Source: Acidobacteriota bacterium (GTDB lineage Bacteria; Acidobacteriota; Vicinamibacteria; Fen-336). From it: DNA of 64,000 nucleotides. The translations under genes were made by a program, and so were the position numbers. The stretch covers positions 1,912-65,911 of the forward strand of contig QHVM01000023.1 of NCBI GenBank assembly GCA_003223555.1. Direction: 5' to 3'. Below, piece after piece: positions 1 to 64,000 of the stretch (position 1 is the stretch's first letter; every line of letters starts with the position of its first letter). Under the pieces are notes generated by a model. It saw only the letters and a list, made by a program, of their open reading frames with translations, was not told the DNA's origin and made no database searches.

Positions 1-750
1 GGAGACGCAGTCGGCGGTGATGCAGGACTCGTCCTTGAATGTGGCTTTGAGCGGCACAGGCGACAGGGTGAAGACGATGTCCCGGGCGCCGAGATGCTCG
101 TGGATGAGCCGGACGATCCTCGAGAGATTGTCGGCGTTCTCGTCGACGGACGTCGTCCGGTAGACGTGGCGCGAAGAGTCGAAGATGCCCTCGGGCACCC
201 CTCGCCAGAAGACTCCTCCTGTGTGCCGATCCGCCCAGACCTCGGCCAGGCCAAGGGTGAAGACGAAGCCGGCCGCCGTCTCGAAGGTACGGCGATAGCC
301 CTCGCGCTCCTCGCTGGGCGTCCACTTCACGGGCTTGCCGGACCCGGACTGGTCGTACCAGAAGGCGTCCTCGGATCGGTTCCCGGTCAGGCACCACTCG
401 ATGAACTGCCGCAGGGCGTAGGTGTTGTTCAGCCCGGAAGGCACCCAGATGTTCTGGGTGGCCGGCTGCTTCTCGGCGAGGAAGTCGCGGATCTCCTCCG
501 CGAAGCAGGAGCCGAGCGTCAGCAGCTTGGAGTTGCTGCGGAAGGGCCGGGGATGGGGCCGGTGGCCCGGGACTACGAACCTGTCGACGAGCGCCTTGAG
601 GTCCTGGAAGTCCTGGGTCCGGCGGGGAAACACGTTCACGGTCTCTCCCAGATGCCAGGAGACCGGTCCGCTGTCCTCCCGGAACCGAGCCAGGCTGCCC
701 GCTTCCTTGCCCGTCGTCGCCGCCACTCTGCCGAAGTCTACCAGCTTCAC
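1..750 (-). CDS. GSCFA-family protein (partial, 3' end lies beyond window start)
   Basis: Reverse-strand translation gives ...SNSKLLTLGSCFAEEIRDFLAEK... (the eponymous GSCFA motif) in an open frame running off position 1; start (GTG near 750 or further upstream) not resolved. Confidence 0.55.
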   Translation of the reverse strand, partial: MKLVDFGRVAATTGKEAGSLARFREDSGPVSWHLGETVNVFPRRTQDFQDLKALVDRFVVPGHRPHPRPFRSNSKLLTLGSCFAEEIRDFLAEKQPATQNIWVPSGLNNTYALRQFIEWCLTGNRSEDAFWYDQSGSGKPVKWTPSEEREGYRRTFETAAGFVFTLGLAEVWADRHTGGVFWRGVPEGIFDSSRHVYRTTSVDENADNLSRIVRLIHEHLGARDIVFTLSPVPLKATFKDESCITADCVS

Positions 751-1111
751 GCGGTCTTCTTGACAGCGAGCGGCGAGGATGCGTCTAATCGAGCCCGCGC
801 CGACATGAGCCGATTCCTCTTCTCCGTCGCCTGGCTGTCCTTCTGGGCGGTCCCGCTCCCCCCGGCGACGGTCTCACTCGTACCCCGCGCCTCAGCCCGA
901 GACGAGCCGGTCCTGGTGCGTCTCACGAGTGGCGAGTGCATCGCCGTGGGCTGCCCGGCCGCGGTGAAGGCGACGGCCGGCGCTCCGTTCCTGGGCAGCG
1001 TCGCGCGGCCCATCCTGAAGGGCGCGCAACAGGCCGGGCTCGGGACGAGCCTGCCCGACTGGGCACGACCGCCTGGAGGCCCCAGCCGATAGCCGGTCGC
1101 CGCGCTCGCCG

Positions 1112-2704
1112 ATGGTCCCAACCTCATCAGCGCTTGCCGGCCGGGCCGTCCCGGGAGTCACGGATCGCAAGCTTCTGCGCGCCGTCCAGGCCGCTCGGGC
1201 CCTGGGGGCCGTCCTGGAAGGCGGCCTCATCGCGCTGACCGCCTTCTCCGCCCTGGCCTTCGGCGCCGTCCATCCCTGGGCCTACGTGCCCCTCTGGCTC
1301 TCGTGCGGAGCCGTCGGGGCGCTCTTCGCCGTCCGGGCGAAGCTCATCCTGTTCCTGCGCCGACGCCTCGGCCCCTGCCGCGTCGCCGTCGATCACGACC
1401 GGCATGCACTGCTGCTCGATCCCGGACGGGCGATCTCCGGCGCGCTCGACCTCGACACCCCGCCGCTTCGAGCGGCGCCGCTGTTCCTCCCTGGACTGGT
1501 TTTCGCCGTCCTCGTCATCGTGCAGCTCCTGCCCCGGTGGCGGTCGGGGACGCCCCTCACCACGGACGGGGAGGACACGCTTCGCGGGCTGGCCTTCGTC
1601 GCGTCCTTGGGGTTGCTCCACGTGGCAGCGGCCGCGCTGTTCGTCCGCCGCGCGAGCCGCGACCGCTACCGCGGCGCGCTGGTCATCCTCGGAACGCTGC
1701 TCGCTCTCATCGCCCTCGTGCAGTCCGCCGCCGGAACCCGACGGATCTACGGCTTCTTCACCCCCGAGGACGGCGACAGCGGGATCTTCGGGCCCTTCGT
1801 CAACCGCAACAGCTTCGCCGGCTACATGCTGATGGTGGTCCCCATCTGTCTCCAGCGGCTCGTGCGGGCCGTCCGCTCCACGGCGGGCGCGGAGGTCGGG
1901 CTGAGGCGTCGCTTGTCGGCCCTCTCCGTAGCCAAGCCGAGTCCGGTCCTCGCCACCGTTCCCGTCCTGGTCACCGTGGCCAGCCTCGTCGCCACGCGAT
2001 CCCGGGGAGCGCTGGTCGCCCTCGTGGTGGCCTTCCTGCTCGGGGGGCTCGTCGGCGCCGGGTGGCGACGGCGCTGGTCGTGGGCCGTGCCGCTCCCCTT
2101 CCTGCTTGCCGCGCTGGCGTGGGCCGGACCCGAGCGGCTCCACGCCCGATTGGCGCGGACCGCGGCCGACAGCCCGGGCCGCGTCGCGATCTGGGCCGAT
2201 GCGCTTCGGCGGCTGGACGGCCGATGGCTCATGGGCACCGGCTTCAATACCTTTGCCGCTTCCATGAGCCGAGTGCCGGCCTGGTCCCTGCCCCGAGGGG
2301 CGAGCGCATGGCCGCCCGAGCTGGACACGCGCCCCGAAGCCCGCCCCGGCTTCCGGGCCCTGGCCGAGCTGCCGTGGCTGACGTGGTATCGGGAGGCGCA
2401 CAACGACTATCTCCAGCTCTTCGTGGAGACGGGCGTGGCCGGCCTGGCCATCGGGCTCTGGGCCGGCCTTCGCGTGCTCCGCCGGCTGCGGAGCCGGCGG
2501 TGGTTGTTCATGGCCGCCGCCGGCCTCCTCGGCCACGTGTTCGTGGACTTCGACATGCAGATCCCGGCGGTGGCCCTTCTCTTCGTCGCACTGTGCGCGA
2601 TGGCCCCGCGGGAGGCGTCCGCCGCGGGTGGGCGGCTCGCGCGGTGGACCGTGGCGATCAGCCGGCGGCTCGCCCGCCCGCCGTTGCCGGGTGGTAGCGG
2701 ATGA
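1112..2704 (+). CDS. O-antigen ligase/polymerase family membrane protein (Wzy_C domain)
   Basis: Polytopic hydrophobic protein with the HNDYLQLFVETGVAGL motif typical of the WaaL/Wzy_C family. Confidence 0.75.
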   Translation: MVPTSSALAGRAVPGVTDRKLLRAVQAARALGAVLEGGLIALTAFSALAFGAVHPWAYVPLWLSCGAVGALFAVRAKLILFLRRRLGPCRVAVDHDRHALLLDPGRAISGALDLDTPPLRAAPLFLPGLVFAVLVIVQLLPRWRSGTPLTTDGEDTLRGLAFVASLGLLHVAAAALFVRRASRDRYRGALVILGTLLALIALVQSAAGTRRIYGFFTPEDGDSGIFGPFVNRNSFAGYMLMVVPICLQRLVRAVRSTAGAEVGLRRRLSALSVAKPSPVLATVPVLVTVASLVATRSRGALVALVVAFLLGGLVGAGWRRRWSWAVPLPFLLAALAWAGPERLHARLARTAADSPGRVAIWADALRRLDGRWLMGTGFNTFAASMSRVPAWSLPRGASAWPPELDTRPEARPGFRALAELPWLTWYREAHNDYLQLFVETGVAGLAIGLWAGLRVLRRLRSRRWLFMAAAGLLGHVFVDFDMQIPAVALLFVALCAMAPREASAAGGRLARWTVAISRRLARPPLPGGSG

Positions 2705-3290
2705 TGTCGTCCTTCACGGACCAGGCATAGTCTGGACGTTCCGCGCGCAGCCGCCGTTCGAGCTCGGCCAGCGCCGGATAATCGTCCTCGCCCGTGAAGC
2801 ACCGCGCGTCGTCGATGAGGATGACGTGTCTCCGAACCGGATGCGCGAGTATGTGCCGCAGCTCCGCGGAGATCGGCGTCGACAGCGAGCCCCTCGCGGT
2901 GGGTCCGCCGGAATAGTGGCCGTCGAGCCAGAACAAGGCCGGCTCCTGGAGCGAGGCCAGGACGCCGGGCAGGACCTGCGCGCTGTCACCGTGGAGGAGG
3001 GTGACGCGCCGATCCCCCGCGAAGCGGCTCCGGGCGCGCCGCCACAAGGCGTCGTCGAGCTCGATCGTGTAGACGCGATCGAACGCGTGGCGCGTCCGCG
3101 CCACCATGTCGCCGAGCCACGTTCCCGTCTCGACCAGCACCCGCAGCCGAAAGCGGGCCGCGTATTCCCTCACCGCACGCTCCTTCACGGCATGGGGCGG
3201 AGGGAGGGGCGAGCCCCGGAGCCTCCACAGCCCGGCCACCACCGGGACGGCGTAGCCGTAAAGAGACGATTCCTTGAGAGCGCGCTTCAT
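2658..3290 (-). CDS. class I SAM-dependent methyltransferase (macrocin/CmcI-like fold)
   Basis: VETGTWLGDM ... LFWLDGHYSGG ... ILIDDA motifs; 3' end overlaps the convergent ligase gene by 47 nt. Confidence 0.65.
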   Translation of the reverse strand: MKRALKESSLYGYAVPVVAGLWRLRGSPLPPPHAVKERAVREYAARFRLRVLVETGTWLGDMVARTRHAFDRVYTIELDDALWRRARSRFAGDRRVTLLHGDSAQVLPGVLASLQEPALFWLDGHYSGGPTARGSLSTPISAELRHILAHPVRRHVILIDDARCFTGEDDYPALAELERRLRAERPDYAWSVKDDIIRYHPATAGGRAAG

Positions 3291-3393
3291 CGTCGACGGG
3301 CTCCGCGGGCCGCCTTCTGGACACTAACATGACCGCCCTCTTTGAGATGATGTGGCCGATGGTCGCCGCGTGCGACGCGCCGCCTCCGACGGC

Positions 3394-4320
3394 ATGAGAT
3401 ACGCGTACGCCAAGCTCAGCCCCTACGACCTCGGCCTGGTCCGGATCCTGGGCGCCGGCCTCGGGAACTTGCTGTTCCCGTGGGCGCGGTCGATCGTCTC
3501 GGCGCGCCGCCGCGGACTCCAGCCGATCTGGCCCACATGGTGCCAGCTCAGGCTCGGCCCCCTGCTGCGAAGGGAGCCGGACAAGAAGACCTACACCGGC
3601 CTGTTCCGGCCCACCGCCGAGTACGTCCGCGGCCTCGGCAAGCTGCGCCGGCTCCTGGCTCTGCCCCGCCTGACGGAGGCGGCCCTCGACGACGAGAAAG
3701 AGGGCCATGGCGCACGTCCGGCCGTCGTGGTGTTCGAGGGTATGGCGGACTACTTCGCGTCCGTCCGGGGCGACCATGCGCTCGTCCGCGAGAGCCTCTT
3801 GCGCATCTCCCGCCCGGAGCACACCGCCGGCCTGGCCACGGACTTTCGCCGCTCGATGTGCCTCCACGTCCGGCTGGGCGATTTCGCGGCCGGTGGCGGG
3901 ATGGTCCCCCCGGACGGCGGTCCGCTCAACCTTCGGACGCCGCTCTCCTGGTACCGCGGGCGAGTGAGCGAGATCCGTCTGGCCGTCGGGGCCGAATGGC
4001 CGGTCCACGTCTTCTCGGATGGGACCGACGCCGAGCTGGGCGAGCTGCTCGCCCTGCCGGGTGTCCGGCGGGCGCGCTTCGGCTCCAGCCTGGCCGACCT
4101 CTGGGCCTTGACGCACTCGAACGTCCTGGTGGCTTCGGGCTCGACCTTCAGCATGTGGGCGTCCTACCTCGGCCGGATGCCGGTTATCTGGCCGCCCGGC
4201 CAGCTCCGCCAGCGTCTCTATGATGAGCGGGGAACGATCGAGGTCGAGTGTGAGCGCGGCGGAACGATCCCGCGCGAAGCGCTCGATCGGTTGGCGCGTC
4301 TCGCCCGGCCGGAGGCGTGA
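3394..4320 (+). CDS. glycosyltransferase, family 11 (alpha-1,2-fucosyltransferase)-like
   Basis: N-terminal ...LGAGLGNLLFPWA... matches the GT11 G-G-L-G-N motif; start taken at the second in-frame ATG (MRYAYAKL...); ORF opens at 3352. Confidence 0.55.
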   Translation: MRYAYAKLSPYDLGLVRILGAGLGNLLFPWARSIVSARRRGLQPIWPTWCQLRLGPLLRREPDKKTYTGLFRPTAEYVRGLGKLRRLLALPRLTEAALDDEKEGHGARPAVVVFEGMADYFASVRGDHALVRESLLRISRPEHTAGLATDFRRSMCLHVRLGDFAAGGGMVPPDGGPLNLRTPLSWYRGRVSEIRLAVGAEWPVHVFSDGTDAELGELLALPGVRRARFGSSLADLWALTHSNVLVASGSTFSMWASYLGRMPVIWPPGQLRQRLYDERGTIEVECERGGTIPREALDRLARLARPEA

Positions 4321-4323
4321 GCC

Positions 4324-5805
4324 TCAGACGACCCTGCTCACCGGCGGTGCGGTTTCCCGCCGCGCGAGCATCAAGACTCCGGCCGCCCGGCGGTGGCTGA
4401 GGACGATCACCGCCGCCGTGACCCCCAGCACCAGATAGACGGTCTCCTCGATCCCCGATATCAGGAAGTAGGTGCTGAACAGCGCCGCGGCGAACAGGAG
4501 CAGGGGGGCGCCGACCTGCATCAGGTCGGCGTGCGCCACCGGGGAGAGCCGGCCCAGGGCCGTCCGGAGCCGGTGAAGCTGGGTGGCCACGCCGGCCACC
4601 CACAGGAGCAGACCGAACAGACCCAGCTCCGAGACGATCTTGAGCAGCCCCATCTTGGACCTGAAGGCGCGTCCCCCGGCGTAGTCCCAGGCCGAGGCCT
4701 GCAGGTATCGATCGGCGTACAGGTGCGCGTTGCCGAGGCCCACCCCGAGGGGCAGCCACCCGGGCTCGTGGATGAGGAACTGGCCGATGGCCTGATCGAA
4801 GTCCTCCAGCTCCAGCCGCTCCACCGTGCGACCCGCCACGAGATCGGTCAGGCTCAATCCCTGGCCGAGGTCCTTGGGGACGATGAAGTACACGGCCGCG
4901 AGGAACAGGGCCGCTCCCGTCATCCCCGGGAGCCCTCGACCCCGCCGGGACCGGCCCATCAGGCCCTGGACGAGCATCGGAAACATCAGCAGCTCGAGGG
5001 CCGTGCCCACCACCCACATGAAGATGGCGGCGGTCGAGAGCGTCGCCAGCATGGAGAGCAGGAGCACGATCCAGGCCTGCCTCAGTCGTCTGATCGTGGC
5101 CCGATCGCGGCCGATCCCCCAGATCGCCTGGACGAGGAGGAGTCCCACGCTGAGACCGATCCCGAGGTCCTTGGGCTCGCCGCCCAGGGAGTTCATCCGA
5201 TGGATCTGGGTGTCGCCGGCCATGATCGTCGCCTCGCGCCGGACACTGGCATCGACGCCGCTCAGGAGCCCGATGGGCATGGGGTTCCACCCTGTGCCGT
5301 ACCAGACTCCGAGCTGGAGCCACCCCAGAGCGGCCAGCACGAGGAGAGAGCCGAGGAACCACCGCCCCGCGGCTCGGACGTCCGCCAGGGTCTTGACGTA
5401 AAGGGGAGCCAGGAAGAGGCCGCTGCCGAAGACGACGAGGAAATAGACGCACTGCATCAGCGTGCGCATCAGGGGCGCCCGCAGCGCGCCGCCCCCCACG
5501 TCCACGTCAGGCAGGAAGGGGATGCGAACCAGCGACAGCCCCACCGCGTAGAGAGCGAGGGCCTTCAGGGGGCCGGCGATCGGGAACGTCTGGCCCGGGG
5601 CGCGACGGGCGGCCAGTCCAGCCAGGCTCGTCAGCAGGGCGAAGCCCAGCGCGATACGGGAAGCCGTGACCCTCAGGCCCAGGTCGAAGTCGAGTCCCTG
5701 CCAGGGCAGCAGCGCGAGGCCGGCGTAGAACAGCGCCCGCGGGTTCCGGATGCTCAGCCAGACGCTGAGGGCGATCACGCTACTGACCGTCAGCAGGCCG
5801 ATCAC
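4324..5805 (-). CDS. polysaccharide polymerase-like (Wzy/O-antigen-polymerase-like) membrane protein
   Basis: ~12 predicted TM segments; ...GVGLGNAHLYADRY...SKMGLLKIVSELGLFGLLLW resembles the Wzy_C periplasmic loop. Confidence 0.6.
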   Translation of the reverse strand: MIGLLTVSSVIALSVWLSIRNPRALFYAGLALLPWQGLDFDLGLRVTASRIALGFALLTSLAGLAARRAPGQTFPIAGPLKALALYAVGLSLVRIPFLPDVDVGGGALRAPLMRTLMQCVYFLVVFGSGLFLAPLYVKTLADVRAAGRWFLGSLLVLAALGWLQLGVWYGTGWNPMPIGLLSGVDASVRREATIMAGDTQIHRMNSLGGEPKDLGIGLSVGLLLVQAIWGIGRDRATIRRLRQAWIVLLLSMLATLSTAAIFMWVVGTALELLMFPMLVQGLMGRSRRGRGLPGMTGAALFLAAVYFIVPKDLGQGLSLTDLVAGRTVERLELEDFDQAIGQFLIHEPGWLPLGVGLGNAHLYADRYLQASAWDYAGGRAFRSKMGLLKIVSELGLFGLLLWVAGVATQLHRLRTALGRLSPVAHADLMQVGAPLLLFAAALFSTYFLISGIEETVYLVLGVTAAVIVLSHRRAAGVLMLARRETAPPVSRVV

Positions 5806-5851
5806 GGCGTCTCGTCCATCACCCGGCCCCCCACCTCGAGAGAGTCAGGCT

Positions 5852-7930
5852 ATGTCAGCCGGACCGCACCGGCAAGGGGAGCTTCACCGGGCGGCCCGGA
5901 CCCGATCTGATATTCTTCGCTGGCTTGCGCATCGCGAGGCCGCGGCGGACGCATCGGGAACGGTGAGGACCCTCCTCTGCGGACACCGCAGCTTCGCCGC
6001 CCGCGGGCTCGCCGAAGCGCTGGAGGGCGCCGGCCACCAGGTCGTCCGGTTCTCGCGCGGCGAGGTCGGGCGCGCGCAGCGCTCCGTGAGCGGCCCGGTC
6101 GACCTCCTCGACGTGAACCCCCATCTCCGGGAGCCCTTCGACGCCGTCATCAATTACATCGTCCTCAAGGACGAGCCGGCGGAGAGCAACGCCCGCTACG
6201 CCGCCGCCCTGCTGCGCCTGTGCGCCGAGCGCGCGGTGCCCCACCTCGTCCACGTCTCGTCGATCAGCGTGTACCGGAGGGACGTCGCCGTCGTCCGTGA
6301 GGACTCGCCGGTGGAGGCCGATCCGTCCCGGAAGGGGGCCTACGGGGCATTGAAGGTGGCCACCGAGCGCTTCCTGGTCGACCATCGGCCCGGCTCGCTC
6401 GCCCTCAGCCTGCTGCGGCCGGGCTTCGTCCTCGGCGAGGGCCTCGCGAGCCCGATCGTGGGCACGGGCTTCAAGCTCCCCTGGAACCGGCTGCTCGCGG
6501 TCGGAGACGGCGCGAGCGTGCTGCCCCTCGTCAGCCGCGCGGCCCTGACCGAGGCCGTCTTCCGCCTGCTGGCCAGCGCGCCCGCGCCGGGAGTCGAGGC
6601 CTACCTGCTGGCGCATCCGGCATCGCCCAGCCGGCGGGAGTACCTGCAGGCCTGCTGCGAACGGCTCGGCTGCGGCACCGGCGTCACGTGTCTGCCCACG
6701 CCGGTCTGGTGGCTGGGGGGGCTCGCCGCCGAGGCCGCGGCCCGGCTGACGGGGCGTGGCGGGGCCGGCATCTTCGCCAGGGTGCGATCGGCATGCCGCC
6801 GGCAGAGCTTCGATCCCGGTCGCACCGAGAGCCGCCTGGGCCTGTCGTTTGCGTTCGACTGGCGGCAGACGCTCCAGCACGCGCTGCCGGGGCAGGAGAC
6901 TGTGCGCCTTCCCTACGTACCCCCGCTGAAGCTGCCGCGTACGGCGGCCCGGCGGGTCACGTTCGTGGGGTACGGCCGCATCGTGCACGAGCGCCACCGG
7001 CCCGCGCTGCGCCGGCTCGGCTTCGAGGGGACGATCCTCGCCCACGACCTCCAGCCCCGGCGCGACGCGGACGGCACCGAGGTCACCGCCCTGCCGCAGG
7101 TCCTCGAGCCGGCCGACCTCGTGGTGGTGGCCTCTCCCGGCCCCGCCCACACAACCACCCTCGGCCTGCTCGCGGCTCACGAGGGCGGAGTCCTCGTCGA
7201 GAAGCCGCTCTGCTCGTCGAGCGAAGAGCTGGGGCGCTGGGTCGGCTTCGCCGAAGCGCGCCGCGCGCCCACCCTCGCCTGTCACAACTACCGGCTCAAG
7301 CCGAACGTCGGCCGGATGCTCGACTGCCTGCGGCGCTACCATGCGGGGGCGCTGCTCCACGTGCACCTCGATTTCGAGAGCCCCTCGGTGGCCGGCGATG
7401 CCGCGCCCTGGCGGCGACAGGAAAGGGCGGCGCGCACGCTGCTCGTCGACTACGCGCTCCACTTCCTCGACCTCGCATGCATGTTCGATCGCGAAGGATG
7501 GGAAGTGCACGCGGCGAGCCATCTTCTCGACGGCAACGGGGCCACGGCCCTCATCGAGGGCCGCCTCGGCGGACCCCGCTACCCCGTCTCGTTCGTCCTC
7601 CGTCAGGGTTTCGGCCGGCGCGCCGCCTGCCTCGATTTCACCTTCCAGAACTACTCGGTGCGCCTCGGCTTCTTTCCCGATACCTTCTCCCTGCGCATGG
7701 CGGATGACAACCCCATCCTGCAGTTGCGCGAGGCCGTTGCGTCGTTGCGGGCAACGGCCGCGAAGGGCCTCGACCGACTCCGCGGGCGCGAGTCGGATCC
7801 TTCACACGCGCTCGCCTTCGCCGCCGCCCTCGGCGAGGCGCCCGCCTTGCAGGGAGCCCTGGACGTGCGGGAGCTGCGGGGGTTCTACCAGGCCCTGTTC
7901 CGCCTGGGCGAACGCGTCTACGGAGCATGA
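5852..7930 (+). CDS. bifunctional NAD-dependent epimerase/dehydratase (N-terminal) - Gfo/Idh/MocA oxidoreductase (C-terminal) fusion
   Basis: N-terminal Rossmann VRTLLCGHRSFAARGLAEAL; C-terminal RVTFVGYGRIVHERH...VVVASPGPAHTTT...VLVEKPL (GFO_IDH_MocA); start moved to the ATG at 5852 to avoid overlap with the 4324-5805 gene. Confidence 0.7.
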   Translation: MSAGPHRQGELHRAARTRSDILRWLAHREAAADASGTVRTLLCGHRSFAARGLAEALEGAGHQVVRFSRGEVGRAQRSVSGPVDLLDVNPHLREPFDAVINYIVLKDEPAESNARYAAALLRLCAERAVPHLVHVSSISVYRRDVAVVREDSPVEADPSRKGAYGALKVATERFLVDHRPGSLALSLLRPGFVLGEGLASPIVGTGFKLPWNRLLAVGDGASVLPLVSRAALTEAVFRLLASAPAPGVEAYLLAHPASPSRREYLQACCERLGCGTGVTCLPTPVWWLGGLAAEAAARLTGRGGAGIFARVRSACRRQSFDPGRTESRLGLSFAFDWRQTLQHALPGQETVRLPYVPPLKLPRTAARRVTFVGYGRIVHERHRPALRRLGFEGTILAHDLQPRRDADGTEVTALPQVLEPADLVVVASPGPAHTTTLGLLAAHEGGVLVEKPLCSSSEELGRWVGFAEARRAPTLACHNYRLKPNVGRMLDCLRRYHAGALLHVHLDFESPSVAGDAAPWRRQERAARTLLVDYALHFLDLACMFDREGWEVHAASHLLDGNGATALIEGRLGGPRYPVSFVLRQGFGRRAACLDFTFQNYSVRLGFFPDTFSLRMADDNPILQLREAVASLRATAAKGLDRLRGRESDPSHALAFAAALGEAPALQGALDVRELRGFYQALFRLGERVYGA

Positions 7931-8802
7931 GCGACGCGACACGACGCCGGCTCGGCGACTACGTGGCCCTCGTCCTGCTGGAGCTGGCCAAGCTCGGCCG
8001 CCGGCCGCTCCGCTCGGCCTCGGGAGCGGATGTGAAGCGGTTCTACGAGGGCTTCTTCGAGGAGAAGGACCAGGAGGCCTACCGGCAGGACCCGCGCATG
8101 GTCCAGCGCCGGGAGACGATCGCCTCGGCCCTCGCCGGCCGCCTGCCTCCCGGGGCGCGACTGCTCGACGTGGGCTGTGGGCTGGGGGACGTGCTGGCCG
8201 GCTTACCCGGACCTGTCCGCCTCTACGGCACCGACCTCGCCGAGAGCAGCCTGCGCTCGGTGCGGAGCCGGCTCGGCGAACAGGCCCGAGTGGCTCGCGC
8301 CGCGGCGGATCGGATCCCCTTCGCCTCCGGCAGCCTCGACGCCTGCCTTTGCCTGGAGGTCCTGGAGCACCTCGAGGACGACGCTGCGGCGGCCCGAGAG
8401 CTGGCCCGCGTCCTCCGGCCCGGCGGGTGGCTGGTGGCCGCCGTTCCCTATACCTACTACTGGCCGCAGTACAAGCGGCTCATGGGCCACTTCCGCCACT
8501 ACACCCGGGAGTCCTTCGCCGCCCTGCTCGCGCGGGCCGGGTTCGCGGTGGAGGCCTACCTCCCCAACTACCCGCGCTGGCACCAGTCCTTCACCCGGCG
8601 CTACGCCGGCGTGCGCGTCCAGGCCTTCCTCTTCGGGCGGCTCTGGAGCACCACCTCGCCCTACGCCTACCGCTGGCCGTGGCGCCGCATCGGCGCCCTG
8701 CAGGCGGCCAGCCGCCGTTTGGAGGCGCTCCACGCCCGCGACCGCGCGCTCGACTACGCCGCGCTGCCGACCAGCACGTTCGTGCTCGCGCGGCGGACAT
8801 GA
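7927..8802 (+). CDS. class I SAM-dependent methyltransferase (Methyltransf_11-like)
   Basis: LLDVGCGLGD ... LRPGGWLV motifs; ATGA overlap with the upstream gene. Confidence 0.75.
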   Translation: MSDATRRRLGDYVALVLLELAKLGRRPLRSASGADVKRFYEGFFEEKDQEAYRQDPRMVQRRETIASALAGRLPPGARLLDVGCGLGDVLAGLPGPVRLYGTDLAESSLRSVRSRLGEQARVARAAADRIPFASGSLDACLCLEVLEHLEDDAAAARELARVLRPGGWLVAAVPYTYYWPQYKRLMGHFRHYTRESFAALLARAGFAVEAYLPNYPRWHQSFTRRYAGVRVQAFLFGRLWSTTSPYAYRWPWRRIGALQAASRRLEALHARDRALDYAALPTSTFVLARRT

Positions 8803-8841
8803 GGACGGAGGACGTCCGCACCGGAGGGCGGCGTCCGGGCT

Positions 8842-9858
8842 TCAGGAGGTCAGGAGCTTGATGGCCAGCCGCTTCCCGAGCCGGAAGGCGTCGGGGATCC
8901 GCGTCTCGATGAACATCACCACGCGGTTCACCCGCCGGTTCTGGTCCTTCGGGTGGTTCACGGGGATACCGTTGACCTCCCGCAGCCGAAGCGGCTTCTC
9001 GATCGTCTGATACTGGAGAAACGGCCGCGATGCCGGGATGAAGTGGGCGGTGAGGGAGCTGCGCGACGCGCGCGGCTGCACGGTCGGCAGGCTGCCGTGG
9101 ATGGTCCTGGAGTTCCAGAACATCACGTCGCCCCGGCGCAGGGCGGGAGCGTGGCACTCGAGGCCGTGACTCTGGATGAGGTCCAGGACCAGCCGCTTAT
9201 AGCGGTCGTGGTGGAAGGCGATGTCGAAGTCACCGCCGTTCCTGGCCATGTCGATGCGGTGGCTTCGCGGGTAGACGTAGAAGCGCCCCGCGCCCGGCTC
9301 GATGTCCTCCAGCGCGATCCAGGCCCCGACCATGCGTCCGATGTCGGCCGAATCGAGGTAGTAGGTGTCCTGGTGGGCCCAGGTGGACGGGTTGCCCTCG
9401 AAGTACATGCTCTGCACGAGCACGCCCCGCTCTCCGAGAAGACTCTCCACCGCGGCCTGGAGGCGGCGGTCGGTGATCACGGCCAGCGAGGCGGCGCGGA
9501 AGCTCGGGAAGCGGCTCGCGTCGAGGTCCTGGACGTTCAGGATGGAGTTGAGGACGTGGCCGCCCTCGGTCAGCACGTGGCGCTCGGGGTTCCCGCTCGC
9601 CTGCCGGTACAGGAAGCCGGAGTAGGGTTTCACCTCCCGGACGAAGGCGGCTTTCGCTTCTCCGCACCGCGCATCGTCGACGAGCCCGCGCCAGACGACA
9701 TAGCCGTGCTGCTCGTAGTACGCGCGGTGGCCGGCGGGGTCCAGGCGAAGGTAGGGATCCGAGCCGTCCTCGACCGCCACCGGGACCGCGATCGGCTTGC
9801 CTTCCGGGGCGGTGATCGTGAACAGCTTCTCGCAGGCCAGGCCGTCGAGGGCGGTCAT
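8842..9858 (-). CDS. phytanoyl-CoA dioxygenase (PhyH) family Fe(II)/2-oxoglutarate-dependent oxygenase
   Basis: HQDTYYLDS ... GRFYVYPRSHR (HxD...H facial triad context of PhyH family); start set to MTALDG to remove a Pro/Arg-rich N-terminal extension. Confidence 0.7.
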   Translation of the reverse strand: MTALDGLACEKLFTITAPEGKPIAVPVAVEDGSDPYLRLDPAGHRAYYEQHGYVVWRGLVDDARCGEAKAAFVREVKPYSGFLYRQASGNPERHVLTEGGHVLNSILNVQDLDASRFPSFRAASLAVITDRRLQAAVESLLGERGVLVQSMYFEGNPSTWAHQDTYYLDSADIGRMVGAWIALEDIEPGAGRFYVYPRSHRIDMARNGGDFDIAFHHDRYKRLVLDLIQSHGLECHAPALRRGDVMFWNSRTIHGSLPTVQPRASRSSLTAHFIPASRPFLQYQTIEKPLRLREVNGIPVNHPKDQNRRVNRVVMFIETRIPDAFRLGKRLAIKLLTS

Positions 9859-9901
9859 CGAGCCCAATACTGACACAGCGTCCGCGCGCGTCAACCGCGC
9901 C

Positions 9902-10846
9902 TCACCGCCGCTCCAGCCAAATCGAGGAGGGGAAATGATGGTGGGGATCGAAGCGCGCGTCGCGGAGGCCGTCGGTGAAGGAGGCCGGCACGTAATCCGG
10001 GAAGGCCTCCTTGAGCGCCTCGGGGCGCGCATGGTGGAGGTGGCTCAGGCAGAAGAGGATGCGCGTGCGGCGGTTCTCGATGAGGAACGCCTGGAGGAAG
10101 GCGGTCTCGTTCGAGTGGAAGAACGACTCGAGGGCGTTGGTCTGGTAGGTGTAGGGCATGTAGATGTCGTGGAAGTGGACGAGCACGCCGGGGCCCAGCC
10201 GGGGGAGCACCTCGAGGAGCAGGAACTCCGTGTCGCTCCCCGTCTTGACGACGTGGCTCGAATCGATGAACAAGATGTCCGCCGGCCCCAGGGTGGCGAA
10301 CTCGCCTGGGCCCACGCTCTGCACCGGAAGGTCCAACAGCTCCACCGCGGAGCCGCGGGCGGCCAGCTCCCGCAGCGGCCGGGACGGCGCAGGCTCGACG
10401 CAGGTGATGCGGCAGGCTCGTCCGCTCTCCCGCTGGTTCGCCTCCGCCGCCCGATGAGCGCAGAAGGTGGAGACACCGCTGCCGACCTCCAGGATCCGGG
10501 CCGGCTTGTAGTGACGGACCACCGCGTGCAGGGCCTGCGCCTCGACGAAGCCGAAGCCGGGGCCGTACCCGTCCCTGACGCCGCGCAGGTAGTTCCCGTT
10601 GTCCCGGTACTCCTCGCGCAAGGGCAGGCAGATGCGCCGCAGGTTCCGGACCTGCTCCTCGAGGTCGACCTCGATCCCGGCGAGCGCGGAAGGCCGCGCC
10701 CATCGCTCCCGGGTCCGGTCCAGCTCCAGGACGTCCGGCACGGGCGAGTAATAGTGGACGGGCAGGACGTGGACGCCGAGCCGCGCCGCCTGGCGGTGGA
10801 CGAGGAAGAACAGGCGCTTCAGCAGGTTCTTGACCGCTCGGCGCAT
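9902..10846 (-). CDS. class I SAM-dependent methyltransferase (TylF/MycF-like O-methyltransferase)
   Basis: ILEVGSGVSTFCA ... ILFIDSSHVV motifs; real protein begins at MRRAVKNLLKRL, preceded by ~250 aa of spurious Pro/Arg/Gly-rich ORF. Confidence 0.7.
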   Translation of the reverse strand: MRRAVKNLLKRLFFLVHRQAARLGVHVLPVHYYSPVPDVLELDRTRERWARPSALAGIEVDLEEQVRNLRRICLPLREEYRDNGNYLRGVRDGYGPGFGFVEAQALHAVVRHYKPARILEVGSGVSTFCAHRAAEANQRESGRACRITCVEPAPSRPLRELAARGSAVELLDLPVQSVGPGEFATLGPADILFIDSSHVVKTGSDTEFLLLEVLPRLGPGVLVHFHDIYMPYTYQTNALESFFHSNETAFLQAFLIENRRTRILFCLSHLHHARPEALKEAFPDYVPASFTDGLRDARFDPHHHFPSSIWLERR

Positions 10847-11682
10847 CAGATCGTGAGCCCCCGGGCCCGGCGGGCCGACTCCTTCATCTTGAGGGTGACC
10901 AGGTACTCGTATTGCGAGAGCAGGCGGCAGTAGGTCAGGCCCGGCCAGCCGTCGAGGAACCCGCGGCGCAGCACGTACATGTAGAGGAAGCGCAAGGTGG
11001 GGCGGCACGGCGCGCGCCAGGACAGCTCCTTCATCAGGCGCCGGCGCTTCACCGGGTCGCGGAACGCGAGGCCGTCGCGCCACGGGATGCCCCCCGTGGA
11101 GAGGGTCTTGAGGTTCTCCTCCGCCTCCATCTCGGCGTAACGGGCGTGCTTGTGCAGCCAGTCGCTCAGCCCCTTGTGGAAGCCATGGTGGGCCAGGTGG
11201 CCGCGCAGCTCGCCGGCCGGGCCCTCGAACTCGGGGTACTCGTGGACGGCGCGAGCGCCATAGCGGACCCGCTCGGGCCGGAAGAAGCGGAGGAACCAGG
11301 AGGGGTAGAGGCCCGCATGCCGGAGCCAGCGCCCCCAGAAGTACTCCTTCCGCCGCAGCCGGTAGACCCACGGCGGCCCCTCCCCCGCCCGGGCGATCGA
11401 CTCGATCTCGGGGACGAGGTCCGCCTCCACCGTCTCGTCGGCGTCCACCGCCAGCACCCAGCGGTGGCGGTACGCCACCCCGGTGCGCGCCGCCTCCCTT
11501 TGTTCGCCGTAACCCAGGAAGGCGTGCTGGTACACGCGGGCTCCCCCCGCGCGCGCCAGATCCACGGTGTGGTCTTTGCTGAAGGAGTCGAACACCACCA
11601 CGTCGTCGCTCCACCGCACCGACTCCAGGCAGCGCGGCAGGTTCTTCTCCTCGTCGCGGGTGAGGATGAGGACGGAGATCAC
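10846..11682 (-). CDS. family 2 glycosyltransferase (GT-A fold)
   Basis: VISVLILTRDEEKNLPRCLESV...DDVVVFDSFSKDHT; GTG start in a GTGA overlap with the upstream gene's stop. Confidence 0.65.
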   Translation of the reverse strand: MISVLILTRDEEKNLPRCLESVRWSDDVVVFDSFSKDHTVDLARAGGARVYQHAFLGYGEQREAARTGVAYRHRWVLAVDADETVEADLVPEIESIARAGEGPPWVYRLRRKEYFWGRWLRHAGLYPSWFLRFFRPERVRYGARAVHEYPEFEGPAGELRGHLAHHGFHKGLSDWLHKHARYAEMEAEENLKTLSTGGIPWRDGLAFRDPVKRRRLMKELSWRAPCRPTLRFLYMYVLRRGFLDGWPGLTYCRLLSQYEYLVTLKMKESARRARGLTI

Positions 11683-12221
11683 GAGCGGCGGATCTCCCGC
11701 TTCTTCAGGAAGCGGGCCGGGTTGCCCCCGACCACCGTCCACGGCTCGACGTCCTTCACCACGCAGGCGCGGGCGGCGACGACGGCGCCCTCCCCGACGA
11801 CCACCCCGGGGCCGACGAAGACGTCGGCCGCGATCCACGCGCTCGCCCCGATGGTGATGGGGGCCTTGACGAGGGGCAGGCTCGCCCGCCGGTGATCGTG
11901 GGAGGCGGCGCACAGCCAGGTGTACTGGCTCACCAGGGCATGGGACCCGAGCTTGATCCGGTCCGCGGAGTAACACTCCACGTCACGACCGAGGCAGGCG
12001 TACTCCCCCATCTCCAGGTTCCAGGGGGCCCAGATCCGCACCGAGGGGTAGACGTAGGCGCCCTTGGCGATGCGGGCCCCGAATAGCCGCAGCCACAGGC
12101 GACGCCAGCCCCACAGGGGCCGCGGACTGAAGCGGCAGAAGAGCCACCAGGCCACGCTCCAGAACAGACGGCCGGCGCGGTTGCCGAGGGTGTGCGGGCT
12201 CGGGCAGTCGGTGAGGTCCAT
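11679..12221 (-). CDS. WcaF-like hexapeptide-repeat sugar O-acetyltransferase
   Basis: MDLTDCPSP...RLFWSVAWWLF...WRRLWLRLFGARIAKGAYVYPSVRIWAPWNLEMG...LCAASHD matches the colanic-acid acetyltransferase WcaF family throughout. Confidence 0.75.
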   Translation of the reverse strand: MDLTDCPSPHTLGNRAGRLFWSVAWWLFCRFSPRPLWGWRRLWLRLFGARIAKGAYVYPSVRIWAPWNLEMGEYACLGRDVECYSADRIKLGSHALVSQYTWLCAASHDHRRASLPLVKAPITIGASAWIAADVFVGPGVVVGEGAVVAARACVVKDVEPWTVVGGNPARFLKKREIRRS

Positions 12222-12238
12222 CCCCTCCCGGGGCTCGG

Positions 12239-13090
12239 TCACGGTCGCACCCGGCAGTAGACCTCGAACTCCGTGCCCAGCCCCGCGAGATCCATGGCGC
12301 GTGCGGGAGCCCAGGCCAGCGGGGCGAAGACGCGCGCCGCCGCGCGCGCCCAGGAGGATTCCCCCGCGACGTACTTGCGGAAGCCGCGGGCGAGCTGCTC
12401 CATCCCCAGGCCGGAGAAGCTCGTCCACGCGGTCACGGGGAGGTCCGCCCGCCGGAGCAGGCTCCACAGGCCGGGCTTGCTGAAGAGGGTCAGGTGCTGG
12501 GGCGGGTTGATCATCGGGAAGCGCCGGCCCAGGACGCGGGCGGGCACGCCGCTGAGGCTGGGGGTCGAGAAGGCCACGACGCCCTGCGGCCGCACGAAGG
12601 CCTGCATGCGGACGAGCTCGGGTCCCGGCTCGGGAAGGTGCTCGAGCACTTCCCAGAGCACGACCGCATCGTAGCGAACCGGGGGAACAGGCATCTGCTG
12701 GATCCAGCACCGGTGGACCCGATGGCCCTTCGCCTCGGCGACCGCGGCCGCCGGGCCCGGTTCCACGCCCTCGGCCTCGAGCCCCTGCTCCCGGAGCGCG
12801 TCGAGGAACTCGCCGGCCCCGCAGCCCACCTCCAGGATCCGCCGCGCCCCCAGGCCGGCCAGCGTCCGGGCCCGATGGCGGGCCCGGCGGACGGGGAGCT
12901 CTCCGAGAAGCTCGTCCGGGCCGGCGTCCGGCTCGAGAGCATACATCCCGGCCAGCAGCGCTTCGTCGGGCTTCGGATCGACGAAGAGCGTCCGGCAGTC
13001 TGGGCAGCGGACCATCCAGAAGCCGTCGACGTCGAAGGCCCTCCGGCCGCGGCGGCCTTGGCAGGCCGGGCAGGCGCGGCACTCGGTCAC
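12239..13090 (-). CDS. class I SAM-dependent methyltransferase with N-terminal zinc ribbon
   Basis: CRACPAC...VRCPDCRTLF zinc ribbon, then ILEVGCGAGEF...VVLWEVLEHL; GTG start in a GTGA overlap. Confidence 0.7.
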   Translation of the reverse strand: MTECRACPACQGRRGRRAFDVDGFWMVRCPDCRTLFVDPKPDEALLAGMYALEPDAGPDELLGELPVRRARHRARTLAGLGARRILEVGCGAGEFLDALREQGLEAEGVEPGPAAAVAEAKGHRVHRCWIQQMPVPPVRYDAVVLWEVLEHLPEPGPELVRMQAFVRPQGVVAFSTPSLSGVPARVLGRRFPMINPPQHLTLFSKPGLWSLLRRADLPVTAWTSFSGLGMEQLARGFRKYVAGESSWARAAARVFAPLAWAPARAMDLAGLGTEFEVYCRVRP

Positions 13091-14262
13091 GGGGCTCCTC
13101 CCCCGACCAGCCCGCGGTAGGCGGCGGCCAGCTCGCCCGCCGCTCGCTCCCAGGAGAAACGGCTGGCCAGGCGCGCGCACCCGGCCGCATAGGCCTCCCG
13201 CGGGACGGCCAGGACCTCGCCGATCCGGGCGGCCACGGAGCGCGTGTCGAGCCCGGCCACCGCGCCGGCGCCGGCCGCCTCCACTTCGGAATGGAGCGCC
13301 ACGCCGCGGGAGACCACCACCGGCGTCCCCGCCGCCGCCGCCTCGAGCACGACGACGCCGAAGTTCTCATCGAAGGATGGAAGCGCGAGGCAGCGCGCCC
13401 CGGCGAGGAGGCGTCCCTTCGTTTCTCCCGTCACGAGCCCCGTGAAGTGCACCGCATCGGCGATGCCGAAGCGCCGGGCCGCTTCGACCAGCGGCTGCTG
13501 CATGCCTTCGTCGGGGCCCGCGAGGACAAGCTGCAGGCCGGGGCGGTCGCGCACGAGCTCGGCGAAGGCGGAGAGGAGCAGGTCGAGGCCCTTCTTGCGG
13601 TGCAGACGCCCGAGGAAGAGAACGTAGAGCCGGGGAGGCTCGAACCTCCGCGCCGGGGCATCGTCGACGTGGTTCGACCGCGCTCCGGAGGGCTCCTCCG
13701 CCTCGACGCCAAGCGGGATCACCCGCGTCCGGGCGCGCGGCTGGATGCGCCGGACGTCCTCGGCCTCGGCCTCCGAGGTGCAGTGGACGAAGGCGGCCGA
13801 GCGCAGCAGCCGCCTCACGATCAGGAGGAAGGGCCGCTTCAACGAGGATCCCTGGGCGAGACACCACGGGGCGAAGACGCCGCACGGCCGCATCACGTAG
13901 GGACGCTCGAGCACCAGACGCGCGGCATCGCTGGTGGCCGTGACGAAGGTGAAGATGCCGTGGCTGTGGACGACGTCGAACTCGTCACGCCGGCGCCACA
14001 CCGCGGCGGTCAGCTCGGGAGCGACCAGGCGGCGCCGGAGCGGCGCCAGGGCCGGCGCGCGGAAGTAGGTCACGCGCACTCCCGCCTCCTCGACCATGTG
14101 GGTCGGCCCGGAGCCGTCGGTCTCGGCGTCGCCGACGGTGAAGACCGACACCTCGAAGCCGGGCTGGCGGGCCAGGGCCCGGGCCAGGGGCAGCATGGAC
14201 ACCGAGGGCCCGCCGAACCGGTGCTGTAGCGAGGCCAGGACGTGGAGGATGCGGACCGTCAC
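13087..14262 (-). CDS. GT4 family glycosyltransferase
   Basis: VRILHVLASL... ; LFLGRLHRKKGLDLL...ALPSFDENFGVVVLEAAAAGTPVV (Glycos_transf_1); GTG start in a GTGA overlap with the asnB stop; ~490 aa of upstream ORF is Pro/Arg/Gly junk. Confidence 0.75.
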   Translation of the reverse strand: MTVRILHVLASLQHRFGGPSVSMLPLARALARQPGFEVSVFTVGDAETDGSGPTHMVEEAGVRVTYFRAPALAPLRRRLVAPELTAAVWRRRDEFDVVHSHGIFTFVTATSDAARLVLERPYVMRPCGVFAPWCLAQGSSLKRPFLLIVRRLLRSAAFVHCTSEAEAEDVRRIQPRARTRVIPLGVEAEEPSGARSNHVDDAPARRFEPPRLYVLFLGRLHRKKGLDLLLSAFAELVRDRPGLQLVLAGPDEGMQQPLVEAARRFGIADAVHFTGLVTGETKGRLLAGARCLALPSFDENFGVVVLEAAAAGTPVVVSRGVALHSEVEAAGAGAVAGLDTRSVAARIGEVLAVPREAYAAGCARLASRFSWERAAGELAAAYRGLVGGGAP

Positions 14263-16133
14263 CGCACGTCTCCCAGAAGCCGCTCCAGGACGATCAGCGA
14301 CCAGGCCCGCGACCAGTGCACCCGCCCCGAGGCGACGCCATCGAAGATGCGCGCGACCGCCGCGGTGGCGCCGGCCGAAAGCAGCCACCCCGGCAATTCG
14401 AGAGCGCGCCCGCGCTCGTGATCGCTCCCCACCCATCGCTGCAGCGGAAGAGTGAAGCCGGTCTTTCTCCGGTGGAGGAGGTGCGGCGGCAGCGCCGGGC
14501 GGGGCGCCCGGCCCAACGGGAGCTTGCCCAGTCGGCCGCGCCACGCCGCCAGCACGGGACCGAGGCTCTCGGTCAGGTGCGCGCTCACGAGAGGGACCCG
14601 GACCTCGAGCGAGTGCGCCATGGAGGCCCAGTCCGCGTCGCGCAGGAGCTGGTTGCGCATGTACAGGCTCTGCTCGGCGGTGGCCACCTCCGCCCACGGT
14701 CCGGCCGGACGCGGCTGGAGGGCTTCGGTCACCGGCCGGTCGATGACCGCCTCGACCCGTCCCGCCTGCCAGAGGTCGGGAGACAGTAACTGCCGGATCT
14801 CGCGGGGAGTGAACAGGCCGCGCAGCAGATGGTAAGTGGTCGCCGGCCGGGCGACGGCACGGCCCAGGTAGCGGATCTTCTCCCGCCGGCGCTTCATGAT
14901 CCGCCCCAGGCCCGCCAAGGCGAGGTCGGCCCCGGGCAGCCGGCCCAGGAAACCCACCCGTCGCAGCCGCGGGTAGGACCGGTAGGAGGGATAGGTGCCG
15001 AACAGCTCGTCGCCCCCCAGACCCGAGAGGGCGACCTTCAGCCCCGCCTGCTTCACCGCCCACGAGACCCAGTACACGTTGAGGCCGTCGACACTCGGCT
15101 GATCCATCGCCGACAGGAAGCAGTCCATGGCCGAGCGGACATCGTCCCAGGACACCGTCAGGGTGGTGTGGCGGGTTCCGAAATGACGCGCGACCTCCTC
15201 GGCGTCGGGCGCCTCGTCCTCCGCTCGGCCGCGGAACTCCCCGAAGCCCAGCGTCACCGTGCGGATCGGCTCGGGATGGGCCCGCGACGCGAGCCCGACG
15301 AGGACCGCCGAGTCGAGCCCTCCCGAGAGGAACGCTCCGACCGGCACGTCGGCCACAAGGTGCAGGCGCACGCTGTCGCGGACCTGGGCTTCCACCTGCC
15401 GGTCCACCTCGCTCGGCGGCAGCGGTTCCGCCCGGGTCGCGTAGACCTCGGCCACGGACCAATAGCGCCGGGGCGACCCGACCTCGCCCTCCTTCACCTG
15501 CAGCGTGCAGCCGGCGGGAAGGGATCGGACGCGCCGGAAGAGCGTGGCCGGCTCGGGGACGCTGCCCCAGGCGAGAAAGCCGAGCACCCCTTCCGGATCG
15601 ACGTCGCGCGACACCCGGCCCCCGCGCACGAGGGCCCGCACCGAGGAGGCGAAGCGAAAGGTCCCGCCCTCGTCGCAGTAGTAGAGAGGCTTGATGCCGT
15701 GAGGGTCCCGGGCCAGGGTGAGGACGCAGCTCTCGCGGTCCCACAGGGCGAAGGCGAACATTCCCCGGAGCCTTCGCATGCCGTCGACCCCTTCCGTCCG
15801 GTAGAGCTGGAGGAGAACCTCGGTGTCGCTCTCGGTGCGGAAGCCGGCATTCGGGCGCAGCTCCTCCCGCAACTGCCGATAGTTGTAGATCTCGCCGTTG
15901 AAGACGATCACGGCGTCTCCCCCCTCGCTCGTCATGGGCTGGGCGGCCGCCTCGCTCAGGTCGATGATCGACAAGCGGCGGTGGCCGAGGAGCAGCCGCC
16001 CTTCGGGATCACGGTAGAGGCCGTGACCATCGGGACCCCGGGCCGTCATGGCGTCGCGCACGGCGACGCACTCTTCCGGGTCGGGGAGCGGGGCCCCGGG
16101 AGCGAAGGCGTAGATGCCGTTGATGGCGCACAT
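14259..16133 (-). CDS. asnB: asparagine synthase (glutamine-hydrolysing) family amidotransferase
   Basis: MCAINGIYAF (N-terminal Cys nucleophile) ... SGGLDSAVLV (PP-loop) ... full-length AsnB architecture. Confidence 0.85.
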   Translation of the reverse strand: MCAINGIYAFAPGAPLPDPEECVAVRDAMTARGPDGHGLYRDPEGRLLLGHRRLSIIDLSEAAAQPMTSEGGDAVIVFNGEIYNYRQLREELRPNAGFRTESDTEVLLQLYRTEGVDGMRRLRGMFAFALWDRESCVLTLARDPHGIKPLYYCDEGGTFRFASSVRALVRGGRVSRDVDPEGVLGFLAWGSVPEPATLFRRVRSLPAGCTLQVKEGEVGSPRRYWSVAEVYATRAEPLPPSEVDRQVEAQVRDSVRLHLVADVPVGAFLSGGLDSAVLVGLASRAHPEPIRTVTLGFGEFRGRAEDEAPDAEEVARHFGTRHTTLTVSWDDVRSAMDCFLSAMDQPSVDGLNVYWVSWAVKQAGLKVALSGLGGDELFGTYPSYRSYPRLRRVGFLGRLPGADLALAGLGRIMKRRREKIRYLGRAVARPATTYHLLRGLFTPREIRQLLSPDLWQAGRVEAVIDRPVTEALQPRPAGPWAEVATAEQSLYMRNQLLRDADWASMAHSLEVRVPLVSAHLTESLGPVLAAWRGRLGKLPLGRAPRPALPPHLLHRRKTGFTLPLQRWVGSDHERGRALELPGWLLSAGATAAVARIFDGVASGRVHWSRAWSLIVLERLLGDVR

Positions 16134-16138
16134 CCGGA

Positions 16139-18118
16139 TCAGTTGGTTCTTCGCAAGCCGCGGGAGCCGTCGCGGCGGGCCGGGATGACGACGAGCTGGT
16201 CCCACGATTCCAGGGCCGCGGCCAGGGTCCAACCGCCCTCCTGTACGAGCCGCTGTCCGCGCCACCCCATCAGGGGAAGGTTGCGCTGCAGGGACAGGGT
16301 CCGCTCGAGCGCTTCGGCGACGGCTGGCGGCGACGCGTCCCGCAGCACGAACCCGGTGACGCCGTCCTGGACCAGGTCGGCGGCCGCTCCCACCCAGGCC
16401 GGAGCGATGACGGGACGCCGCGACGAGAGCGCCTCGTTGATCACCAGCCCCCATGGCTCCCGGCGCGACGGTACCGCCACGACGTCGGCGGCTGCGTAGA
16501 GCGCCGGGGTCTGGTCGCTGGGCCGCTCGCCGAGGAATCTCGTGCTCGAGCCGATGCCGAGCCTCGCCGCCCGCCGCTCCAGTCCAGGCCGGCCGGCGCC
16601 CTCTCCCACGATCAGGCAGCGCATGCGAGCCCGAAGGGGCGGAGCGAGCAGGGCCAGGCCCTCGAGGAGCAGGTCCACGCCTTTGGACTCCACGAGCCGA
16701 CCGACGTAGAGGACGACCAGATCGGCGTTGCCGGCCAGCTCCCGGCGCGCGGTCTCGCGCAGGCTCTCTGCCCGCCAGAAGGGCTCGGGGTCGTGGGGGT
16801 ACGGCAAGCGCAGCAGCGGCGGGAGGCTCTGCCGGCCGCAGCACCACTCGTAGAACCTCCGGTTCTGCGTTCCGACATAGAGCAGACGCGTCATGCCCCG
16901 CAGGTAGGGTCGCATCGTAGCCCGCACGAGCCAGCGCCGCAGCCTTCCCCCCCGCTGGACGTCCTCCATGTTCATGTCGGACCAGTAGCAGACGCTTCGG
17001 CCGGTGACCCGCGCCCACAGGCAGGCCACGAGAACCGGGCGAGGGAAGTGGCCGGCGGCGATCAGCGTCGCCGGGTCGGCCCGGCGCAGCGCGCGCAAGA
17101 GCTCCGTGGTCTGGCGCACGGCGCCGGCGGCGGAGAGGACGAGGCTGCGCCGCGGCAGGTCTCCCACCTCGTAACGGCGCGCGACACGCTCGACCGCGCT
17201 GGGGGGCGTATAGAAGAAGGCGACGGCGGGCCCGTGCTTCTGCTCGATCCGGCGGTGCAGCGCCTTCATGTAGTGTGACGGATGGCCGCCCACCCAGGCC
17301 GCCGCCACGGGCCCCGGCTGTCTCGCCTCCTCGTCGCGTCGCCGCCGACCAACGAGCCTCACGACCCGCCAGACCGGGAAGCGCACGAGGCGGTCGAAGG
17401 CCGAAGGCTCGCGCCCGACGATCTTCCGGAAGATCCGCCGCACGTCGCCCGGATAGATCTTCTCGAGCCGGCCGCTCCCCGAGATGGAGCCGGGATGGAG
17501 GCGGAAGGCCCCCAGGGCCTCGGGCAGATGGCGGAAGCGCGCTCCGGAGAGGGCCATCTCCGCGAGCAGCTCGCCGTCCCAGCAGGTCCGGTTCTCCTCG
17601 CGGAAGCCGCCCGCCCGCTCGAAGGCGGAGCGGCGGAAGAAGGTCGCCTGCTGGAACACGAGGCAGGCTCCGAAGGCGAAGCGGCGCAGGCTCCAGGGGT
17701 CGCTGAAGATCGGACGGATGACGCGCTCGGTGGCGTCGACGAGGATGCCGTCGCCGTAGACGACGTCGACGGCGGGATCGCCGGCGAAGACCTCCATCAC
17801 CCGGGCTACCGCCCCCGGGAGCAGGAAGTCGTCCGCGTTGACGTAGCCGCAGATCTCACCGCTCGTCCGGGCGAAGCCCTGGTTGAGGGCCGCCGCGGGG
17901 CCGCCGTCGGGACCGGAGGACCAGCGATGAAGGCGGCTTTCGTGCCTCCGGATGACGCCGAGGGTCTCGTCCGTCGAGCCGCCGTCCACGATGACGTACT
18001 CGATGCGCGGATAGTCCTGGTCGAGGACGCTGCGCAGCGCGCGCTCGAGGAAGGCGCCCTGGTTCAGGCAGGCGGTCACGATGGAGACGGTCGGTCGGGG
18101 CGGGCCGGGCACTGACAT
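16139..18118 (-). CDS. bifunctional GT2 (N-terminal) - GT4 (C-terminal) glycosyltransferase fusion
   Basis: VSIVTACLNQGAFLERALRSVLDQDYP...EYVIVDGGSTD (GT2), then LYVGRLVESKGVDLLLE...VPSRREPWGLVINEAL (GT4). Confidence 0.75.
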   Translation of the reverse strand: MSVPGPPRPTVSIVTACLNQGAFLERALRSVLDQDYPRIEYVIVDGGSTDETLGVIRRHESRLHRWSSGPDGGPAAALNQGFARTSGEICGYVNADDFLLPGAVARVMEVFAGDPAVDVVYGDGILVDATERVIRPIFSDPWSLRRFAFGACLVFQQATFFRRSAFERAGGFREENRTCWDGELLAEMALSGARFRHLPEALGAFRLHPGSISGSGRLEKIYPGDVRRIFRKIVGREPSAFDRLVRFPVWRVVRLVGRRRRDEEARQPGPVAAAWVGGHPSHYMKALHRRIEQKHGPAVAFFYTPPSAVERVARRYEVGDLPRRSLVLSAAGAVRQTTELLRALRRADPATLIAAGHFPRPVLVACLWARVTGRSVCYWSDMNMEDVQRGGRLRRWLVRATMRPYLRGMTRLLYVGTQNRRFYEWCCGRQSLPPLLRLPYPHDPEPFWRAESLRETARRELAGNADLVVLYVGRLVESKGVDLLLEGLALLAPPLRARMRCLIVGEGAGRPGLERRAARLGIGSSTRFLGERPSDQTPALYAAADVVAVPSRREPWGLVINEALSSRRPVIAPAWVGAAADLVQDGVTGFVLRDASPPAVAEALERTLSLQRNLPLMGWRGQRLVQEGGWTLAAALESWDQLVVIPARRDGSRGLRRTN

Positions 18119-18134
18119 CGCGGTCCTGCGTGCC

Positions 18135-19217
18135 TCAGCGATGGATGAAGCTCAGCGCGATCTTCACGACCGTGTCGCTGACGTTCTCGACCAGGTACTC
18201 GCGGGGGGGCGACCATGCTCCGCGCAGGGCCAGCGCCGTCTGCAGGCAGCGAAGCACCGTCTCGGGCTCGGCGCCGCTGAGGATGTTGCTGCCGCACTCG
18301 ATGGTCTCCGGCCGCTCCGTCACGTCGCGCAGGGTGACCGTCGGTATGCCGAAGATCGCGCACTCCTCCTGCACGGTGCCGCTGTCGGTGAGCACGGCCA
18401 GGGCGTTGCGCTCCAGGGTCACGAAGTCGAAGAACCCGAAGGGAGGCGCGTAGCGCACCGTGTCCGAGCCCGCGGCCAGCCCCAGGGCCGCCATCTGGTC
18501 GCGGGTGTGGGGATGGGTGCTGACGATGACGGGGGCCCCGAGCTCGCCGGGCAGCCGGCCGAGGACGTGGTGGAACGCGCGCAGGCGCTCCGGCACGTCC
18601 ACGTTCTCCGCCCGATGCAAGGTGACCAGGAAGTAACGGCCCTTCTCGAGCCCGAGCTGCGCGAGCGCGGTCGAGCCGTCGATGCGGGTCTGGTAGCGGC
18701 GGATCACCTCGAGGATGGGGTTCCCGGTCACGTAGACCCGCTCCCCGGCGAACCCCTCGCGCAGCAGGTTCTGGCGGCTTCGCTCCGTGTAGGGCATGAG
18801 CACGTCGCTGCACGAATCGATCATGCGCCGGTTGATCTCCTCCGGCACGCGGTCGTCGTAGCACCGGTTGCCCGCCTCCATGTGGAGCACCGGGATGCCC
18901 ATCCGCTTGGCCATGATCGCGGCCAGGCCGCTGTTGGTGTCGCCCAGCACCAGGAAGCGGTCCGGGCGCTCGGCCCGGAGGACCCGCTCCGCCTCGGGCA
19001 GGATGCGGCCGATCTGCTCTCCGAAGCTGCCCCGCGCTCCCAGGTGATGGTCGGGTGGGCGCAGCCCCAGGTCGCGGAAGAAGACGTCGCTCAGGCCGGG
19101 GTCGTAGTTCTGCCCCGTGTGGACGAGGACGTGCCGGCAACGGCCATCGAGCTTCCCGATGATGACGCTGAGGCGGATCAGCTCGGGCCGGGTGCCGAGG
19201 AGGGTCAGGACCTTCAA
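18135..19217 (-). CDS. wecB: UDP-N-acetylglucosamine 2-epimerase (non-hydrolysing) family (WecB/WbvD-like)
   Basis: KVLTLLGTRPELIRL...HTGQNYD...LVLGDTNS...HMEAGNR... full-length; TTG start in a TTGA overlap. Confidence 0.85.
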   Translation of the reverse strand: MKVLTLLGTRPELIRLSVIIGKLDGRCRHVLVHTGQNYDPGLSDVFFRDLGLRPPDHHLGARGSFGEQIGRILPEAERVLRAERPDRFLVLGDTNSGLAAIMAKRMGIPVLHMEAGNRCYDDRVPEEINRRMIDSCSDVLMPYTERSRQNLLREGFAGERVYVTGNPILEVIRRYQTRIDGSTALAQLGLEKGRYFLVTLHRAENVDVPERLRAFHHVLGRLPGELGAPVIVSTHPHTRDQMAALGLAAGSDTVRYAPPFGFFDFVTLERNALAVLTDSGTVQEECAIFGIPTVTLRDVTERPETIECGSNILSGAEPETVLRCLQTALALRGAWSPPREYLVENVSDTVVKIALSFIHR

Positions 19218-20293
19218 CGCAGGAACTCGCCCTCCTCCCGCGCGCCCTGCTCCGGCATGAGGGAATGGCGCTCGAGGAGGGTCCGGATCTCGTCCGGGGT
19301 CATCAGCGAATCGGCGGAGCTGTACTCCTTCTCGAGCCGCGGGCCGCTCACGCTCTCCGCCTGCAGCTCGGGTTGGATGGGCTGGATCGCGTAGTAGTCG
19401 CCGAGGTCCACCGTCCGCGCGGCCTCCTCCTCGGAGACGAGGATCTCGTGGATCTTCTCTCCGGGGCGGATCCCGGTGCGCACGATCTCGATCGTCCGGC
19501 GGCCGATGAGCGCATTCGCCACGTCCACGATCCGGGCGGCGGGGATCTTGGGGACGTAGGTCTCGCCGGCCCGGGCCCGGGCGATCGCGGCCGCGATCAG
19601 CTCCACCGCCGTGCCCAGGGACAGGAGGAACCGGGTCATCCCGTCGGTGGTGATGGTGACGGGGCCGCCGTTGCGGATCTGCTCGTGGAACAGCGGGATG
19701 ACCGACCCCCGGGAGGCGAGGACGTTCCCGTAGCGGACGCAGATGAAGCGGGTGGCGGGGACGGTCAAGTTGGCGCCGACGAAGATCCGCTCCTGCAGCG
19801 CCTTCGTCATCCCCATGACGTTCACCGCCTTGCACGCCTTGTCCGTCGACACGCCCACCACCGTCCCCACCTCGACCCGGCCGTCGCGCACCGCGCGGAC
19901 GATGTTCTCCGCTCCGACCACGTTGGTCTGCACCGCCTCGAACGGGAAGTACTCGCAGGAGGGGACCTGCTTCAGCGCGGCGGCGTTGACGACGATGTCG
20001 GCTCCGTCCATGGCCGAGCAGACCGCATGGTAGTCCCGCACGTCGCCGATCCTGAACTCCACCAGCCGCTCGAAGTCGTGATAGATGACCTCGTCGGTGG
20101 CCTTCGTCTTGTGCAGGTACTCCAGCCGCATGAAGTGCTGCTTGGCCTCGTCCCGCGAGAAGATCCGGATCTTGCCCGGGCGATCGTCCGGGCGGGCGAG
20201 CAGCCAGCGGGTGAGCACCTTGCCGAGCGACCCCGTCCCCCCGGTGATGAGGATCGTCTTTCCCTTCAGCGTCGCCGGTCCGCCCGCCGTCAT
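19214..20293 (-). CDS. UDP-GlcNAc 4,6-dehydratase (Polysacc_synt_2; CapD/PseB/FnlA/WbvB-like)
   Basis: KTILITGGTGSLGK...DVRDYHAV...VVNAAALKQVP...MGMTKAL...; ATGA overlaps at both ends. Confidence 0.85.
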   Translation of the reverse strand: MTAGGPATLKGKTILITGGTGSLGKVLTRWLLARPDDRPGKIRIFSRDEAKQHFMRLEYLHKTKATDEVIYHDFERLVEFRIGDVRDYHAVCSAMDGADIVVNAAALKQVPSCEYFPFEAVQTNVVGAENIVRAVRDGRVEVGTVVGVSTDKACKAVNVMGMTKALQERIFVGANLTVPATRFICVRYGNVLASRGSVIPLFHEQIRNGGPVTITTDGMTRFLLSLGTAVELIAAAIARARAGETYVPKIPAARIVDVANALIGRRTIEIVRTGIRPGEKIHEILVSEEEAARTVDLGDYYAIQPIQPELQAESVSGPRLEKEYSSADSLMTPDEIRTLLERHSLMPEQGAREEGEFLR

Positions 20294-21186
20294 CCCTGGA
20301 GCCCCCGTTCCCGGTAACAGGGCGAGGACTCGAAGTGGGCGTGCATGAGTCCGATCAGCTCCGCCCAGGCGGGGGGCTCGTAACCGGTCGCTTCACGAAA
20401 GCGCGACGAGTCGAGGGTCCGGTCGATGCGGCAGCCGTCATCCGGCACGATCTCGATCCCGTGGCCATATTGGCCGGCAATCAGCCGGAGCAGATCGCAC
20501 TTCGACACGGGGCTCGACGAGACGTGGTAGACGCCGCGCATGTCGATCCGCGCCAGGACGTGCTCGTCGATGATGCGCGCCAGCTCCACGCTGGGAAACC
20601 CCGAGAAGATCGCCCCGGTGAAGCCCCGGACCGGCCCGGGCTGGGAGAGGAACCACTCTACGAGGCCGTACCGGTCGCGCAGCTCGTGACCGATGAAAGA
20701 CGTCCGGAGCGTGATGCCGTCAGCGGCCGCGAGCTCACCCAGGACCTTCGTGCGTCCGTAGAGATCGACGGCATCGGGAATATCGTTCTCAGTATACTTC
20801 CCGGCCGCGCCGTCGAAGACGCAGTCGGTGCTGACGTGCACCAGGCGGCCCCCCACCGCCGCGCACAGGCGAGCCAGCTGGTGGGGAAACAGCGCATTGA
20901 GGCTGATCGCGGCCACCGGGTCGGCCGCCGAAGGCCTCTGCTTGACGAGGCCGATGCAGTTGACCACGACGTCGGGCCGGAAGGACTCGAGGACCGCGGC
21001 CACGGTCTGGATGCGCTCGGCATCGACTCCGGGGACGACCTGCTCGCGGAGAGCACGGGGAAGCAGACGGTCCAACCCGTCCTCGGCGCGGGCCGTCGCC
21101 CGGACGTCGTGACGTCCACCCTGGTGGAGGCGCTCGAGTAGGACGTGTCCGAGCATTCCGGTCGCGCCCAGGACGAGGACCCTCAT
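20290..21186 (-). CDS. RmlD-like SDR reductase (dTDP-4-dehydrorhamnose reductase family; WbvR-like)
   Basis: MRVLVLGATGMLGHVL...VVNCIGLVK...YGRTKVLGE; starts at the ATG at 21186 (ATGA overlap); upstream part of the ORF is junk. Confidence 0.75.
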   Translation of the reverse strand: MRVLVLGATGMLGHVLLERLHQGGRHDVRATARAEDGLDRLLPRALREQVVPGVDAERIQTVAAVLESFRPDVVVNCIGLVKQRPSAADPVAAISLNALFPHQLARLCAAVGGRLVHVSTDCVFDGAAGKYTENDIPDAVDLYGRTKVLGELAAADGITLRTSFIGHELRDRYGLVEWFLSQPGPVRGFTGAIFSGFPSVELARIIDEHVLARIDMRGVYHVSSSPVSKCDLLRLIAGQYGHGIEIVPDDGCRIDRTLDSSRFREATGYEPPAWAELIGLMHAHFESSPCYRERGLQG

Positions 21187-21863
21187 CCCCGGCGCCTTTC
21201 CGCGGCGGCATAGAGGCGGCCGACCACGCGCTGGAACTGCCGCAAGACGAAGGACGCCATCCGACCCGGACGGCCGGGATCCGCCACGGTCTTGATGGCC
21301 CAGAGGGCCCCGAAGGCCTCTTCGAGGGGACGCCCCATGTTGTCCGCGATATGGAAGGCCCGGGCGGCGTAGATCTGCCAGGACGAGTCGAAGTCTTCGG
21401 GTCCCCACCCCGACCGGTGCTCCTGCCAACGTCCTCCGTCGAGCCCCCAGGCGTCCTTGCCGTCCGGATGATGCTGGGGCAGGAAGCCGAGGGGCGTGAA
21501 GATCACGACCTGGCGTCTCACCAGCGGCTCGGTGGCCGCGAGCAGCCGGCGTGCCTCCTCCTTCTCCAGGTGCTCGATGACGTCCACCAGGAAAACCGTG
21601 TCCACGGACCGCGGAGGGAACAGCTCGAGGGCCTGGGCCCACGTCGCCTTCAGCACGACGAAGGTCCGGTCCTGGCGGCAGCGGACCTTGCCCTGGAGGA
21701 CCTCGACGTACTGCTCGAAGGGCTCGCAGCAGATGTGCACGAGCGGGCGCAGGTACGGCTGGGGCATGATCCCGCAGCCGATGTCCAGGACGACCGGCAC
21801 CGGCTCGAGGGCCTTGCGCAAGGCGGGCAGCATCTCCTCGGCGGTCAGCCAGGTCAGGCCCAC
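21183..21863 (-). CDS. class I SAM-dependent methyltransferase
   Basis: VLDIGCGIMP ... VDTVFLVDVIEHL; lies immediately downstream of wzt. Confidence 0.6.
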   Translation of the reverse strand: MGLTWLTAEEMLPALRKALEPVPVVLDIGCGIMPQPYLRPLVHICCEPFEQYVEVLQGKVRCRQDRTFVVLKATWAQALELFPPRSVDTVFLVDVIEHLEKEEARRLLAATEPLVRRQVVIFTPLGFLPQHHPDGKDAWGLDGGRWQEHRSGWGPEDFDSSWQIYAARAFHIADNMGRPLEEAFGALWAIKTVADPGRPGRMASFVLRQFQRVVGRLYAAAERRRG

Positions 21864-21897
21864 GCGGGTTCCCGACGGCGGCCGGGGCCGCGAGCCC

Positions 21898-23169
21898 TCA
21901 CCGGGACACCGTCCGCCACTCGAGCAGGGGCCTGACCACGCCGCCGAAGCGGCCGAAGTAGTCCTTCCGCACCGCGGGGCTGTCGAGCACCTCGATCCTC
22001 AGGACGTCGCGGGTCATGGTCCCGTCCACGAACCCCTTGCCGAAGAGGTTGACGGCCAGGCTGAACCAGCCGTCGTTCAGGAAGTTCGCGGGGACGCGGC
22101 AGGAGCTACGGTACTCCCCGGACGGCATCGGACGACCGTACCAGCACGATTCGTGGTTGTTGATGGAGGAGAACACGATGTTCTGCTCGTCGTCGAAGAG
22201 GATCGCCGTCAGTCCCACGTAGGTCCCGGGAGTCGTGACCCGGAAGTCGATGTCCACGTCGAAAGCGGTGTCGGTATGGACCTGGGACAGCGCTTCTCCG
22301 TCCACGCCGCGGAGGGTGATCCGGGAGAGGATCGCGGAGGCGTTCCGGGGGGCCGCCCGCTCATCCGGCCATTCGCGGGACAGGACGGCGGTGCCGGCCT
22401 CGCCCAAGTACCGGGAGACGACCTCGCTGGCCGACCCCGCGGCGACCAGCGAGCCGCCCCGGAGAAGCAGCGCCCGGTCGCACAGCGTCCGCACCGCGCT
22501 CATGTTGTGGCTCACGAACAGCACGGTCCGCCCTTCGCGCCCCACCGATTCCATCCGACCCAGGCACTTCCGCTGGAACGCCGCGTCCCCGACCGCCAGG
22601 ACCTCGTCCACCACCAGGATGTCCGGCTCCAGGTGCGCGGCCACCGCGAAGGCCAGCCGCACGTACATGCCCGAGGAGTACCTCTTGACCGGCGTGTCCA
22701 GGAAGCGCTCGACCTCCGCGAAGGCGACGATCTCGTCGAAGCGTCTCTTGATGTCCGCCCGCCGCATGCCCAGGATGGCGCCGTTCAAGAAGATGTTCTC
22801 CCGGCCCGTCAGCTCCGGATGAAAGCCGGTCCCCACCTCGAGCAGGCTGGCCAGGCGGCCGCGCAGGGTCAGCCGCCCTTCCGAGGGCTCCGTGATGCGG
22901 CTCATGAGCTTGAGCAGCGTGGACTTGCCGGCTCCGTTGGGCCCGATGATGCCGATGCGCTCGCCCGGCGCGACGTGGAACGAGACCTTCTCGAGGGCGT
23001 AGAACTCCTCGCGTCCCGCCATCCCCCGGTCGAGCCTCCGCCCCCGCAGCCTCGCCGCCAGCCGCCGCGCGCGCACGGCCAGATCGTCCCGCAGCGTGAG
23101 GTAGCGCTCGGGATGCTGGTGGCGCAGGACGTATTTCTTAGAGAGCTTCTCGGCGATGATCGCGGACAT
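21898..23169 (-). CDS. wzt: polysaccharide ABC transporter ATP-binding protein (Wzt-like) with C-terminal glycan-binding extension
   Basis: GIIGPNGAGKSTLLK (Walker A), YSSGMYVRLAFA (signature), ILVVDEVL (Walker B), plus a ~180-aa C-terminal beta-rich domain; start taken at MSAIIAEKL. Confidence 0.85.
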   Translation of the reverse strand: MSAIIAEKLSKKYVLRHQHPERYLTLRDDLAVRARRLAARLRGRRLDRGMAGREEFYALEKVSFHVAPGERIGIIGPNGAGKSTLLKLMSRITEPSEGRLTLRGRLASLLEVGTGFHPELTGRENIFLNGAILGMRRADIKRRFDEIVAFAEVERFLDTPVKRYSSGMYVRLAFAVAAHLEPDILVVDEVLAVGDAAFQRKCLGRMESVGREGRTVLFVSHNMSAVRTLCDRALLLRGGSLVAAGSASEVVSRYLGEAGTAVLSREWPDERAAPRNASAILSRITLRGVDGEALSQVHTDTAFDVDIDFRVTTPGTYVGLTAILFDDEQNIVFSSINNHESCWYGRPMPSGEYRSSCRVPANFLNDGWFSLAVNLFGKGFVDGTMTRDVLRIEVLDSPAVRKDYFGRFGGVVRPLLEWRTVSR

Positions 23170-23229
23170 GGAATCGGGGCGGGCACGGCAACGCCGAGCG
23201 GGGGGCATCTTGCGGTCGCCCGGCCGCGA

Positions 23230-24099
23230 TCAGATCACGTCCGCGAAGCTCCGCTCGGCCTTCCGGAAATACCATAGCCCGGAGATCACCAGGAGGGCCA
23301 CCACCGTCGCCGCCAGGAAGAGGCCGCTCCAGTATAGCGTAAACGCCCGGCCGAGGATCGCCCACCGGAAGCCGTCGATCACGCCCACCAGCGGGTTGAG
23401 CGAGTAGAGCAGGCGCCAGCGCGCCGGGACCACGTCGCTCGAGAACCCGACCGGCGAGACGTAGAGCCCGAACTGCACCACGAAGGGAACGATGTACGTG
23501 AAGTCGCGGTACTTCACCGTCAGGGCCGAGAACCAGAGTCCGCCGCCCACCGCGGTCGCCGCGGCCAGCAGCACGAAAAGGGGCAGGGCGGCCAGCCGCA
23601 CGGTCGGCAGCACTCCGTACCAGGCCATCAGGCCGGCGAGCAGCGCCAGCGACATCAGGAAGTCGACGAAGCTCACCACGACGGCGCCGATGGGTATCAC
23701 CATCCGGGGGAAGAACACCTTCGAGACCATGGACGCGTTGGCGAGCAGGCTGGCGCTGCTGCCGGCCAGGGCGCTGGCGAAGAACTGCCAGGGCAGTAGG
23801 GCGGCGAAGACGAGGACCGGGTACGGCACCCCGTTCGACGGCAGCCTGGCGATGCGGCCGAAGACGACGGTGAAGACGAGCATGGTGGCCAGCGGGCGCA
23901 CGAGGGCCCATGCCACGCCGATGGCGGCCTGCTTGTACTGGACCGTGACGTCCCGCCAGGCCAGGAAGTAGAACAGCTCCCGGTAGCGCCAGAGATCTCT
24001 CAGGTACTGGCCGGCCGGTCGACCGGCCTCGATCACGAGCAGCTCTGTGGGCGCCTCCGGCGAGGCGGTCCGGCCGGTCGCCTCGGCGGGCGCCGCCAC
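23230..24099 (-). CDS. wzm: ABC-2 type polysaccharide exporter permease (Wzm-like)
   Basis: ...YLRDLWRYRELFYFLAWRDVTVQYKQAAIGVAWALVRPL... plus 6 TM segments; GTG start at 24099 (an alternative GTG lies at 24036). Confidence 0.75.
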   Translation of the reverse strand: MAAPAEATGRTASPEAPTELLVIEAGRPAGQYLRDLWRYRELFYFLAWRDVTVQYKQAAIGVAWALVRPLATMLVFTVVFGRIARLPSNGVPYPVLVFAALLPWQFFASALAGSSASLLANASMVSKVFFPRMVIPIGAVVVSFVDFLMSLALLAGLMAWYGVLPTVRLAALPLFVLLAAATAVGGGLWFSALTVKYRDFTYIVPFVVQFGLYVSPVGFSSDVVPARWRLLYSLNPLVGVIDGFRWAILGRAFTLYWSGLFLAATVVALLVISGLWYFRKAERSFADVI

Positions 24100-24101
24100 G
24101 G

Positions 24102-25127
24102 CTAGCTCACCGAGGGCGGCGGAGGGGCCGGATCGCTCACGTCGATCGCCGAGGCTCGTCCGCCGGCGAGCCGGGCGAGCCGCTGCGCCACCCGCAACAG
24201 GCGGTCGAGGAGCGGCGAGTTGAGGCGGCGCGCCCGGACCTGGAGCGCTCGCGCCCATCCGGCATCCGGCACGGCGAGGGCGTTGCGAAAGGCCTCGTCG
24301 GCATAGGTGTGCGCGCCGAAGCTCCGGTAGAGGTCGCCCATCCAGATCCAGGCGTCGGCCGGCCCGGTTCCGCCGTCCGCCAGGCCCGGGAAGAAGCCCC
24401 GCACCGACAGGTGGTCGTGGACGACGTCCATGAGGAGGCGAATGTCCCGGCGGACCTGTCCGGCCTCGGTCTCCGTGCCGCGCGCCGGATGGACCCGCTT
24501 GAATGTGACCGCCCGCGGGCTCAGGAGGAAGGGGAATGCCGCCGACAGGCGCAGCGTCATCTCCACGTCCTGGGTCGTCCGGTTGGCCTCGTTGAACGGG
24601 CCCACGCGCGCGAAGCAGGACCGGTGGATGGTCATCGCGCACATGTCGACGCCCCCCAGACGCAGCGCGTCCCGCGGGTTCGTGACCCGGTCGACCGGGT
24701 AGACCGGCTCCCGGATGACGTTTCCCGCGCCGTCGATGACCTTGATCGGGCAGAACAACACGCGGGCCTCGGGCCGTTCCGCCGCGGCGATCATGTCCTG
24801 CTCGATGCGGTCGGCAGCGAACCGGTCGTCGTGGCTCAGCCAGGCGAACCACTCGCCGGTCATCTCCCGCAGCCCGTGGTTCAGCGCGGTGGACACGCCG
24901 CCGTTGGGCTTCCGGAAGCGGCGGACCCGGTCGCCGTACGACCGGATGATGGCGTCGGTCCGGCCTCCGTCGTCGGATCCGTCGTCGACGACGATGACCT
25001 CGGTGCGCCCGTAGGTCTGCTGCAGCGCGCTGTCGACCGCCTCGCGCAGGTAGTTCGAGCCGTTGTACACCGGGATCACGATCGACACGACCGGCGATCG
25101 CGACGAGGCGCGGGCGCCGCCCGTCAC
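24102..25127 (-). CDS. family 2 glycosyltransferase
   Basis: PVVSIVIPVYNGSNYLREAVDSALQQTY...EVIVVDDGSDDG; GTG start in a GTGA overlap. Confidence 0.75.
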   Translation of the reverse strand: MTGGARASSRSPVVSIVIPVYNGSNYLREAVDSALQQTYGRTEVIVVDDGSDDGGRTDAIIRSYGDRVRRFRKPNGGVSTALNHGLREMTGEWFAWLSHDDRFAADRIEQDMIAAAERPEARVLFCPIKVIDGAGNVIREPVYPVDRVTNPRDALRLGGVDMCAMTIHRSCFARVGPFNEANRTTQDVEMTLRLSAAFPFLLSPRAVTFKRVHPARGTETEAGQVRRDIRLLMDVVHDHLSVRGFFPGLADGGTGPADAWIWMGDLYRSFGAHTYADEAFRNALAVPDAGWARALQVRARRLNSPLLDRLLRVAQRLARLAGGRASAIDVSDPAPPPPSVS

Positions 25128-25780
25128 TTCACTCCCTGGGCGTAGAGTGACTCGTAGCGGCGCTCCGGCTGATCCAGGGCGGGGTCGAAGGGCCGCAGGC
25201 GCACCTCCCTGAGGCCGATCTGCCCGAGCAGGGCCAGGATGCTCTCCTCGTCGAACATGTGGCGGTGCTCGCCGTCCATGTAGAACATGTAGTTCACGTA
25301 GTCGATCGGCGTACGGAGCGACAGCCCCGTGTCGTAGGTGCAGTAGGTCCGGGCGTCGAACGTCTCCGGGTGGGCATAGGCCTCGAGGTAGATCCTCGCG
25401 TTGGGGACGGCCAGGCTGAAGACCCCGTTCGGCTTGAGCGTCCGGTAGCAATCCCGCAGGAGCGCCACGAGGTCGGGGTACCGGAAGTGCTCCAGGACGT
25501 GCTCGGAATAGATGAGGTCGAGCGACTCGTCGGGGAAGGGCAGGCCCAGGCGCAGATCATAGGGGAAGTCGGTGCGGAAGCTGAGGTCGGAGGTGATGAA
25601 GCCCTCCTTGGTCTTGACCCCTCCGGGGCCGATCTCCAGCCGGTTGACCCGGCGCTTGTCGAAGAAAAGCCGGGCCTTGACGAGCCCGACCAGGGAGCAG
25701 AGGTGGGTCCGGGCTTCCGCCCGAACGAGGGCGCAGCTCTCGCGAAGCCGGCCGGGATACCGGGAACGCATCTGGACCGT
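25124..25780 (-). CDS. class I SAM-dependent methyltransferase; first gene of the long operon
   Basis: ...LEIGPGG...LIYSEHVLEHF...LKPNGVFSLAVP; begins at MRSRYPGRL; the preceding ~525 aa of ORF is antisense junk of asnB2. Confidence 0.65.
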   Translation of the reverse strand, partial: TVQMRSRYPGRLRESCALVRAEARTHLCSLVGLVKARLFFDKRRVNRLEIGPGGVKTKEGFITSDLSFRTDFPYDLRLGLPFPDESLDLIYSEHVLEHFRYPDLVALLRDCYRTLKPNGVFSLAVPNARIYLEAYAHPETFDARTYCTYDTGLSLRTPIDYVNYMFYMDGEHRHMFDEESILALLGQIGLREVRLRPFDPALDQPERRYESLYAQGVK

Positions 25781-25879
25781 TCCTGCCGCCGCTGGCGCCG
25801 GCACGATTGTCCTAGAATAGCGTTTCGTCGTCCAACGCGGGAACGGCGCGGATGCCGTGCTCGCCCGGGGCCCCTGCGC

Positions 25880-27751
25880 ATGTGCGGCATCTTCGGCTTC
25901 GTCGGCCACCTCTCGGCGGACCTCGCCTCCGCGTGCGTCGACTCTCTCGCCCACCGCGGCCCCGACGGGCGCGGGCTCTGGCGGACACCGGAGGTCACGC
26001 TCGGCCATCGACGCCTGGCCATCCTCGATCCGTCGCCCCGGGGCGAGCAGCCCATGTCCTTCCTGGACGGGCGATACCGGATCACGCTGAACGGCGAGAT
26101 CTACAACTTCCTCGAGCTGCGCGAGGAGTTGCGGGACCGGTACTCGTTCCAGAGCGAGTCGGACACCGAGGTCCTCCTCGCCGCCTTCGCCCGGTGGGGG
26201 CCCGCCGGCCTGGACCGGTTGAACGGGATGTGGGCCTTCGCCGTCTGGGACGACGACGAGAAGCGCCTCTTCCTCGCCCGGGACCGGTTCGGCAAGAAGC
26301 CGCTCTTCCACGTCCGGGTGGCGGACGGGTTCGCGTTCGCCTCCGAGATGAAGGCGCTCTTCCCCCTGCTCGATCAGGTTCGGCCCAACGTTTCGCTGGT
26401 CCGGGACACGGCCCGCCTCATGCAGTACGAGTCCACCCGCGAGTGCGTCATCGAGGGGATCGAGCGCCTGCCCGCCGGCCACTACGCGTGGTTCGGCGAC
26501 GGCCGCCTGGAGACGCGGCGCTGGTGGTGCACGCTGGATCACCTGCCGCGGGTCCCCGGCCGCTTCGAGGAGCAGGGGGAGCAGCTCCGCGGCCTCCTCC
26601 TGGACGCCTGCCGGCTGCGGATGCGCAGCGACGTCCCCCTCGGGACGGCCCTCAGCGGAGGGCTGGACTCGAGCGCCGTCGCTTCCGGCATGAGCCACGC
26701 CGCCCGCCGCGCCGGCACGGAGCGGGTGCACCGGCGCTGCCAGCATGCCTTCGTGGCCTCGTTCCCCGGTACTTCCCTGGACGAGGTGCCCTACGCGCGC
26801 GCGGTGGCGGAGTACCTCGGCATCGAGCTGACGGTGGTCGAGGTGGATCCCCGGACCGCCCTCGACCGGCTGGACGACTTCCTCTACCGCTTCGAGGACC
26901 TCTACCTCACGAGCCCGATCCCGTTCATGCTGACCTACGAGGCGATCAAGGCCCGCGGCATCAGCGTCACCCTGGACGGCCACGGCGCCGACGAGCTCTT
27001 CGGCGGGTATCGCTTCGACTTCCTGAGGGCCCTCGGCGACGCGGGCTGGAACCTCGTGCAGGCGCGGCAGGTCCTGGACGCCTACTACGACAGCCAGCCC
27101 GCCGACAGCGTCCAATATGCCCGCCTCCCCGGGAAGCTTCCCTTCCTCGCCCGATGGCACGCCCGGAGGCTGGCCCGAAGGCTGCTGGGAGGCGCGGAGC
27201 AGGCGCGGGACCGCGACCATCCGGCCTGGCGGTCGCTCGACGAGCTGACGCGCGTGCTCTACGTCTCGGCTCACGAGACCGTGCTGCCGACCCTGCTCCG
27301 CAACTACGACCGTTACAGCATGGCGAGCGGGGTGGAGATCCGGATGCCCTTCCTCGACCACCGCATTGCGGCCTTCGCCTTTGCTCTGCCCTGGGACTCG
27401 AAGCTGCGCCGGGGGTACTCGAAGGCCGTGGTCCGGGAGGCGGTGGCGCCGATGCTGCCCCCGCTGATCGCCTATCGCAAGACGAAGATCGGGTTCAACT
27501 CGCCGACGGTGGACTGGATCAAGGGCCCGCTGCGCCAGTTCATGCTCGACACGCTGGCTGCCCGCTCATTCCGCTCGTGCCCGCTCATCGATCCGGAGGA
27601 GACGGCCCGGGAGATCATGGGCGTGATCACCGACCCGCAGGCGACCTTCCAGCGGGGCGAGCGCGCCTGGACGCTCCTCGCCCCCTATCTCTGGGAGCAA
27701 TCGGTCGTCAGGCGGGCCCGCGAAGCGCGATTGCAGTCGCTGCCCGCCTGA
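25880..27751 (+). CDS. asnB: asparagine synthase (glutamine-hydrolysing) family amidotransferase, second copy
   Basis: MCGIFGFVGH (Cys nucleophile) ... LSGGLDSSAVAS ... full-length; divergent from the 25780 operon. Confidence 0.85.
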   Translation: MCGIFGFVGHLSADLASACVDSLAHRGPDGRGLWRTPEVTLGHRRLAILDPSPRGEQPMSFLDGRYRITLNGEIYNFLELREELRDRYSFQSESDTEVLLAAFARWGPAGLDRLNGMWAFAVWDDDEKRLFLARDRFGKKPLFHVRVADGFAFASEMKALFPLLDQVRPNVSLVRDTARLMQYESTRECVIEGIERLPAGHYAWFGDGRLETRRWWCTLDHLPRVPGRFEEQGEQLRGLLLDACRLRMRSDVPLGTALSGGLDSSAVASGMSHAARRAGTERVHRRCQHAFVASFPGTSLDEVPYARAVAEYLGIELTVVEVDPRTALDRLDDFLYRFEDLYLTSPIPFMLTYEAIKARGISVTLDGHGADELFGGYRFDFLRALGDAGWNLVQARQVLDAYYDSQPADSVQYARLPGKLPFLARWHARRLARRLLGGAEQARDRDHPAWRSLDELTRVLYVSAHETVLPTLLRNYDRYSMASGVEIRMPFLDHRIAAFAFALPWDSKLRRGYSKAVVREAVAPMLPPLIAYRKTKIGFNSPTVDWIKGPLRQFMLDTLAARSFRSCPLIDPEETAREIMGVITDPQATFQRGERAWTLLAPYLWEQSVVRRAREARLQSLPA

Positions 27752-27761
27752 GGCCCGGCCT

Positions 27762-28208
27762 TCAGCCGGCGGAGCGGACCACCCGCGCCGGCACCCCGAC
27801 CACCGTGCAGCCGGGCGGAACGGACTCGAGCACGACCGCGTTGGCCCCCACGTCGGCCCGCGCCCCGATCTCGAGCCGGCCCGAGGCGATGATCTTGGCC
27901 CCCGCGCCGAGCTGCGCCCCCTCGCCGATCACGATCTCGTCCAGGTCCACCGGCTCGCGGTGGCGCACGTTCTGCCCGATGACCACCTGGGGATGGATCA
28001 TGACGTCGTCGCCGATGACGGTCCGGGGGTGCACGATCACCCCTGCGCCGTGGTGCTGGAAACGGACTCCCCGGCCGATGCGCACGCTGCCGGGGAGGTC
28101 GCATCCGGTGAGGAAGTAGTTCCAGCGCTGCAGTAGCCCCGGCAGCAGCCGGACCCGGCGCAGGTGCAGCCAGCGGGCCAGCCGGTGGATCTTCTGCGGG
28201 TCGATCAC
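27762..28208 (-). CDS. hexapeptide-repeat acetyltransferase (serine O-acetyltransferase / WcaB-like)
   Basis: ...IHPRTVIGDDVMIHPQVVIGQN...IGEGAQLGAGAKIIAS...GANAVVLESVPPGCTVVGVPARVV; GTG start in a GTGA overlap. Confidence 0.7.
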   Translation of the reverse strand: MIDPQKIHRLARWLHLRRVRLLPGLLQRWNYFLTGCDLPGSVRIGRGVRFQHHGAGVIVHPRTVIGDDVMIHPQVVIGQNVRHREPVDLDEIVIGEGAQLGAGAKIIASGRLEIGARADVGANAVVLESVPPGCTVVGVPARVVRSAG

Positions 28209-29356
28209 GTTCGCTTCGTGAGCCCGAGCCGGCCAGCCAGCCGCGCCCGCACCATCGCGAGGAGACGCCGGGACGACAGCTCCGGGTAGAACTGCGGGAG
28301 CTGGCCGTCGGCCGCCCCCACCACCTCCCCAACCGCGCTCAGCAGGATGTCCTGGCCCGGGACTCCCGCGATGACGTTCATCTCCGGCGGGCGCATCGTG
28401 CGGCCGAAGCTCCGGACGTGGCTCCGGCACCGACGCGAGGTCAGGACGTGCGCGGTCCCCAGCCGGCCCGGAGCCTTCGTGCCATAGAGATCGACGCTGT
28501 AGTCGTAGCCCTTCAGGGAGTCGGTCAGCCGATCCAGACGGGAAGGCAGCAGCTCGAACCAGGCGTCGTAGACGGCGGCCGAGTCGGCGAGGGGCTTGAA
28601 GCGGAAGCTGCTCTTGAAGAGCTGGAGGGGGACCTGGAACAGCGTGGTGCCGGACCGGTGATGGACCCCGCGATCGCCGCAGTTGGTGGAGAGCGATTCC
28701 CGCGGATAGACGAAGTAGTTCCCGGTCGCGACCATGTACTTCGTGTAGTACTTCAGCCAGGAGCTGTCGGGCCATCCCACCATGGCATCCGGCAGGTTGT
28801 CCTCGGCCGTGACCGGCCCGTCGTGCCCGCCGTACCAGTCCCGGAATCCCCGCCACTGCTCCCACGTCCAGGCCTGCCCCCACGAGGAGGCCATCTGGAG
28901 GAAGAACACGTCGCTCTCGTCGGGCAGGGGCTCGAAGCGCAGGCGGGCATGCACGTTCAGGTGGTGCGCGTAGAGGGAGATGCCGGCGATCTCGCTCCGC
29001 CCGCGGTAGAACGCCAGGGCCTGGCCGGCGTAGGCATAGAACTCGGGCGAAACGTAGAGGTCGTCTTCCAGCACGACGACCGACCCGTGCTCCCGGCTGA
29101 GGTCCCCGCAGCTCAAGACGTGCCGGCGCAGGCCGAGCCGCTCCGGACGCCGGATGACCTCCTTGTCGCCGAAGGCCCAGACGAACTCCTCCGCGACCCG
29201 GAGGACTTCAGGGTCGTCGCTCTTGTCCACGCTGACGACCAGCTTCACCGCCCCGGGGTATCGGCCCCGGGCCACCGAAGACAGGAGTCGCGCGAGGGAC
29301 CGGGGACGAGCGTGGGCGACGATGACGACGGCGGGCCGGTCCTGCGGAAGCGGCAA
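28205..29356 (-). CDS. putative GT-A fold glycosyltransferase (family 2-like) with extra C-terminal domain
   Basis: PAVVIVAHARPRSLARLLSSV ... SVVVLEDDLYVSPEFY (DXD-like); TTG start; assignment is weaker than for the other GTs. Confidence 0.5.
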   Translation of the reverse strand: MPLPQDRPAVVIVAHARPRSLARLLSSVARGRYPGAVKLVVSVDKSDDPEVLRVAEEFVWAFGDKEVIRRPERLGLRRHVLSCGDLSREHGSVVVLEDDLYVSPEFYAYAGQALAFYRGRSEIAGISLYAHHLNVHARLRFEPLPDESDVFFLQMASSWGQAWTWEQWRGFRDWYGGHDGPVTAEDNLPDAMVGWPDSSWLKYYTKYMVATGNYFVYPRESLSTNCGDRGVHHRSGTTLFQVPLQLFKSSFRFKPLADSAAVYDAWFELLPSRLDRLTDSLKGYDYSVDLYGTKAPGRLGTAHVLTSRRCRSHVRSFGRTMRPPEMNVIAGVPGQDILLSAVGEVVGAADGQLPQFYPELSSRRLLAMVRARLAGRLGLTKRT

Positions 29357-29459
29357 GGCAGCCGAATTATCACCCCGCCGCCGGCCGCCCGCCTCGCCTT
29401 CCCCGCGGCGCGGGCCCGTGATAGGGTTGCCGGATCACTGACAGCGTCCTTCCGAGGCC

Positions 29460-30633
29460 TTGACCGTGCTTCTCTACATCGTGGACTGGCTGCCGCCGGA
29501 TTATGGAGCGGTCGGCCAGTACGCCCTGCAGGAGAGCCGCGATCGCGCGGCTCGGGGCGACGACGTCGTATTGGTCGGGCTGTCGAGCTCGGCCGGCTCG
29601 TCGGACGTGCAGGACGTGGGCCGGGGGCACCTCACGCTCATCCGCATCCGTTGCCGTCCCGTCGACAAGGGCAACCTCCGTCGGCGCGCCTGGTGGACAC
29701 TCAAGACCGACCTCCGGCTGGTCTGGGCCGCCCGCCGCCACCTCCGCACCGCGGAGGAGGTCCTGTTCACGGGCAGCCCGCCCTTCCTGGAGCACCTGTT
29801 GACCCCCTTGAGCCTGCTGCTGGGAACGCGCCTGACGTTCCGCCTGTCCGATTTCCACCCGGAGTGCCTGATGGCGCATCTCGGCCGCATTCCCTGGTGG
29901 CTCCGCCTGTTCCACGCCCTGACCCTGCGCTGGCGCCGGACGGTCACCCGCATCGAGGTGCTGGGCGAGGACCAGCGCCGCCTGCTCGCCGCGCAGGGGG
30001 TCGCCGACGGCCGGATCGTCCTCCGGAGGTCACGCTCTCCGGTCGAAGTCGCCTCCCACACGCCACCGCTCCCGATCCCGACCGAGCTGGCCGGGCGTGC
30101 GGTCGTCCTCTATTCGGGGGCGGTGACGCACGCGCACGAATACGAGACCTTCGTCGAGGGCTACCGGCTCCACCATCATGAGGGCTCGGCGCGGGCGGCC
30201 CTGTGGCTGAACGCCACCGGCGTGCGCGCCGACGCATTCGAGCGAGCGGTGAGGGAGGCAGGCCTTCCCATCCACCGGACCTCCGCGGTGCCGATCGACC
30301 AGCTGGCGAGCCTCCTCATCACCCCCGACGCCCACCTCATCACGCTCCGGGAGGCGCGACGTCCTCTACGTCGGCAGCCGTCAATCGGAGGTGCATCTCC
30401 TGTGCGACCGCCACCTCGATCCCCGAGGCTACTTCCGCGTGGACATCGGGGACGGCCGTGGCGTCGCCCGCGCTCTCGAGGCGGTGGCGGACCGGGCCGC
30501 CGCCGGAGCCCTGGCCGGGCCAAGGGCGAGTGCAGCCCGGAGCGCGCCGAAGGCCGCTTCCCTGGGTCGAGCGGACGAGTTACTCCCGCTTCGGGCGACG
30601 ATCAGCTCTCCGGCGCGACGGGCAGAGGGCTGA
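29460..30633 (+). pseudogene. GT4 (WbuB-like) glycosyltransferase, apparently disrupted by a frameshift near 30345-30360
   Basis: Frame 0 reads ...VVLYSGAVTHAHEYETFVEGYRL...ITPDAHLITLRE and then becomes Arg/Pro junk that invades the convergent wecA gene; the +1 frame continues ...DVLYVGSRQSEVHLL...GYFRVDIGDGRGVARALEAVADRAAAG...* (typical GT4 C-terminus) and stops at 30633; the PSKLYG-like segment appears to be missing. Confidence 0.4.
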
Positions 30634-32164
30634 GGGATTCCACCACCGGCCGCCGGTCCGGAAGCGGCGACCCGTCCAGGAGCCGGATGAAGCTCGGCGC
30701 GAAACCCTCCATGAGGGCGCCCATGAGATGGGACAGTTCGAAGCCGTTCCGGGCCTGCACGGGCCGGCCCATCCGCAGCTCCGCCACGACGGTGCCCGCG
30801 TCCAGGATGGGTATCGTCCAGGACCAGCAGTCGCCGGCGCTCCTCGGCGAGCCGGGCGCCCGCCACTGCGGAAATCCCGGCGGCAAAGCCGGCGCTCCCC
30901 GATAGACCATCAACCGGTCGCGGGCCAACGGCGAGAGGACGATCTCGACCTGGCAGAAGTCGACGCGGGACGCCGTCGTCGTGAGGGTCCTCCACAGGGC
31001 GGCCAGGTCCAGCGCCTGTTCGAACTCCGACTTCAGCCCGGCCAGGTAGATGTTGTTCACCACGGCTCGGGGATCCTGGAACAGCCGCTGCCGCAGCAGC
31101 CGATGCAGCTCGCTGAACTCGGAGTAGCCGAGGCGCTGGATGCCGAACCAGGTGACCACGCTGAAGGCGATGATGACCAGCCCCACGATCTGGCTGCGGC
31201 CGGTCATGGTGAGGAGGGAGAAGGCGCCGAACAGCGCAGCGACCCCGTACAGGATGATCACCACTCGCGAGGGAGTGAAGCCCATGCGGACCATCCGGTG
31301 ATGGATGTGGTCGCGGTCGGCGTGGAAGATGCTCTGGCCGCGGAGCAGCCGGCGCATCATGGCGATCGAGGCGTCGACGATGGGGAGCGCTAGGGCGATG
31401 AGGGGGGCAGCCACCGCGATGGCGGCCGAGCTCTTCATGGAGCCGCGGATGGCGAAGGCGGCCAGCGCGAAGCCCACGAAGAGCGAGCCACAGTCGCCCA
31501 GGAAGATCGAGGCGGGATTGAAGTTGTAGCGGACGAAGCCGAGGAGCCCGCCGGCCAGGGCGGCGCACAGGAGGACCACCTCCCAGCGTTCGTTGATGAT
31601 GGCGGCGACGAACAGCGTGGTGGTCGCGAAGAAGCCGATCCCCGCGGCCAGGCCGTCGAGCCCGTCGATGAGGTTGAACGCGTTGCTCATGCCCACGAAC
31701 CACAGCAACGTGAGGGGCAGGGAAAGGGAGCCGAGGGCCACCGGGTCCCCGAACGGGTTCGTGACCGAGCTGATCCGGTACCCACTGAAGAACAGGTACA
31801 GTCCCGCCGCCGCCTGAACCACCAGCTTCGAGGCTGGCTTCACGCCCCGGATGTCGTCGGCGAGACCGATGAGCATCACCCCCGCGCAGGCCACGATCAA
31901 CGGGAAACCGTCGACCGAGGACTCGCCGGTGCCAGCATAGCGGTCGAGCAGGAGCAGGGCGAGGAAGGAGACGACGAACGAGAGGTAGATGGCGACGCCC
32001 CCCAGCTGCGGGACGGGCATGCGGTGCATCTTCCGCAGCCCGTCGGGCTGGTCGACCCAACCCCGGCGGAAGGCCAGGTTCCGGAGCAAGGGAGTCAGGA
32101 CGAGAGACGAGAGGCCGCTCAGGATCAGGACCAGGAACGTCAGCTTGACGATCACCACGGGCAT
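30602..32164 (-). CDS. wecA: polyprenyl-phosphate HexNAc-1-phosphate transferase (WecA/MraY GT4 family) with ~190-aa C-terminal cytoplasmic extension
   Basis: MPVVIVKLTFL...NAFNLIDGLDGLAAG...FLGDCGSLFVGF... then a non-repetitive soluble tail; the first 155 aa of the ORF are junk. Confidence 0.8.
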   Translation of the reverse strand: MPVVIVKLTFLVLILSGLSSLVLTPLLRNLAFRRGWVDQPDGLRKMHRMPVPQLGGVAIYLSFVVSFLALLLLDRYAGTGESSVDGFPLIVACAGVMLIGLADDIRGVKPASKLVVQAAAGLYLFFSGYRISSVTNPFGDPVALGSLSLPLTLLWFVGMSNAFNLIDGLDGLAAGIGFFATTTLFVAAIINERWEVVLLCAALAGGLLGFVRYNFNPASIFLGDCGSLFVGFALAAFAIRGSMKSSAAIAVAAPLIALALPIVDASIAMMRRLLRGQSIFHADRDHIHHRMVRMGFTPSRVVIILYGVAALFGAFSLLTMTGRSQIVGLVIIAFSVVTWFGIQRLGYSEFSELHRLLRQRLFQDPRAVVNNIYLAGLKSEFEQALDLAALWRTLTTTASRVDFCQVEIVLSPLARDRLMVYRGAPALPPGFPQWRAPGSPRSAGDCWSWTIPILDAGTVVAELRMGRPVQARNGFELSHLMGALMEGFAPSFIRLLDGSPLPDRRPVVESLSPLPVAPES

Positions 32165-32190
32165 GGCGCTCTGGACGCGGAGCCTTCCCG

Positions 32191-34368
32191 CTACCGCGTG
32201 GCCTGCTTGGTCATGGGGGCGGGCTCGTCCTGCCGCTTCGGGTGCTGATCGTCGTAGTAATGCCCATAGTAGTGGCTGTAATAGTGGCTGTAGTAGTAGG
32301 CGTTCTGCTCCATCGGCACGCGGTTCAGCACCACGCCGAGGATGCGCGCCCCGGTGTCCTTCACCCGCTCCAGCGTGTGGAGGACCGCCTTGCGGGGGAC
32401 GCGCTCGGCCTGGGCGACGATCAGCACGCCATCGCACGCCGAGGACAGGATGAGAGCGTCGGCCACCGCGCCGACTGGCGGGGTGTCGATGAGGACCCAG
32501 GAGTAGGCGGCCCGCAGGCCGTGGAGAAAGCCGCGGAGGAGCTGCGGGCTCATCAGCTCCGCGGGGCTGGGGGCATGGCTGCCGGAAGGGAGCAGGCTCA
32601 GGTTGGTGCCCTTGACGCGCTCCACGCACTCGGCGGTATCGGCCAGGCCCACCAGGATGTCCGACAGACCGGGGGACTTCTTGAGGCCGAGCAGCTCGTG
32701 GGCCTGGGGCTTGCGCAGGTCAGCGTCGAGGAGCAGCACCTGTCCGTCCATGGTGGCGAGCGTCAAGGCCAGGTTCACCGAGGTCAAGGTCTTGCCCTCG
32801 CCGGGGGCGGTCGAGGTCAGCACCAGCACGCGTGAGTCCTGGCCTGGCCACGAGTAGCTCAAGGCCATCCGCAAGACGCGGTAGCCCTCCATGAACGGGC
32901 CCTGCTGGTGCGAATTCGACAGCACCGGGCTTCCCGAGTCCTGGCCGTGCTCGGGGATAACGCCCAGGAGCGGCACCCCCAGGTGGAGCCGGACCTCCTC
33001 GGGAGTCTTGATGCTGTTGTCGAGGTACTCGAGGAAGAAGGCGGCCATCACGCCCAGCGCCAGCCCCAGGAAGAGGCCCATCGCGATGTCGCTGGGCCGG
33101 TTCGGGCGCACCGGGCTGCCGGGGACGGCGGCCGCGTCGACGATCCGGATGTTGGAGGCCTTCAGCTCCTGGGCGACGTCGGTCTGCTTGTGCCGCGCCA
33201 TCAGGCTGTTGAGCACCTCCTTGCTCGCGTCCAGCTCGCGCTTCAGGCTGTCGTACTGCACGCCGCGCCGGGACAGCTCGAGGGCCTCGCGCTTGGCCAT
33301 CTCGAGGGCGTCGGCCACCCCGTGCTCCTGGGCCACCGCCGCGCGGTAGTCGTTCTCGGCGGCCCGGATGACGCGCTGGGCCTCGCTGGCGATCTTCTCC
33401 CGTGTCTCCGTGATCTGGTTGCGGTTCTTGACGACCTCGGGGTGCTGGTCGAGGTAGCGCTCCTGGAGCTGGACGCTCTGGCGCTGGAGGCTGGCCAGCT
33501 CGACCCGCAGGGACCCGATGAGCGGGTTGCGCATCACCTCGGGCAGCTCCTCGGAGTTGGGCGCCTCCTTCATCTGCCGGTAGAGGGCCTCCTTCTCGAT
33601 CCGCTGCGTCTTGAGCGCGGTGAGGCTGGTGCCCAGCTCCCGCAGCCTCTGCTCGACCAGGGTCCGCCGCTCCTCGATGTTGACGATGCCGTCCTTCTCC
33701 TTCAGCTTCTGGAGGGCCAGCTCCGCCTGCTCGACCTTGTGGCGCTGTTCCTCGATCTGGCTGCCCAGCCACAGTCCCGCGTCGGCCGAGGTCTGGTAGC
33801 GGAACTCCATCGTCTGCTGGATGTAGAGCTGGGAGAGCTTGTTGGCGGCCTGGGCGGCCAGCTCCGGGCGGTAGGCCTCGAATCCCACCAGGACCAGCCG
33901 GCTGTTCCGGACCGGCTGCACCTTCACCCGGGACAGGAACTGATCGATGGCGGCCTCCATCACCCGGGAAGAGCCGGGCGCGCTGGCCTTCAGCGCCGCT
34001 CTCTGCTCGGCCGGCTGCGGCCCTCCGAACTCCGGGTCCTGGAAGAGGTCCATCTCCTCGATGACCTTGCGCACGAGCGCCCGGCTCTGCAGCAGCTTGT
34101 ACTGGGTCTGGTAGTAGTCGTCGCGCTCGGAGTCGACCCGGGCCACTTCCTTGAAGGTGAGGACGTTGGGGTTCTCGCGCTCGATGAGGATCTGCACGTC
34201 GGCTTCGTAGACGGGCCGGGTGAGCAGGGTGCGGACGGTCGCCGCGGCGGCCACGGTGAGGAAAACCGCCAGGACCAGCCGTCGCCGGCGCAGGACGACG
34301 TGCAGGTACTCCCAGAGATGGGTCTCTTCCGGGACGCCGGCCTGGCCTGCGGGAGCGGTTGTGGACAA
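32191..34368 (-). CDS. wzc: polysaccharide co-polymerase / tyrosine autokinase (Wzc / BY-kinase, GumC family)
   Basis: Two TM segments flanking a coiled-coil periplasmic domain; LTSTAPGEGKTLTSVNLA (Walker A); ILVAQAERVP; C-terminal Tyr cluster YYYSHYYSHYYGHYY; TTG start. Confidence 0.85.
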   Translation of the reverse strand: MSTTAPAGQAGVPEETHLWEYLHVVLRRRRLVLAVFLTVAAAATVRTLLTRPVYEADVQILIERENPNVLTFKEVARVDSERDDYYQTQYKLLQSRALVRKVIEEMDLFQDPEFGGPQPAEQRAALKASAPGSSRVMEAAIDQFLSRVKVQPVRNSRLVLVGFEAYRPELAAQAANKLSQLYIQQTMEFRYQTSADAGLWLGSQIEEQRHKVEQAELALQKLKEKDGIVNIEERRTLVEQRLRELGTSLTALKTQRIEKEALYRQMKEAPNSEELPEVMRNPLIGSLRVELASLQRQSVQLQERYLDQHPEVVKNRNQITETREKIASEAQRVIRAAENDYRAAVAQEHGVADALEMAKREALELSRRGVQYDSLKRELDASKEVLNSLMARHKQTDVAQELKASNIRIVDAAAVPGSPVRPNRPSDIAMGLFLGLALGVMAAFFLEYLDNSIKTPEEVRLHLGVPLLGVIPEHGQDSGSPVLSNSHQQGPFMEGYRVLRMALSYSWPGQDSRVLVLTSTAPGEGKTLTSVNLALTLATMDGQVLLLDADLRKPQAHELLGLKKSPGLSDILVGLADTAECVERVKGTNLSLLPSGSHAPSPAELMSPQLLRGFLHGLRAAYSWVLIDTPPVGAVADALILSSACDGVLIVAQAERVPRKAVLHTLERVKDTGARILGVVLNRVPMEQNAYYYSHYYSHYYGHYYDDQHPKRQDEPAPMTKQATR

Positions 34369-34391
34369 GCGAAAAGACCCCAGTCTCAGGT

Positions 34392-34450
34392 GTCGATCGA
34401 GGGAGTGTCGATTATACCCGAGCTCTCTATCCCCCGGAGGCCGTGCTCAT
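34392..34450 (-). promoter_or_regulatory. candidate promoter upstream of wzc: perfect -10 TATAAT overlapped by tandem ATCGACAC direct repeats
   Basis: minus strand reads gGTATAATCGACACtccctcgATCGACACctgag ~45 nt upstream of the wzc TTG start; a perfect TATAAT is conspicuous in a 70% GC context. Confidence 0.45.
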
Positions 34451-35781
34451 GCCTTCACGACGCGGCCGGAGGCGTGCGGCACCCGGCCGCACGCGTTCCG
34501 GGTGTCGACGACGAGCGAGATCGCGGACACCACCGCCGCATAGTCGATCTTCGAATGGTCGGTCACCACCACCGCCGCATCGTAGCGGGAAAGCCCGTCG
34601 TCGAGGGGAACCGACTTCAGCGCGAGCTGGTGATCTCGCATCCGCGGCAGGTGAGGGATGTACGGATCGTGGTAGTCGACCCGGGCCCCCGCCTGCTGCA
34701 GCATCTCGATGATCTCGACCGCGGGGCTCTCTCTCACGTCGGCCACGTCCTTCTTGTAGGCGACCCCCAGGATCAGGACGCGCGCGCCCAGCAGGCACTT
34801 GCCGGCCTCGTTGAGGGCGGCGGTCAGCCGCTGGACGACGTAGCGCGGCATGGCCGTGTTCACCTCGCCGGCCAGCTCGATGAAACGGGTGGACAGGCCG
34901 TACTCCCGGGCCTTCCACGTGAGGTAGAAGGGATCTATGGGAATGCAGTGGCCACCCAGGCCTGGCCCGGGATAGAACGCCGCAAAGCCGAACGGCTTGG
35001 TCTTGGCCGCTTCGATCACTTCCCAGATGTCGATTCCCATGGAGTCGAAGGTGACCTTCAGCTCGTTGACGAGGGCGATGTTCACGGCCCGGTAGGTGTT
35101 CTCGAGGATCTTGACCGCCTCGGCCACCCGGGCCGAAGACACCCGCACGACCTGGTCCAGGCCGCCCCGGTACAGGGCCTCCGCGAGCCGGGCCGAGTGC
35201 GGCCCCACTCCCCCCACCACCTTGGGGATGTTGCGCGCGGAGTAGCGAGGGTTCCCGGGGTCCTCGCGCTCGGGACTGAAGGCGAGGAAGAAGTCCTGCT
35301 CCACGCGCAGGCCGCTCGCCTCCAGCCGCGGGCGCACCACCTCGTCGGTGGTGCCGGGAAACGTGGTTGACTCCAGGACCACCAGCTGGCCCGGCCGTAT
35401 CGCGGCGGCGATGGCCTCGGCGGTCTTCTCGATGTAGGAAAGGTCGGGCTCCCTCTGGCGGGTGAGAGGAGTGGGCACGCAGATCAAGATCGCGTCGGCC
35501 TCGGCCAGCCGGGAGAAGTCGGCGGTCGCCTCAAAGCGGCCGCCGTCGAGCGCGGCCCGGATGCGCGCGGGATCGATGTGGAGGATGTAGGAGCCGCCCC
35601 CCTGCAGGGTGGCCACCTTCTCGCGGTCGACGTCGAAGCCCACCACCGGGAAGCCGGAACGGCTGAACTCCAGGAGCAGGGGCAGGCCGACATAGCCCAG
35701 TCCGATCACGCCTACCCTGGCCGTCTTGCCCTCGATGGCCCTCGCCAAGCCGTCGACGGCCGCGACCGCAAGCTCGGACAT
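34447..35781 (-). CDS. nucleotide-sugar 6-dehydrogenase (UDP-glucose / UDP-GlcNAc 6-dehydrogenase family; WbpA/TviB/Ugd-like)
   Basis: VGVIGLGYVGLPL...ICVPTP...GGHCIPIDP (catalytic Cys)...; start at MSELAV (an alternative ATG lies at 35802). Confidence 0.85.
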   Translation of the reverse strand: MSELAVAAVDGLARAIEGKTARVGVIGLGYVGLPLLLEFSRSGFPVVGFDVDREKVATLQGGGSYILHIDPARIRAALDGGRFEATADFSRLAEADAILICVPTPLTRQREPDLSYIEKTAEAIAAAIRPGQLVVLESTTFPGTTDEVVRPRLEASGLRVEQDFFLAFSPEREDPGNPRYSARNIPKVVGGVGPHSARLAEALYRGGLDQVVRVSSARVAEAVKILENTYRAVNIALVNELKVTFDSMGIDIWEVIEAAKTKPFGFAAFYPGPGLGGHCIPIDPFYLTWKAREYGLSTRFIELAGEVNTAMPRYVVQRLTAALNEAGKCLLGARVLILGVAYKKDVADVRESPAVEIIEMLQQAGARVDYHDPYIPHLPRMRDHQLALKSVPLDDGLSRYDAAVVVTDHSKIDYAAVVSAISLVVDTRNACGRVPHASGRVVKA

Positions 35782-35881
35782 AGACGCCGTATTGTGGCAC
35801 ATGCCGGCGGAGCACGGTCCGCCGGTTGGGTTTTGCCGGGTCCCGGATTAACCTTGGCGCGGAGGCCCTCCGGCGGGCACT

Positions 35882-36658
35882 ATGACGCTGGCCGTCTTCT
35901 ATTCCTTCGCCCGCTCGGGCGGCACGCTGGTGAACCGGTGCCTGGGCGCCATCCCCGGCAACCTCGTCCTCTCCGAGGTCAACCCCCACGGGGCGTTGGT
36001 GCCGGTCGAGGTGCAGGCCCGGGACTGGCTGGGCCTGGTCGGGCCCGGGGAGTTCGAGATCCTGGCCGGGAAGGGCTACGGGGCGAAGATCCGATGGCTC
36101 AGCGAGGCGGCCGCGAATCAGGGCCGCCACCTGGTGGTGCGCGACTGGCCGGCCCTGAACTTCCTGTCCGGGCTGTTCTCCGAATACTTCCAGCCCAGCC
36201 TGCTCCTGGAGCAGCAGCTGTACCTCACGCGCCACGGCCTGGCCCCTCCCTCGGCCGTGGTAGCGCGGCGCGGCGCCGCCGTCTACGAATCGGTGGTCCG
36301 CACGTTCGACCACCTGCGGGACCTGACGGCGGAGGCGTTCGGCGCCGCCTACCTCGCCTATGCGCGGGTCATGGACGGACGCCCGGTGATCCGCTTCGAG
36401 GAGTTCTGCCGCGAGCCGCAGCGGGAGCTGGCCAGGCTCTGCGGGTGGCTGGGCATCGCCTATTCCGATGGCTTCCTCGAGGGGTTCCCCGCCTTCGACC
36501 GGTGCACGGGGGACAACCGCGTCTCCGTGTCCTCCCGGGCCGGCAGCTCCGAGCGCATCGAGGTGCTCCCGGAGAATCGCGGCTCTCCGGCCTGGGTCGC
36601 GGCGGCCCGCGACCCGGCGTGCCGTGAGGCGGATCAGGTGTTCGGCTATGCCGACTGA
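35882..36658 (+). CDS. putative Stf0-type sulfotransferase
   Basis: N-terminal FYSFARSGGTLVNRCLG resembles the PAPS 5'-phosphosulfate-binding loop (xxRSGST) of Stf0-family sulfotransferases; RDWPALNFLS is a possible 3'-PB motif; coding-like composition. Confidence 0.5.
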   Translation: MTLAVFYSFARSGGTLVNRCLGAIPGNLVLSEVNPHGALVPVEVQARDWLGLVGPGEFEILAGKGYGAKIRWLSEAAANQGRHLVVRDWPALNFLSGLFSEYFQPSLLLEQQLYLTRHGLAPPSAVVARRGAAVYESVVRTFDHLRDLTAEAFGAAYLAYARVMDGRPVIRFEEFCREPQRELARLCGWLGIAYSDGFLEGFPAFDRCTGDNRVSVSSRAGSSERIEVLPENRGSPAWVAAARDPACREADQVFGYAD

Positions 36659-36998
36659 CCGGCCGGGGCAGGGGCAAGAGACGGGGTCGGCCTCCGACGA
36701 GGCCCTGTGGAGGGTGATCGAATCCCGTGATCGGGCCTTTGCCAAGGCCCACCGCACCGTCGTCGACAAGGAGGAGGAGATCCATCGGCTGAAGGCAGCC
36801 GCCACCGAGAAAGACCGTGAGATCACGCGACTGAAGCGGGAGGCCGACTGCAAGGACGATGAGATCCAGATGCTGACGCGGGCCGCCGCCGAGCGACTGG
36901 GCATCATCCAGCAACTGCAGGCTTCCCGCGAGTACAAGGCCGGCCTGACCCTCCTCCACCCGTGGCAGGCGCTGCGGAGGAAGCTCCATGCCGGGTGA
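36648..36998 (+). CDS. small coiled-coil protein, tandem paralog A
   Basis: MPTDRPG...ALWRVIESRDRAFAKAH...KDREITRLKREADCKDDEIQMLTRAAAE...EYKAGLTLLHPWQALRRKL; shares ~50% identity and its 11-nt overlap junction with paralog B. Confidence 0.5.
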   Translation: MPTDRPGQGQETGSASDEALWRVIESRDRAFAKAHRTVVDKEEEIHRLKAAATEKDREITRLKREADCKDDEIQMLTRAAAERLGIIQQLQASREYKAGLTLLHPWQALRRKLHAG

Positions 36999-37377
36999 CG
37001 CTGGCGCCGCCGGCCGTCCGAAGGGAGGACCACTCATGGCGACGGCTCCCGACGAGACCCTCTGGAGCCTCATTGAGTCGCGCGATCGCGCGTTCGCGAA
37101 GGCCCACGAGGCCTTTCAATCGTTGACGTGGCAGGCGGGCCAGAAGGACGAGGAGATCGCCCGGCTCAAGCAGGAGGCCGACCGCAAGGACGAGGAGATC
37201 CATATGCTGACCCGGTCGGCCGACGAGTGGCAGGTCCTCGTCCGGGAACTGGAGGCTTCCTGGGAATACAAGCTGGGCCTGATGCTCCTGCACCCGTGGG
37301 CCGTGGTGAGGCAGAAGGTCTCCGCGGACCCTCAGCGCACCCGCCACTTCCGCCCCACCCAGAACAGCCGCAGGTAG
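36988..37377 (+). CDS. small coiled-coil protein, tandem paralog B
   Basis: MPGDAG...TLWSLIESRDRAFAKAH...KDEEIARLKQEADRKDEEIHMLTRSADE...EYKLGLMLLHPWAVVRQKV; conserved relative to A. Confidence 0.5.
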   Translation: MPGDAGAAGRPKGGPLMATAPDETLWSLIESRDRAFAKAHEAFQSLTWQAGQKDEEIARLKQEADRKDEEIHMLTRSADEWQVLVRELEASWEYKLGLMLLHPWAVVRQKVSADPQRTRHFRPTQNSRR

Positions 37378-38108
37378 CCCGCGATGGTGCGCGCGATGCG
37401 CATCTTGCTCTGGCCGGCCCGCAGCGAGCCGTCGAGGGGCATGGCCACCTCGGAGATGGTGGCCCCGACCTGGATGAGCTTGGCCAGCAGCTCGACCATG
37501 CACTCGAAGCCGGGCGTCTCGAGGATCGCGGGGCCGTACCGTGTCTGGAGGCGCTTCAGGACGGGCGCGCTGTAGAGCCGGAAGAACGAGCTCATCGTGA
37601 GGATGCCGTGGATGCCCAGCAGCTCCTTGATCAGGCTGTTCGCCCCATGGCTCAGGAACACCCGCAGCGGCGTGTTGTTGGTCATGCCGCCCCCGTACAT
37701 GTAGGGGCTGGCCAGTACGACCTCGAAGCCCTCCCGGCGCCGCACGAGCATCTGCTGGAGCGTGTCGATGCGCGAGGTGTTGTCCCCCTCCATGGTGGCA
37801 ACCCAGTCGGCCTCGGCCAGGCGCGGCGCCAGGTGGGCGAAGCCGGTTCCGAAGGCGCGGCCCGGCCCCAGGTTCCTCTCGTGCCGGAGCACCTCGACGG
37901 CCAGGCTGCCCTTCTCCTCACGGATCTTCTCCCCCGTGCCGTCGGTGCTGCCGTCGTCGATGAAGACCGCCGCGCATTGCATCTGCCCGACCAGGCCCTC
38001 CTCCAGGCGGCGGAAGCCCGCGAGCAGCCGGGCGACGTTGGGCGACTCGTTGAGCAGAGGGACCAGGACGTAGAGGTGCGGCGGCTGGCCGCGACCCGCC
38101 TGGGTCAA
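37332..38108 (-). CDS. GT2 polyprenyl-phosphate glycosyltransferase (DPM1/ArnC-like, no TM tail)
   Basis: LYVLVPLLNESPNVARLLAG...AVFIDDGSTDGTGE...; TTG start in a TTGA overlap with the upstream decarboxylase gene. Confidence 0.7.
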   Translation of the reverse strand: MTQAGRGQPPHLYVLVPLLNESPNVARLLAGFRRLEEGLVGQMQCAAVFIDDGSTDGTGEKIREEKGSLAVEVLRHERNLGPGRAFGTGFAHLAPRLAEADWVATMEGDNTSRIDTLQQMLVRRREGFEVVLASPYMYGGGMTNNTPLRVFLSHGANSLIKELLGIHGILTMSSFFRLYSAPVLKRLQTRYGPAILETPGFECMVELLAKLIQVGATISEVAMPLDGSLRAGQSKMRIARTIAGYLRLFWVGRKWRVR

Positions 38109-39124
38109 CGCTCGTCCTCGAGGGTGAATCCCGGGTTGGCCTGCCGGATCTCCTCGAGGTGCTCGCGGAACCATTCCACCTGCCGGCGCATCCCCTCGCC
38201 GACGTCGATCCGCGGCCGCCAGCCGAGCAGGCATTCGGCCTTGCCGATGTCCACCGTGCGCTGGCGGGGGTCCTCGTAGCCGCGGGAGAAATCCGTATAA
38301 GGCACGAAGCGGAGCCGGGGCCTCGTGCGCGCGCCGGCCAGGCGCCAGACGAGATAGGCCAGGTTCACGATGCTGAGATGGTCGGCCGCCCCCACGTTGA
38401 CGACCTCGCCCTCCGCGTACGGAGCCTCGAGGACGCGGAGGGTGGCCTCCACCGCGTCCGAGACATGGGCGAAGGGGCGCGTCTGGGTGCCGTCGCCATG
38501 GATCGGCATCGGCTGGTCGGTCAGGGCCGCATGGATGAAGATGTCCTGGGGCCCGGACAGCCTGGAGAGCTGGTAGGTCGGTCCATAGATGCCGGAGTAG
38601 CGGACGATCGAGACGGGGACGCCGTGCGACTCGGCGTACGCGAAGCACAGGTGCTCGCCGTAGACCTTGGACACCGCGGAGGCCCAGCGGTTGATCTTCG
38701 AGTCACCCAGCACGAGCGTGCTCTCCTCGCTGAAGCGGGGATCCGGGTTCTTCCCGTACACGTCGTCGGTGGAGGCGAACAGCATGCGTGCCCCGTGGCG
38801 GCGCGCGCACTCCAGCACCACCTCGGTGCCCCTGCCGTTGACTTCCAGCGTGGCCAGGTACCCGGTGTAGCGCGGGATCTTCAGGGCAGCCAGGTGGACG
38901 AGGGTGGAGGCGCCGGCGGTGAGCCTCTCCATCGATCCGAGGTCCCGGACGTCGGCCTCGTGGAAGCGGAACGAGGGATGCTCGACGCACGACGCTAGGT
39001 TGACCCGGCGGCCCTGGGAGAGGTCGTCCACTCCCACGACCTCGTGCCCCTTCTCCAGCAGGGCGCGCGCGAGATGGGGCCCGATGAGGCCGGCGACGCC
39101 GGTGACCACGCCCCGCTCGCTCAG
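38105..39124 (-). CDS. SDR NAD-dependent epimerase/dehydratase, UDP-glucuronate decarboxylase (UXS / ArnA C-domain)-like, paralog 2
   Basis: VVTGVAGLIGPHL...HLAALKIPRY...KINRWASAVSKVYGEHLCFAYAE (cf. ArnA KRWIYSVSKQLLDRVIWAY); probable CTG start in a CTGA overlap (an alternative GTG lies 15 nt downstream). Confidence 0.75.
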   Translation of the reverse strand: MSERGVVTGVAGLIGPHLARALLEKGHEVVGVDDLSQGRRVNLASCVEHPSFRFHEADVRDLGSMERLTAGASTLVHLAALKIPRYTGYLATLEVNGRGTEVVLECARRHGARMLFASTDDVYGKNPDPRFSEESTLVLGDSKINRWASAVSKVYGEHLCFAYAESHGVPVSIVRYSGIYGPTYQLSRLSGPQDIFIHAALTDQPMPIHGDGTQTRPFAHVSDAVEATLRVLEAPYAEGEVVNVGAADHLSIVNLAYLVWRLAGARTRPRLRFVPYTDFSRGYEDPRQRTVDIGKAECLLGWRPRIDVGEGMRRQVEWFREHLEEIRQANPGFTLEDER

Positions 39125-40107
39125 GACGCCGTCCCTTCCCGCGCCGTCACCGCCCGCTGCCACTCCACGGTGCGGCGCAGGCCCTCGTCGAGGTCGACCC
39201 GGGGCGTGAAGCCGAGCCGATCCCGGGCCTTGGCGATGTCGGGCACCCGGTGCCGCACGTCTTCGTACCGGCCGAAGGTCTGATACGAGACCCGCTTGAC
39301 CTTCGGCTCGCCGCGTCCGGCCAGGCGCCATACCTTCTCGGCCAGGGCCTGGATCGTGACCGGCCGCGTGTCCCCGAGGTTGAAGATCTCCCCCACCGCC
39401 CGCTCCTCGAACATCGCCCGGACGATACCGTCCACGGTGTCGTCGACGTAGGTGAAGCTGCGCGTCTGCTGGCCGTCGCCGTGCACTTCCATCGGCTGGT
39501 CGCGCAGGGCGGCGTCGATGAACACCGCCTGCGGTCCCCCCCACCAGGTGCGGTTCTGGCCGGGCCCGTAGGACCCGAAAAGGCGGAGGACGATGACCGG
39601 CACGCCGCGCTCCTGCTGATAGGCGAAGCAGAGGTGCTCGTCGAAGATCTTGGACGTGGCGTAGGCCCAGCGCTTCACGCTGGTCTCGCCCAGGTAGAGG
39701 TCGTTCGTCTCCGCGAAGGGCAGGTGCGGGCTCTTGCCGTACACGTCGGAGGTGGAGGCGAGGACGAGCCTCGCCCCGACCCGGGCGGCCGCCTTCAGCA
39801 TCGACTCGGTGCCGTGGGTGTTGACGAGGAGGGTGTCGAGGGCGTTGCCGTAGCGGGGGATCTTGAAGGCGGCCAGGTGCACGACCACGGTGGCGCCGGC
39901 GGCCAGGCGCTGCATGGCCGCCCCGTCGCGAACGTCCTCGCGCACGAACCGGAAGCTCCGGTGCTCGACGAGCGGCTCCACGTTCAGCATGGTGCTCTGG
40001 GAGAGGTTGTCGATGCCGCAGACGGCATGGCCACGCTCGAGGAGCGCGCGGCTCAGGTTCGAGCCGATGAAGCCCGCCGCCCCGGTCACCACGATGCTCT
40101 CGGTCAT
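39121..40107 (-). CDS. SDR NAD-dependent epimerase/dehydratase, UDP-glucuronate decarboxylase (UXS / ArnA C-domain)-like, paralog 1
   Basis: MTESIVVTGAAGFIGSNL...HLAAFKIPRY...SVKRWAYATSKIFDEHLCFAYQQ. Confidence 0.8.
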   Translation of the reverse strand: MTESIVVTGAAGFIGSNLSRALLERGHAVCGIDNLSQSTMLNVEPLVEHRSFRFVREDVRDGAAMQRLAAGATVVVHLAAFKIPRYGNALDTLLVNTHGTESMLKAAARVGARLVLASTSDVYGKSPHLPFAETNDLYLGETSVKRWAYATSKIFDEHLCFAYQQERGVPVIVLRLFGSYGPGQNRTWWGGPQAVFIDAALRDQPMEVHGDGQQTRSFTYVDDTVDGIVRAMFEERAVGEIFNLGDTRPVTIQALAEKVWRLAGRGEPKVKRVSYQTFGRYEDVRHRVPDIAKARDRLGFTPRVDLDEGLRRTVEWQRAVTAREGTAS

Positions 40108-40131
40108 GCCGTCTCCGGGCGCGCCGCCGCC

Positions 40132-41343
40132 TCAGGCCAGCGACAGCTCCGCGAGCTGGAAGGTCAGGCGGCGGGGGTCCTCGCCGCCCGAGGCGGCGGG
40201 GACGAAGCAGCGGTTCATCCGCAGGGTGATCTCGAGCATGGGCGCCTCCGGCACGCCCGGCGGCAGGGGCACCTCGATCTCGAAGGGCCGGCTCCGGGTG
40301 AGGTCGAACCGGAGGAGGTACCTTCCGTTGAAGAGCACCTCGGCCCGGAGGGGCAGCACGCGCTCCGGTGAGCATTGCGCGGTGCCGGCGAAGCGCAGGC
40401 GCGTCTTGCCGCGCCAGTCCGGGAAGAGGAAGTATGCGCGGTCGGAGAGCCAGCGGTCCGGATAGGGGCTGGGCGGGAAGAGCCGGCTCAAGCGGCCGAA
40501 GATGAGGTTCGCCCCGAGGCTGCGCACGGACCGGCCCAGCCGCCGGAAGGCCGGGCGGTCCAGCCAGGGCAGGTCCCGCCGGATCCTCTCGCCCATCGCC
40601 GCCTGGTAGGCGTCCCACCCGTAATTGAAGTAGGCGGGAGGGAAACGGCGCCTCCCGTGGCGGCGCATCATCGACGCCAGCTCGGAGAAGCGATGCAGCC
40701 CGCCGGAGAAGGTCTTGGCGGCGGCATATTCCCTGAGGTTGCCCAGAAACTCGGGGATATATGCGATCTCGAAGCGCTTGGCAACCCGGATCCAGAAGTC
40801 CCAGTCCATCCCGTAGTGGAGCGATTCGTCGAGCATGCCCACCGCGTCGAAGACGCACCGGCGCCAGAACGCCGTCTGCTGCAGGATGTAATCGCTGAAG
40901 TAGACGAGCCGCCAGAGGCTGAAGGGCTCGGTGGACGGAAAGCGGCGGGTGACCCGGCCCGCCTCGTCGAGGAGGTATCCCTCCCCGTAGACCATCGCCA
41001 CATCGGGGCAGGCCCGCAGGTACGCGACGGCCTTGGTGACCGCTCCCGGCACGTAGGTGTCGTCGGAGTTGAGCCAGGAGACGATCTCGCCCCTGGCCAT
41101 CCGGAAGCCCTTGTTGATGGCCTCGGACTGGCCCCCGTCCGGCTCGGATATCCACCGCAGCCGTCCTTCGTGGCGGCGCAGGACCTCCAGCGTCTGGTCG
41201 GTCGATCCTCCGTCGACCACGATGTACTCGAGGTTCGGGTAGTCCTGGCCGAGCACGCTCTGGATGGTGTCCTCGATGAAGCGGCCCTGGTTGTAGGAAG
41301 GCGTGACGATGGAGACCAGCGGAAGGACCTCGGCCTGGGCCAT
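40132..41343 (-). CDS. family 2 glycosyltransferase
   Basis: LPLVSIVTPSYNQGRFIEDTIQSVLGQDYPNLEYIVVDGGSTD. Confidence 0.75.
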   Translation of the reverse strand: MAQAEVLPLVSIVTPSYNQGRFIEDTIQSVLGQDYPNLEYIVVDGGSTDQTLEVLRRHEGRLRWISEPDGGQSEAINKGFRMARGEIVSWLNSDDTYVPGAVTKAVAYLRACPDVAMVYGEGYLLDEAGRVTRRFPSTEPFSLWRLVYFSDYILQQTAFWRRCVFDAVGMLDESLHYGMDWDFWIRVAKRFEIAYIPEFLGNLREYAAAKTFSGGLHRFSELASMMRRHGRRRFPPAYFNYGWDAYQAAMGERIRRDLPWLDRPAFRRLGRSVRSLGANLIFGRLSRLFPPSPYPDRWLSDRAYFLFPDWRGKTRLRFAGTAQCSPERVLPLRAEVLFNGRYLLRFDLTRSRPFEIEVPLPPGVPEAPMLEITLRMNRCFVPAASGGEDPRRLTFQLAELSLA

Positions 41344-41373
41344 GGATTCAGGTGGGTGGGTCCGGCCAGGGGC

Positions 41374-42237
41374 TCAGGGCGCGCTTCCCGCCCCGAGGCC
41401 CCGCTGCGCACGGCGGCCGCGATGATACCACTTGTGGTGCAGGTAGCCGACCGCCTGGTAGAGCCGCCTCCAGCGGGCGGGAGGCCCGAGCCACCGCCCG
41501 GGCCCGGCCGCCATCCGGTCGTGCCACAGGCCGATGAAGTACGTCCGGCCCACCCGGCCGAGCTGCGTCTCGCAGACGGCGAAGATCTCGCGCAGCACGT
41601 CGCGCCGCTCGGCCAGGGTCTTGGCTCCCGGATGCAGGCGCGTGGCGGCGAGGATGCGCGGCAGGTGCTCCAGCCGGCCGCCGGCCCGGGCCAGCCGCAG
41701 CCAGTACTCGTAGTCCATCGCGTAGCGCAGCGCCTCGTTGAACGGCCCCACTCGCCCGGCGACGCGCGAGCGCCAGAAGGCCGCCGGCTGGCAGACGACG
41801 TTCTCCTCCGCCAGGCGCGAGAAGGAGTACTCGGCGGTGGGATAGGCGCCGATGACGCGGTCTTCCTCGTCGACGTAGTCGGCGTCCCCGTAGACGAGAT
41901 CGCATTCCGCGTTCCGGGCCAGGTGCTGCACCACGGCCTCCACCGCGCCCGGCCGTAGCAGGTCGTCCGAGTTGAGGTAGGCGAAGACCTCTCCGTGGGC
42001 CCCGGCAAAGCCGCGGTTCAGCGCGGCGCTCTGGCCGGCGTCGGGCTGCGAGTCCCACCGCAGGCGGTCGCCGTAGGAGCCGAGGATCTCCCGCGAGCCG
42101 TCGGTCGACCCCCCGTCGCAGACGATGTACTCGATGCGCGGATAACCCTGGCCGAGCACGCTCTCGATCGTCCGGCGCAGGAACCGGCCCTGGTTGAACG
42201 ACGGCGTCACGATGGAGACGAGAGGCAGGCCTTCCAT
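41374..42237 (-). CDS. family 2 glycosyltransferase (paralog of 40132-41343)
   Basis: MEGLPLVSIVTPSFNQGRFLRRTIESVLGQGYPRIEYIVCDGGSTD; ATG shares its A with the upstream TGA (TGATG). Confidence 0.75.
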   Translation of the reverse strand: MEGLPLVSIVTPSFNQGRFLRRTIESVLGQGYPRIEYIVCDGGSTDGSREILGSYGDRLRWDSQPDAGQSAALNRGFAGAHGEVFAYLNSDDLLRPGAVEAVVQHLARNAECDLVYGDADYVDEEDRVIGAYPTAEYSFSRLAEENVVCQPAAFWRSRVAGRVGPFNEALRYAMDYEYWLRLARAGGRLEHLPRILAATRLHPGAKTLAERRDVLREIFAVCETQLGRVGRTYFIGLWHDRMAAGPGRWLGPPARWRRLYQAVGYLHHKWYHRGRRAQRGLGAGSAP

Positions 42238-43454
42238 CAGCCCTCTCGCTGCGCCGTCCTCAGGAGCGTTCCCGGCGCGGCCCGCACCGACGCCAGTCGC
42301 GCGTAAGCGGCCAGGATGCGCGGGATCACGGCCGGCCAGCGAAAGCACTCCGCCCGTTGCGTTCCCCGGCCGGCCAGCTCGGCCCGGCGCGCGTCGCTGC
42401 TCCAGACCTCCGCCACCGCGCCGGCGATGTCTTCGGGCCGCCGGGGATCGAAGTAGCGCACCGCCTCCCCGCCCACCTCGGGCAGCGCCGCCGTCCGGGC
42501 GCAGGCCACCGGGCAGCCGCACGCCATCGCCTCCAGCACGGGCATGCCGAAGCCTTCGAAGAGCGACGGAAAGACGAGGACCCGGGCGGCGCGATACAGG
42601 GCCGGCATGTCTTCTTCGGCGACGAAGCCCAGGTCGCGGACCTGTTCGGGCCGCAGCCCGGCCTCCCTCGCCAGCGCGGCCACCGAGCGTCGTTCGCCTT
42701 CGAGCCGTCCCGTGCAGACGAGCGGCACGACCAGGGAGCGCTGCCGGGCAAGGCCGGCCAGGGCGGCCAGGAGCCGGGCGTGGTTCTTGTGGGGCCAGGG
42801 ATTCGCCGGATACAGCGCGAAGTCTCCGCCCGGCAGGCCGTACCGCGATTCGAGACGGCCGCGCTCCCCCGGCTCTTCGCGCGGCCGGAAGCGGCCGGAG
42901 ATCCCGACCGGCACGACGACGATCTTCTCCCCCGGCGTCCCGTAGCGGGAGGTCAGGCTGCGGGCGGTGAACTCCGAGGGCACGAGCACCAGGCGGGCCT
43001 GGCCGACGCCTCGCCGGTGGGCCACGGCGCGGCCGATCCGCTCCCGGAGGGGAAAGAAGCCGGGGTGGAACTCTTCCTGCATGTCGAAGAAGGTCAGCGC
43101 CACCGGCGTCTGCAGGTCGAGAGGCGGCAACCGCGTGGTCGCGAAATGAAGGAGGTCCAGGCCGAGGCCGTCGATCTCCGCCGCCCGCGGATGCGGGGCC
43201 GGCGGCCAGCCGAGGGCGAACCGCAGCAGCTCCGGCAGCGGGCGCCGCCGCGGAGCCGGAGCCTGGAGGCGGGCGGCCGAGAAGCGCGGCGAGGCGGGCA
43301 GGGGCGGGCTCTCTTCCGCCCGGGAGCAGAAGACGACGTACTCGTGGCCGGGGGCGTCGGCCTCCGCCAGGGCTCGCAGCAGCTCGCGGAGGTAGACCTG
43401 CAGCCCTCCCACCTGGCCGAGGCCGTAGCCGGACCCGCTGATCCCGATGCGCAT
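42237..43454 (-). CDS. GT4 family glycosyltransferase
   Basis: ...HKNHARLLAA...VLVFPSLFEGFGMPVLEAMACGCPV (Glycos_transf_1). Confidence 0.75.
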   Translation of the reverse strand: MRIGISGSGYGLGQVGGLQVYLRELLRALAEADAPGHEYVVFCSRAEESPPLPASPRFSAARLQAPAPRRRPLPELLRFALGWPPAPHPRAAEIDGLGLDLLHFATTRLPPLDLQTPVALTFFDMQEEFHPGFFPLRERIGRAVAHRRGVGQARLVLVPSEFTARSLTSRYGTPGEKIVVVPVGISGRFRPREEPGERGRLESRYGLPGGDFALYPANPWPHKNHARLLAALAGLARQRSLVVPLVCTGRLEGERRSVAALAREAGLRPEQVRDLGFVAEEDMPALYRAARVLVFPSLFEGFGMPVLEAMACGCPVACARTAALPEVGGEAVRYFDPRRPEDIAGAVAEVWSSDARRAELAGRGTQRAECFRWPAVIPRILAAYARLASVRAAPGTLLRTAQREG

Positions 43455-43479
43455 CAGCCTCGAGCCTGGAACGAGTGAC

Positions 43480-44061
43480 TCACTCCCGGGCGAAACTCAG
43501 CGCTCCCTCGTGCAGGCGGTAGGTCGTCCCGCACACGCTGCACCGGACGGTCTCCTCCGCGACGTCGAGCTTGACGCCGCACCGGCACATCCATCCCGTG
43601 AGGCGGGCCGGATTGCCCACCACCAGGGCGAAGTCGGGCACGTCGCGCGTCACCACCGCCCCCGCCCCCACGAAGGCGTAGACGCCGATGGTGACGCCGC
43701 AGACGACGGTGGCGTTGGCGCCGATCGAGGCTCCCCGGCGGACGAGCGTGCGCCGGTACTCGTCCCGCCGCACCACCTCCGCGCGGGGGTTCACCACGTT
43801 GGTGAAGACCATCGACGGGCCGCAGAAGACCGCGTCCTCCAGGATGACGCCGGCGTAGAGGCTGACGTTGTTCTGGATCTTGCAGTCGTCGCCCACCCGC
43901 ACGCCCGGCGAGACGAACACGTTCTGGCCGATGTTGCACCGCTTGCCGATCACGCTGTCGCCCATGACGTGGCAGAAGTGCCAGATCTTCGTCCCCTCCC
44001 CGATCTGGCACGGCTCGTCGACGAGGCTGGTCTCGTGGACGAAGTAGGGCTTGTCGCTCAC
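43480..44061 (-). CDS. left-handed beta-helix sugar N-acetyltransferase (WbpD/WlbB-like) with C-terminal Cys4 ribbon
   Basis: Hexapeptide repeats ...[32 protein letters not shown]... and C-terminal WMCRCGVKL...CSVCGTTY; GTG start in a GTGA overlap. Confidence 0.75.
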
Positions 44062-45050
44062 AGCCGCACCGGCCGGCCACCCTCCTCGACGGAGCGCTGG
44101 CAGGCCTCCAGCACCCGCAGCACCTTCAGGCCGTTCAGGCCGTCCGTGCGCGGGGTGCGCCGGGTGCGCACGCACTCCACGAAGTGGGCGAGCTCCTCCC
44201 GCAGCGGCTCCATCTCCGGGAAGAACAGGGTCGACTCCGCGGTCTGCCGGATGACCGGTTCCCCGTCCTTCCAATCGATCCCCTTGTCGAAGATCTTGAG
44301 CTTGCCCTCCTTGGCCACGTCGTCGAACACCCCCATCTTGCGGCTGCCGATCACCACCAGCTTCTGCTCCTTGAAGGGGTGGAGCCAGCTCACGAAGATG
44401 TGGGCCCGCAGCCGGCCCGGGAAGGCCAGGCAGGTCATCGTCACGTCGGCGATGTCGTGCTGGAGGTAGCTCTGACCGCTGGTGGAGGCCCACTCCGGCA
44501 TGGCGCCGGTCAGGAGGAGGATGACCGAGATGTCGTGGGGGGCGAAGCTCCAGAGGATGTTCTCCTCCTTCCGCACCTTGCCCAGGTTGAGGCGGTTCGA
44601 GTAGACGTAGTGGATCTCGCCCAGCTCGCCCGCGTCGACGAACTCCTTCAGCTTGCGCACCGCGGGGTGGTACTCGAGGACATGGCCGACCATCAGCACC
44701 CTCTTCTCGCGCTCGGCCAGGGCCACCAGCTCCTCGGCCTGGGGCACTTGCAGGGCCAGGGGCTTCTCCACGAAGGCGTCCTTGCCGGCCAGCATCACCT
44801 TCTTGGCCAGTGCGTAGTGCTGATCGGCCGGCACCGCCAGCGCCACCGCCTGCACCCGGGGATCGGCCAGGGCGCGGCCGATGTCGGAGAGGGCGTCGAC
44901 GCCCTTGTAGCTCGCCCGCACGCCGTCCAGCACCGCCGGGTTGGCGTCGACGACCGAGACGAGGTGCCCCATCTGGTGGAGGTTCCGGACGAGGTTCTTC
45001 CCCCAGTAACCGCACCCCGCGACCGCCACCCCTACCGCCGGCGACGCCAC
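44058..45050 (-). CDS. Gfo/Idh/MocA family oxidoreductase (WbpB-like UDP-sugar 3-dehydrogenase candidate)
   Basis: [19 protein letters not shown]...FVEKPLA...; full-length GFO_IDH_MocA N- and C-domains. Confidence 0.8.
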
Positions 45051-46010
45051 CTACTTGAGGCCCTTGTTGTGCTCCATGTCCATCCACATGGCGAAGAAGA
45101 GCATCTGCATCCCCATGATGAGGCAGAAGGCGTCGAAGATCGCCGCGTTGGGTGAGAGCGCCCCCACGCTCAGCCGCAGGAAGATGAGGTAGGCGCCGAA
45201 GAGCAACCCGCCCCCCACCAGGAACAGCCCGAAGGCGAGGAAGAACACCAGGGGGTGGAAGTCCCGGATGATGTACTTCTCCTTCATCCGCCAGAAATAG
45301 CACTTGACGAGAAGCCAGGACAGGCTGGGCACGACCCGCGGCAGTCTCATGCCCGACACCTCGCCGATGTTGTAGACGGGGCGGATCGGCACGTCGCGCA
45401 CCCGGAAGTCGTAGTTGTTCAGCTCCACCAGCAGGTGGTTCGGGAAGCCGTAGCGCTTGTAGAGCCGGTCCAGGTGCAGCACCCGTAGGGCCTCGATCGT
45501 GATCGCGGTGTAGCCGGACTGACTGTCGGCGACGTGCCAGTAGCCCGAGGCGACCTTGGTCAGGAACGACAGCCCCGCGTTGCCCAGGTAACGGTGCCGC
45601 GGGATGATCTGCCACGCCTCGCCGGTGAAGAGGCGGTTGCCCTTGGTGAAGTCCGCCTCGTTCCTGACCAGCGGGGCCAGGATCTTCGGCAGGTCCTCGG
45701 GGTCCATCTGCGCATCGCCCGCCATCACCGCCACCAACGCGTTCTCGGACGGCGCCTCCTCCATCACCGCCTTGTAGCCGGACACGATGGCGCCCCCCAC
45801 GCCCGCGTTCCGCTCGTGCCGGATGACCCTCAGGCGGCAGCCGATCCGGTCATGGCACGCGCCGAGGACCCGGCCGGTCTCGTCGCTCGATGCATCGTCG
45901 ACGACCACGATGCGGTCGACGAGGGAGGGCATCGTGTCGAGCACCCTCCCGATCAGCTTCGCCTCGTTGTACGCGGGGACCACCACGGCCACCCAACGGC
46001 CCTCGAGCAT
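45051..46010 (-). CDS. GT2 polyprenyl-phosphate glycosyltransferase with C-terminal TM anchor (GtrB/ArnC-like)
   Basis: [21 protein letters not shown]...[12 protein letters not shown]...; two C-terminal TM helices. Confidence 0.8.
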
Positions 46011-46146
46011 CAGATTCGAGCACGGCGCGCTTCGCGCGCCTGAACGCCGCGTCCGCGGTCGGGCGCTTCCATCAAGCTTCCGCCCTCGCGGGAATGAATC
46101 CCGCTCGGGCGGGCAGGTGGCCCGACCGCGGTCGCGACATGGGCGG

Positions 46147-47589
46147 CTATTCTAGCTCGTAGACCCGCAGTTCCGAGGAATCGCGATACCGGAGCCGGAA
46201 CCGCCCGCGCTTCTCGAGTTCCTCGGGACCGGCGATGCCGAAGGAAAGGAAGTCTCCCGGGGCGATGAAGACGTGGGTGAGGCCATAGAGCCCGCCCAGC
46301 TTGCCGAGCGCGCGGCCCCGCAGGACCTTGTCCTCGGCGCGGTCGCGGCGGTCATCGTCGTCGGCCACGAGGAGGGTCGGAGCCCTCAGCACCCGGCGGC
46401 CCCCGAGGACCGCGATCTCGGGCGCGTAATCGGGGCTGGCCAGGAAGACCGACGAAGAAGGGGTCTCTCGACGCACCCAGGCCATGGCGGTCCGCAGCCG
46501 TTCCGCGATCGGCTCGCGGCTCTCGTCCATCAGCCGGTCGGTCCGGGTGGGAGTCCACCAGGTGAGGAAGCACGTCGGCGCGCCGGCCAGGACGAGCAGA
46601 GCGGGACTGAGCGAGGCCGGGGCGAAGCCGGCCAGCGCGCGGCGCCGGCCGAGCACGGCCGCCGCCTGCCTCAGCAGCGACGACAGGGGCTGCGCCGAGG
46701 CCAGGAGCAGGCCGAAGCGGTAGAAGGACTCGCTCCCCCACCCGTCGATCCCCAGGGGAAGCGCGCTCAGCAGGACGAGCGCCGCGCCCCCGAGGATCAA
46801 GGCCCGGCCTGCGGGAGCGAGGCGCGGCCAGCCCCAGGCCGCGAGCAGGCACCAGGGCACCTGGTCCAGCGTCAGCAGCAGCGTGGCGTCGGCGAGTCCG
46901 AGGCCCTCGGAGGCGCCATGGACGACGAGCCACGACGCCATCGCCGCGGCGCCGAGGCCGGTCGCGACCACTTCCCGGACGGCCAGACGGCCGAGGACGA
47001 GCGTCGCGGCCATGATCAGCAGGAGGAGCAACGCCGAGCCGGGATGGGCCCACAGGCCGGGGACGAAGCCCACGCCGCGGGCGGCGTCGAGGTCTCCGGT
47101 CGAGAACAGCAGGCACAGCGTCGCCGCCACCGGCGCGTCCTCGCGCCGCGGCCACAGCGAATGCACGAGGACCCCGAGGACGGGAAGGACCAGCAGCGGC
47201 AGCAGCGTCGGCCACAGGAGCAGCCACGCTGCGGGTCTCAGCCACGTCGCGGCCGGGATCCAGGCCTCGGCCGCGGGCGGCACGTCCACGAGAAAGCCCT
47301 GGCCGGGTGGGGCGCCCGCCGCGGCCACCGACATGTCGGCCGCCCGGCGGGTGAGCGCGGCGTCGAGGAACAGCCCGTAGGGTCGTCCGAGGGCCAGCAC
47401 CCAGAAGCCTTCGGCGGCCAGCACGAAGGTCACCCCGGCCAGCAAGGAGAGACCCGGACGCGACCGCCCCGCGGCGAGCACCCACAGGAGGGCGAGCGCG
47501 AGCAGGAGGTAGCGGAGCAGGCCCGCATGCAGCGCGGGGTCAGGCACCCCCTGCGGCACGCCCAGCAGCTCCCCCGCCCGGAGAATCAA
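46147..47589 (-). CDS. large polytopic membrane protein with C-terminal extracytoplasmic domain (candidate GT-C-type glycosyltransferase)
   Basis: >=10 hydrophobic segments followed by a soluble ~120-aa tail (...VFIAPGDFLSFG...RVYELE); TTG start in a TTGA overlap; paralogous to 47586-49319. Confidence 0.55.
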   Translation of the reverse strand: MILRAGELLGVPQGVPDPALHAGLLRYLLLALALLWVLAAGRSRPGLSLLAGVTFVLAAEGFWVLALGRPYGLFLDAALTRRAADMSVAAAGAPPGQGFLVDVPPAAEAWIPAATWLRPAAWLLLWPTLLPLLVLPVLGVLVHSLWPRREDAPVAATLCLLFSTGDLDAARGVGFVPGLWAHPGSALLLLLIMAATLVLGRLAVREVVATGLGAAAMASWLVVHGASEGLGLADATLLLTLDQVPWCLLAAWGWPRLAPAGRALILGGAALVLLSALPLGIDGWGSESFYRFGLLLASAQPLSSLLRQAAAVLGRRRALAGFAPASLSPALLVLAGAPTCFLTWWTPTRTDRLMDESREPIAERLRTAMAWVRRETPSSSVFLASPDYAPEIAVLGGRRVLRAPTLLVADDDDRRDRAEDKVLRGRALGKLGGLYGLTHVFIAPGDFLSFGIAGPEELEKRGRFRLRYRDSSELRVYELE

Positions 47590-49319
47590 GACTCGCGCTT
47601 CTTCACTCGGTAGATGGCAACGTAGTCGCCGTCGGGGTCGCCGGTGAAGAAGACGCTCTGGAGATGCCGCTGCGCGCCGATGCGGCCGAGGTCGGTGCCG
47701 GAGTAGTACGTACTCAAGAGATAGGGGGTCACCACCAGGTAGCGCACTCCGTAACGGGCGGCGGCGGCCACGGCCGCCTCCGGATCCGGGCCGGCGACCA
47801 GCATCCCCTGCAGCCGCCACCTCTCGTCCCAGTCACGGGGCAGGGGCAGCGTGAGGCCGACGAGCGCCCGCCGGCCGGCGAGGGCCGCGACGTACCGCGC
47901 GAAGTCCGGGTCTCCGGCGATCACGTCCTGCGGCGCGGTCTGCCCGCGGATGAAGTCCGTGGCTTGCCGCAGCGGCGCCGCCAGCGGGGGGAGCGAGAGC
48001 GTGAAGTAGCCGTCCATCGATGCCGGGTTCCACCAGTAGGGCAGCGTGAAGGGCAGGAGCAGCGCTCCGAGCGCCGCGGCCCGGATCGCGGGCGCCACCG
48101 GCGGCCGGGCCAGCCATGCCGCCGCCCGTCCTCCGAGGTCCCAGCACCCGATGCCCGCGACCGCGGCCAGGAGGAAAGCGTTCCAGTAGTAGATCTCGTC
48201 GCGCTCGCGCGCGAGCTGAAGCGCGCTGAGGACGTAATAGGCCAGCCACAGCGCGAGGCCGCCCACCACCTGCGCCGCCCACAGCCGGCTGAGCCGGTCG
48301 CCGCGCCGCAGCAGGACGACGAGCCCCCACAGCCCGAGCCAGAAGACGAAGCCATGCCGGAAGGTCACCTCCATGAGGTGGGCGGAGGCCGGGTCGAGGG
48401 TCATGAGCGGGCTCCGGGTGAACGCCGGATAGCCGGCCACCAGCATGACGAGGTACGGGCTCACGACGAGGAGGTTGACCCCGATCACGACCGCGGAGTC
48501 CAGCGCGTCCCGCCGCGCCTCGCCCGGCCATCGCAGCATCGACAGGGCCGTGAACGCGGCCAGACCGACCACGAGGTAGAACATGTGGAGGACGAAGACC
48601 CAGCCCATCACGTGGAGGAGGAGACCGGTCACGAGCCGGCCGCGCCAGGTGCGGATGCTGGCGAAGGCCCTCAGCACGATCGGCAACATCACGAGTCCGA
48701 GAGCGTGGTTGGGCTTGAGGAGGAAGGTCATGGCCCACGGCACCCGGTATGGGCGGGTGGAGTCGAAGGGCATCGAGCACAGCAACGTCGCGAAGCCGGC
48801 GGCGAACACGGCTTCCCAGCGGCGGCCGCCCCTCTCCCCCGGGCCCGGCCGGAGCCCGAGAGAGATGGACACCGCGAGGGCCGCCATCATGATCAGCGAG
48901 AACCAGGGATACAGGCGAAGGACGCGCTCCACGTTCCAGCCCGAGACGGCCGCCACCAGCAGGCCCCAGAACGGCTCGAAGTGCATCTGGCCCACCTGCC
49001 AGGTCTGGAGGGGCGGGTTGCCGGCGGCCACGACCTGGCAGAGCGCGACGTTTCCCACCCGGTCACGGCTGGGGCCGAACGCGTAGATCCGCTGCAGGGG
49101 GTAGTTGGTCTCCAGCCATGCGAACGCGTTGGCGGCCACGATCCCGGCCAGCAGCCACCCGGCGCGGCGGATGCGAAGGAGAGCCCCGAGCCACAGCAGG
49201 CCCAGGAGCGGGTAGAGATGGCGGGCGGTGGCGAGGAACGCAGGCACGTCCAGGCCGTGGACGTCGATGCCCAGGAAGTTGGTGCCCGCGTCGCCCAATC
49301 GCCCGAGATCGTACTCCAT
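47586..49319 (-). CDS. large polytopic membrane protein with C-terminal extracytoplasmic domain, paralog (candidate GT-C-type glycosyltransferase)
   Basis: MEYDLGRLGDAGTNFLGIDVHG... many TM segments ...YLVVTPYLLSTYYSG...YVAIYRVKK; start at the ATG at 49319. Confidence 0.6.
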   Translation of the reverse strand: MEYDLGRLGDAGTNFLGIDVHGLDVPAFLATARHLYPLLGLLWLGALLRIRRAGWLLAGIVAANAFAWLETNYPLQRIYAFGPSRDRVGNVALCQVVAAGNPPLQTWQVGQMHFEPFWGLLVAAVSGWNVERVLRLYPWFSLIMMAALAVSISLGLRPGPGERGGRRWEAVFAAGFATLLCSMPFDSTRPYRVPWAMTFLLKPNHALGLVMLPIVLRAFASIRTWRGRLVTGLLLHVMGWVFVLHMFYLVVGLAAFTALSMLRWPGEARRDALDSAVVIGVNLLVVSPYLVMLVAGYPAFTRSPLMTLDPASAHLMEVTFRHGFVFWLGLWGLVVLLRRGDRLSRLWAAQVVGGLALWLAYYVLSALQLARERDEIYYWNAFLLAAVAGIGCWDLGGRAAAWLARPPVAPAIRAAALGALLLPFTLPYWWNPASMDGYFTLSLPPLAAPLRQATDFIRGQTAPQDVIAGDPDFARYVAALAGRRALVGLTLPLPRDWDERWRLQGMLVAGPDPEAAVAAAARYGVRYLVVTPYLLSTYYSGTDLGRIGAQRHLQSVFFTGDPDGDYVAIYRVKKRES

Positions 49320-49380
49320 GACCTGGCGCGGCGAGGGGGCTGCTAGAATGGCCGGCCGCTTCCATCGGGCGGCCGCCACC

Positions 49381-50211
49381 ATGATCCGCGCGGTTTGCGC
49401 CGCCGTCCTCGCGCTCGGCGCCGTCAGCGCCGACAGCGCGCCGGCCCTGCTGCCGGACGCCTCCGTGCGCCTTCAGGCCGCGCGATACGCGCCCGCCGAG
49501 ACCGACATGCACTGGCTCGGCTGGATCGGCGCCGGCGCCGGCCTGCTGGCGATCGACAAGGTGACCGCGTACCTCACGGCCGACGTCGAGACGATCATCG
49601 GCAACACGCGCCGGGCCTTCGACGCCACCCAGGCCAACTACCACCTCGAGCCCGGGCTGCGCGGAAGCCTGGGCGGAGGACGGGAGGCGACGCTGTTCTT
49701 CCATCACGTCTCGCGTCACCTGGTGGACCGGGCCAAGGCGGAGGCCGTGGACTGGAACATCCTCGGCCTGCGGTTCGCGGGACGCCGGCGGGGGCGGGTC
49801 CCCGTGGGCTTCGCGGCCAGCCTCGGTCACGCGACGCTCGCCTCGCTCGTCGGCTACCGGTGGGAAGCGACGGGGCACGTCGACGCGGCGATCGTTTCCG
49901 GCGAGAAGGCGGAGGCCTACGTGGCGGGCGACGCCCGTTTCGTCACCGTGGAGCGCTCGGCGGCGTTTCCCCGCGGTGATTTCCTGGACCGGTCGGCCGA
50001 GGCGGGCGCGCGCTGGCGCCGGGACGGGCGCACGCTGCAGACGTTCGTGGCCTGGGAGCGGCGCAACGACGTCTTCGTGGAGACCCCGGGCGCGCGCTCC
50101 CGGGCGCTCATCGGCTTCCGGATCCTATTCAATTCGGGGGGGTACAGAGCGGACGAAAGCACCCCCCCGCGCGCATTCGCGCTTTCCCCCCGGTCGCTCA
50201 CTCGGGAGTGA
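49381..50211 (+). CDS. secreted hypothetical protein, possibly an outer-membrane beta-barrel
   Basis: Signal peptide MIRAVCAAVLALGAVSA; alternating amphipathic beta-strand-like segments; last ~25 codons lie inside repeat copy 1. Confidence 0.5.
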   Translation: MIRAVCAAVLALGAVSADSAPALLPDASVRLQAARYAPAETDMHWLGWIGAGAGLLAIDKVTAYLTADVETIIGNTRRAFDATQANYHLEPGLRGSLGGGREATLFFHHVSRHLVDRAKAEAVDWNILGLRFAGRRRGRVPVGFAASLGHATLASLVGYRWEATGHVDAAIVSGEKAEAYVAGDARFVTVERSAAFPRGDFLDRSAEAGARWRRDGRTLQTFVAWERRNDVFVETPGARSRALIGFRILFNSGGYRADESTPPRAFALSPRSLTRE

Positions 50212-50220
50212 ATGCCTCGC
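50134..50220. repeat. REP-like palindromic repeat unit, copy 1 (G7...C7 hairpin plus TCACTCGGGAGTGA palindrome)
   Basis: cgggggggtac-N-gcacccccccg inverted repeat followed by a perfect 14-nt palindrome; ~75% identical to copy 2. Confidence 0.6.
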
Positions 50221-50235
50221 GTTTCTTCATCAATG

Positions 50236-50307
50236 TCGGGGGGTACCGACACAGAAGCACCCCCCAAACCCCCCAAGTCGCTCGCTCGGGATGAATCCCT
50301 CGCTCGC
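50236..50307. repeat. REP-like palindromic repeat unit, copy 2
   Basis: cggggggtaccgacacagaagcacccccc...ctcgggatgaatccctcg; same architecture as copy 1; between convergent genes. Confidence 0.6.
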
Positions 50308-50331
50308 TGCTTCTTGTCTCTCGCGGGCAGG

Positions 50332-50748
50332 CTACGAGCGCTTGTCGACGGCGCGGGCGAGCACGCTGCGCAGCTGGGCCTCGGCCGCCTTGCGCACCTC
50401 CATGTGGCGGCTCTCCACCACCAGCCGCTCGAGATACACGAGGTCCTCGGCCCGGTTCATGACCCGGACGAGGATCTGGCCGATGTGCCGGTCGCCGGAA
50501 TGGTCCTTGAGCAGCTCCGCGTCCCGGATCCGCTTGGCCGCCTCCTGGCGGATGAAGAAGTGCCGGTCGCTGCGCACGACCTCCATGAGCAGCGCGTCGG
50601 CGTCGTGCTCGGGACCCAGCGCCTCGATCCGGAAGAGCAGATCGTCGTCGCTCAGGGCCAGCCAGCCCGCAGCGCCTCCCCCGGTGCCCTCCGGCCCTTC
50701 CTTCCAGGGCCGCCGACGCGCCGAATCGTCCTCATCCACCGAAGTCAT
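50332..50748 (-). CDS. hypothetical protein (alpha-helical, possibly HEAT-like)
   Basis: Coding-like composition; last gene of the plsC-DUF4388-PilZ operon. Confidence 0.45.
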   Translation of the reverse strand: MTSVDEDDSARRRPWKEGPEGTGGGAAGWLALSDDDLLFRIEALGPEHDADALLMEVVRSDRHFFIRQEAAKRIRDAELLKDHSGDRHIGQILVRVMNRAEDLVYLERLVVESRHMEVRKAAEAQLRSVLARAVDKRS

Positions 50749-50793
50749 TTCCTCTGGAGGAGACCTGATTCTAGTCCACGGCCGACGGCGGGG

Positions 50794-51147
50794 CTACGAG
50801 AGCGCGGCGGCCAGCCGCCGGAACTCCTCCACCACCGACTCCAGCGTGCGCTGCAGCTCGGCGGTGATCCCGACGAAGGTGAGGCCGAAGTCGTGGCCCT
50901 TCCCGCGGGCCTTGACCCACTTGACCTGCCCGGGCAGCCGTGAGGGGGAGACGACCCGCCCGAGCCGGACCTCCACCACCACGCGGGCGTGGGCGTGCGG
51001 CGGCTCCTCCTCGCTGGACACGCGCGCTCCCCGGATGCTGAGATCGGTGAGATAGGCCGGCAGCCGGCGCGGGCCGTCCACGACCACGCAGGGGACGACG
51101 TAGGGCTGGATCCGCGGCGTCTTCCGCTTCTCGGGGGGTGCGCTCAC
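50794..51147 (-). CDS. PilZ domain protein (c-di-GMP receptor candidate)
   Basis: EKRKTPRIQPYVVPCVV (RxxxR-like) ... AYLTDLSIRGARV (D-x-S-x-x-G). Confidence 0.65.
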   Translation of the reverse strand: MSAPPEKRKTPRIQPYVVPCVVVDGPRRLPAYLTDLSIRGARVSSEEEPPHAHARVVVEVRLGRVVSPSRLPGQVKWVKARGKGHDFGLTFVGITAELQRTLESVVEEFRRLAAALS

Positions 51148-51148
51148 C

Positions 51149-51913
51149 CTACTCCTGGGGGAGCACCAGGCCCAGCCCCTCGTCCTCCTGGACGCGGGGC
51201 GCGGCGGCCGGGGCGTCGAGCCGGCGGACGACGCCGATGACCTTGTAGGCCCAGAGCACTCGGCAGACCTCGAAGTCCGAGAGAGTCGAGTCCTGGCACA
51301 GGGCCTCGAGCGTGGCGGGCCGGTTGAGCCCCGTGAGCAGGCTGAGCTTCTCCAGGGAGGGGCTCATCGAGCGCAGCACGTCTTCGTAGTCCGCCGAGCG
51401 CTCGTACCGCGCGTCGAGCCCGCCCACCGCCTGCTGGATCCGCTTCCAGGAGTCGATGCGCCGGATGCCCTCCACGATGATGTCCGGGGTGCTGATCTTG
51501 AGCGTGATGGACTCGGCCGGCACCGCGCCCTCCTGCATCCGGTACTGGCCTTCGGTCCATTGGAAGGCGCCGTAGATGATCTCCTGGGTGTGTTCCACCA
51601 CCGCCCGCACCAGCTCCTTCGGCGCGAGCACCCCCTGCTCGACGAGTATGGCTCCCAGCCGCTTGCCGGGGGCGACGACGCGCCCGGCGTCCGCGAACTG
51701 CCGCAGGCTGATCCGGCCCTGACGCAGGAGCAGCTCGCCCAGCCGGTCGTCGGGGCTGGTCGAGGCCGCGAAGACCATGCGGCCCTGCTGCACGGTGACG
51801 CTGCGGCCCACCCCCATCTGGGTGAGGGTGAGGACGCCCGTCCAGCGCCGCTCGGACAATCCATGGATGAGCTCGGGAAAGTCTCGCTCGACCAGGCTTC
51901 CCTGCAGCTTCAT
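51149..51913 (-). CDS. DUF4388 domain-containing protein
   Basis: GSLVERDFPELIHGLSERRWTGVLTLTQMGVGRSVTVQQGRMVFAASTSPDDRLGELLLRQGRISLRQFADA matches the DUF4388 consensus. Confidence 0.7.
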   Translation of the reverse strand: MKLQGSLVERDFPELIHGLSERRWTGVLTLTQMGVGRSVTVQQGRMVFAASTSPDDRLGELLLRQGRISLRQFADAGRVVAPGKRLGAILVEQGVLAPKELVRAVVEHTQEIIYGAFQWTEGQYRMQEGAVPAESITLKISTPDIIVEGIRRIDSWKRIQQAVGGLDARYERSADYEDVLRSMSPSLEKLSLLTGLNRPATLEALCQDSTLSDFEVCRVLWAYKVIGVVRRLDAPAAAPRVQEDEGLGLVLPQE

Positions 51914-52617
51914 GCGTTGTCCGCCAGGGCCTCGGCGATGCGGCCCCGTACCTCGGCGACGAGCCGCTCGCGGTCGTCGTAACTGTAACTCCCCGCCCGC
52001 ACCGGGTCCAGGAGGCGGATGCGCACCGTACCCGGCCGGATGCGGAGTCTCCCCCGCGGCATCAGCTCGCGCACCCCCTGGAGCGCCGCGGGCACGATCC
52101 GGCTGTCCGCCTCGATGGCCGCGACGAAGGCGCCCTTCTTGAAGGCACCCAGCTCTCCGGTGCGGGTGCGCGTGCCCTCCGGGAAGATGAGGAAGCAGTT
52201 TCCCTCCTGCAGCGAGCGCGCGGCGCGGTCGACGGCCTGGCGCGCCTGGAGGCGGTCGCCGCGGTCCACCTCGATGAAGCCGGCCACGCGCAGGACTTGG
52301 CCCAGGAAGGGGATCCTGAAAAGCTCCTTCTTGGCGATCGCCTTGAAGTCGAGCGCCAGGGCCTCGAAGAGGACCGGCGCGTCCAGGTGGCTCGCGTGGT
52401 TCGGCATCACCACCGTGTTGCGTCCGTCCCCGAGGTTCTCCCGGCCCTCGACGACGACCCGGGTGCCGCTCAGCAGGAGCGCGATCCCGATCCCGAAGCG
52501 GCCCAGCCGATAGAGGACCGCCGGCGAGCGCAGGAGGTGAGCCATCGGCAGCCCGACCAGGCTGGCCGCCGGCAGGTAGAGGCCCAGGAAGAGGAGGACG
52601 GCCGCGGTCCGGATCAT
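51910..52617 (-). CDS. plsC: 1-acyl-sn-glycerol-3-phosphate acyltransferase
   Basis: NHASHLD (HX4D) and FPEGTRTRTG motifs; N-terminal TM helix. Confidence 0.85.
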   Translation of the reverse strand: MIRTAAVLLFLGLYLPAASLVGLPMAHLLRSPAVLYRLGRFGIGIALLLSGTRVVVEGRENLGDGRNTVVMPNHASHLDAPVLFEALALDFKAIAKKELFRIPFLGQVLRVAGFIEVDRGDRLQARQAVDRAARSLQEGNCFLIFPEGTRTRTGELGAFKKGAFVAAIEADSRIVPAALQGVRELMPRGRLRIRPGTVRIRLLDPVRAGSYSYDDRERLVAEVRGRIAEALADNA

Positions 52618-52651
52618 GCCGCGGCGCTTCCGCTAATGGCGGCCGCGGTGT

Positions 52652-52972
52652 TCAGGACTCGGGATTGGGGTTCGGCGCCGCCAGCTCTTCGGACGGCTTG
52701 CCGTTCAGGAGGGCCTTCAACTCTTTGCCCATCTTGAAGTACGGGATCTTCTTCGGCGGCACATCGACCTTTTCTCCGGTCTTCGGGTTCCGTCCCTTGC
52801 GGGGGGCGCGGTTGCGGAAGCGGAAGCTGCCGAAGCCCCGGATCTCCACTTCCTGGCCGTTCTGCAGCGCGTTCACGATGCTGCGCAGCGCCGCCTCCAC
52901 GATGATTCCTGCCTGGACCTGCGTGATCTCGAGCTTGCGCGCGACGATGTTGATGAGGTCGGCCTTGGTCAT
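52652..52972 (-). CDS. HU/IHF family DNA-binding protein
   Basis: MTKADLINIVA...IRGFGSFRFRNRAPRKGRNPKTGEKVDVPPKKIPYFKMGKEL; start could alternatively be the in-frame ATGs at 52996 or 53062. Confidence 0.75.
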   Translation of the reverse strand: MTKADLINIVARKLEITQVQAGIIVEAALRSIVNALQNGQEVEIRGFGSFRFRNRAPRKGRNPKTGEKVDVPPKKIPYFKMGKELKALLNGKPSEELAAPNPNPES

Positions 52973-53143
52973 GGCGTTACGGGACGCATCATTCATCGCG
53001 ACGCTCCGCGCCAGGGGTGAAGGACGAAGCGGAAGTCTAGTCCGCTGATCCGCCGAAGTCAAGGAGCCATTGGAAGATCCGTCCCGACCGGGCCTCCCTG
53101 CGCGAGCGCTGGTGTCGCGTGAGCCGCGAAGGCCGGAGCCGTC

Positions 53144-53704
53144 CTACGCGTCGGAGGCGCGGCGGCCGGCCCCGACAGGCTTCTGGATCGGCTTCTTGCC
53201 CGCCTTGCCGTCGGCGCTGAAGGTCTTGGCCAGCGCGCGGTCGACCCGCTCCTCGACGACGGGGGCCGGCTTGCCTTCCACTTCGGCGATCTCGCTCACC
53301 AGGAGGAACTTCGCCCGGTCCAGCATGCGTTTCTCCCGGAACGAGAGCGCCTTCTTGCGGCTGAGGAAGGTCAGCCCCTTCAGCACGACGGCCACCTCGT
53401 AGAGGCTGCCGGTCCGCATCTTGTCGGAGTTCTCCTTGAAGCGGCCCTTCCAGTTGGGATGCTGGTCGATCGTCCCGTCGGCGAGCAGGTTGTAGATCCG
53501 CCGGACGTCGGCGGCCGTGATCACATGGCGCAGCCCGACCCCGTCGGCATTCTGCTGGGGCACCCACACGCGCGAGTCGTTGGAGAGGATCCGGAGCTGG
53601 TAGAGGCTGATCTTCCCTCCCGGGACGGGACGGGTCTGGATGCTCTCGACGATGCCGATGCCGTGGTTCGGGTAGATGACCTTCTCGCCGACCTGGAACT
53701 CCAC
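53144..53704 (-). CDS. cdnL: CarD/CdnL family RNA-polymerase-binding transcription factor
   Basis: MEFQVGEKVIYPNHGIGIVESIQTRPVPGGKISLYQLRIL (CarD_CdnL_TRCF domain); GTG start preceded by AGAGAGG. Confidence 0.8.
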   Translation of the reverse strand: MEFQVGEKVIYPNHGIGIVESIQTRPVPGGKISLYQLRILSNDSRVWVPQQNADGVGLRHVITAADVRRIYNLLADGTIDQHPNWKGRFKENSDKMRTGSLYEVAVVLKGLTFLSRKKALSFREKRMLDRAKFLLVSEIAEVEGKPAPVVEERVDRALAKTFSADGKAGKKPIQKPVGAGRRASDA

Positions 53705-53780
53705 ACTGACCTCTCTTTCCAAAGAGCGCGGGGGGGCTGGAAAGCCTGCAGGGAGCGCACGATTGTGATCCGAGGCCTTG

Positions 53781-53809
53781 ATTCTAACAGAGAGTCGCCG
53801 CAGGGGCAA
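53781..53809 (-). promoter_or_regulatory. candidate sigma70-type promoter for cdnL (TTGCCC-N17-TAGAAT on minus strand)
   Basis: minus-strand -35 TTGCCC (53809..53804), 17-nt spacer, -10 TAGAAT (53786..53781), ~75 nt upstream of the cdnL GTG. Confidence 0.45.
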
Positions 53810-53847
53810 ACGGCATGAACGCGAAGAATGGACTCTTCCGAAGCCGC

Positions 53848-54966
53848 CTAGTAGCGGGACGGCCCGGAGACGAGGGCTTCGACGCAGGCATCGACGTCGG
53901 CCTCGTCGTTGTAGAAGTGGGTGGCGATGCGCAGGCCCTCCGGCTTGCTGGTGACGTGGATGCCGCGCTCGCGGAGACGGGCCGCCGTCAGTCGGGGCTC
54001 GGCCACGGCGCACAGCGTCTCGCCCGAGCGGAACGGTCCGCCCGGCGAGAGTACCTCGATGCGCGCCTGCCGAAGACGGTCGGTCAGATACGTGTTGAGG
54101 GCCAGCACCCGCTCGGCGACGGCTTCCCTGCCGATGGCCGAGAGGTAATCGACCGCCGCGCCGAGGGCGAAGATGGCGGCGAATGGCGGGCAGCCGGCTT
54201 CTGTCCTGCGGGCCGCAGCGACGGTCTGGTAGCGCCGGTTGTCGAAGGCGAAGGGGTTCGCCACGCTCATCCAGCCGATCGCGCGGGGTGGGCGGCGGGC
54301 GAGCAGCGCGCGGCGCATGACCGCGAAGCCGGCTCCGTAGCCGGCGCACATCCATTTGTGCCCGGCGGTGGCGAAGGCGTCGATGCCGCTCCGATGCACG
54401 TCGACGGGAAAGGCGCCCGCCGACTGGCTGCCGCAGACGACCAGGTTCCGGCGGTCCTTGAGAGCACCGAGGGCGTCGAGGTCCAGCCGGCAGCCGTTGC
54501 TGAACTGGACGTGGCTCACCGCGATCGTGGCGGCGGCGGGGCTCCCCCGGGCCGCGAACATCGCGGCTGGCAGCGTGCCCTGCTCGGGAGCCAGGAAGCG
54601 CACCTCGACGCCGCGGTGGATCCACGGCAAGGTGACGGTCGGGAACTCGGGCTCGGCGGCGAGCACCGGTCCGTCCTCGGCCAGGAGGTCGACGATCAAG
54701 TTGATGCCGGTGGACGTGTTGGGGACGAACGCGACCTCATCGGCCTCCGCGCCCACGAAGCGGGCCACTCGGGCGCGAACGGCCTCCTTCTTCTCCATCC
54801 ACTCGTCCCACGCCGCGTCGCCTTCCTCCTCGAGCTGCCGGTAGAAGGCGTCGACCGCCGCCCGCACCGGCCGCGGCGTGGGGCTGCCCGCGGCGGCGTT
54901 GAGGTAGACGCAGCGGGCGAGGGCGGGGAAGTCGCGCCGGATCTCGGTCCACTGCGTGGTCATCAC
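53848..54966 (-). CDS. class V aminotransferase / cysteine desulfurase-like PLP enzyme
   Basis: ...DAFATAGHKWMCAGYGAGF (PLP-Lys context) ... full-length fold type I. Confidence 0.8.
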   Translation of the reverse strand: MMTTQWTEIRRDFPALARCVYLNAAAGSPTPRPVRAAVDAFYRQLEEEGDAAWDEWMEKKEAVRARVARFVGAEADEVAFVPNTSTGINLIVDLLAEDGPVLAAEPEFPTVTLPWIHRGVEVRFLAPEQGTLPAAMFAARGSPAAATIAVSHVQFSNGCRLDLDALGALKDRRNLVVCGSQSAGAFPVDVHRSGIDAFATAGHKWMCAGYGAGFAVMRRALLARRPPRAIGWMSVANPFAFDNRRYQTVAAARRTEAGCPPFAAIFALGAAVDYLSAIGREAVAERVLALNTYLTDRLRQARIEVLSPGGPFRSGETLCAVAEPRLTAARLRERGIHVTSKPEGLRIATHFYNDEADVDACVEALVSGPSRY

Positions 54967-55442
54967 GCGCGATTCTATCGCCGCGGTGACCTGCTTCGGC
55001 AGGGACGTCGGGCATGCTCTCGACGTTCGCCCGCAAGCGGAGTGGGACGCCGTTCACCGGCTGATCGCTTCCGGCTTGAACGACTGCGCCGTCGCGCGCC
55101 ACCGGCATCCCGCGCCCGACGGTCAGGGACTGGCGCCACCAAGGTTCGAATGGATCGGAAAGGGCTCGCCGGAGCAATTGCCCGCGGTGTGATCGCGTCG
55201 CATGGGATGAGACAGCATATGCCTACTTGCTGGGCCTCTGCCGCATCCTCAACCGCGTCAATGGCACGGGCTATCCTCGCTACCACTTCAGCAACAAGTC
55301 CAGCGGAATAAGGCAGGTCTTCCGTGCGGCATGCGTTGACTATGGTGTTCACTGCACAACACCGCGAAGAGACCTGCTGTCGGTCGCGTCGTGGGGCCCA
55401 AGAAATGAAACGTTCGCGTGCTTGCCGTAAACTAGAAGGCTG

Positions 55443-55526
55443 GCCGGGGTGGTGGAACTGGTTTACACGATAGACTCAAAATCTATTGGGCTTCGGCCCA
55501 TGCGGGTTCGAATCCCGCCCCCGGCA
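55443..55526 (+). tRNA. tRNA-Leu (anticodon CAA), class II with long variable arm
   Basis: Acceptor GCCGGGG/CCCCGGC, D-stem GTG/CAC, anticodon stem ATAGA/TCTAT with loop CTCAAAA (U33, CAA, A37), variable arm GGGCTTCGGCCC, T-arm GCGGGTTCGAATCCCGC, discriminator A; ends +-1. Confidence 0.8.
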
Positions 55527-56284
55527 TAGCGCCAATGCGCGCTACCAGCCGCAGGCGCACCTGGTCGGATGACCAACTCTGCCTGCGCTGCGGGTGCCGC
55601 GGAGTCCGACGTCATTCAGTCCAGAGGCGCAGATTGGTCTCCACTGGGCGGCGCCTCGACGCAGAGGCCACCCGCGCTCGCGCCTTCGTGGCACGCCCGC
55701 GCCCCTCCTTCAACGCGTAGAGCGCGCGCAAGGACTCCCGCTGTGCGAAGGTGAGCACCACGTCGCCCCCCGGGCGAGCTCGGCCTCGTACAGAGCGCCG
55801 TTGAGCCGCCGGAAGACGTCGCCCTGCTCTTCGCGCGTGTACGGCGAAGTCCGCATAGCCGATGGCGAATACGTTCGCAGGCAGGAAAGCGGGCGCCGCT
55901 CGCCAGGTGGCGCTGCGCGTCGTAGGTCCCGCCGCGGCAGTTGAGACAGATCTGGGGCAGCGGCCGGATCCCATGTCGTCGAGGGCCGCCGTGTCGGCGC
56001 GCCGCCCGGCGTCGTAGACCGCGAACTGGACGCCGTAGCCTTCGCCGTGGGCCTCAGCCAGGGACGGCTGGGAGGAGCAAAATCGCAATAGGAGCCCTCC
56101 GTCGCTTCGGGCAGACCTCCCGGACGCCCGGCAAGAACACCCGCCACACGCACCAGAGCGCATCGTATCAGCCTGGGCTATTACCAGTGTTTTCAGAGAG
56201 ATGAGGATTATTCCCTGCGTGGCATGAGAAGTGCTTTGGATGAAGGCGCCCACGGGAAGTCCGGGGGGCGAAACGGAGGATGAC

Positions 56285-56587
56285 ATGGCCACGACATTGG
56301 AGATCCGGCGAGTCGAGGGTCTGCGCTACGCGCCCGCCCGCGCCCGCTGGGCGACGGTGCGGATCGAAACCGAAGGCGCGGTCTACGTGGGCCGGATCTA
56401 CGTGCCGGAGACGAAGAAGCGGCTCTCCGACGTGATCTCGGACGAGCGCATGTTCCTCAGCCTCACCGATGTGAAGGTCAACGACGCCCAGACGGTGGAG
56501 TCGTTCGTGGCCCTCAACAAGCAATACGTGAAGACGATCCGGGTCCTGGACGAGGGCCAGCCCGAGGCGCCCAAGCGCCTGAACTGA
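56285..56587 (+). CDS. hypothetical small protein (100 aa)
   Basis: GGAGG 7 nt upstream of the ATG (MATTLEIRRVEGLRY...); lower-GC leader; no recognisable domain. Confidence 0.45.
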   Translation: MATTLEIRRVEGLRYAPARARWATVRIETEGAVYVGRIYVPETKKRLSDVISDERMFLSLTDVKVNDAQTVESFVALNKQYVKTIRVLDEGQPEAPKRLN

Positions 56588-56602
56588 GGCCGGCCCGACC
56601 CT

Positions 56603-57085
56603 CTACTCCCGCGCCCCGAGGTCCTTCTCCAGGAACCGCGTGCCCGCCACCGGGTTGTAGCGGTAGGGAGGGATCGGCTGGAAGCCGAGGGAGAGGTAGA
56701 GGGCGATTGCCTCCCTCATGCCGGGCAGCGTATCGAGTCGCATGCGCGCATAGCCCGCCGTCCGCGCCTCTTCGATCAGCGTCCGGGCCAGACGGCGCCC
56801 CAGGCCCGTCCCGCGGGCCCCAGGGCGAACGTACAGGCGCTTCGCCTCGCATACCCCGGCTTCCAGCGGCCGCAGCGCGGCGCAGCCGACCGCGCGCTTC
56901 CCGTCGAAGGCCAGGAGCAAGCGTCCCCGCGGTGGGGCGTACTCGCCGGGAAGCCCGGCCAGTTCCGACTCGAAGCCCTGGAAGCCCAGGTCGACATCCA
57001 GCGAGGCCGCGTACTCGCGGAAAAGCACGCGCGCTTCGGCCAGGCCGGCCTCGCCTCGAGCGGGCCGAATCTGGATGGGGGCCAT
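56603..57085 (-). CDS. GNAT family N-acetyltransferase
   Basis: ...[37 protein letters not shown] (acetyl-CoA-binding Q/RxxGxG/A motif); 160 aa. Confidence 0.75.
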
Positions 57086-57142
57086 CGACACGCACTCTAA
57101 CCCGCCTTGCCGCTCGCCGGCGATTCCTCTAGAGTCGCGGCC

Positions 57143-57952
57143 ATGAGCCAGGACCACGCCGGCACCGCTTTCGAGGCCTTCGTGGCCCTCATCGCGCGAT
57201 TGCGCGGGCCGGAGGGCTGCCCGTGGGACCGTGAGCAGACCCACCGGAGCCTGAAGCCCATGACGATCGAGGAGGCCTACGAGGTCCTGGAGGCGATCGA
57301 CCGCGGTGACGACGAGCACCTGGCGGGTGAGCTCGGGGATCTGCTCCTCCAGGTCGTCTTCCACGCGCAGATCGCCTCCGAGCAGGAGCGTTTCGACATT
57401 GCGGAGGTGGTGGAGCGGGTGGCGGACAAGATGGTGCGCCGCCATCCCCACGTCTTCGGAAGCGTGCCCGCCGCCACCAGTGGCGACGTTCTCCGGAACT
57501 GGGAGGCGCTGAAGCAAGCCGAGCGCGCGGAGAAGGCGGGCGAGGCCGGATCCCTGCTCGACAGCGTCTCGTCCGCCCTGCCCGCCGTGCTGGAGGCCTA
57601 CCAGATGACGACCAAGGCCTCGCGGGTGGGCTTCGACTGGCCGGGGGCGGAGCCGGTCCTCGAGAAGATCGACGAGGAGACGGCGGAGCTCAAGGCCGCC
57701 GTGCGCGCGGGCCAGGCCGCGGCAGCGGCGGAAGAGGTGGGGGACCTGCTCTTCGCGGCGGTCAACCTCGCGCGCCTGCTCGGTGAGGACCCGGAATCGA
57801 ACCTGAAGGCGGCCAACCGGAAGTTCCGCTCGCGCTTCCGTTACATCGAAGAGCGGCTCGAGCAGCGCGGGCTCTCTCCCGCCGATTCGAGCCTCGCCGA
57901 GATGGAAGCGCTCTGGCAGGAAGCAAAGGCCCGGGAACGGAGCGGACGCTGA
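57143..57952 (+). CDS. mazG: nucleoside triphosphate pyrophosphohydrolase MazG
   Basis: Tandem MazG domains: [36 protein letters not shown] and [10 protein letters not shown]...[17 protein letters not shown]. Confidence 0.85.
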
Positions 57953-59097
57953 GCCTGCCGACCGAGGACACCCGCCGCTGGGTCCGGGACCGGGATGGAC
58001 TTGCTCGACTCGGCGAGTCCCTCACCGGACGCGCGGCTCTCGCCCTGGACACGGAGTCCGACAGCCTCCACCACCATGTCGAGAAGGTCTGCCTCGTCCA
58101 GCTCGCCACCGACCGGGGCGAGGCGTGGCTCGTCGACCCTCTCGCGCTGCGCGACCTCTCGCCGCTGGGCCCGGTGATGGCCGACCCGGGCGTGCTCAAG
58201 GTGCTCCACGGCGCCGATTACGACGTCACGACGCTCAAGCGCGACTTCGGCTTCCGCTTCGCCGGCTTGTTCGACACCATGATCGCCGCGCGCTTCCTCG
58301 GCCGGCCCCAGATCGGCCTGCAGGCCCTGGCCCTCGCCGAGCTGGGGGTGTCCCTGTCGAAGGAGAGCCAGCGCGACGACTGGTCCCGGCGCCCACTGAC
58401 TCTCCTCCAGGAGGCGTACGCGCTGGCCGACGTCGCCCACCTGCTCCCGCTCCAGGCCCGCTTCGCCGGGGAGCTGCACGACCTGGGCCGGCTGGCGTGG
58501 GTGGAGGAGGAATCGGCCGCGGTGGGGGGCCTGGAAGCCGCCCGGCGCGGCCGCGACCCCGAGGCCTATCAGAAGGTAAAGGGCATGAGGCGGCTCTCTC
58601 GCCGGCAGCAGGCGGTGCTCCGCGAGGTCCACGCCTGGCGAGAGGCGCTGGCCGAAGCCACCGACGTGCCGGCCTTCAAGCTCGTCTCGGCCGAGGTCCT
58701 CCTGGAGCTGGCCGAGCGCGCGCCGCGCAGCCTGTCCGAGCTGTCCAGGTTCCGCGGACTGTCGCCGCGTGTCCGGGCCCGCGGCGCCGAGCTGCTGGCC
58801 GCCATCGACCGCGCCCTCTCGCTGCCCGACGCCGAGCTTCCCCGCCTCGGGCCGCCCCCGACCCGGCCGGTGCTGCCGGAGGCCGTCCACCGCCGCGTCG
58901 AGAGGCTGCGCGCATGGCGGGCGAAGGAGGCGGCCCGTCTCCGGGTCGACGTGTCGGTTGTGCTCCCCCAGCGGCTGCTGGAGCGGCTGGCCCAGGCCGG
59001 TCCGAGTGAGCCGTCCGCGCTGGGGCAAGTCGAGGGCCTCCGCCGCTGGCGGATCGAAGCCTTCGGCGAGGCGCTGCTGGACGCCGCGGCCTCCTAG
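57949..59097 (+). CDS. rnd: ribonuclease D (DEDDy 3'-5' exonuclease + HRDC)
   Basis: [26 protein letters not shown]...[20 protein letters not shown]...HRDC-like C-terminus; no ATG/GTG/TTG precedes the exonuclease motif I, so a CTG overlapping the mazG TGA is proposed (the first in-frame ATG is at 58174). Confidence 0.75.
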
Positions 59098-60266
59098 CCC
59101 CGTCCGGCCATCGTCGCCAGGAACCCGTTGGTCCGCTCCTCCACCACGTCCCAGTCGTACTCACGCCGGACGTAGGCCTTCCCGGCCGCGCCCAGCGCGG
59201 CGCGCAGCCGCTCGTCGCCGGAGAGCCGGCGCAGCGCGGCGGCGAACTCCGAGTAGCCGCGGTAGAAGAGGCCGCCCCCGCTGCGCACGCACTGGCCCTC
59301 CAGGACGCGGCAGGCCGAGTTGACGAGGACCGGCCGGCCCATCGCCCACGCCTCCAGGACGACGACGGACAGGCTCTCGTAGGCGCTGGGCATCACCAGG
59401 GCCTCGCAGCCGGCCAGGAGCGCGAACTTTTCCTCTTCGGTCACGAACCCGAGGTGGAGGATCTTCGGGTGGACCGGGATCTCGAGCGCCGGCCGGCCCA
59501 CCAGGACGAGGGGCGGCGCTTCGGGCCACTCGGCGCGGAGCTGTCGATAATACGAGAACAGGCGATCCGCTCCCTTGTTGCGGTCGATGCGGCCGACGTA
59601 GAGCAGATAGCGCGGCGGCACGCCGAAGCGCGCCTTCACGTCCACGGCCGGCCAGCCGGCGGGGACGTTGATGCCGCTGCCGACGACCGCGCCCGGCACG
59701 CCAACGTTGCCGCTCACGCCCTGGACCAGCGAGCGCTCCTCCGGCGTGAGGTAGAGGATGCCGCGCGGCGCGCGGAACAGGGACGCGAAGACCGGCAGCT
59801 CGATGGCCGGGTCCTCCTCGGCGGTGGGAACGAGCACGGCCCGGCCGGCGACGGGGGGCAGGCCGAAGAAGGTGTGGTAGTAGCGGTAGGAGTAGAAAAC
59901 GAACAGGTCGATGTCGCGCCGGCGCGGCAGCGACCGCACGAGGTCCGGACAGAAAGGGCCGTTCTCCACCACCCATTCCCGCTCGTCGGCCAGCGAGTGC
60001 TCTTCGTGGAAGACGAGGTCGGATACGAGCGCGAAGCGACGTCCGGAGCGCGGTCGGGCCACCGGGTAGCGGGTGACCGGGACGCCGTCGACCCGGTCCG
60101 GGCCAGGCGGGTAGTGGTCGAGCCACTCGAGGTAGTCGAGGGCGCAGGTGGTGGCGACCTCCACCTGGTGGCGCCGGGCGAGGCGGCCGGCCAGCCACCG
60201 GCAGTGCAGCTCGGAGCCCCCCGCCACCTCCAGGCCGTAGCGCTGGATGACGAAGCACAGGCGCAT
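59094..60266 (-). CDS. GT4 family glycosyltransferase (tandem paralog a)
   Basis: MRLCFVIQRYGLEVAGGSELHCRWLA...LLYVGRIDRNKGADRLF...VMPSAYESLSVVVLEAWAMGRPVLV. Confidence 0.8.
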   Translation of the reverse strand: MRLCFVIQRYGLEVAGGSELHCRWLAGRLARRHQVEVATTCALDYLEWLDHYPPGPDRVDGVPVTRYPVARPRSGRRFALVSDLVFHEEHSLADEREWVVENGPFCPDLVRSLPRRRDIDLFVFYSYRYYHTFFGLPPVAGRAVLVPTAEEDPAIELPVFASLFRAPRGILYLTPEERSLVQGVSGNVGVPGAVVGSGINVPAGWPAVDVKARFGVPPRYLLYVGRIDRNKGADRLFSYYRQLRAEWPEAPPLVLVGRPALEIPVHPKILHLGFVTEEEKFALLAGCEALVMPSAYESLSVVVLEAWAMGRPVLVNSACRVLEGQCVRSGGGLFYRGYSEFAAALRRLSGDERLRAALGAAGKAYVRREYDWDVVEERTNGFLATMAGRG

Positions 60267-60269
60267 GCT

Positions 60270-61457
60270 TCAGCCGCGGCCGGCCGGACCGCTCGTGGCC
60301 AGCGCGAGCAGCCGCTCGTACTTTTCCATGATCAGGGGCCACGAGTAGTGCCGCTCGAAGTACGCCCGGCCGGAGCGCCCGAGAGCGTCGGCCTCCGCCG
60401 GGCGCGAGAGCAGCCAGGTCAGGGCTTCCGCGAACTCCTCGTAGGCGCCGTAATAGAGGCCGCCCCCCGCCCGCTGCACCTGGCCGCGCAGCACCGTGCA
60501 GCGGCCGTTGACGAGGCCGGGCCGCCCCATCTTCCACGCCTCCAGCAGCGCCATGCAGAGGCTTTCGTAGGGGCTCGGGTGGACGAGCAGCCGGCTGGCC
60601 CCGATGACCGACAGCTTCTCCGCGTCGGAGAGCATGCCCAGGTGGGTGACGTTCACGTGCACCGGGACGGGCAGCACCGCCTTGCCGACCAGGACGAGGT
60701 TCAGGTGGGGCGCCTGCTCTCGCACGTAACGCGCGAACTCGTCGAACAGCCGCGCGCAGCCCTTCTCCCGCTCGATCCGCCCGACGTAGACGACGTAGTC
60801 GCCGAGGACGTCCAGCCGGCGGCGGATCTCGTCCGGCGGCACGACCGGCGCGTCCTCGATCCCCACCCCCACTACGTCCCCGGGCAGCCCCTCGGCCCCG
60901 CTCACCTCCAGCAGCAGCTCACGCTCCTCGGGAGAGTTGAAGGCCAGGGCGGCCGGAAGGCGGAACAGGTCGCGGAAGATCCGGAGGCGCACCGCGTTGT
61001 CCTGCTCTGCGGTGGGCACGAGGATGCTCTTCGCGGGGTGGACGCGGAGCCCGTGATAGGTGGTCCAATAGCGGTACGAGAAGAAGATCAACGCGTCGTA
61101 ATCGGAGCCGTGCGACTCCAGGTGCCGCAGCAGCCCCGGCGCGACCGGGCCGTGCTCCTCCATCCACCGCCGCTCCTCTTCGTCGCTGTGCTCGAAGAAG
61201 TGCACCTTGGAGGACAGCTCGTCGAAGCCCTCGGGAGTGCGCCGCCGGGAGACCGGGAAGCGGCGCACGGGCAGGCCACCCACCTTCGTCTCTCCCGGCT
61301 CGTAGGCGTTCTCCCACGTGAGGTAGTCGACCGCGCACGTGGTGAGCACCTCCATCGCGTGCCGCTCGGCCAGGTGCTGGGCGATCCAGCGCGCGTGCAG
61401 CTCGGCCCCGCCGATGACCTCCTCGCCGAAGCGCTGGACGACGAGGCCGATCCTCAT
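60270..61457 (-). CDS. GT4 family glycosyltransferase (tandem paralog b)
   Basis: MRIGLVVQRFGEEVIGGAELHARWIA...VVYVGRIEREKGCARLF...LVHPSPYESLCMALLEAWKMGRPGLV; ~55% identical to paralog a; upstream part of the ORF is junk. Confidence 0.8.
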   Translation of the reverse strand: MRIGLVVQRFGEEVIGGAELHARWIAQHLAERHAMEVLTTCAVDYLTWENAYEPGETKVGGLPVRRFPVSRRRTPEGFDELSSKVHFFEHSDEEERRWMEEHGPVAPGLLRHLESHGSDYDALIFFSYRYWTTYHGLRVHPAKSILVPTAEQDNAVRLRIFRDLFRLPAALAFNSPEERELLLEVSGAEGLPGDVVGVGIEDAPVVPPDEIRRRLDVLGDYVVYVGRIEREKGCARLFDEFARYVREQAPHLNLVLVGKAVLPVPVHVNVTHLGMLSDAEKLSVIGASRLLVHPSPYESLCMALLEAWKMGRPGLVNGRCTVLRGQVQRAGGGLYYGAYEEFAEALTWLLSRPAEADALGRSGRAYFERHYSWPLIMEKYERLLALATSGPAGRG

Positions 61458-61930
61458 CGGGGGGGGTGGGTCCCCCTCTCGCGCTCCAGCGCTTCGCAGC
61501 GGTGGCGCAGGGCCTGCAGCTCCACCTGCAGGCGAGCCGTCTCGCGCACGTTGTTGTGCAGCAGGTGGGCAAAGTAGAGGTTGACCTGCGCCTGGCGGTT
61601 GAGCACGTGATCGGTGTAGAGGCGCACGAAGGGACGCACGGCCTTCTTGGCCAGGATGACCGCGCGGCCGAACAGTCCGGGCCGGGTGGTGCGGATCAAG
61701 TAGTCCACGGAGATGTTCCAGTCGTGGGTCGGGCCCAGGAGGCGCTCGAGGAGCTTGCCGTCGATGCGCGCCTCCTCGCCGTAGGCTCGCAGGCGCAGGG
61801 CGGCCAGCGATTCGACCTCTTCGTCGGTATAGAGCCCCTGCTCCCGCTTCTTCTGGATCGACTCGCGGATCTCCTTCATGATCCGCACGACATCGACTGG
61901 CGGGCCGTCGGGACCGGACGGCTCTGTCAT
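61454..61930 (-). CDS. hypothetical protein (158 aa, coiled-coil C-terminus), first gene of the GT4-GT4 operon
   Basis: Coding-like codon usage; ATGA overlap with the downstream GT4; low-GC promoter-like region upstream. Confidence 0.5.
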   Translation of the reverse strand: MTEPSGPDGPPVDVVRIMKEIRESIQKKREQGLYTDEEVESLAALRLRAYGEEARIDGKLLERLLGPTHDWNISVDYLIRTTRPGLFGRAVILAKKAVRPFVRLYTDHVLNRQAQVNLYFAHLLHNNVRETARLQVELQALRHRCEALERERGTHPPR

Positions 61931-62065
61931 CGCGATTTCCTCCCTTGCGTCGGGTGATTCTACGCGGTCTTACAAAAGAGCCGGGATCGCTCGACAAAAC
62001 CAACACCGGATCAAGGACATAGGCGGCCAGCAACGTGGCATCCCGCTTGCTCGCTGCTAACCTCC

Positions 62066-62482
62066 ATGAAGTACATCATGGGCGCATCGCTCCTGTTCTC
62101 ATGTTTCCTTCCCGGACCCGCCGCACCCGCGCAGGCGGAGACGGCGACGTCGTTCGTCCAGGCGACGTTCCTCGGCCGCAACGCCGCTCAGGGCACGCTC
62201 ATGTTCCGCGACATGAGCGGACGCCAGCGGGCCGAACGAGCGAGCGCGGAGGCGGCGGCGGGCCTGGGGGGAATCCGTCCGGGGGACGAGGTGATCCTGG
62301 CCATCGCGGTCGCGGCCGGACGGCCGGTCGTGACGAAGGTCCGGCCCGTGCGCCGGGCCCAGCCGGCTCCGGCGGAGCCGGCGCGGGGGGCGGTTGTGCA
62401 TTCTGTCCCGCTCCGCCGCGCATGGCCCAATCCCTACGTCAAGGGCCGACCGGATGGCCGGCCGGGCGAGTCGGCTCCCTAG
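62066..62482 (+). CDS. small secreted hypothetical protein
   Basis: Signal peptide MKYIMGASLLFSCFLPGPAAPAQA; no SD sequence; Ala/Pro/Arg-rich mature part, so weak. Confidence 0.4.
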   Translation: MKYIMGASLLFSCFLPGPAAPAQAETATSFVQATFLGRNAAQGTLMFRDMSGRQRAERASAEAAAGLGGIRPGDEVILAIAVAAGRPVVTKVRPVRRAQPAPAEPARGAVVHSVPLRRAWPNPYVKGRPDGRPGESAP

Positions 62483-63501
62483 GCCGCGGCCAGGATGAGG
62501 CTCGCGTCCCCGAACTCGTGGCCGCGGTAGCCGGCGCTCTCGGCGTGGGTGTAGGCCGCGTCGAGCAGCGGTGGGGCCACGAAGGCGCGTAGCAGGTCCA
62601 GGTGGCTCGACCCCGGCTCGTGGAAGCCGGTGAGGAGCCCGTCCACGACCTGCGGGACGAACGGGGGGCGGACGACGAAGCTGGTGGTGCCCGGCCCGGC
62701 CACCAGGCGTCCATGGTCGTGCGCGCAGCCCTCGAGCGCGCGCACTACCGAGGTCCCCACCGCCACCACCCGACCACCGGCCGATCGCGTCCGGCTGACC
62801 GCGGCCACCGTCCGGGGGGGAATGTCGTAGCGCTCGGGCAGCGGCAACGACCGGTCGATCGCCGGCTCGCCGGTCGACGACAGGCCCGCCGCATGAGTGA
62901 CGGCGGCCAGTGCGACCCCGTGCGCCCGCAGGGCCAGGAGCAGCTCCCCGCTCAAGGGCCGGCCGGCCGAAGGCAGCTCCGCCGCCCATGGGCGCGAGGC
63001 ATAGACGGTCTGCACCTCGGAGAGGGCGAGCCCCGCCCCGAGGTGCGCATACTGGACGGGCCGGCCCAGGCGATAGAGAGCGGTCCAGAGCGCCGCATCT
63101 TCGGCATCGAACCGCAGGTCCACCAGCCGGGGCGAGAGGGGGTAGGCGCAGATGAGGGTGGCGGTCAGCCCGCCGAAGCAGACGACATCTCCAGACCGCA
63201 AGCGCGGCGGTGGCGGACGGTCCTCCGTCCGCGTGCGCCAGTCGCCCTCGCCGAAGAGCACCGCCCGCCATCGGCCGGGACTGACGTCCGCCAGCAGCCG
63301 CACCTCCACGCTCTGGCCGCTGGCCGTCCTGCCGGCCAGCGACGCCGGGATTGTGGCCGCGTCGTTGAGCACCATGAGGTCGTTCCGACGCAGCAGGCCG
63401 GGGAGGTCGGCCAGGCGCCCGTCACGGAAGCGGCCGCCACGCGGGTCGAGGTGCAGCAACCTCTCTTCCGCGCGGGGTCGCGGCCGGGTCGCCGCGATCA
63501 C
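62479..63501 (-). CDS. queA: S-adenosylmethionine:tRNA ribosyltransferase-isomerase
   Basis: N-terminal ...ERLLHLDPRGG...LPGLLRRNDLMVLNDAATIPA... and overall QueA length/architecture. Confidence 0.75.
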   Translation of the reverse strand: MIAATRPRPRAEERLLHLDPRGGRFRDGRLADLPGLLRRNDLMVLNDAATIPASLAGRTASGQSVEVRLLADVSPGRWRAVLFGEGDWRTRTEDRPPPPRLRSGDVVCFGGLTATLICAYPLSPRLVDLRFDAEDAALWTALYRLGRPVQYAHLGAGLALSEVQTVYASRPWAAELPSAGRPLSGELLLALRAHGVALAAVTHAAGLSSTGEPAIDRSLPLPERYDIPPRTVAAVSRTRSAGGRVVAVGTSVVRALEGCAHDHGRLVAGPGTTSFVVRPPFVPQVVDGLLTGFHEPGSSHLDLLRAFVAPPLLDAAYTHAESAGYRGHEFGDASLILAAA

Positions 63502-64000
63502 GACGCTTTTCCCTGCCCGGAGGCGGCGGCGGTGCCCGTCACCTCCAGCCGGGCTCCGTTCGGAATCGATTCGGCCCGCCGGAGGAGGCGCACGATGCGC
63601 TCGGCCACCACGGCCGGATCGCCCAGCGTCGTCCGGTCCGCCTCCGGCACCGCCTCGGCGTGCATGCGGGTGTCCATCTCACCCGGATCGACGCTCAGGA
63701 AGCGCACGCCGGTGCCGTCCAGCTCCGCGGCCCAGATCCGCGCCAGGTGGTCGAAAGCGGCCTTCGAGACGCCGTAGGCTCCCCACCGCGGGTAGGGCAC
63801 CAGCGAGGCATCGGAGGTGACGTGGAGCACCAGGCCCCGCCCACGCAGGACCATGCTCCCCGCGATCGCCCGGGTGAGGCGGAACGGCCCGGTCACGTTC
63901 ACGGCCAGCGCGCGCTCCATCTGGGCGTCTCCGGTGTCGAGCAGCAGGCGCAGCGGCACGGCGCCCAGCGTGCTCGCCGCGTGGACGAGCAGGTCGATGG
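63498..64000 (-). CDS. SDR family oxidoreductase (partial; N-terminus beyond window end)
   Basis: ...YGVSKAAFDHLARIWAAEL (YxxxK) ...; ATGA overlap with queA; frame stays open to position 64000. Confidence 0.6.
   Translation of the reverse strand, partial: IDLLVHAASTLGAVPLRLLLDTGDAQMERALAVNVTGPFRLTRAIAGSMVLRGRGLVLHVTSDASLVPYPRWGAYGVSKAAFDHLARIWAAELDGTGVRFLSVDPGEMDTRMHAEAVPEADRTTLGDPAVVAERIVRLLRRAESIPNGARLEVTGTAAASGQGKAS

Follow-up and report, generated by a model that had tools for sequence, protein, structure and literature searches.

Small GT2 enzymes that charge polyprenyl phosphate for a GT-C glycosyltransferase are known from PpgS/Rv3779 (mycobacterial GalN, arabinogalactan) and FlmF2/FlmK (Francisella GalN, lipid A). 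In both, the GT2 makes polyprenyl-P-HexNAc, the UDP-HexNAc comes from an SDR epimerase, and the GT-C enzyme transfers the sugar. The Arn pathway (ArnA, ArnB, ArnC, ArnD, ArnE/F and ArnT) adds L-Ara4N to lipid A, and the Wbp/Wlb pathways make UDP-2,3-diacetamido-2,3-dideoxy-uronic acids. The scheme of a GT2 synthase, a flippase and a GT-C enzyme has already been described (PMC11127046). The three-component systems of this kind include Shigella/Salmonella GtrA/GtrB/GtrC and Citrobacter ORF15/14/12 (GT136). AftA (GT85; PDB 8if8) is a mycobacterial decaprenyl-P-arabinofuranose:galactan arabinosyltransferase (PMC10265970).

The operon described here comes from a soil acidobacterium resembling Vicinamibacteria. 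It forms part of an extensive locus for cell-surface glycans and lies in the 64-kb stretch of DNA that was analysed (the window). Genes were assigned by Pfam, NCBIfam and PDB sequence searches (Table 1). GC3 frame analysis and ORF calls agreed with the original prediction of a single minus-strand row running from 49319 to 37332. Its co-directional genes have intergenic gaps of 0-136 nt and four start/stop overlaps. Three further glycosyltransferases, also predicted, were found in the row (Pfam), and the glycan locus carries a WecA-like initiating transferase and an ABC exporter. Synteny was conserved across many independent contigs, which indicates that the gene arrangement is not due to chance.

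Table 1. Genes of the operon and the nucleotide-sugar dehydrogenase (window coordinates).
Feature	Position	Strand	Assignment
G16	47586..49319	-	577-aa GT-C fold glycosyltransferase; AftA-like topology; C-terminal alpha/beta periplasmic domain
G15	46147..47589	-	480-aa GT-C fold paralog of G16
G14	45051..46010	-	membrane-anchored GT2, putative polyprenyl-phosphate glycosyltransferase, GtrB/DPMS/ArnC type
G13	44058..45050	-	Gfo/Idh/MocA oxidoreductase, UDP-GlcNAc 3-dehydrogenase-like (GnnA/WbpB type)
G12	43480..44061	-	WlbB/WbpD-like sugar 3-N-acetyltransferase; hexapeptide repeats
GT4 (GT-B) Leloir glycosyltransferase	42237..43454	-	Pfam Glycos_transf_1 and Glyco_transf_4
Soluble Leloir-type GT2	41374..42237	-	Pfam GT2, N-terminal half only; without TM helix
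Soluble Leloir-type GT2	40132..41343	-	Pfam GT2; without TM helix
SDR_A	39121..40107	-	extended SDR, UXS/ArnA-like, Asp for UXS-invariant Glu
SDR_B	38105..39124	-	SDR_A paralog, T-D-D and SxxxK
G6	37332..38108	-	soluble DPM1/PpgS-like GT2, putative polyprenyl-phosphate glycosyltransferase
Nucleotide-sugar 6-dehydrogenase	34447..35802	-	UDP-ManNAc/GlcNAc type (WecC/Cap5O/TviB-like)

From gene content, folds, motifs and synteny we infer the donors, lipid carrier, topology, acceptor and chemistry. UDP-HexNAc sugars would be tailored by cytoplasmic enzymes, loaded onto undecaprenyl phosphate by G14 and G6, and flipped across the membrane by a flippase. The AftA-like G16 and G15 would then transfer them, on the periplasmic side of the inner membrane, to an acceptor, probably a polysaccharide or LPS. 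Inference from the GT-C folds, the DPMS/ArnC/GtrB kind of the GT2s and the GT-C genes beside relatives of G6 in other phyla gives good support to periplasmic glycosylation that draws on lipid-linked sugars. This upholds the general logic of the original prediction, in which a sugar passes to polyprenyl phosphate and then, by a GT-C enzyme, to a target outside the cytoplasm. We favour, with some reserve, the fuller reading of extracytoplasmic glycosylation from lipid-linked monosaccharides with its parts present twice over.

Like the three-component systems, this locus combines a polyprenyl-phosphate sugar synthase with GT-C proteins, lies among surface-glycan genes with an ABC exporter, and has auxiliary SDRs that may alter the sugar. 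Unlike them, synthase and GT-C are each duplicated, the GT-C proteins fall outside described families, and no flippase candidate (GtrA/SMR, MATE or LPG_synthase_TM) was found within the 64-kb window. The synthases are GT2 enzymes, unlike the phosphoribosyltransferase of the Citrobacter system. The claim of an undescribed system was overstated, because periplasmic glycosylation by a GtrB-type synthase and a GT-C enzyme is established and widespread (PMC11127046). The kind of system is well known; the GT-C enzymes belong to an undescribed family.

G15 and G16 were homologous across 468 columns, their full length (hhalign probability 99.8%, E = 6e-28), confirming the predicted pair of paralogous polytopic membrane proteins. 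G15 lacks ~100 residues of TM insert found in G16. Its start overlaps the G16 stop, and an alternative ATG for G16 is present at 49382. Both proteins have a GT-C fold, and their identification as Wzy or Wzx, the alternative raised at the outset, was rejected. AftA was the best and also the longest structural match for both, at 13% identity. AftA carries D128 in ECL2, following the extra TM1-2 (PMC10265970). Similarly, in G15 and G16 two helices precede the GT-C core, the first long extracytoplasmic loop begins with a conserved Asp, and the C terminus forms an alpha/beta periplasmic domain. Unlike AftA, they matched neither AftA_N nor AftA_C in Pfam, the host is not a mycobacterium, and the DPA pathway genes (UbiA-type PRTase, DprE1/E2) are absent here. 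G15 and G16 lie outside every described GT-C family.

In the window and in contigs L001, L166 and L167, the genes for G16, G15 and G14 sit side by side at one and the same genomic location. In L002, G15 adjoins G14 and G16 lies three genes further on. G14 accompanies the GT-C pair as an invariant neighbour. We found no homologs of G15 or G16 beside G6-like genes outside Acidobacteria-like contigs.

The predicted second, membrane-anchored GtrB-like GT2 was recovered as G14, a Pfam GT2 of the DPMS/ArnC/GtrB kind with C-terminal TM helices at residues ~247-278 and 290-308. Its best PDB matches were PfDPMS (5mlz; 1.4e-10), then GpgS, then ArnC, and its best NCBIfam matches (AglJ, PpgS and ArnC) were all under cut-off. 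G6 matched Pfam GT2 across the full domain, had no predicted TM helix, and was nearest in the PDB to PfDPMS (1.2e-9, residues 12-256), then ArnC. Unlike the PpgS/Rv3779 and FlmF2/FlmK systems, the G6 match to PpgS was weak (33 bits, cut-off 370; NCBIfam) and no deacetylase was seen. All NCBIfam equivalog scores of the GT2s and SDRs were far under cut-off. The TTG start of G6 overlaps the SDR_B stop (TTGA), the coupling that had been predicted for a DPM1/ArnC-like GT2. G6 is coupled to both SDRs, of which SDR_A would be a UXS/ArnA-like 4-oxidising enzyme. In distant bacteria and archaea, G6-like GT2 genes adjoin PMT_2 or GT87 GT-C genes.

G14 appears to have a different set of partners. G13 abuts the G14 stop, and the G12 start overlaps the G13 stop. 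The WbpB-like and WbpD-like enzymes expected from the original prediction are G13 and G12, the latter matching WlbB (3mqg) over its full length (E = 8.2e-67). G13 scored 146 bits as a UDP-GlcNAc 3-dehydrogenase, under cut-off (NCBIfam). Its best PDB matches were 3c1a and 7bvj, the latter of which we take to be the UDP-GlcNAc 3-dehydrogenase GnnA; 3q2k, presumably WlbA, was weaker (47 bits). The translational coupling of G14 to G13 and G12 points to a 3-acetamido sugar. Like the Wbp/Wlb and GnnA/GnnB pathways, the locus has a WlbB-like acetyltransferase, a 3-dehydrogenase-like oxidoreductase and a HexNAc 6-dehydrogenase. Unlike them, the aminotransferase of a WlbB-like route (WbpE/WlbC/GnnB) was not found within 64 kb, G13 is nearer to 7bvj than to 3q2k, and the genes are coupled to a GtrB-like GT2.

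The differences from the Arn pathway extend further. No ArnB, ArnD, ArnE/F or formyltransferase domain was found here, and no DegT-type aminotransferase anywhere in 64 kb, in line with the predicted absence of the Arn aminotransferase and formyltransferase. G15 and G16 have no PMT_2/GT83 match, the SDRs carry Asp for Glu, and the dehydrogenase is of HexNAc type rather than Ugd. This enzyme had been proposed as the UDP-GlcA source, but it scored far better as a UDP-ManNAc/GlcNAc dehydrogenase. NCBIfam gave 422 bits for TIGR03026, with UDP-ManNAc dehydrogenases at 284 and 252 and TviB at 234 bits versus 175, 134 and 47 bits for Ugd-type models. PDB matches were 4r16 (3.5e-69, 237 bits) and Cap5O (2.5e-58), versus 139 bits for UDP-glucose dehydrogenases. 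It is possible that the enzyme supplies a HexNAc-uronic acid. Given this dehydrogenase type, any pentose made would be an acetamido-pentose.

SDR_A and SDR_B are extended SDRs with 52% identity. Both had been read as UXS/ArnA-type decarboxylases with a YxxxK motif, which was correct in part. SDR_A is UXS/ArnA-like, with intact TGxxGxxG, T-S-D, YxxxK and Arg. In SDR_B the string NRWASAVSK aligned as SxxxK, so the catalytic Tyr is missing; the NAD motif and Lys are retained. The position is G, A, S or L in 16/16 close SDR_B orthologs (at least 59% identity) and D in L004; Tyr is kept only in L005. The Tyr-less SDR_B always adjoins SDR_A in Acidobacteria-like contigs and is probably its non-redox partner. 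Its start is uncertain (CTG 39124, GTG 39109 or GTG 39163; start-codon comparison).

Among characterised proteins of solved structure, SDR_A is closest to hUXS1 (1.4e-47; 8vr2, 1.6e-51). In the alignment to hUXS1, Thr, Ser, Tyr and Lys are retained, as is the Arg equivalent to R277. Unlike UXS and UXNAcS, SDR_A has an adjoining Tyr-less paralog, and both SDRs have Gly for the Asn of F-N-x-x-G-P (hUXS1, 8vr2) and Asp for Glu (TSD in SDR_A and TDD in SDR_B instead of TSE). ArnA presumably also has Glu at this position (E434). Glu120 is given as invariant throughout the UXS group; where UXS enzymes have Glu and Arg, uronate epimerases carry Ser and Thr (PMC3438964). Among the matches listed, SDR_A homologs had RW.YA.SK in 120/120 and ASTSD[VC]YG in 107/120. 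No NCBIfam equivalog reached cut-off: UDP-4-keto-pentose/UDP-xylose synthase scored 128 bits (cut-off 294), close to dTDP-glucose dehydratase at 122.

We tentatively place first, at somewhat under even chances, a reading in which SDR_A keeps C6, as a C4 epimerase/oxidoreductase, 4,6-dehydratase or Und-P-sugar epimerase. Its substrate would be UDP-HexNAc or a UDP-diacetamido sugar, or the Und-P-linked sugar after G6, and the donor a hexose-level amino sugar. The metagenome loci agree with this: a G6-like GT2 directly follows the TSD-type SDR in 35/51, and among loci of at least 9 kb a UDP-GlcNAc 2-epimerase accompanies the SDR in 7/23, the 6-dehydrogenase in only 3/23. A Gfo/Idh/MocA oxidoreductase takes the SDR's place beside the epimerase and G6-like GT2 in L007, L008 and L014. 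Four genes are consecutive in L134: WbpB-like, WbpD-like, epimerase and SDR. The L005 ortholog of SDR_B combines T-D-E with YxxxK, which we take to be the dTDP-glucose dehydratase pattern. An SDR epimerase also has precedent in a three-component system, where ORF13 epimerises Und-P-ribofuranose (PMC11127046). Against it, the overall similarity of SDR_A to UXS clearly exceeds that to epimerases or dehydratases, its Asp/Arg pair resembles the UXS Glu/Arg rather than the Ser/Thr of uronate epimerases, and its closest relatives carry the dehydrogenase in the same operon.

Those relatives bear on a second, more doubtful reading, in which the SDR pair oxidatively decarboxylates the UDP-uronic acid made by the dehydrogenase. 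The resulting pentose or 4-keto-pentose, which would be of the acetamido kind, would be loaded onto Und-P by G6 and then transferred by a GT-C enzyme. In L088 and L096, SDR_A, SDR_B, G6, a 2-epimerase, a G15-like GT-C gene and the HexNAc dehydrogenase (79-81% identical) form one co-directional row; a G16-like GT-C gene is next in L088, and the L096 contig stops inside the dehydrogenase. L161 likewise has the dehydrogenase in one row with SDR_A, SDR_B and G6. The PDB scores of SDR_A (166-179 bits for hUXS1/8vr2 versus at most 93 for dTDP-glucose 4,6-dehydratases) and its UXS-like Thr, Ser, Tyr, Lys and Arg are consistent with decarboxylation, and a Bacillus cereus UDP-GlcNAcA decarboxylase yielding UDP-XylNAc is listed as reference 18 in PMC4514872. 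The Asp and Gly replacements, the missing Tyr of SDR_B and the near-equal NCBIfam scores argue against it, as does the lack of a dehydrogenase within 6-10 kb in L004, L005 and 20/23 large loci. The predicted pentose pathway keeps the UXS-like SDR_A and loses its second decarboxylase and its UDP-GlcA source; a pentose as the sugar is not established, its chemistry being unproven. For SDR_A itself, we roughly put oxidoreduction or epimerisation at C4, with C6 kept, at short of one half, and oxidative decarboxylation that turns a UDP-HexNAc-uronic acid into an acetamido-pentose at about one third; 4,6-dehydration or action on a lipid-linked sugar takes the remainder.

It is improbable that the GT-C proteins instead use an Und-PP-linked oligosaccharide (as ligase, polymerase or protein oligosaccharyltransferase) with the GT2s as ordinary repeat-unit glycosyltransferases: the invariant W-W-[D/N]-P after their last TM helix, which to us recalls WWDYG, the missing flippase gene and the WecA-like transferase and ABC exporter would suit this, but STT3, PglB and Wzy_C gave no Pfam signal in G15/G16 even at E<=10, AftA uses a polyprenyl-P-monosaccharide, the GT-C pair keeps a TM-anchored DPMS/GtrB-type neighbour, and the G6-PfDPMS alignment runs past the catalytic core.

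Because spurious open reading frames are numerous at the high G+C content of the window (~70%), gene calling relied on GC at the third codon position and on inspection of start codons. The genes from G16 to G6 form one minus-strand row with intergenic gaps of 0-136 nt and several start/stop overlaps. Beyond G6 lie two plus-strand genes, followed by a nucleotide-sugar dehydrogenase, a Wzz/tyrosine-kinase protein and a WecA-like transferase. One of the proteins encoded here matched a hypothetical protein from an Acidobacteria MAG at 100% identity, and relatives carry the annotation Vicinamibacteria. The setting of the operon is a large surface-glycan locus, in which the rest of the window also holds further glycosyltransferases and a Wzy_C protein. 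Either this protein or a 493-aa protein with ~11 TM segments could be relevant to the acceptor of the GT-C enzymes described below.

Features of the window (nucleotide positions)
Feature	Position	Strand	Remark
G16, polytopic membrane protein	47586-49319	minus
G15, polytopic membrane protein	46147-47589	minus
G14, membrane-anchored GT2	45051-46010	minus
G13, Gfo/Idh/MocA oxidoreductase	44058-45050	minus
G12, WlbB/WbpD-like N-acetyltransferase	43480-44061	minus
GT4	42237-43454	minus
GT2	41374-42237	minus
GT2	40132-41343	minus
SDR_A, extended SDR	39121-40107	minus
SDR_B, extended SDR	38105-39124	minus
G6, soluble DPM1-like GT2	37332-38108	minus
Sulfotransferase-like protein, 258 aa	within 35882-37377	plus	Pfam Sulfotransfer_3, E 3e-4
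Coiled-coil protein, 129 aa	within 35882-37377	plus
Dehydrogenase	34447-35802	minus
Asparagine-synthase-like amidotransferases (two)	14259-16133, 25880-27751
ABC-2 exporter pair	21898-24099
FnlA/B/C-like genes	18135-21186		for 6-deoxy-HexNAc
PhyH dioxygenase, several methyltransferases	8842-29356		Wzz/tyrosine kinase and WecA further along
493-aa protein	4324-5805	minus	~11 TM segments, no Pfam family
Wzy_C protein	1112-2704	plus	O-antigen ligase/polymerase
Divergent gene	49228-50211	plus	one N-terminal hydrophobic segment, no Pfam family
CarD, HU, PlsC-type acyltransferase, DUF4388/PatA_N, PilZ and small soluble proteins	50332-53704	minus	upstream of G16

The paralogous membrane proteins G16 and G15 had no match among Pfam and NCBIfam models, with only DUF6798, Dpy19 and DUF6044 appearing below threshold. 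For these two proteins, 36 and 42 homologs were aligned and structures were then predicted (G16, pLDDT 87.1, pTM 0.88; G15, pLDDT 92.5, pTM 0.89). Both models have a GT-C fold, with a polytopic TM core and extracytoplasmic loop helices. Profile-to-profile comparison of the two families aligned 468 columns (probability 99.8%, E 6e-28), and G16 carries ~100 additional residues of membrane helices.

Fold comparison of the predicted membrane proteins with GT-C structures (values in two columns)
Structure	First column	Second column
AftA	23.7 (496 residues aligned)	13.9 (407 residues aligned)
AglB	22.4	8.8
STT3B	21.2	10.8
ALG12	18.6	8.6
ArnT	17.3	10.1
PglB	16.5	9.4
Pmt4	16.2	10.8

In AftA, two N-terminal TM helices are described as additional to the GT-C core, the catalytic Asp128 lies in the first long loop, where Arg132 holds it, and the C-terminal periplasmic domain is of the alpha/beta type (PMC10265970). 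G16 and G15 likewise begin with two helices connected through an Arg-rich turn, after which comes a long loop containing short helices. Placed by predicted secondary structure, this first long extracytoplasmic loop contains an acidic residue in both proteins. In the homolog alignment of G16, D86, the adjacent R87 and E115 were invariant; in G15, D76 was acidic in 95% of sequences, and T80 and R81 were conserved. A W-W-[D/N]-P motif occupies a place comparable to WWDYG of STT3/PglB/AglB. The likeness to AftA is architectural, whereas sequence identity is 13% and neither AftA_N nor AftA_C matched, which leaves both proteins outside GT85 by sequence. The STT3 profile (GT66) and the PMT and PMT_2 profiles (GT83/ArnT, GT39/PMT) did not match either. 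A Wzy polymerase, O-antigen ligase or Wzx flippase was rejected on the fold and on the lack of Wzy_C and Polysacc_synt matches, as the original prediction of GT-C enzymes had anticipated. On their modeled structures, G16 and G15 are GT-C enzymes of an unclassified family, with putative use of a lipid-phosphate sugar donor. The family comprised 390 cluster representatives at E<=1e-3 among 1.84 billion, and its distant members had no Pfam assignment above cut-off.

Both small GT2 enzymes have a GT-A catalytic domain with an acidic D-x-D-like motif (DDGSTDGT with EGDNTS in G6; DDASSDET with GDAQMD in G14). G14 combines a complete GT2 domain with two or three C-terminal TM segments; G6 has no TM segment, and its alignment with PfDPMS runs to residue 256. 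Their best solved relative was the Pyrococcus dolichyl-phosphate mannose synthase (E 1.4e-10 for G14, 1.2e-9 for G6), and ArnC also matched both. The best NCBIfam names (AglJ, PpgS, PgfS and ArnC) all scored well under cut-off (AglJ, 78 bits vs 325; PpgS, 50 and 33 vs 370; ArnC, 29.5 vs 529), such that neither GT2 reached a curated equivalog score of the DPMS/GtrB/ArnC/PpgS type. These matches indicate a probable enzyme type, not orthology.

The tandem SDRs, SDR_A and SDR_B, share 52% identity. The closest solved protein to SDR_A was 8vr2, an unannotated epimerase/dehydratase (179 bits), followed by human UDP-xylose synthase (hUXS1, 166 bits), dTDP-glucose dehydratases (93 bits) and ArnA (79 bits). 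We assigned residues by alignment to hUXS1, in which Thr118, Tyr147 and Lys151 together with Ser119, Glu120 and Arg277 define the UXS group; the Glu and Arg are invariant in this group, whereas uronate epimerases have Ser and Thr at these positions (PMC3438964).

Residues of the SDR pair aligned to the hUXS1 catalytic positions
hUXS1	SDR_A	SDR_B
Thr118	Thr	Thr
Ser119	Ser	Asp
Glu120	Asp	Asp
Tyr147	Tyr	Ser
Lys151	Lys	Lys
Arg277	Arg	Arg

The Thr/Tyr/Lys triad is complete in SDR_A, and neither protein carries the UXS set at 119/120/277 (Ser-Asp-Arg in SDR_A, Asp-Asp-Arg in SDR_B). We observed RW.YA.SK in 120 of the 120 listed SDR_A homologs and ASTSD[VC]YG in 107 of these, so the Asp of SDR_A is a family trait and not a lesion. 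The original observation of the operon was largely right, with one important error: the "YxxxK region" attributed to SDR_B is SxxxK in the alignment. True SDR_B orthologs from metagenome loci (59-81% identity) had Gly, Ala, Ser or Leu at the Tyr position in all 16 cases, and a genome ortholog had Asp and a deletion there; the Kiritimatiellae copy is the sole one keeping Tyr. By these alignments, loss of the Tyr is also a family trait of SDR_B, which retains the glycine-rich NAD motif and the Lys. Such variability at a catalytic residue suggests that SDR_B has lost the usual redox role, and we infer that SDR_B is a non-catalytic or altered partner of SDR_A. The reading of two UXS/ArnA-type decarboxylases, as first proposed, was rejected on these alignments. 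In SDR_B orthologs, the start codon is a GTG that overlaps the SDR_A stop as GTGA; the window has CTGA at this point (39100-39130, minus strand). Start options in the window are CTG 39124, GTG 39109 or GTG 39163; the GTG 39109 start is five codons shorter and trims the first beta strand.

The dehydrogenase had been taken as the source of UDP-GlcA. NCBIfam and PDB sequence comparison rejected a Ugd type and placed it in the UDP-ManNAc/GlcNAc type instead. G12 is a very close relative of the Bordetella 3-N-acetyltransferase WlbB (E 8e-67, nearly full-length match), whose substrate is a 3-amino sugar that it acetylates. The nearest relatives of G13 were 3c1a, 7bvj, which we take to be the UDP-GlcNAc 3-dehydrogenase GnnA, and an archaeal UDP-GlcNAc 3-dehydrogenase model. 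Compared with the Wbp/Wlb diacetamido-uronic acid pathway, the window has a strong WlbB-like match, a dehydrogenase and an oxidoreductase, but the full set of WbpA, WbpB, WbpE, WbpD and WbpI is not present. The sugar aminotransferase needed by the G12 route was absent from the whole 64-kb window (DegT, tblastn); a DegT gene lies nearby in one relative.

Gene order links these enzymes. Four independent Acidobacteria-like contigs share the order G16-G15-G14 at a common genomic location, usually followed by a Gfo/Idh/MocA gene, a hexapeptide acetyltransferase and an asparagine-synthase-like gene; in a fifth contig, G15 and G14 adjoin and G16 is a few genes off. Across these contigs, identity was 74-87% for G14, G13 and G12 and 44-63% for the GT-C proteins. 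In two distant genomes, one of 3.5 Mb and one a Kiritimatiellae MAG, a UDP-GlcNAc 2-epimerase, SDR_A, SDR_B and a G6-like GT2 form a row with overlapping stops and starts. Among close relatives, locus L088 carries SDR_A, SDR_B, G6, the 2-epimerase, a G15-like GT-C, a HexNAc dehydrogenase and a G16-like GT-C in a single co-directional row. L096 has the same order up to the dehydrogenase, where the contig ends, and in L089, G14, G13 and G12 lie immediately upstream of the SDR_A-SDR_B-G6 row. These three rows give the firmest indication that the SDRs, G6, the dehydrogenase and the GT-C proteins act in concert.

In the window, the cassette-specific epimerase and interleaved GT-C found between G6 and the dehydrogenase in L088 and L096 are absent, and the sulfotransferase-like and coiled-coil genes stand in their place, which looks like a local rearrangement or replacement. 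We rejected the sole Epimerase_2 of the window (18135-19217) as a candidate for the cassette enzyme: its identity to the L088/L096 epimerase is just 41-43%, its neighbours are FnlA- and FnlB-like, and it is a separate copy in an FnlC (FnlABC-like) context.

More widely, a single SDR with Thr-Ser-Asp (TSD) and YxxxK was directly followed by a G6-like GT2 at 35 of the 51 loci with enough downstream sequence. This pair occurred in Acidobacteria-like, Polyangiaceae, Kiritimatiellae and many unassigned metagenome contigs. G6-like genes of distant bacteria and archaea adjoin PMT_2 or GT87 GT-C genes, or an LPG_synthase_TM protein; those beside recognised GT-C genes came from Pirellulales, Chloroflexia and two archaeal MAGs. 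Among 80 species-representative genomes, G15/G16 homologs were not found beside G6-like genes outside Acidobacteria-like contigs.

A true Arn pathway was rejected, with formyltransferase, aminotransferase, deformylase and flippase all absent: Pfam scans of the window found no ArnA formyltransferase domain, ArnB, ArnD or ArnE/F, and tblastn no DegT. Decarboxylation by SDR_A, the pentose chemistry of the original prediction, is unproven. In its favour are the general similarity to UXS, the pairing of Asp with Arg and the fact that close relatives have the dehydrogenase within one operon with the SDRs. However, SDR_A has the Glu to Asp change and a Gly at the Asn of the F-N-x-x-G-P stretch, a residue that the hUXS1 paper does not discuss (PMC3438964). 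Family scores were also sub-threshold and equal for UXS-type and dehydratase models. The curated NCBIfam models of the UXS/ArnA group, NF008872 and NF005998, gave 128 and 101 bits (cut-off 294) and 83 and 90 bits (cut-off 777). Moreover, the dehydrogenase is usually absent near the conserved SDR-GT2 pair: at the 23 loci of at least 9 kb, it was present in only 3 and the epimerase in 7.

The general logic of the prediction, a lipid-linked sugar transferred by a GT-C enzyme, fared better, and we consider this mechanism reasonably probable. To call the system undescribed was an overstatement: in known three-component systems, the sugar is linked to polyprenyl phosphate by a synthase, translocated by a flippase and added to the finished glycan in the periplasm by a GT-C enzyme, and such a system can include an SDR epimerase for which the lipid-linked sugar is the substrate (PMC11127046). 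With its pair of synthases and pair of GT-C enzymes, the operon would fit this frame. It departs from it in this duplication of both components and in that the 64 kb hold no GtrA/SMR, MATE or LPG_synthase_TM flippase candidate, nor any GtrA-like small membrane ORF in all six frames. A complete pathway, which we regard as unlikely in this form, would have SDR_A and its Tyr-less partner SDR_B decarboxylate a UDP-HexNAc-uronic or 2,3-diacetamido-uronic acid to a new acetamido-pentose donor. G6 would load this donor onto undecaprenyl phosphate, and G15/G16, as a new CAZy-level AftA-like GT-C family, would decorate the acidobacterial cell surface with it and with another lipid-linked amino sugar, supplied by G14.

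Soils are rich in Acidobacteria, a group whose envelope glycans have hardly been studied. The operon, with GT-C proteins of an unclassified family, is a variant of an established scheme; our findings extend that scheme and do not overturn current understanding. With its small size, clear structure and a donor-synthase partner assigned through synteny, the G15/G16 family is a candidate new CAZy GT-C family that lends itself to study. The widespread pair of TSD-type SDR and DPM1-like GT2 points to an uncharacterised lipid-linked sugar donor. The obligate Tyr-less SDR paralog may serve nucleotide-sugar metabolism as a pseudo-enzyme subunit without catalysis of its own.

We also observed that the genes upstream of the G16-G15-G14 row, from CarD to the small soluble protein, are always the same (window, L001, L166 and L167); the presence of PilZ among them may point to regulation of the glycan operon by c-di-GMP. 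The position of the window's divergent gene is taken in L001 and L167 by a reverse-strand gene (264-290 aa, no Pfam family) beside the G16 homolog, and such a gene lies upstream of the G15-G14 row in L002. LPG_synthase_TM proteins (MprF flippase-type) lie beside the G6-like GT2 in L010 (8873-9907, plus strand) and ~7 kb from it in L005 (19898-20911, minus strand), and are candidate lipid-linked-sugar flippases in these organisms. In L004 (12622-14070, minus strand) and L006 (7032-8843 and 10714-12510, plus strand), large polytopic proteins outside any Pfam family border the cassette of SDR and G6-like genes, and another lies ~5.5 kb downstream of the cassette in L005 (18207-19781, minus strand); these may represent further unclassified GT-C families.
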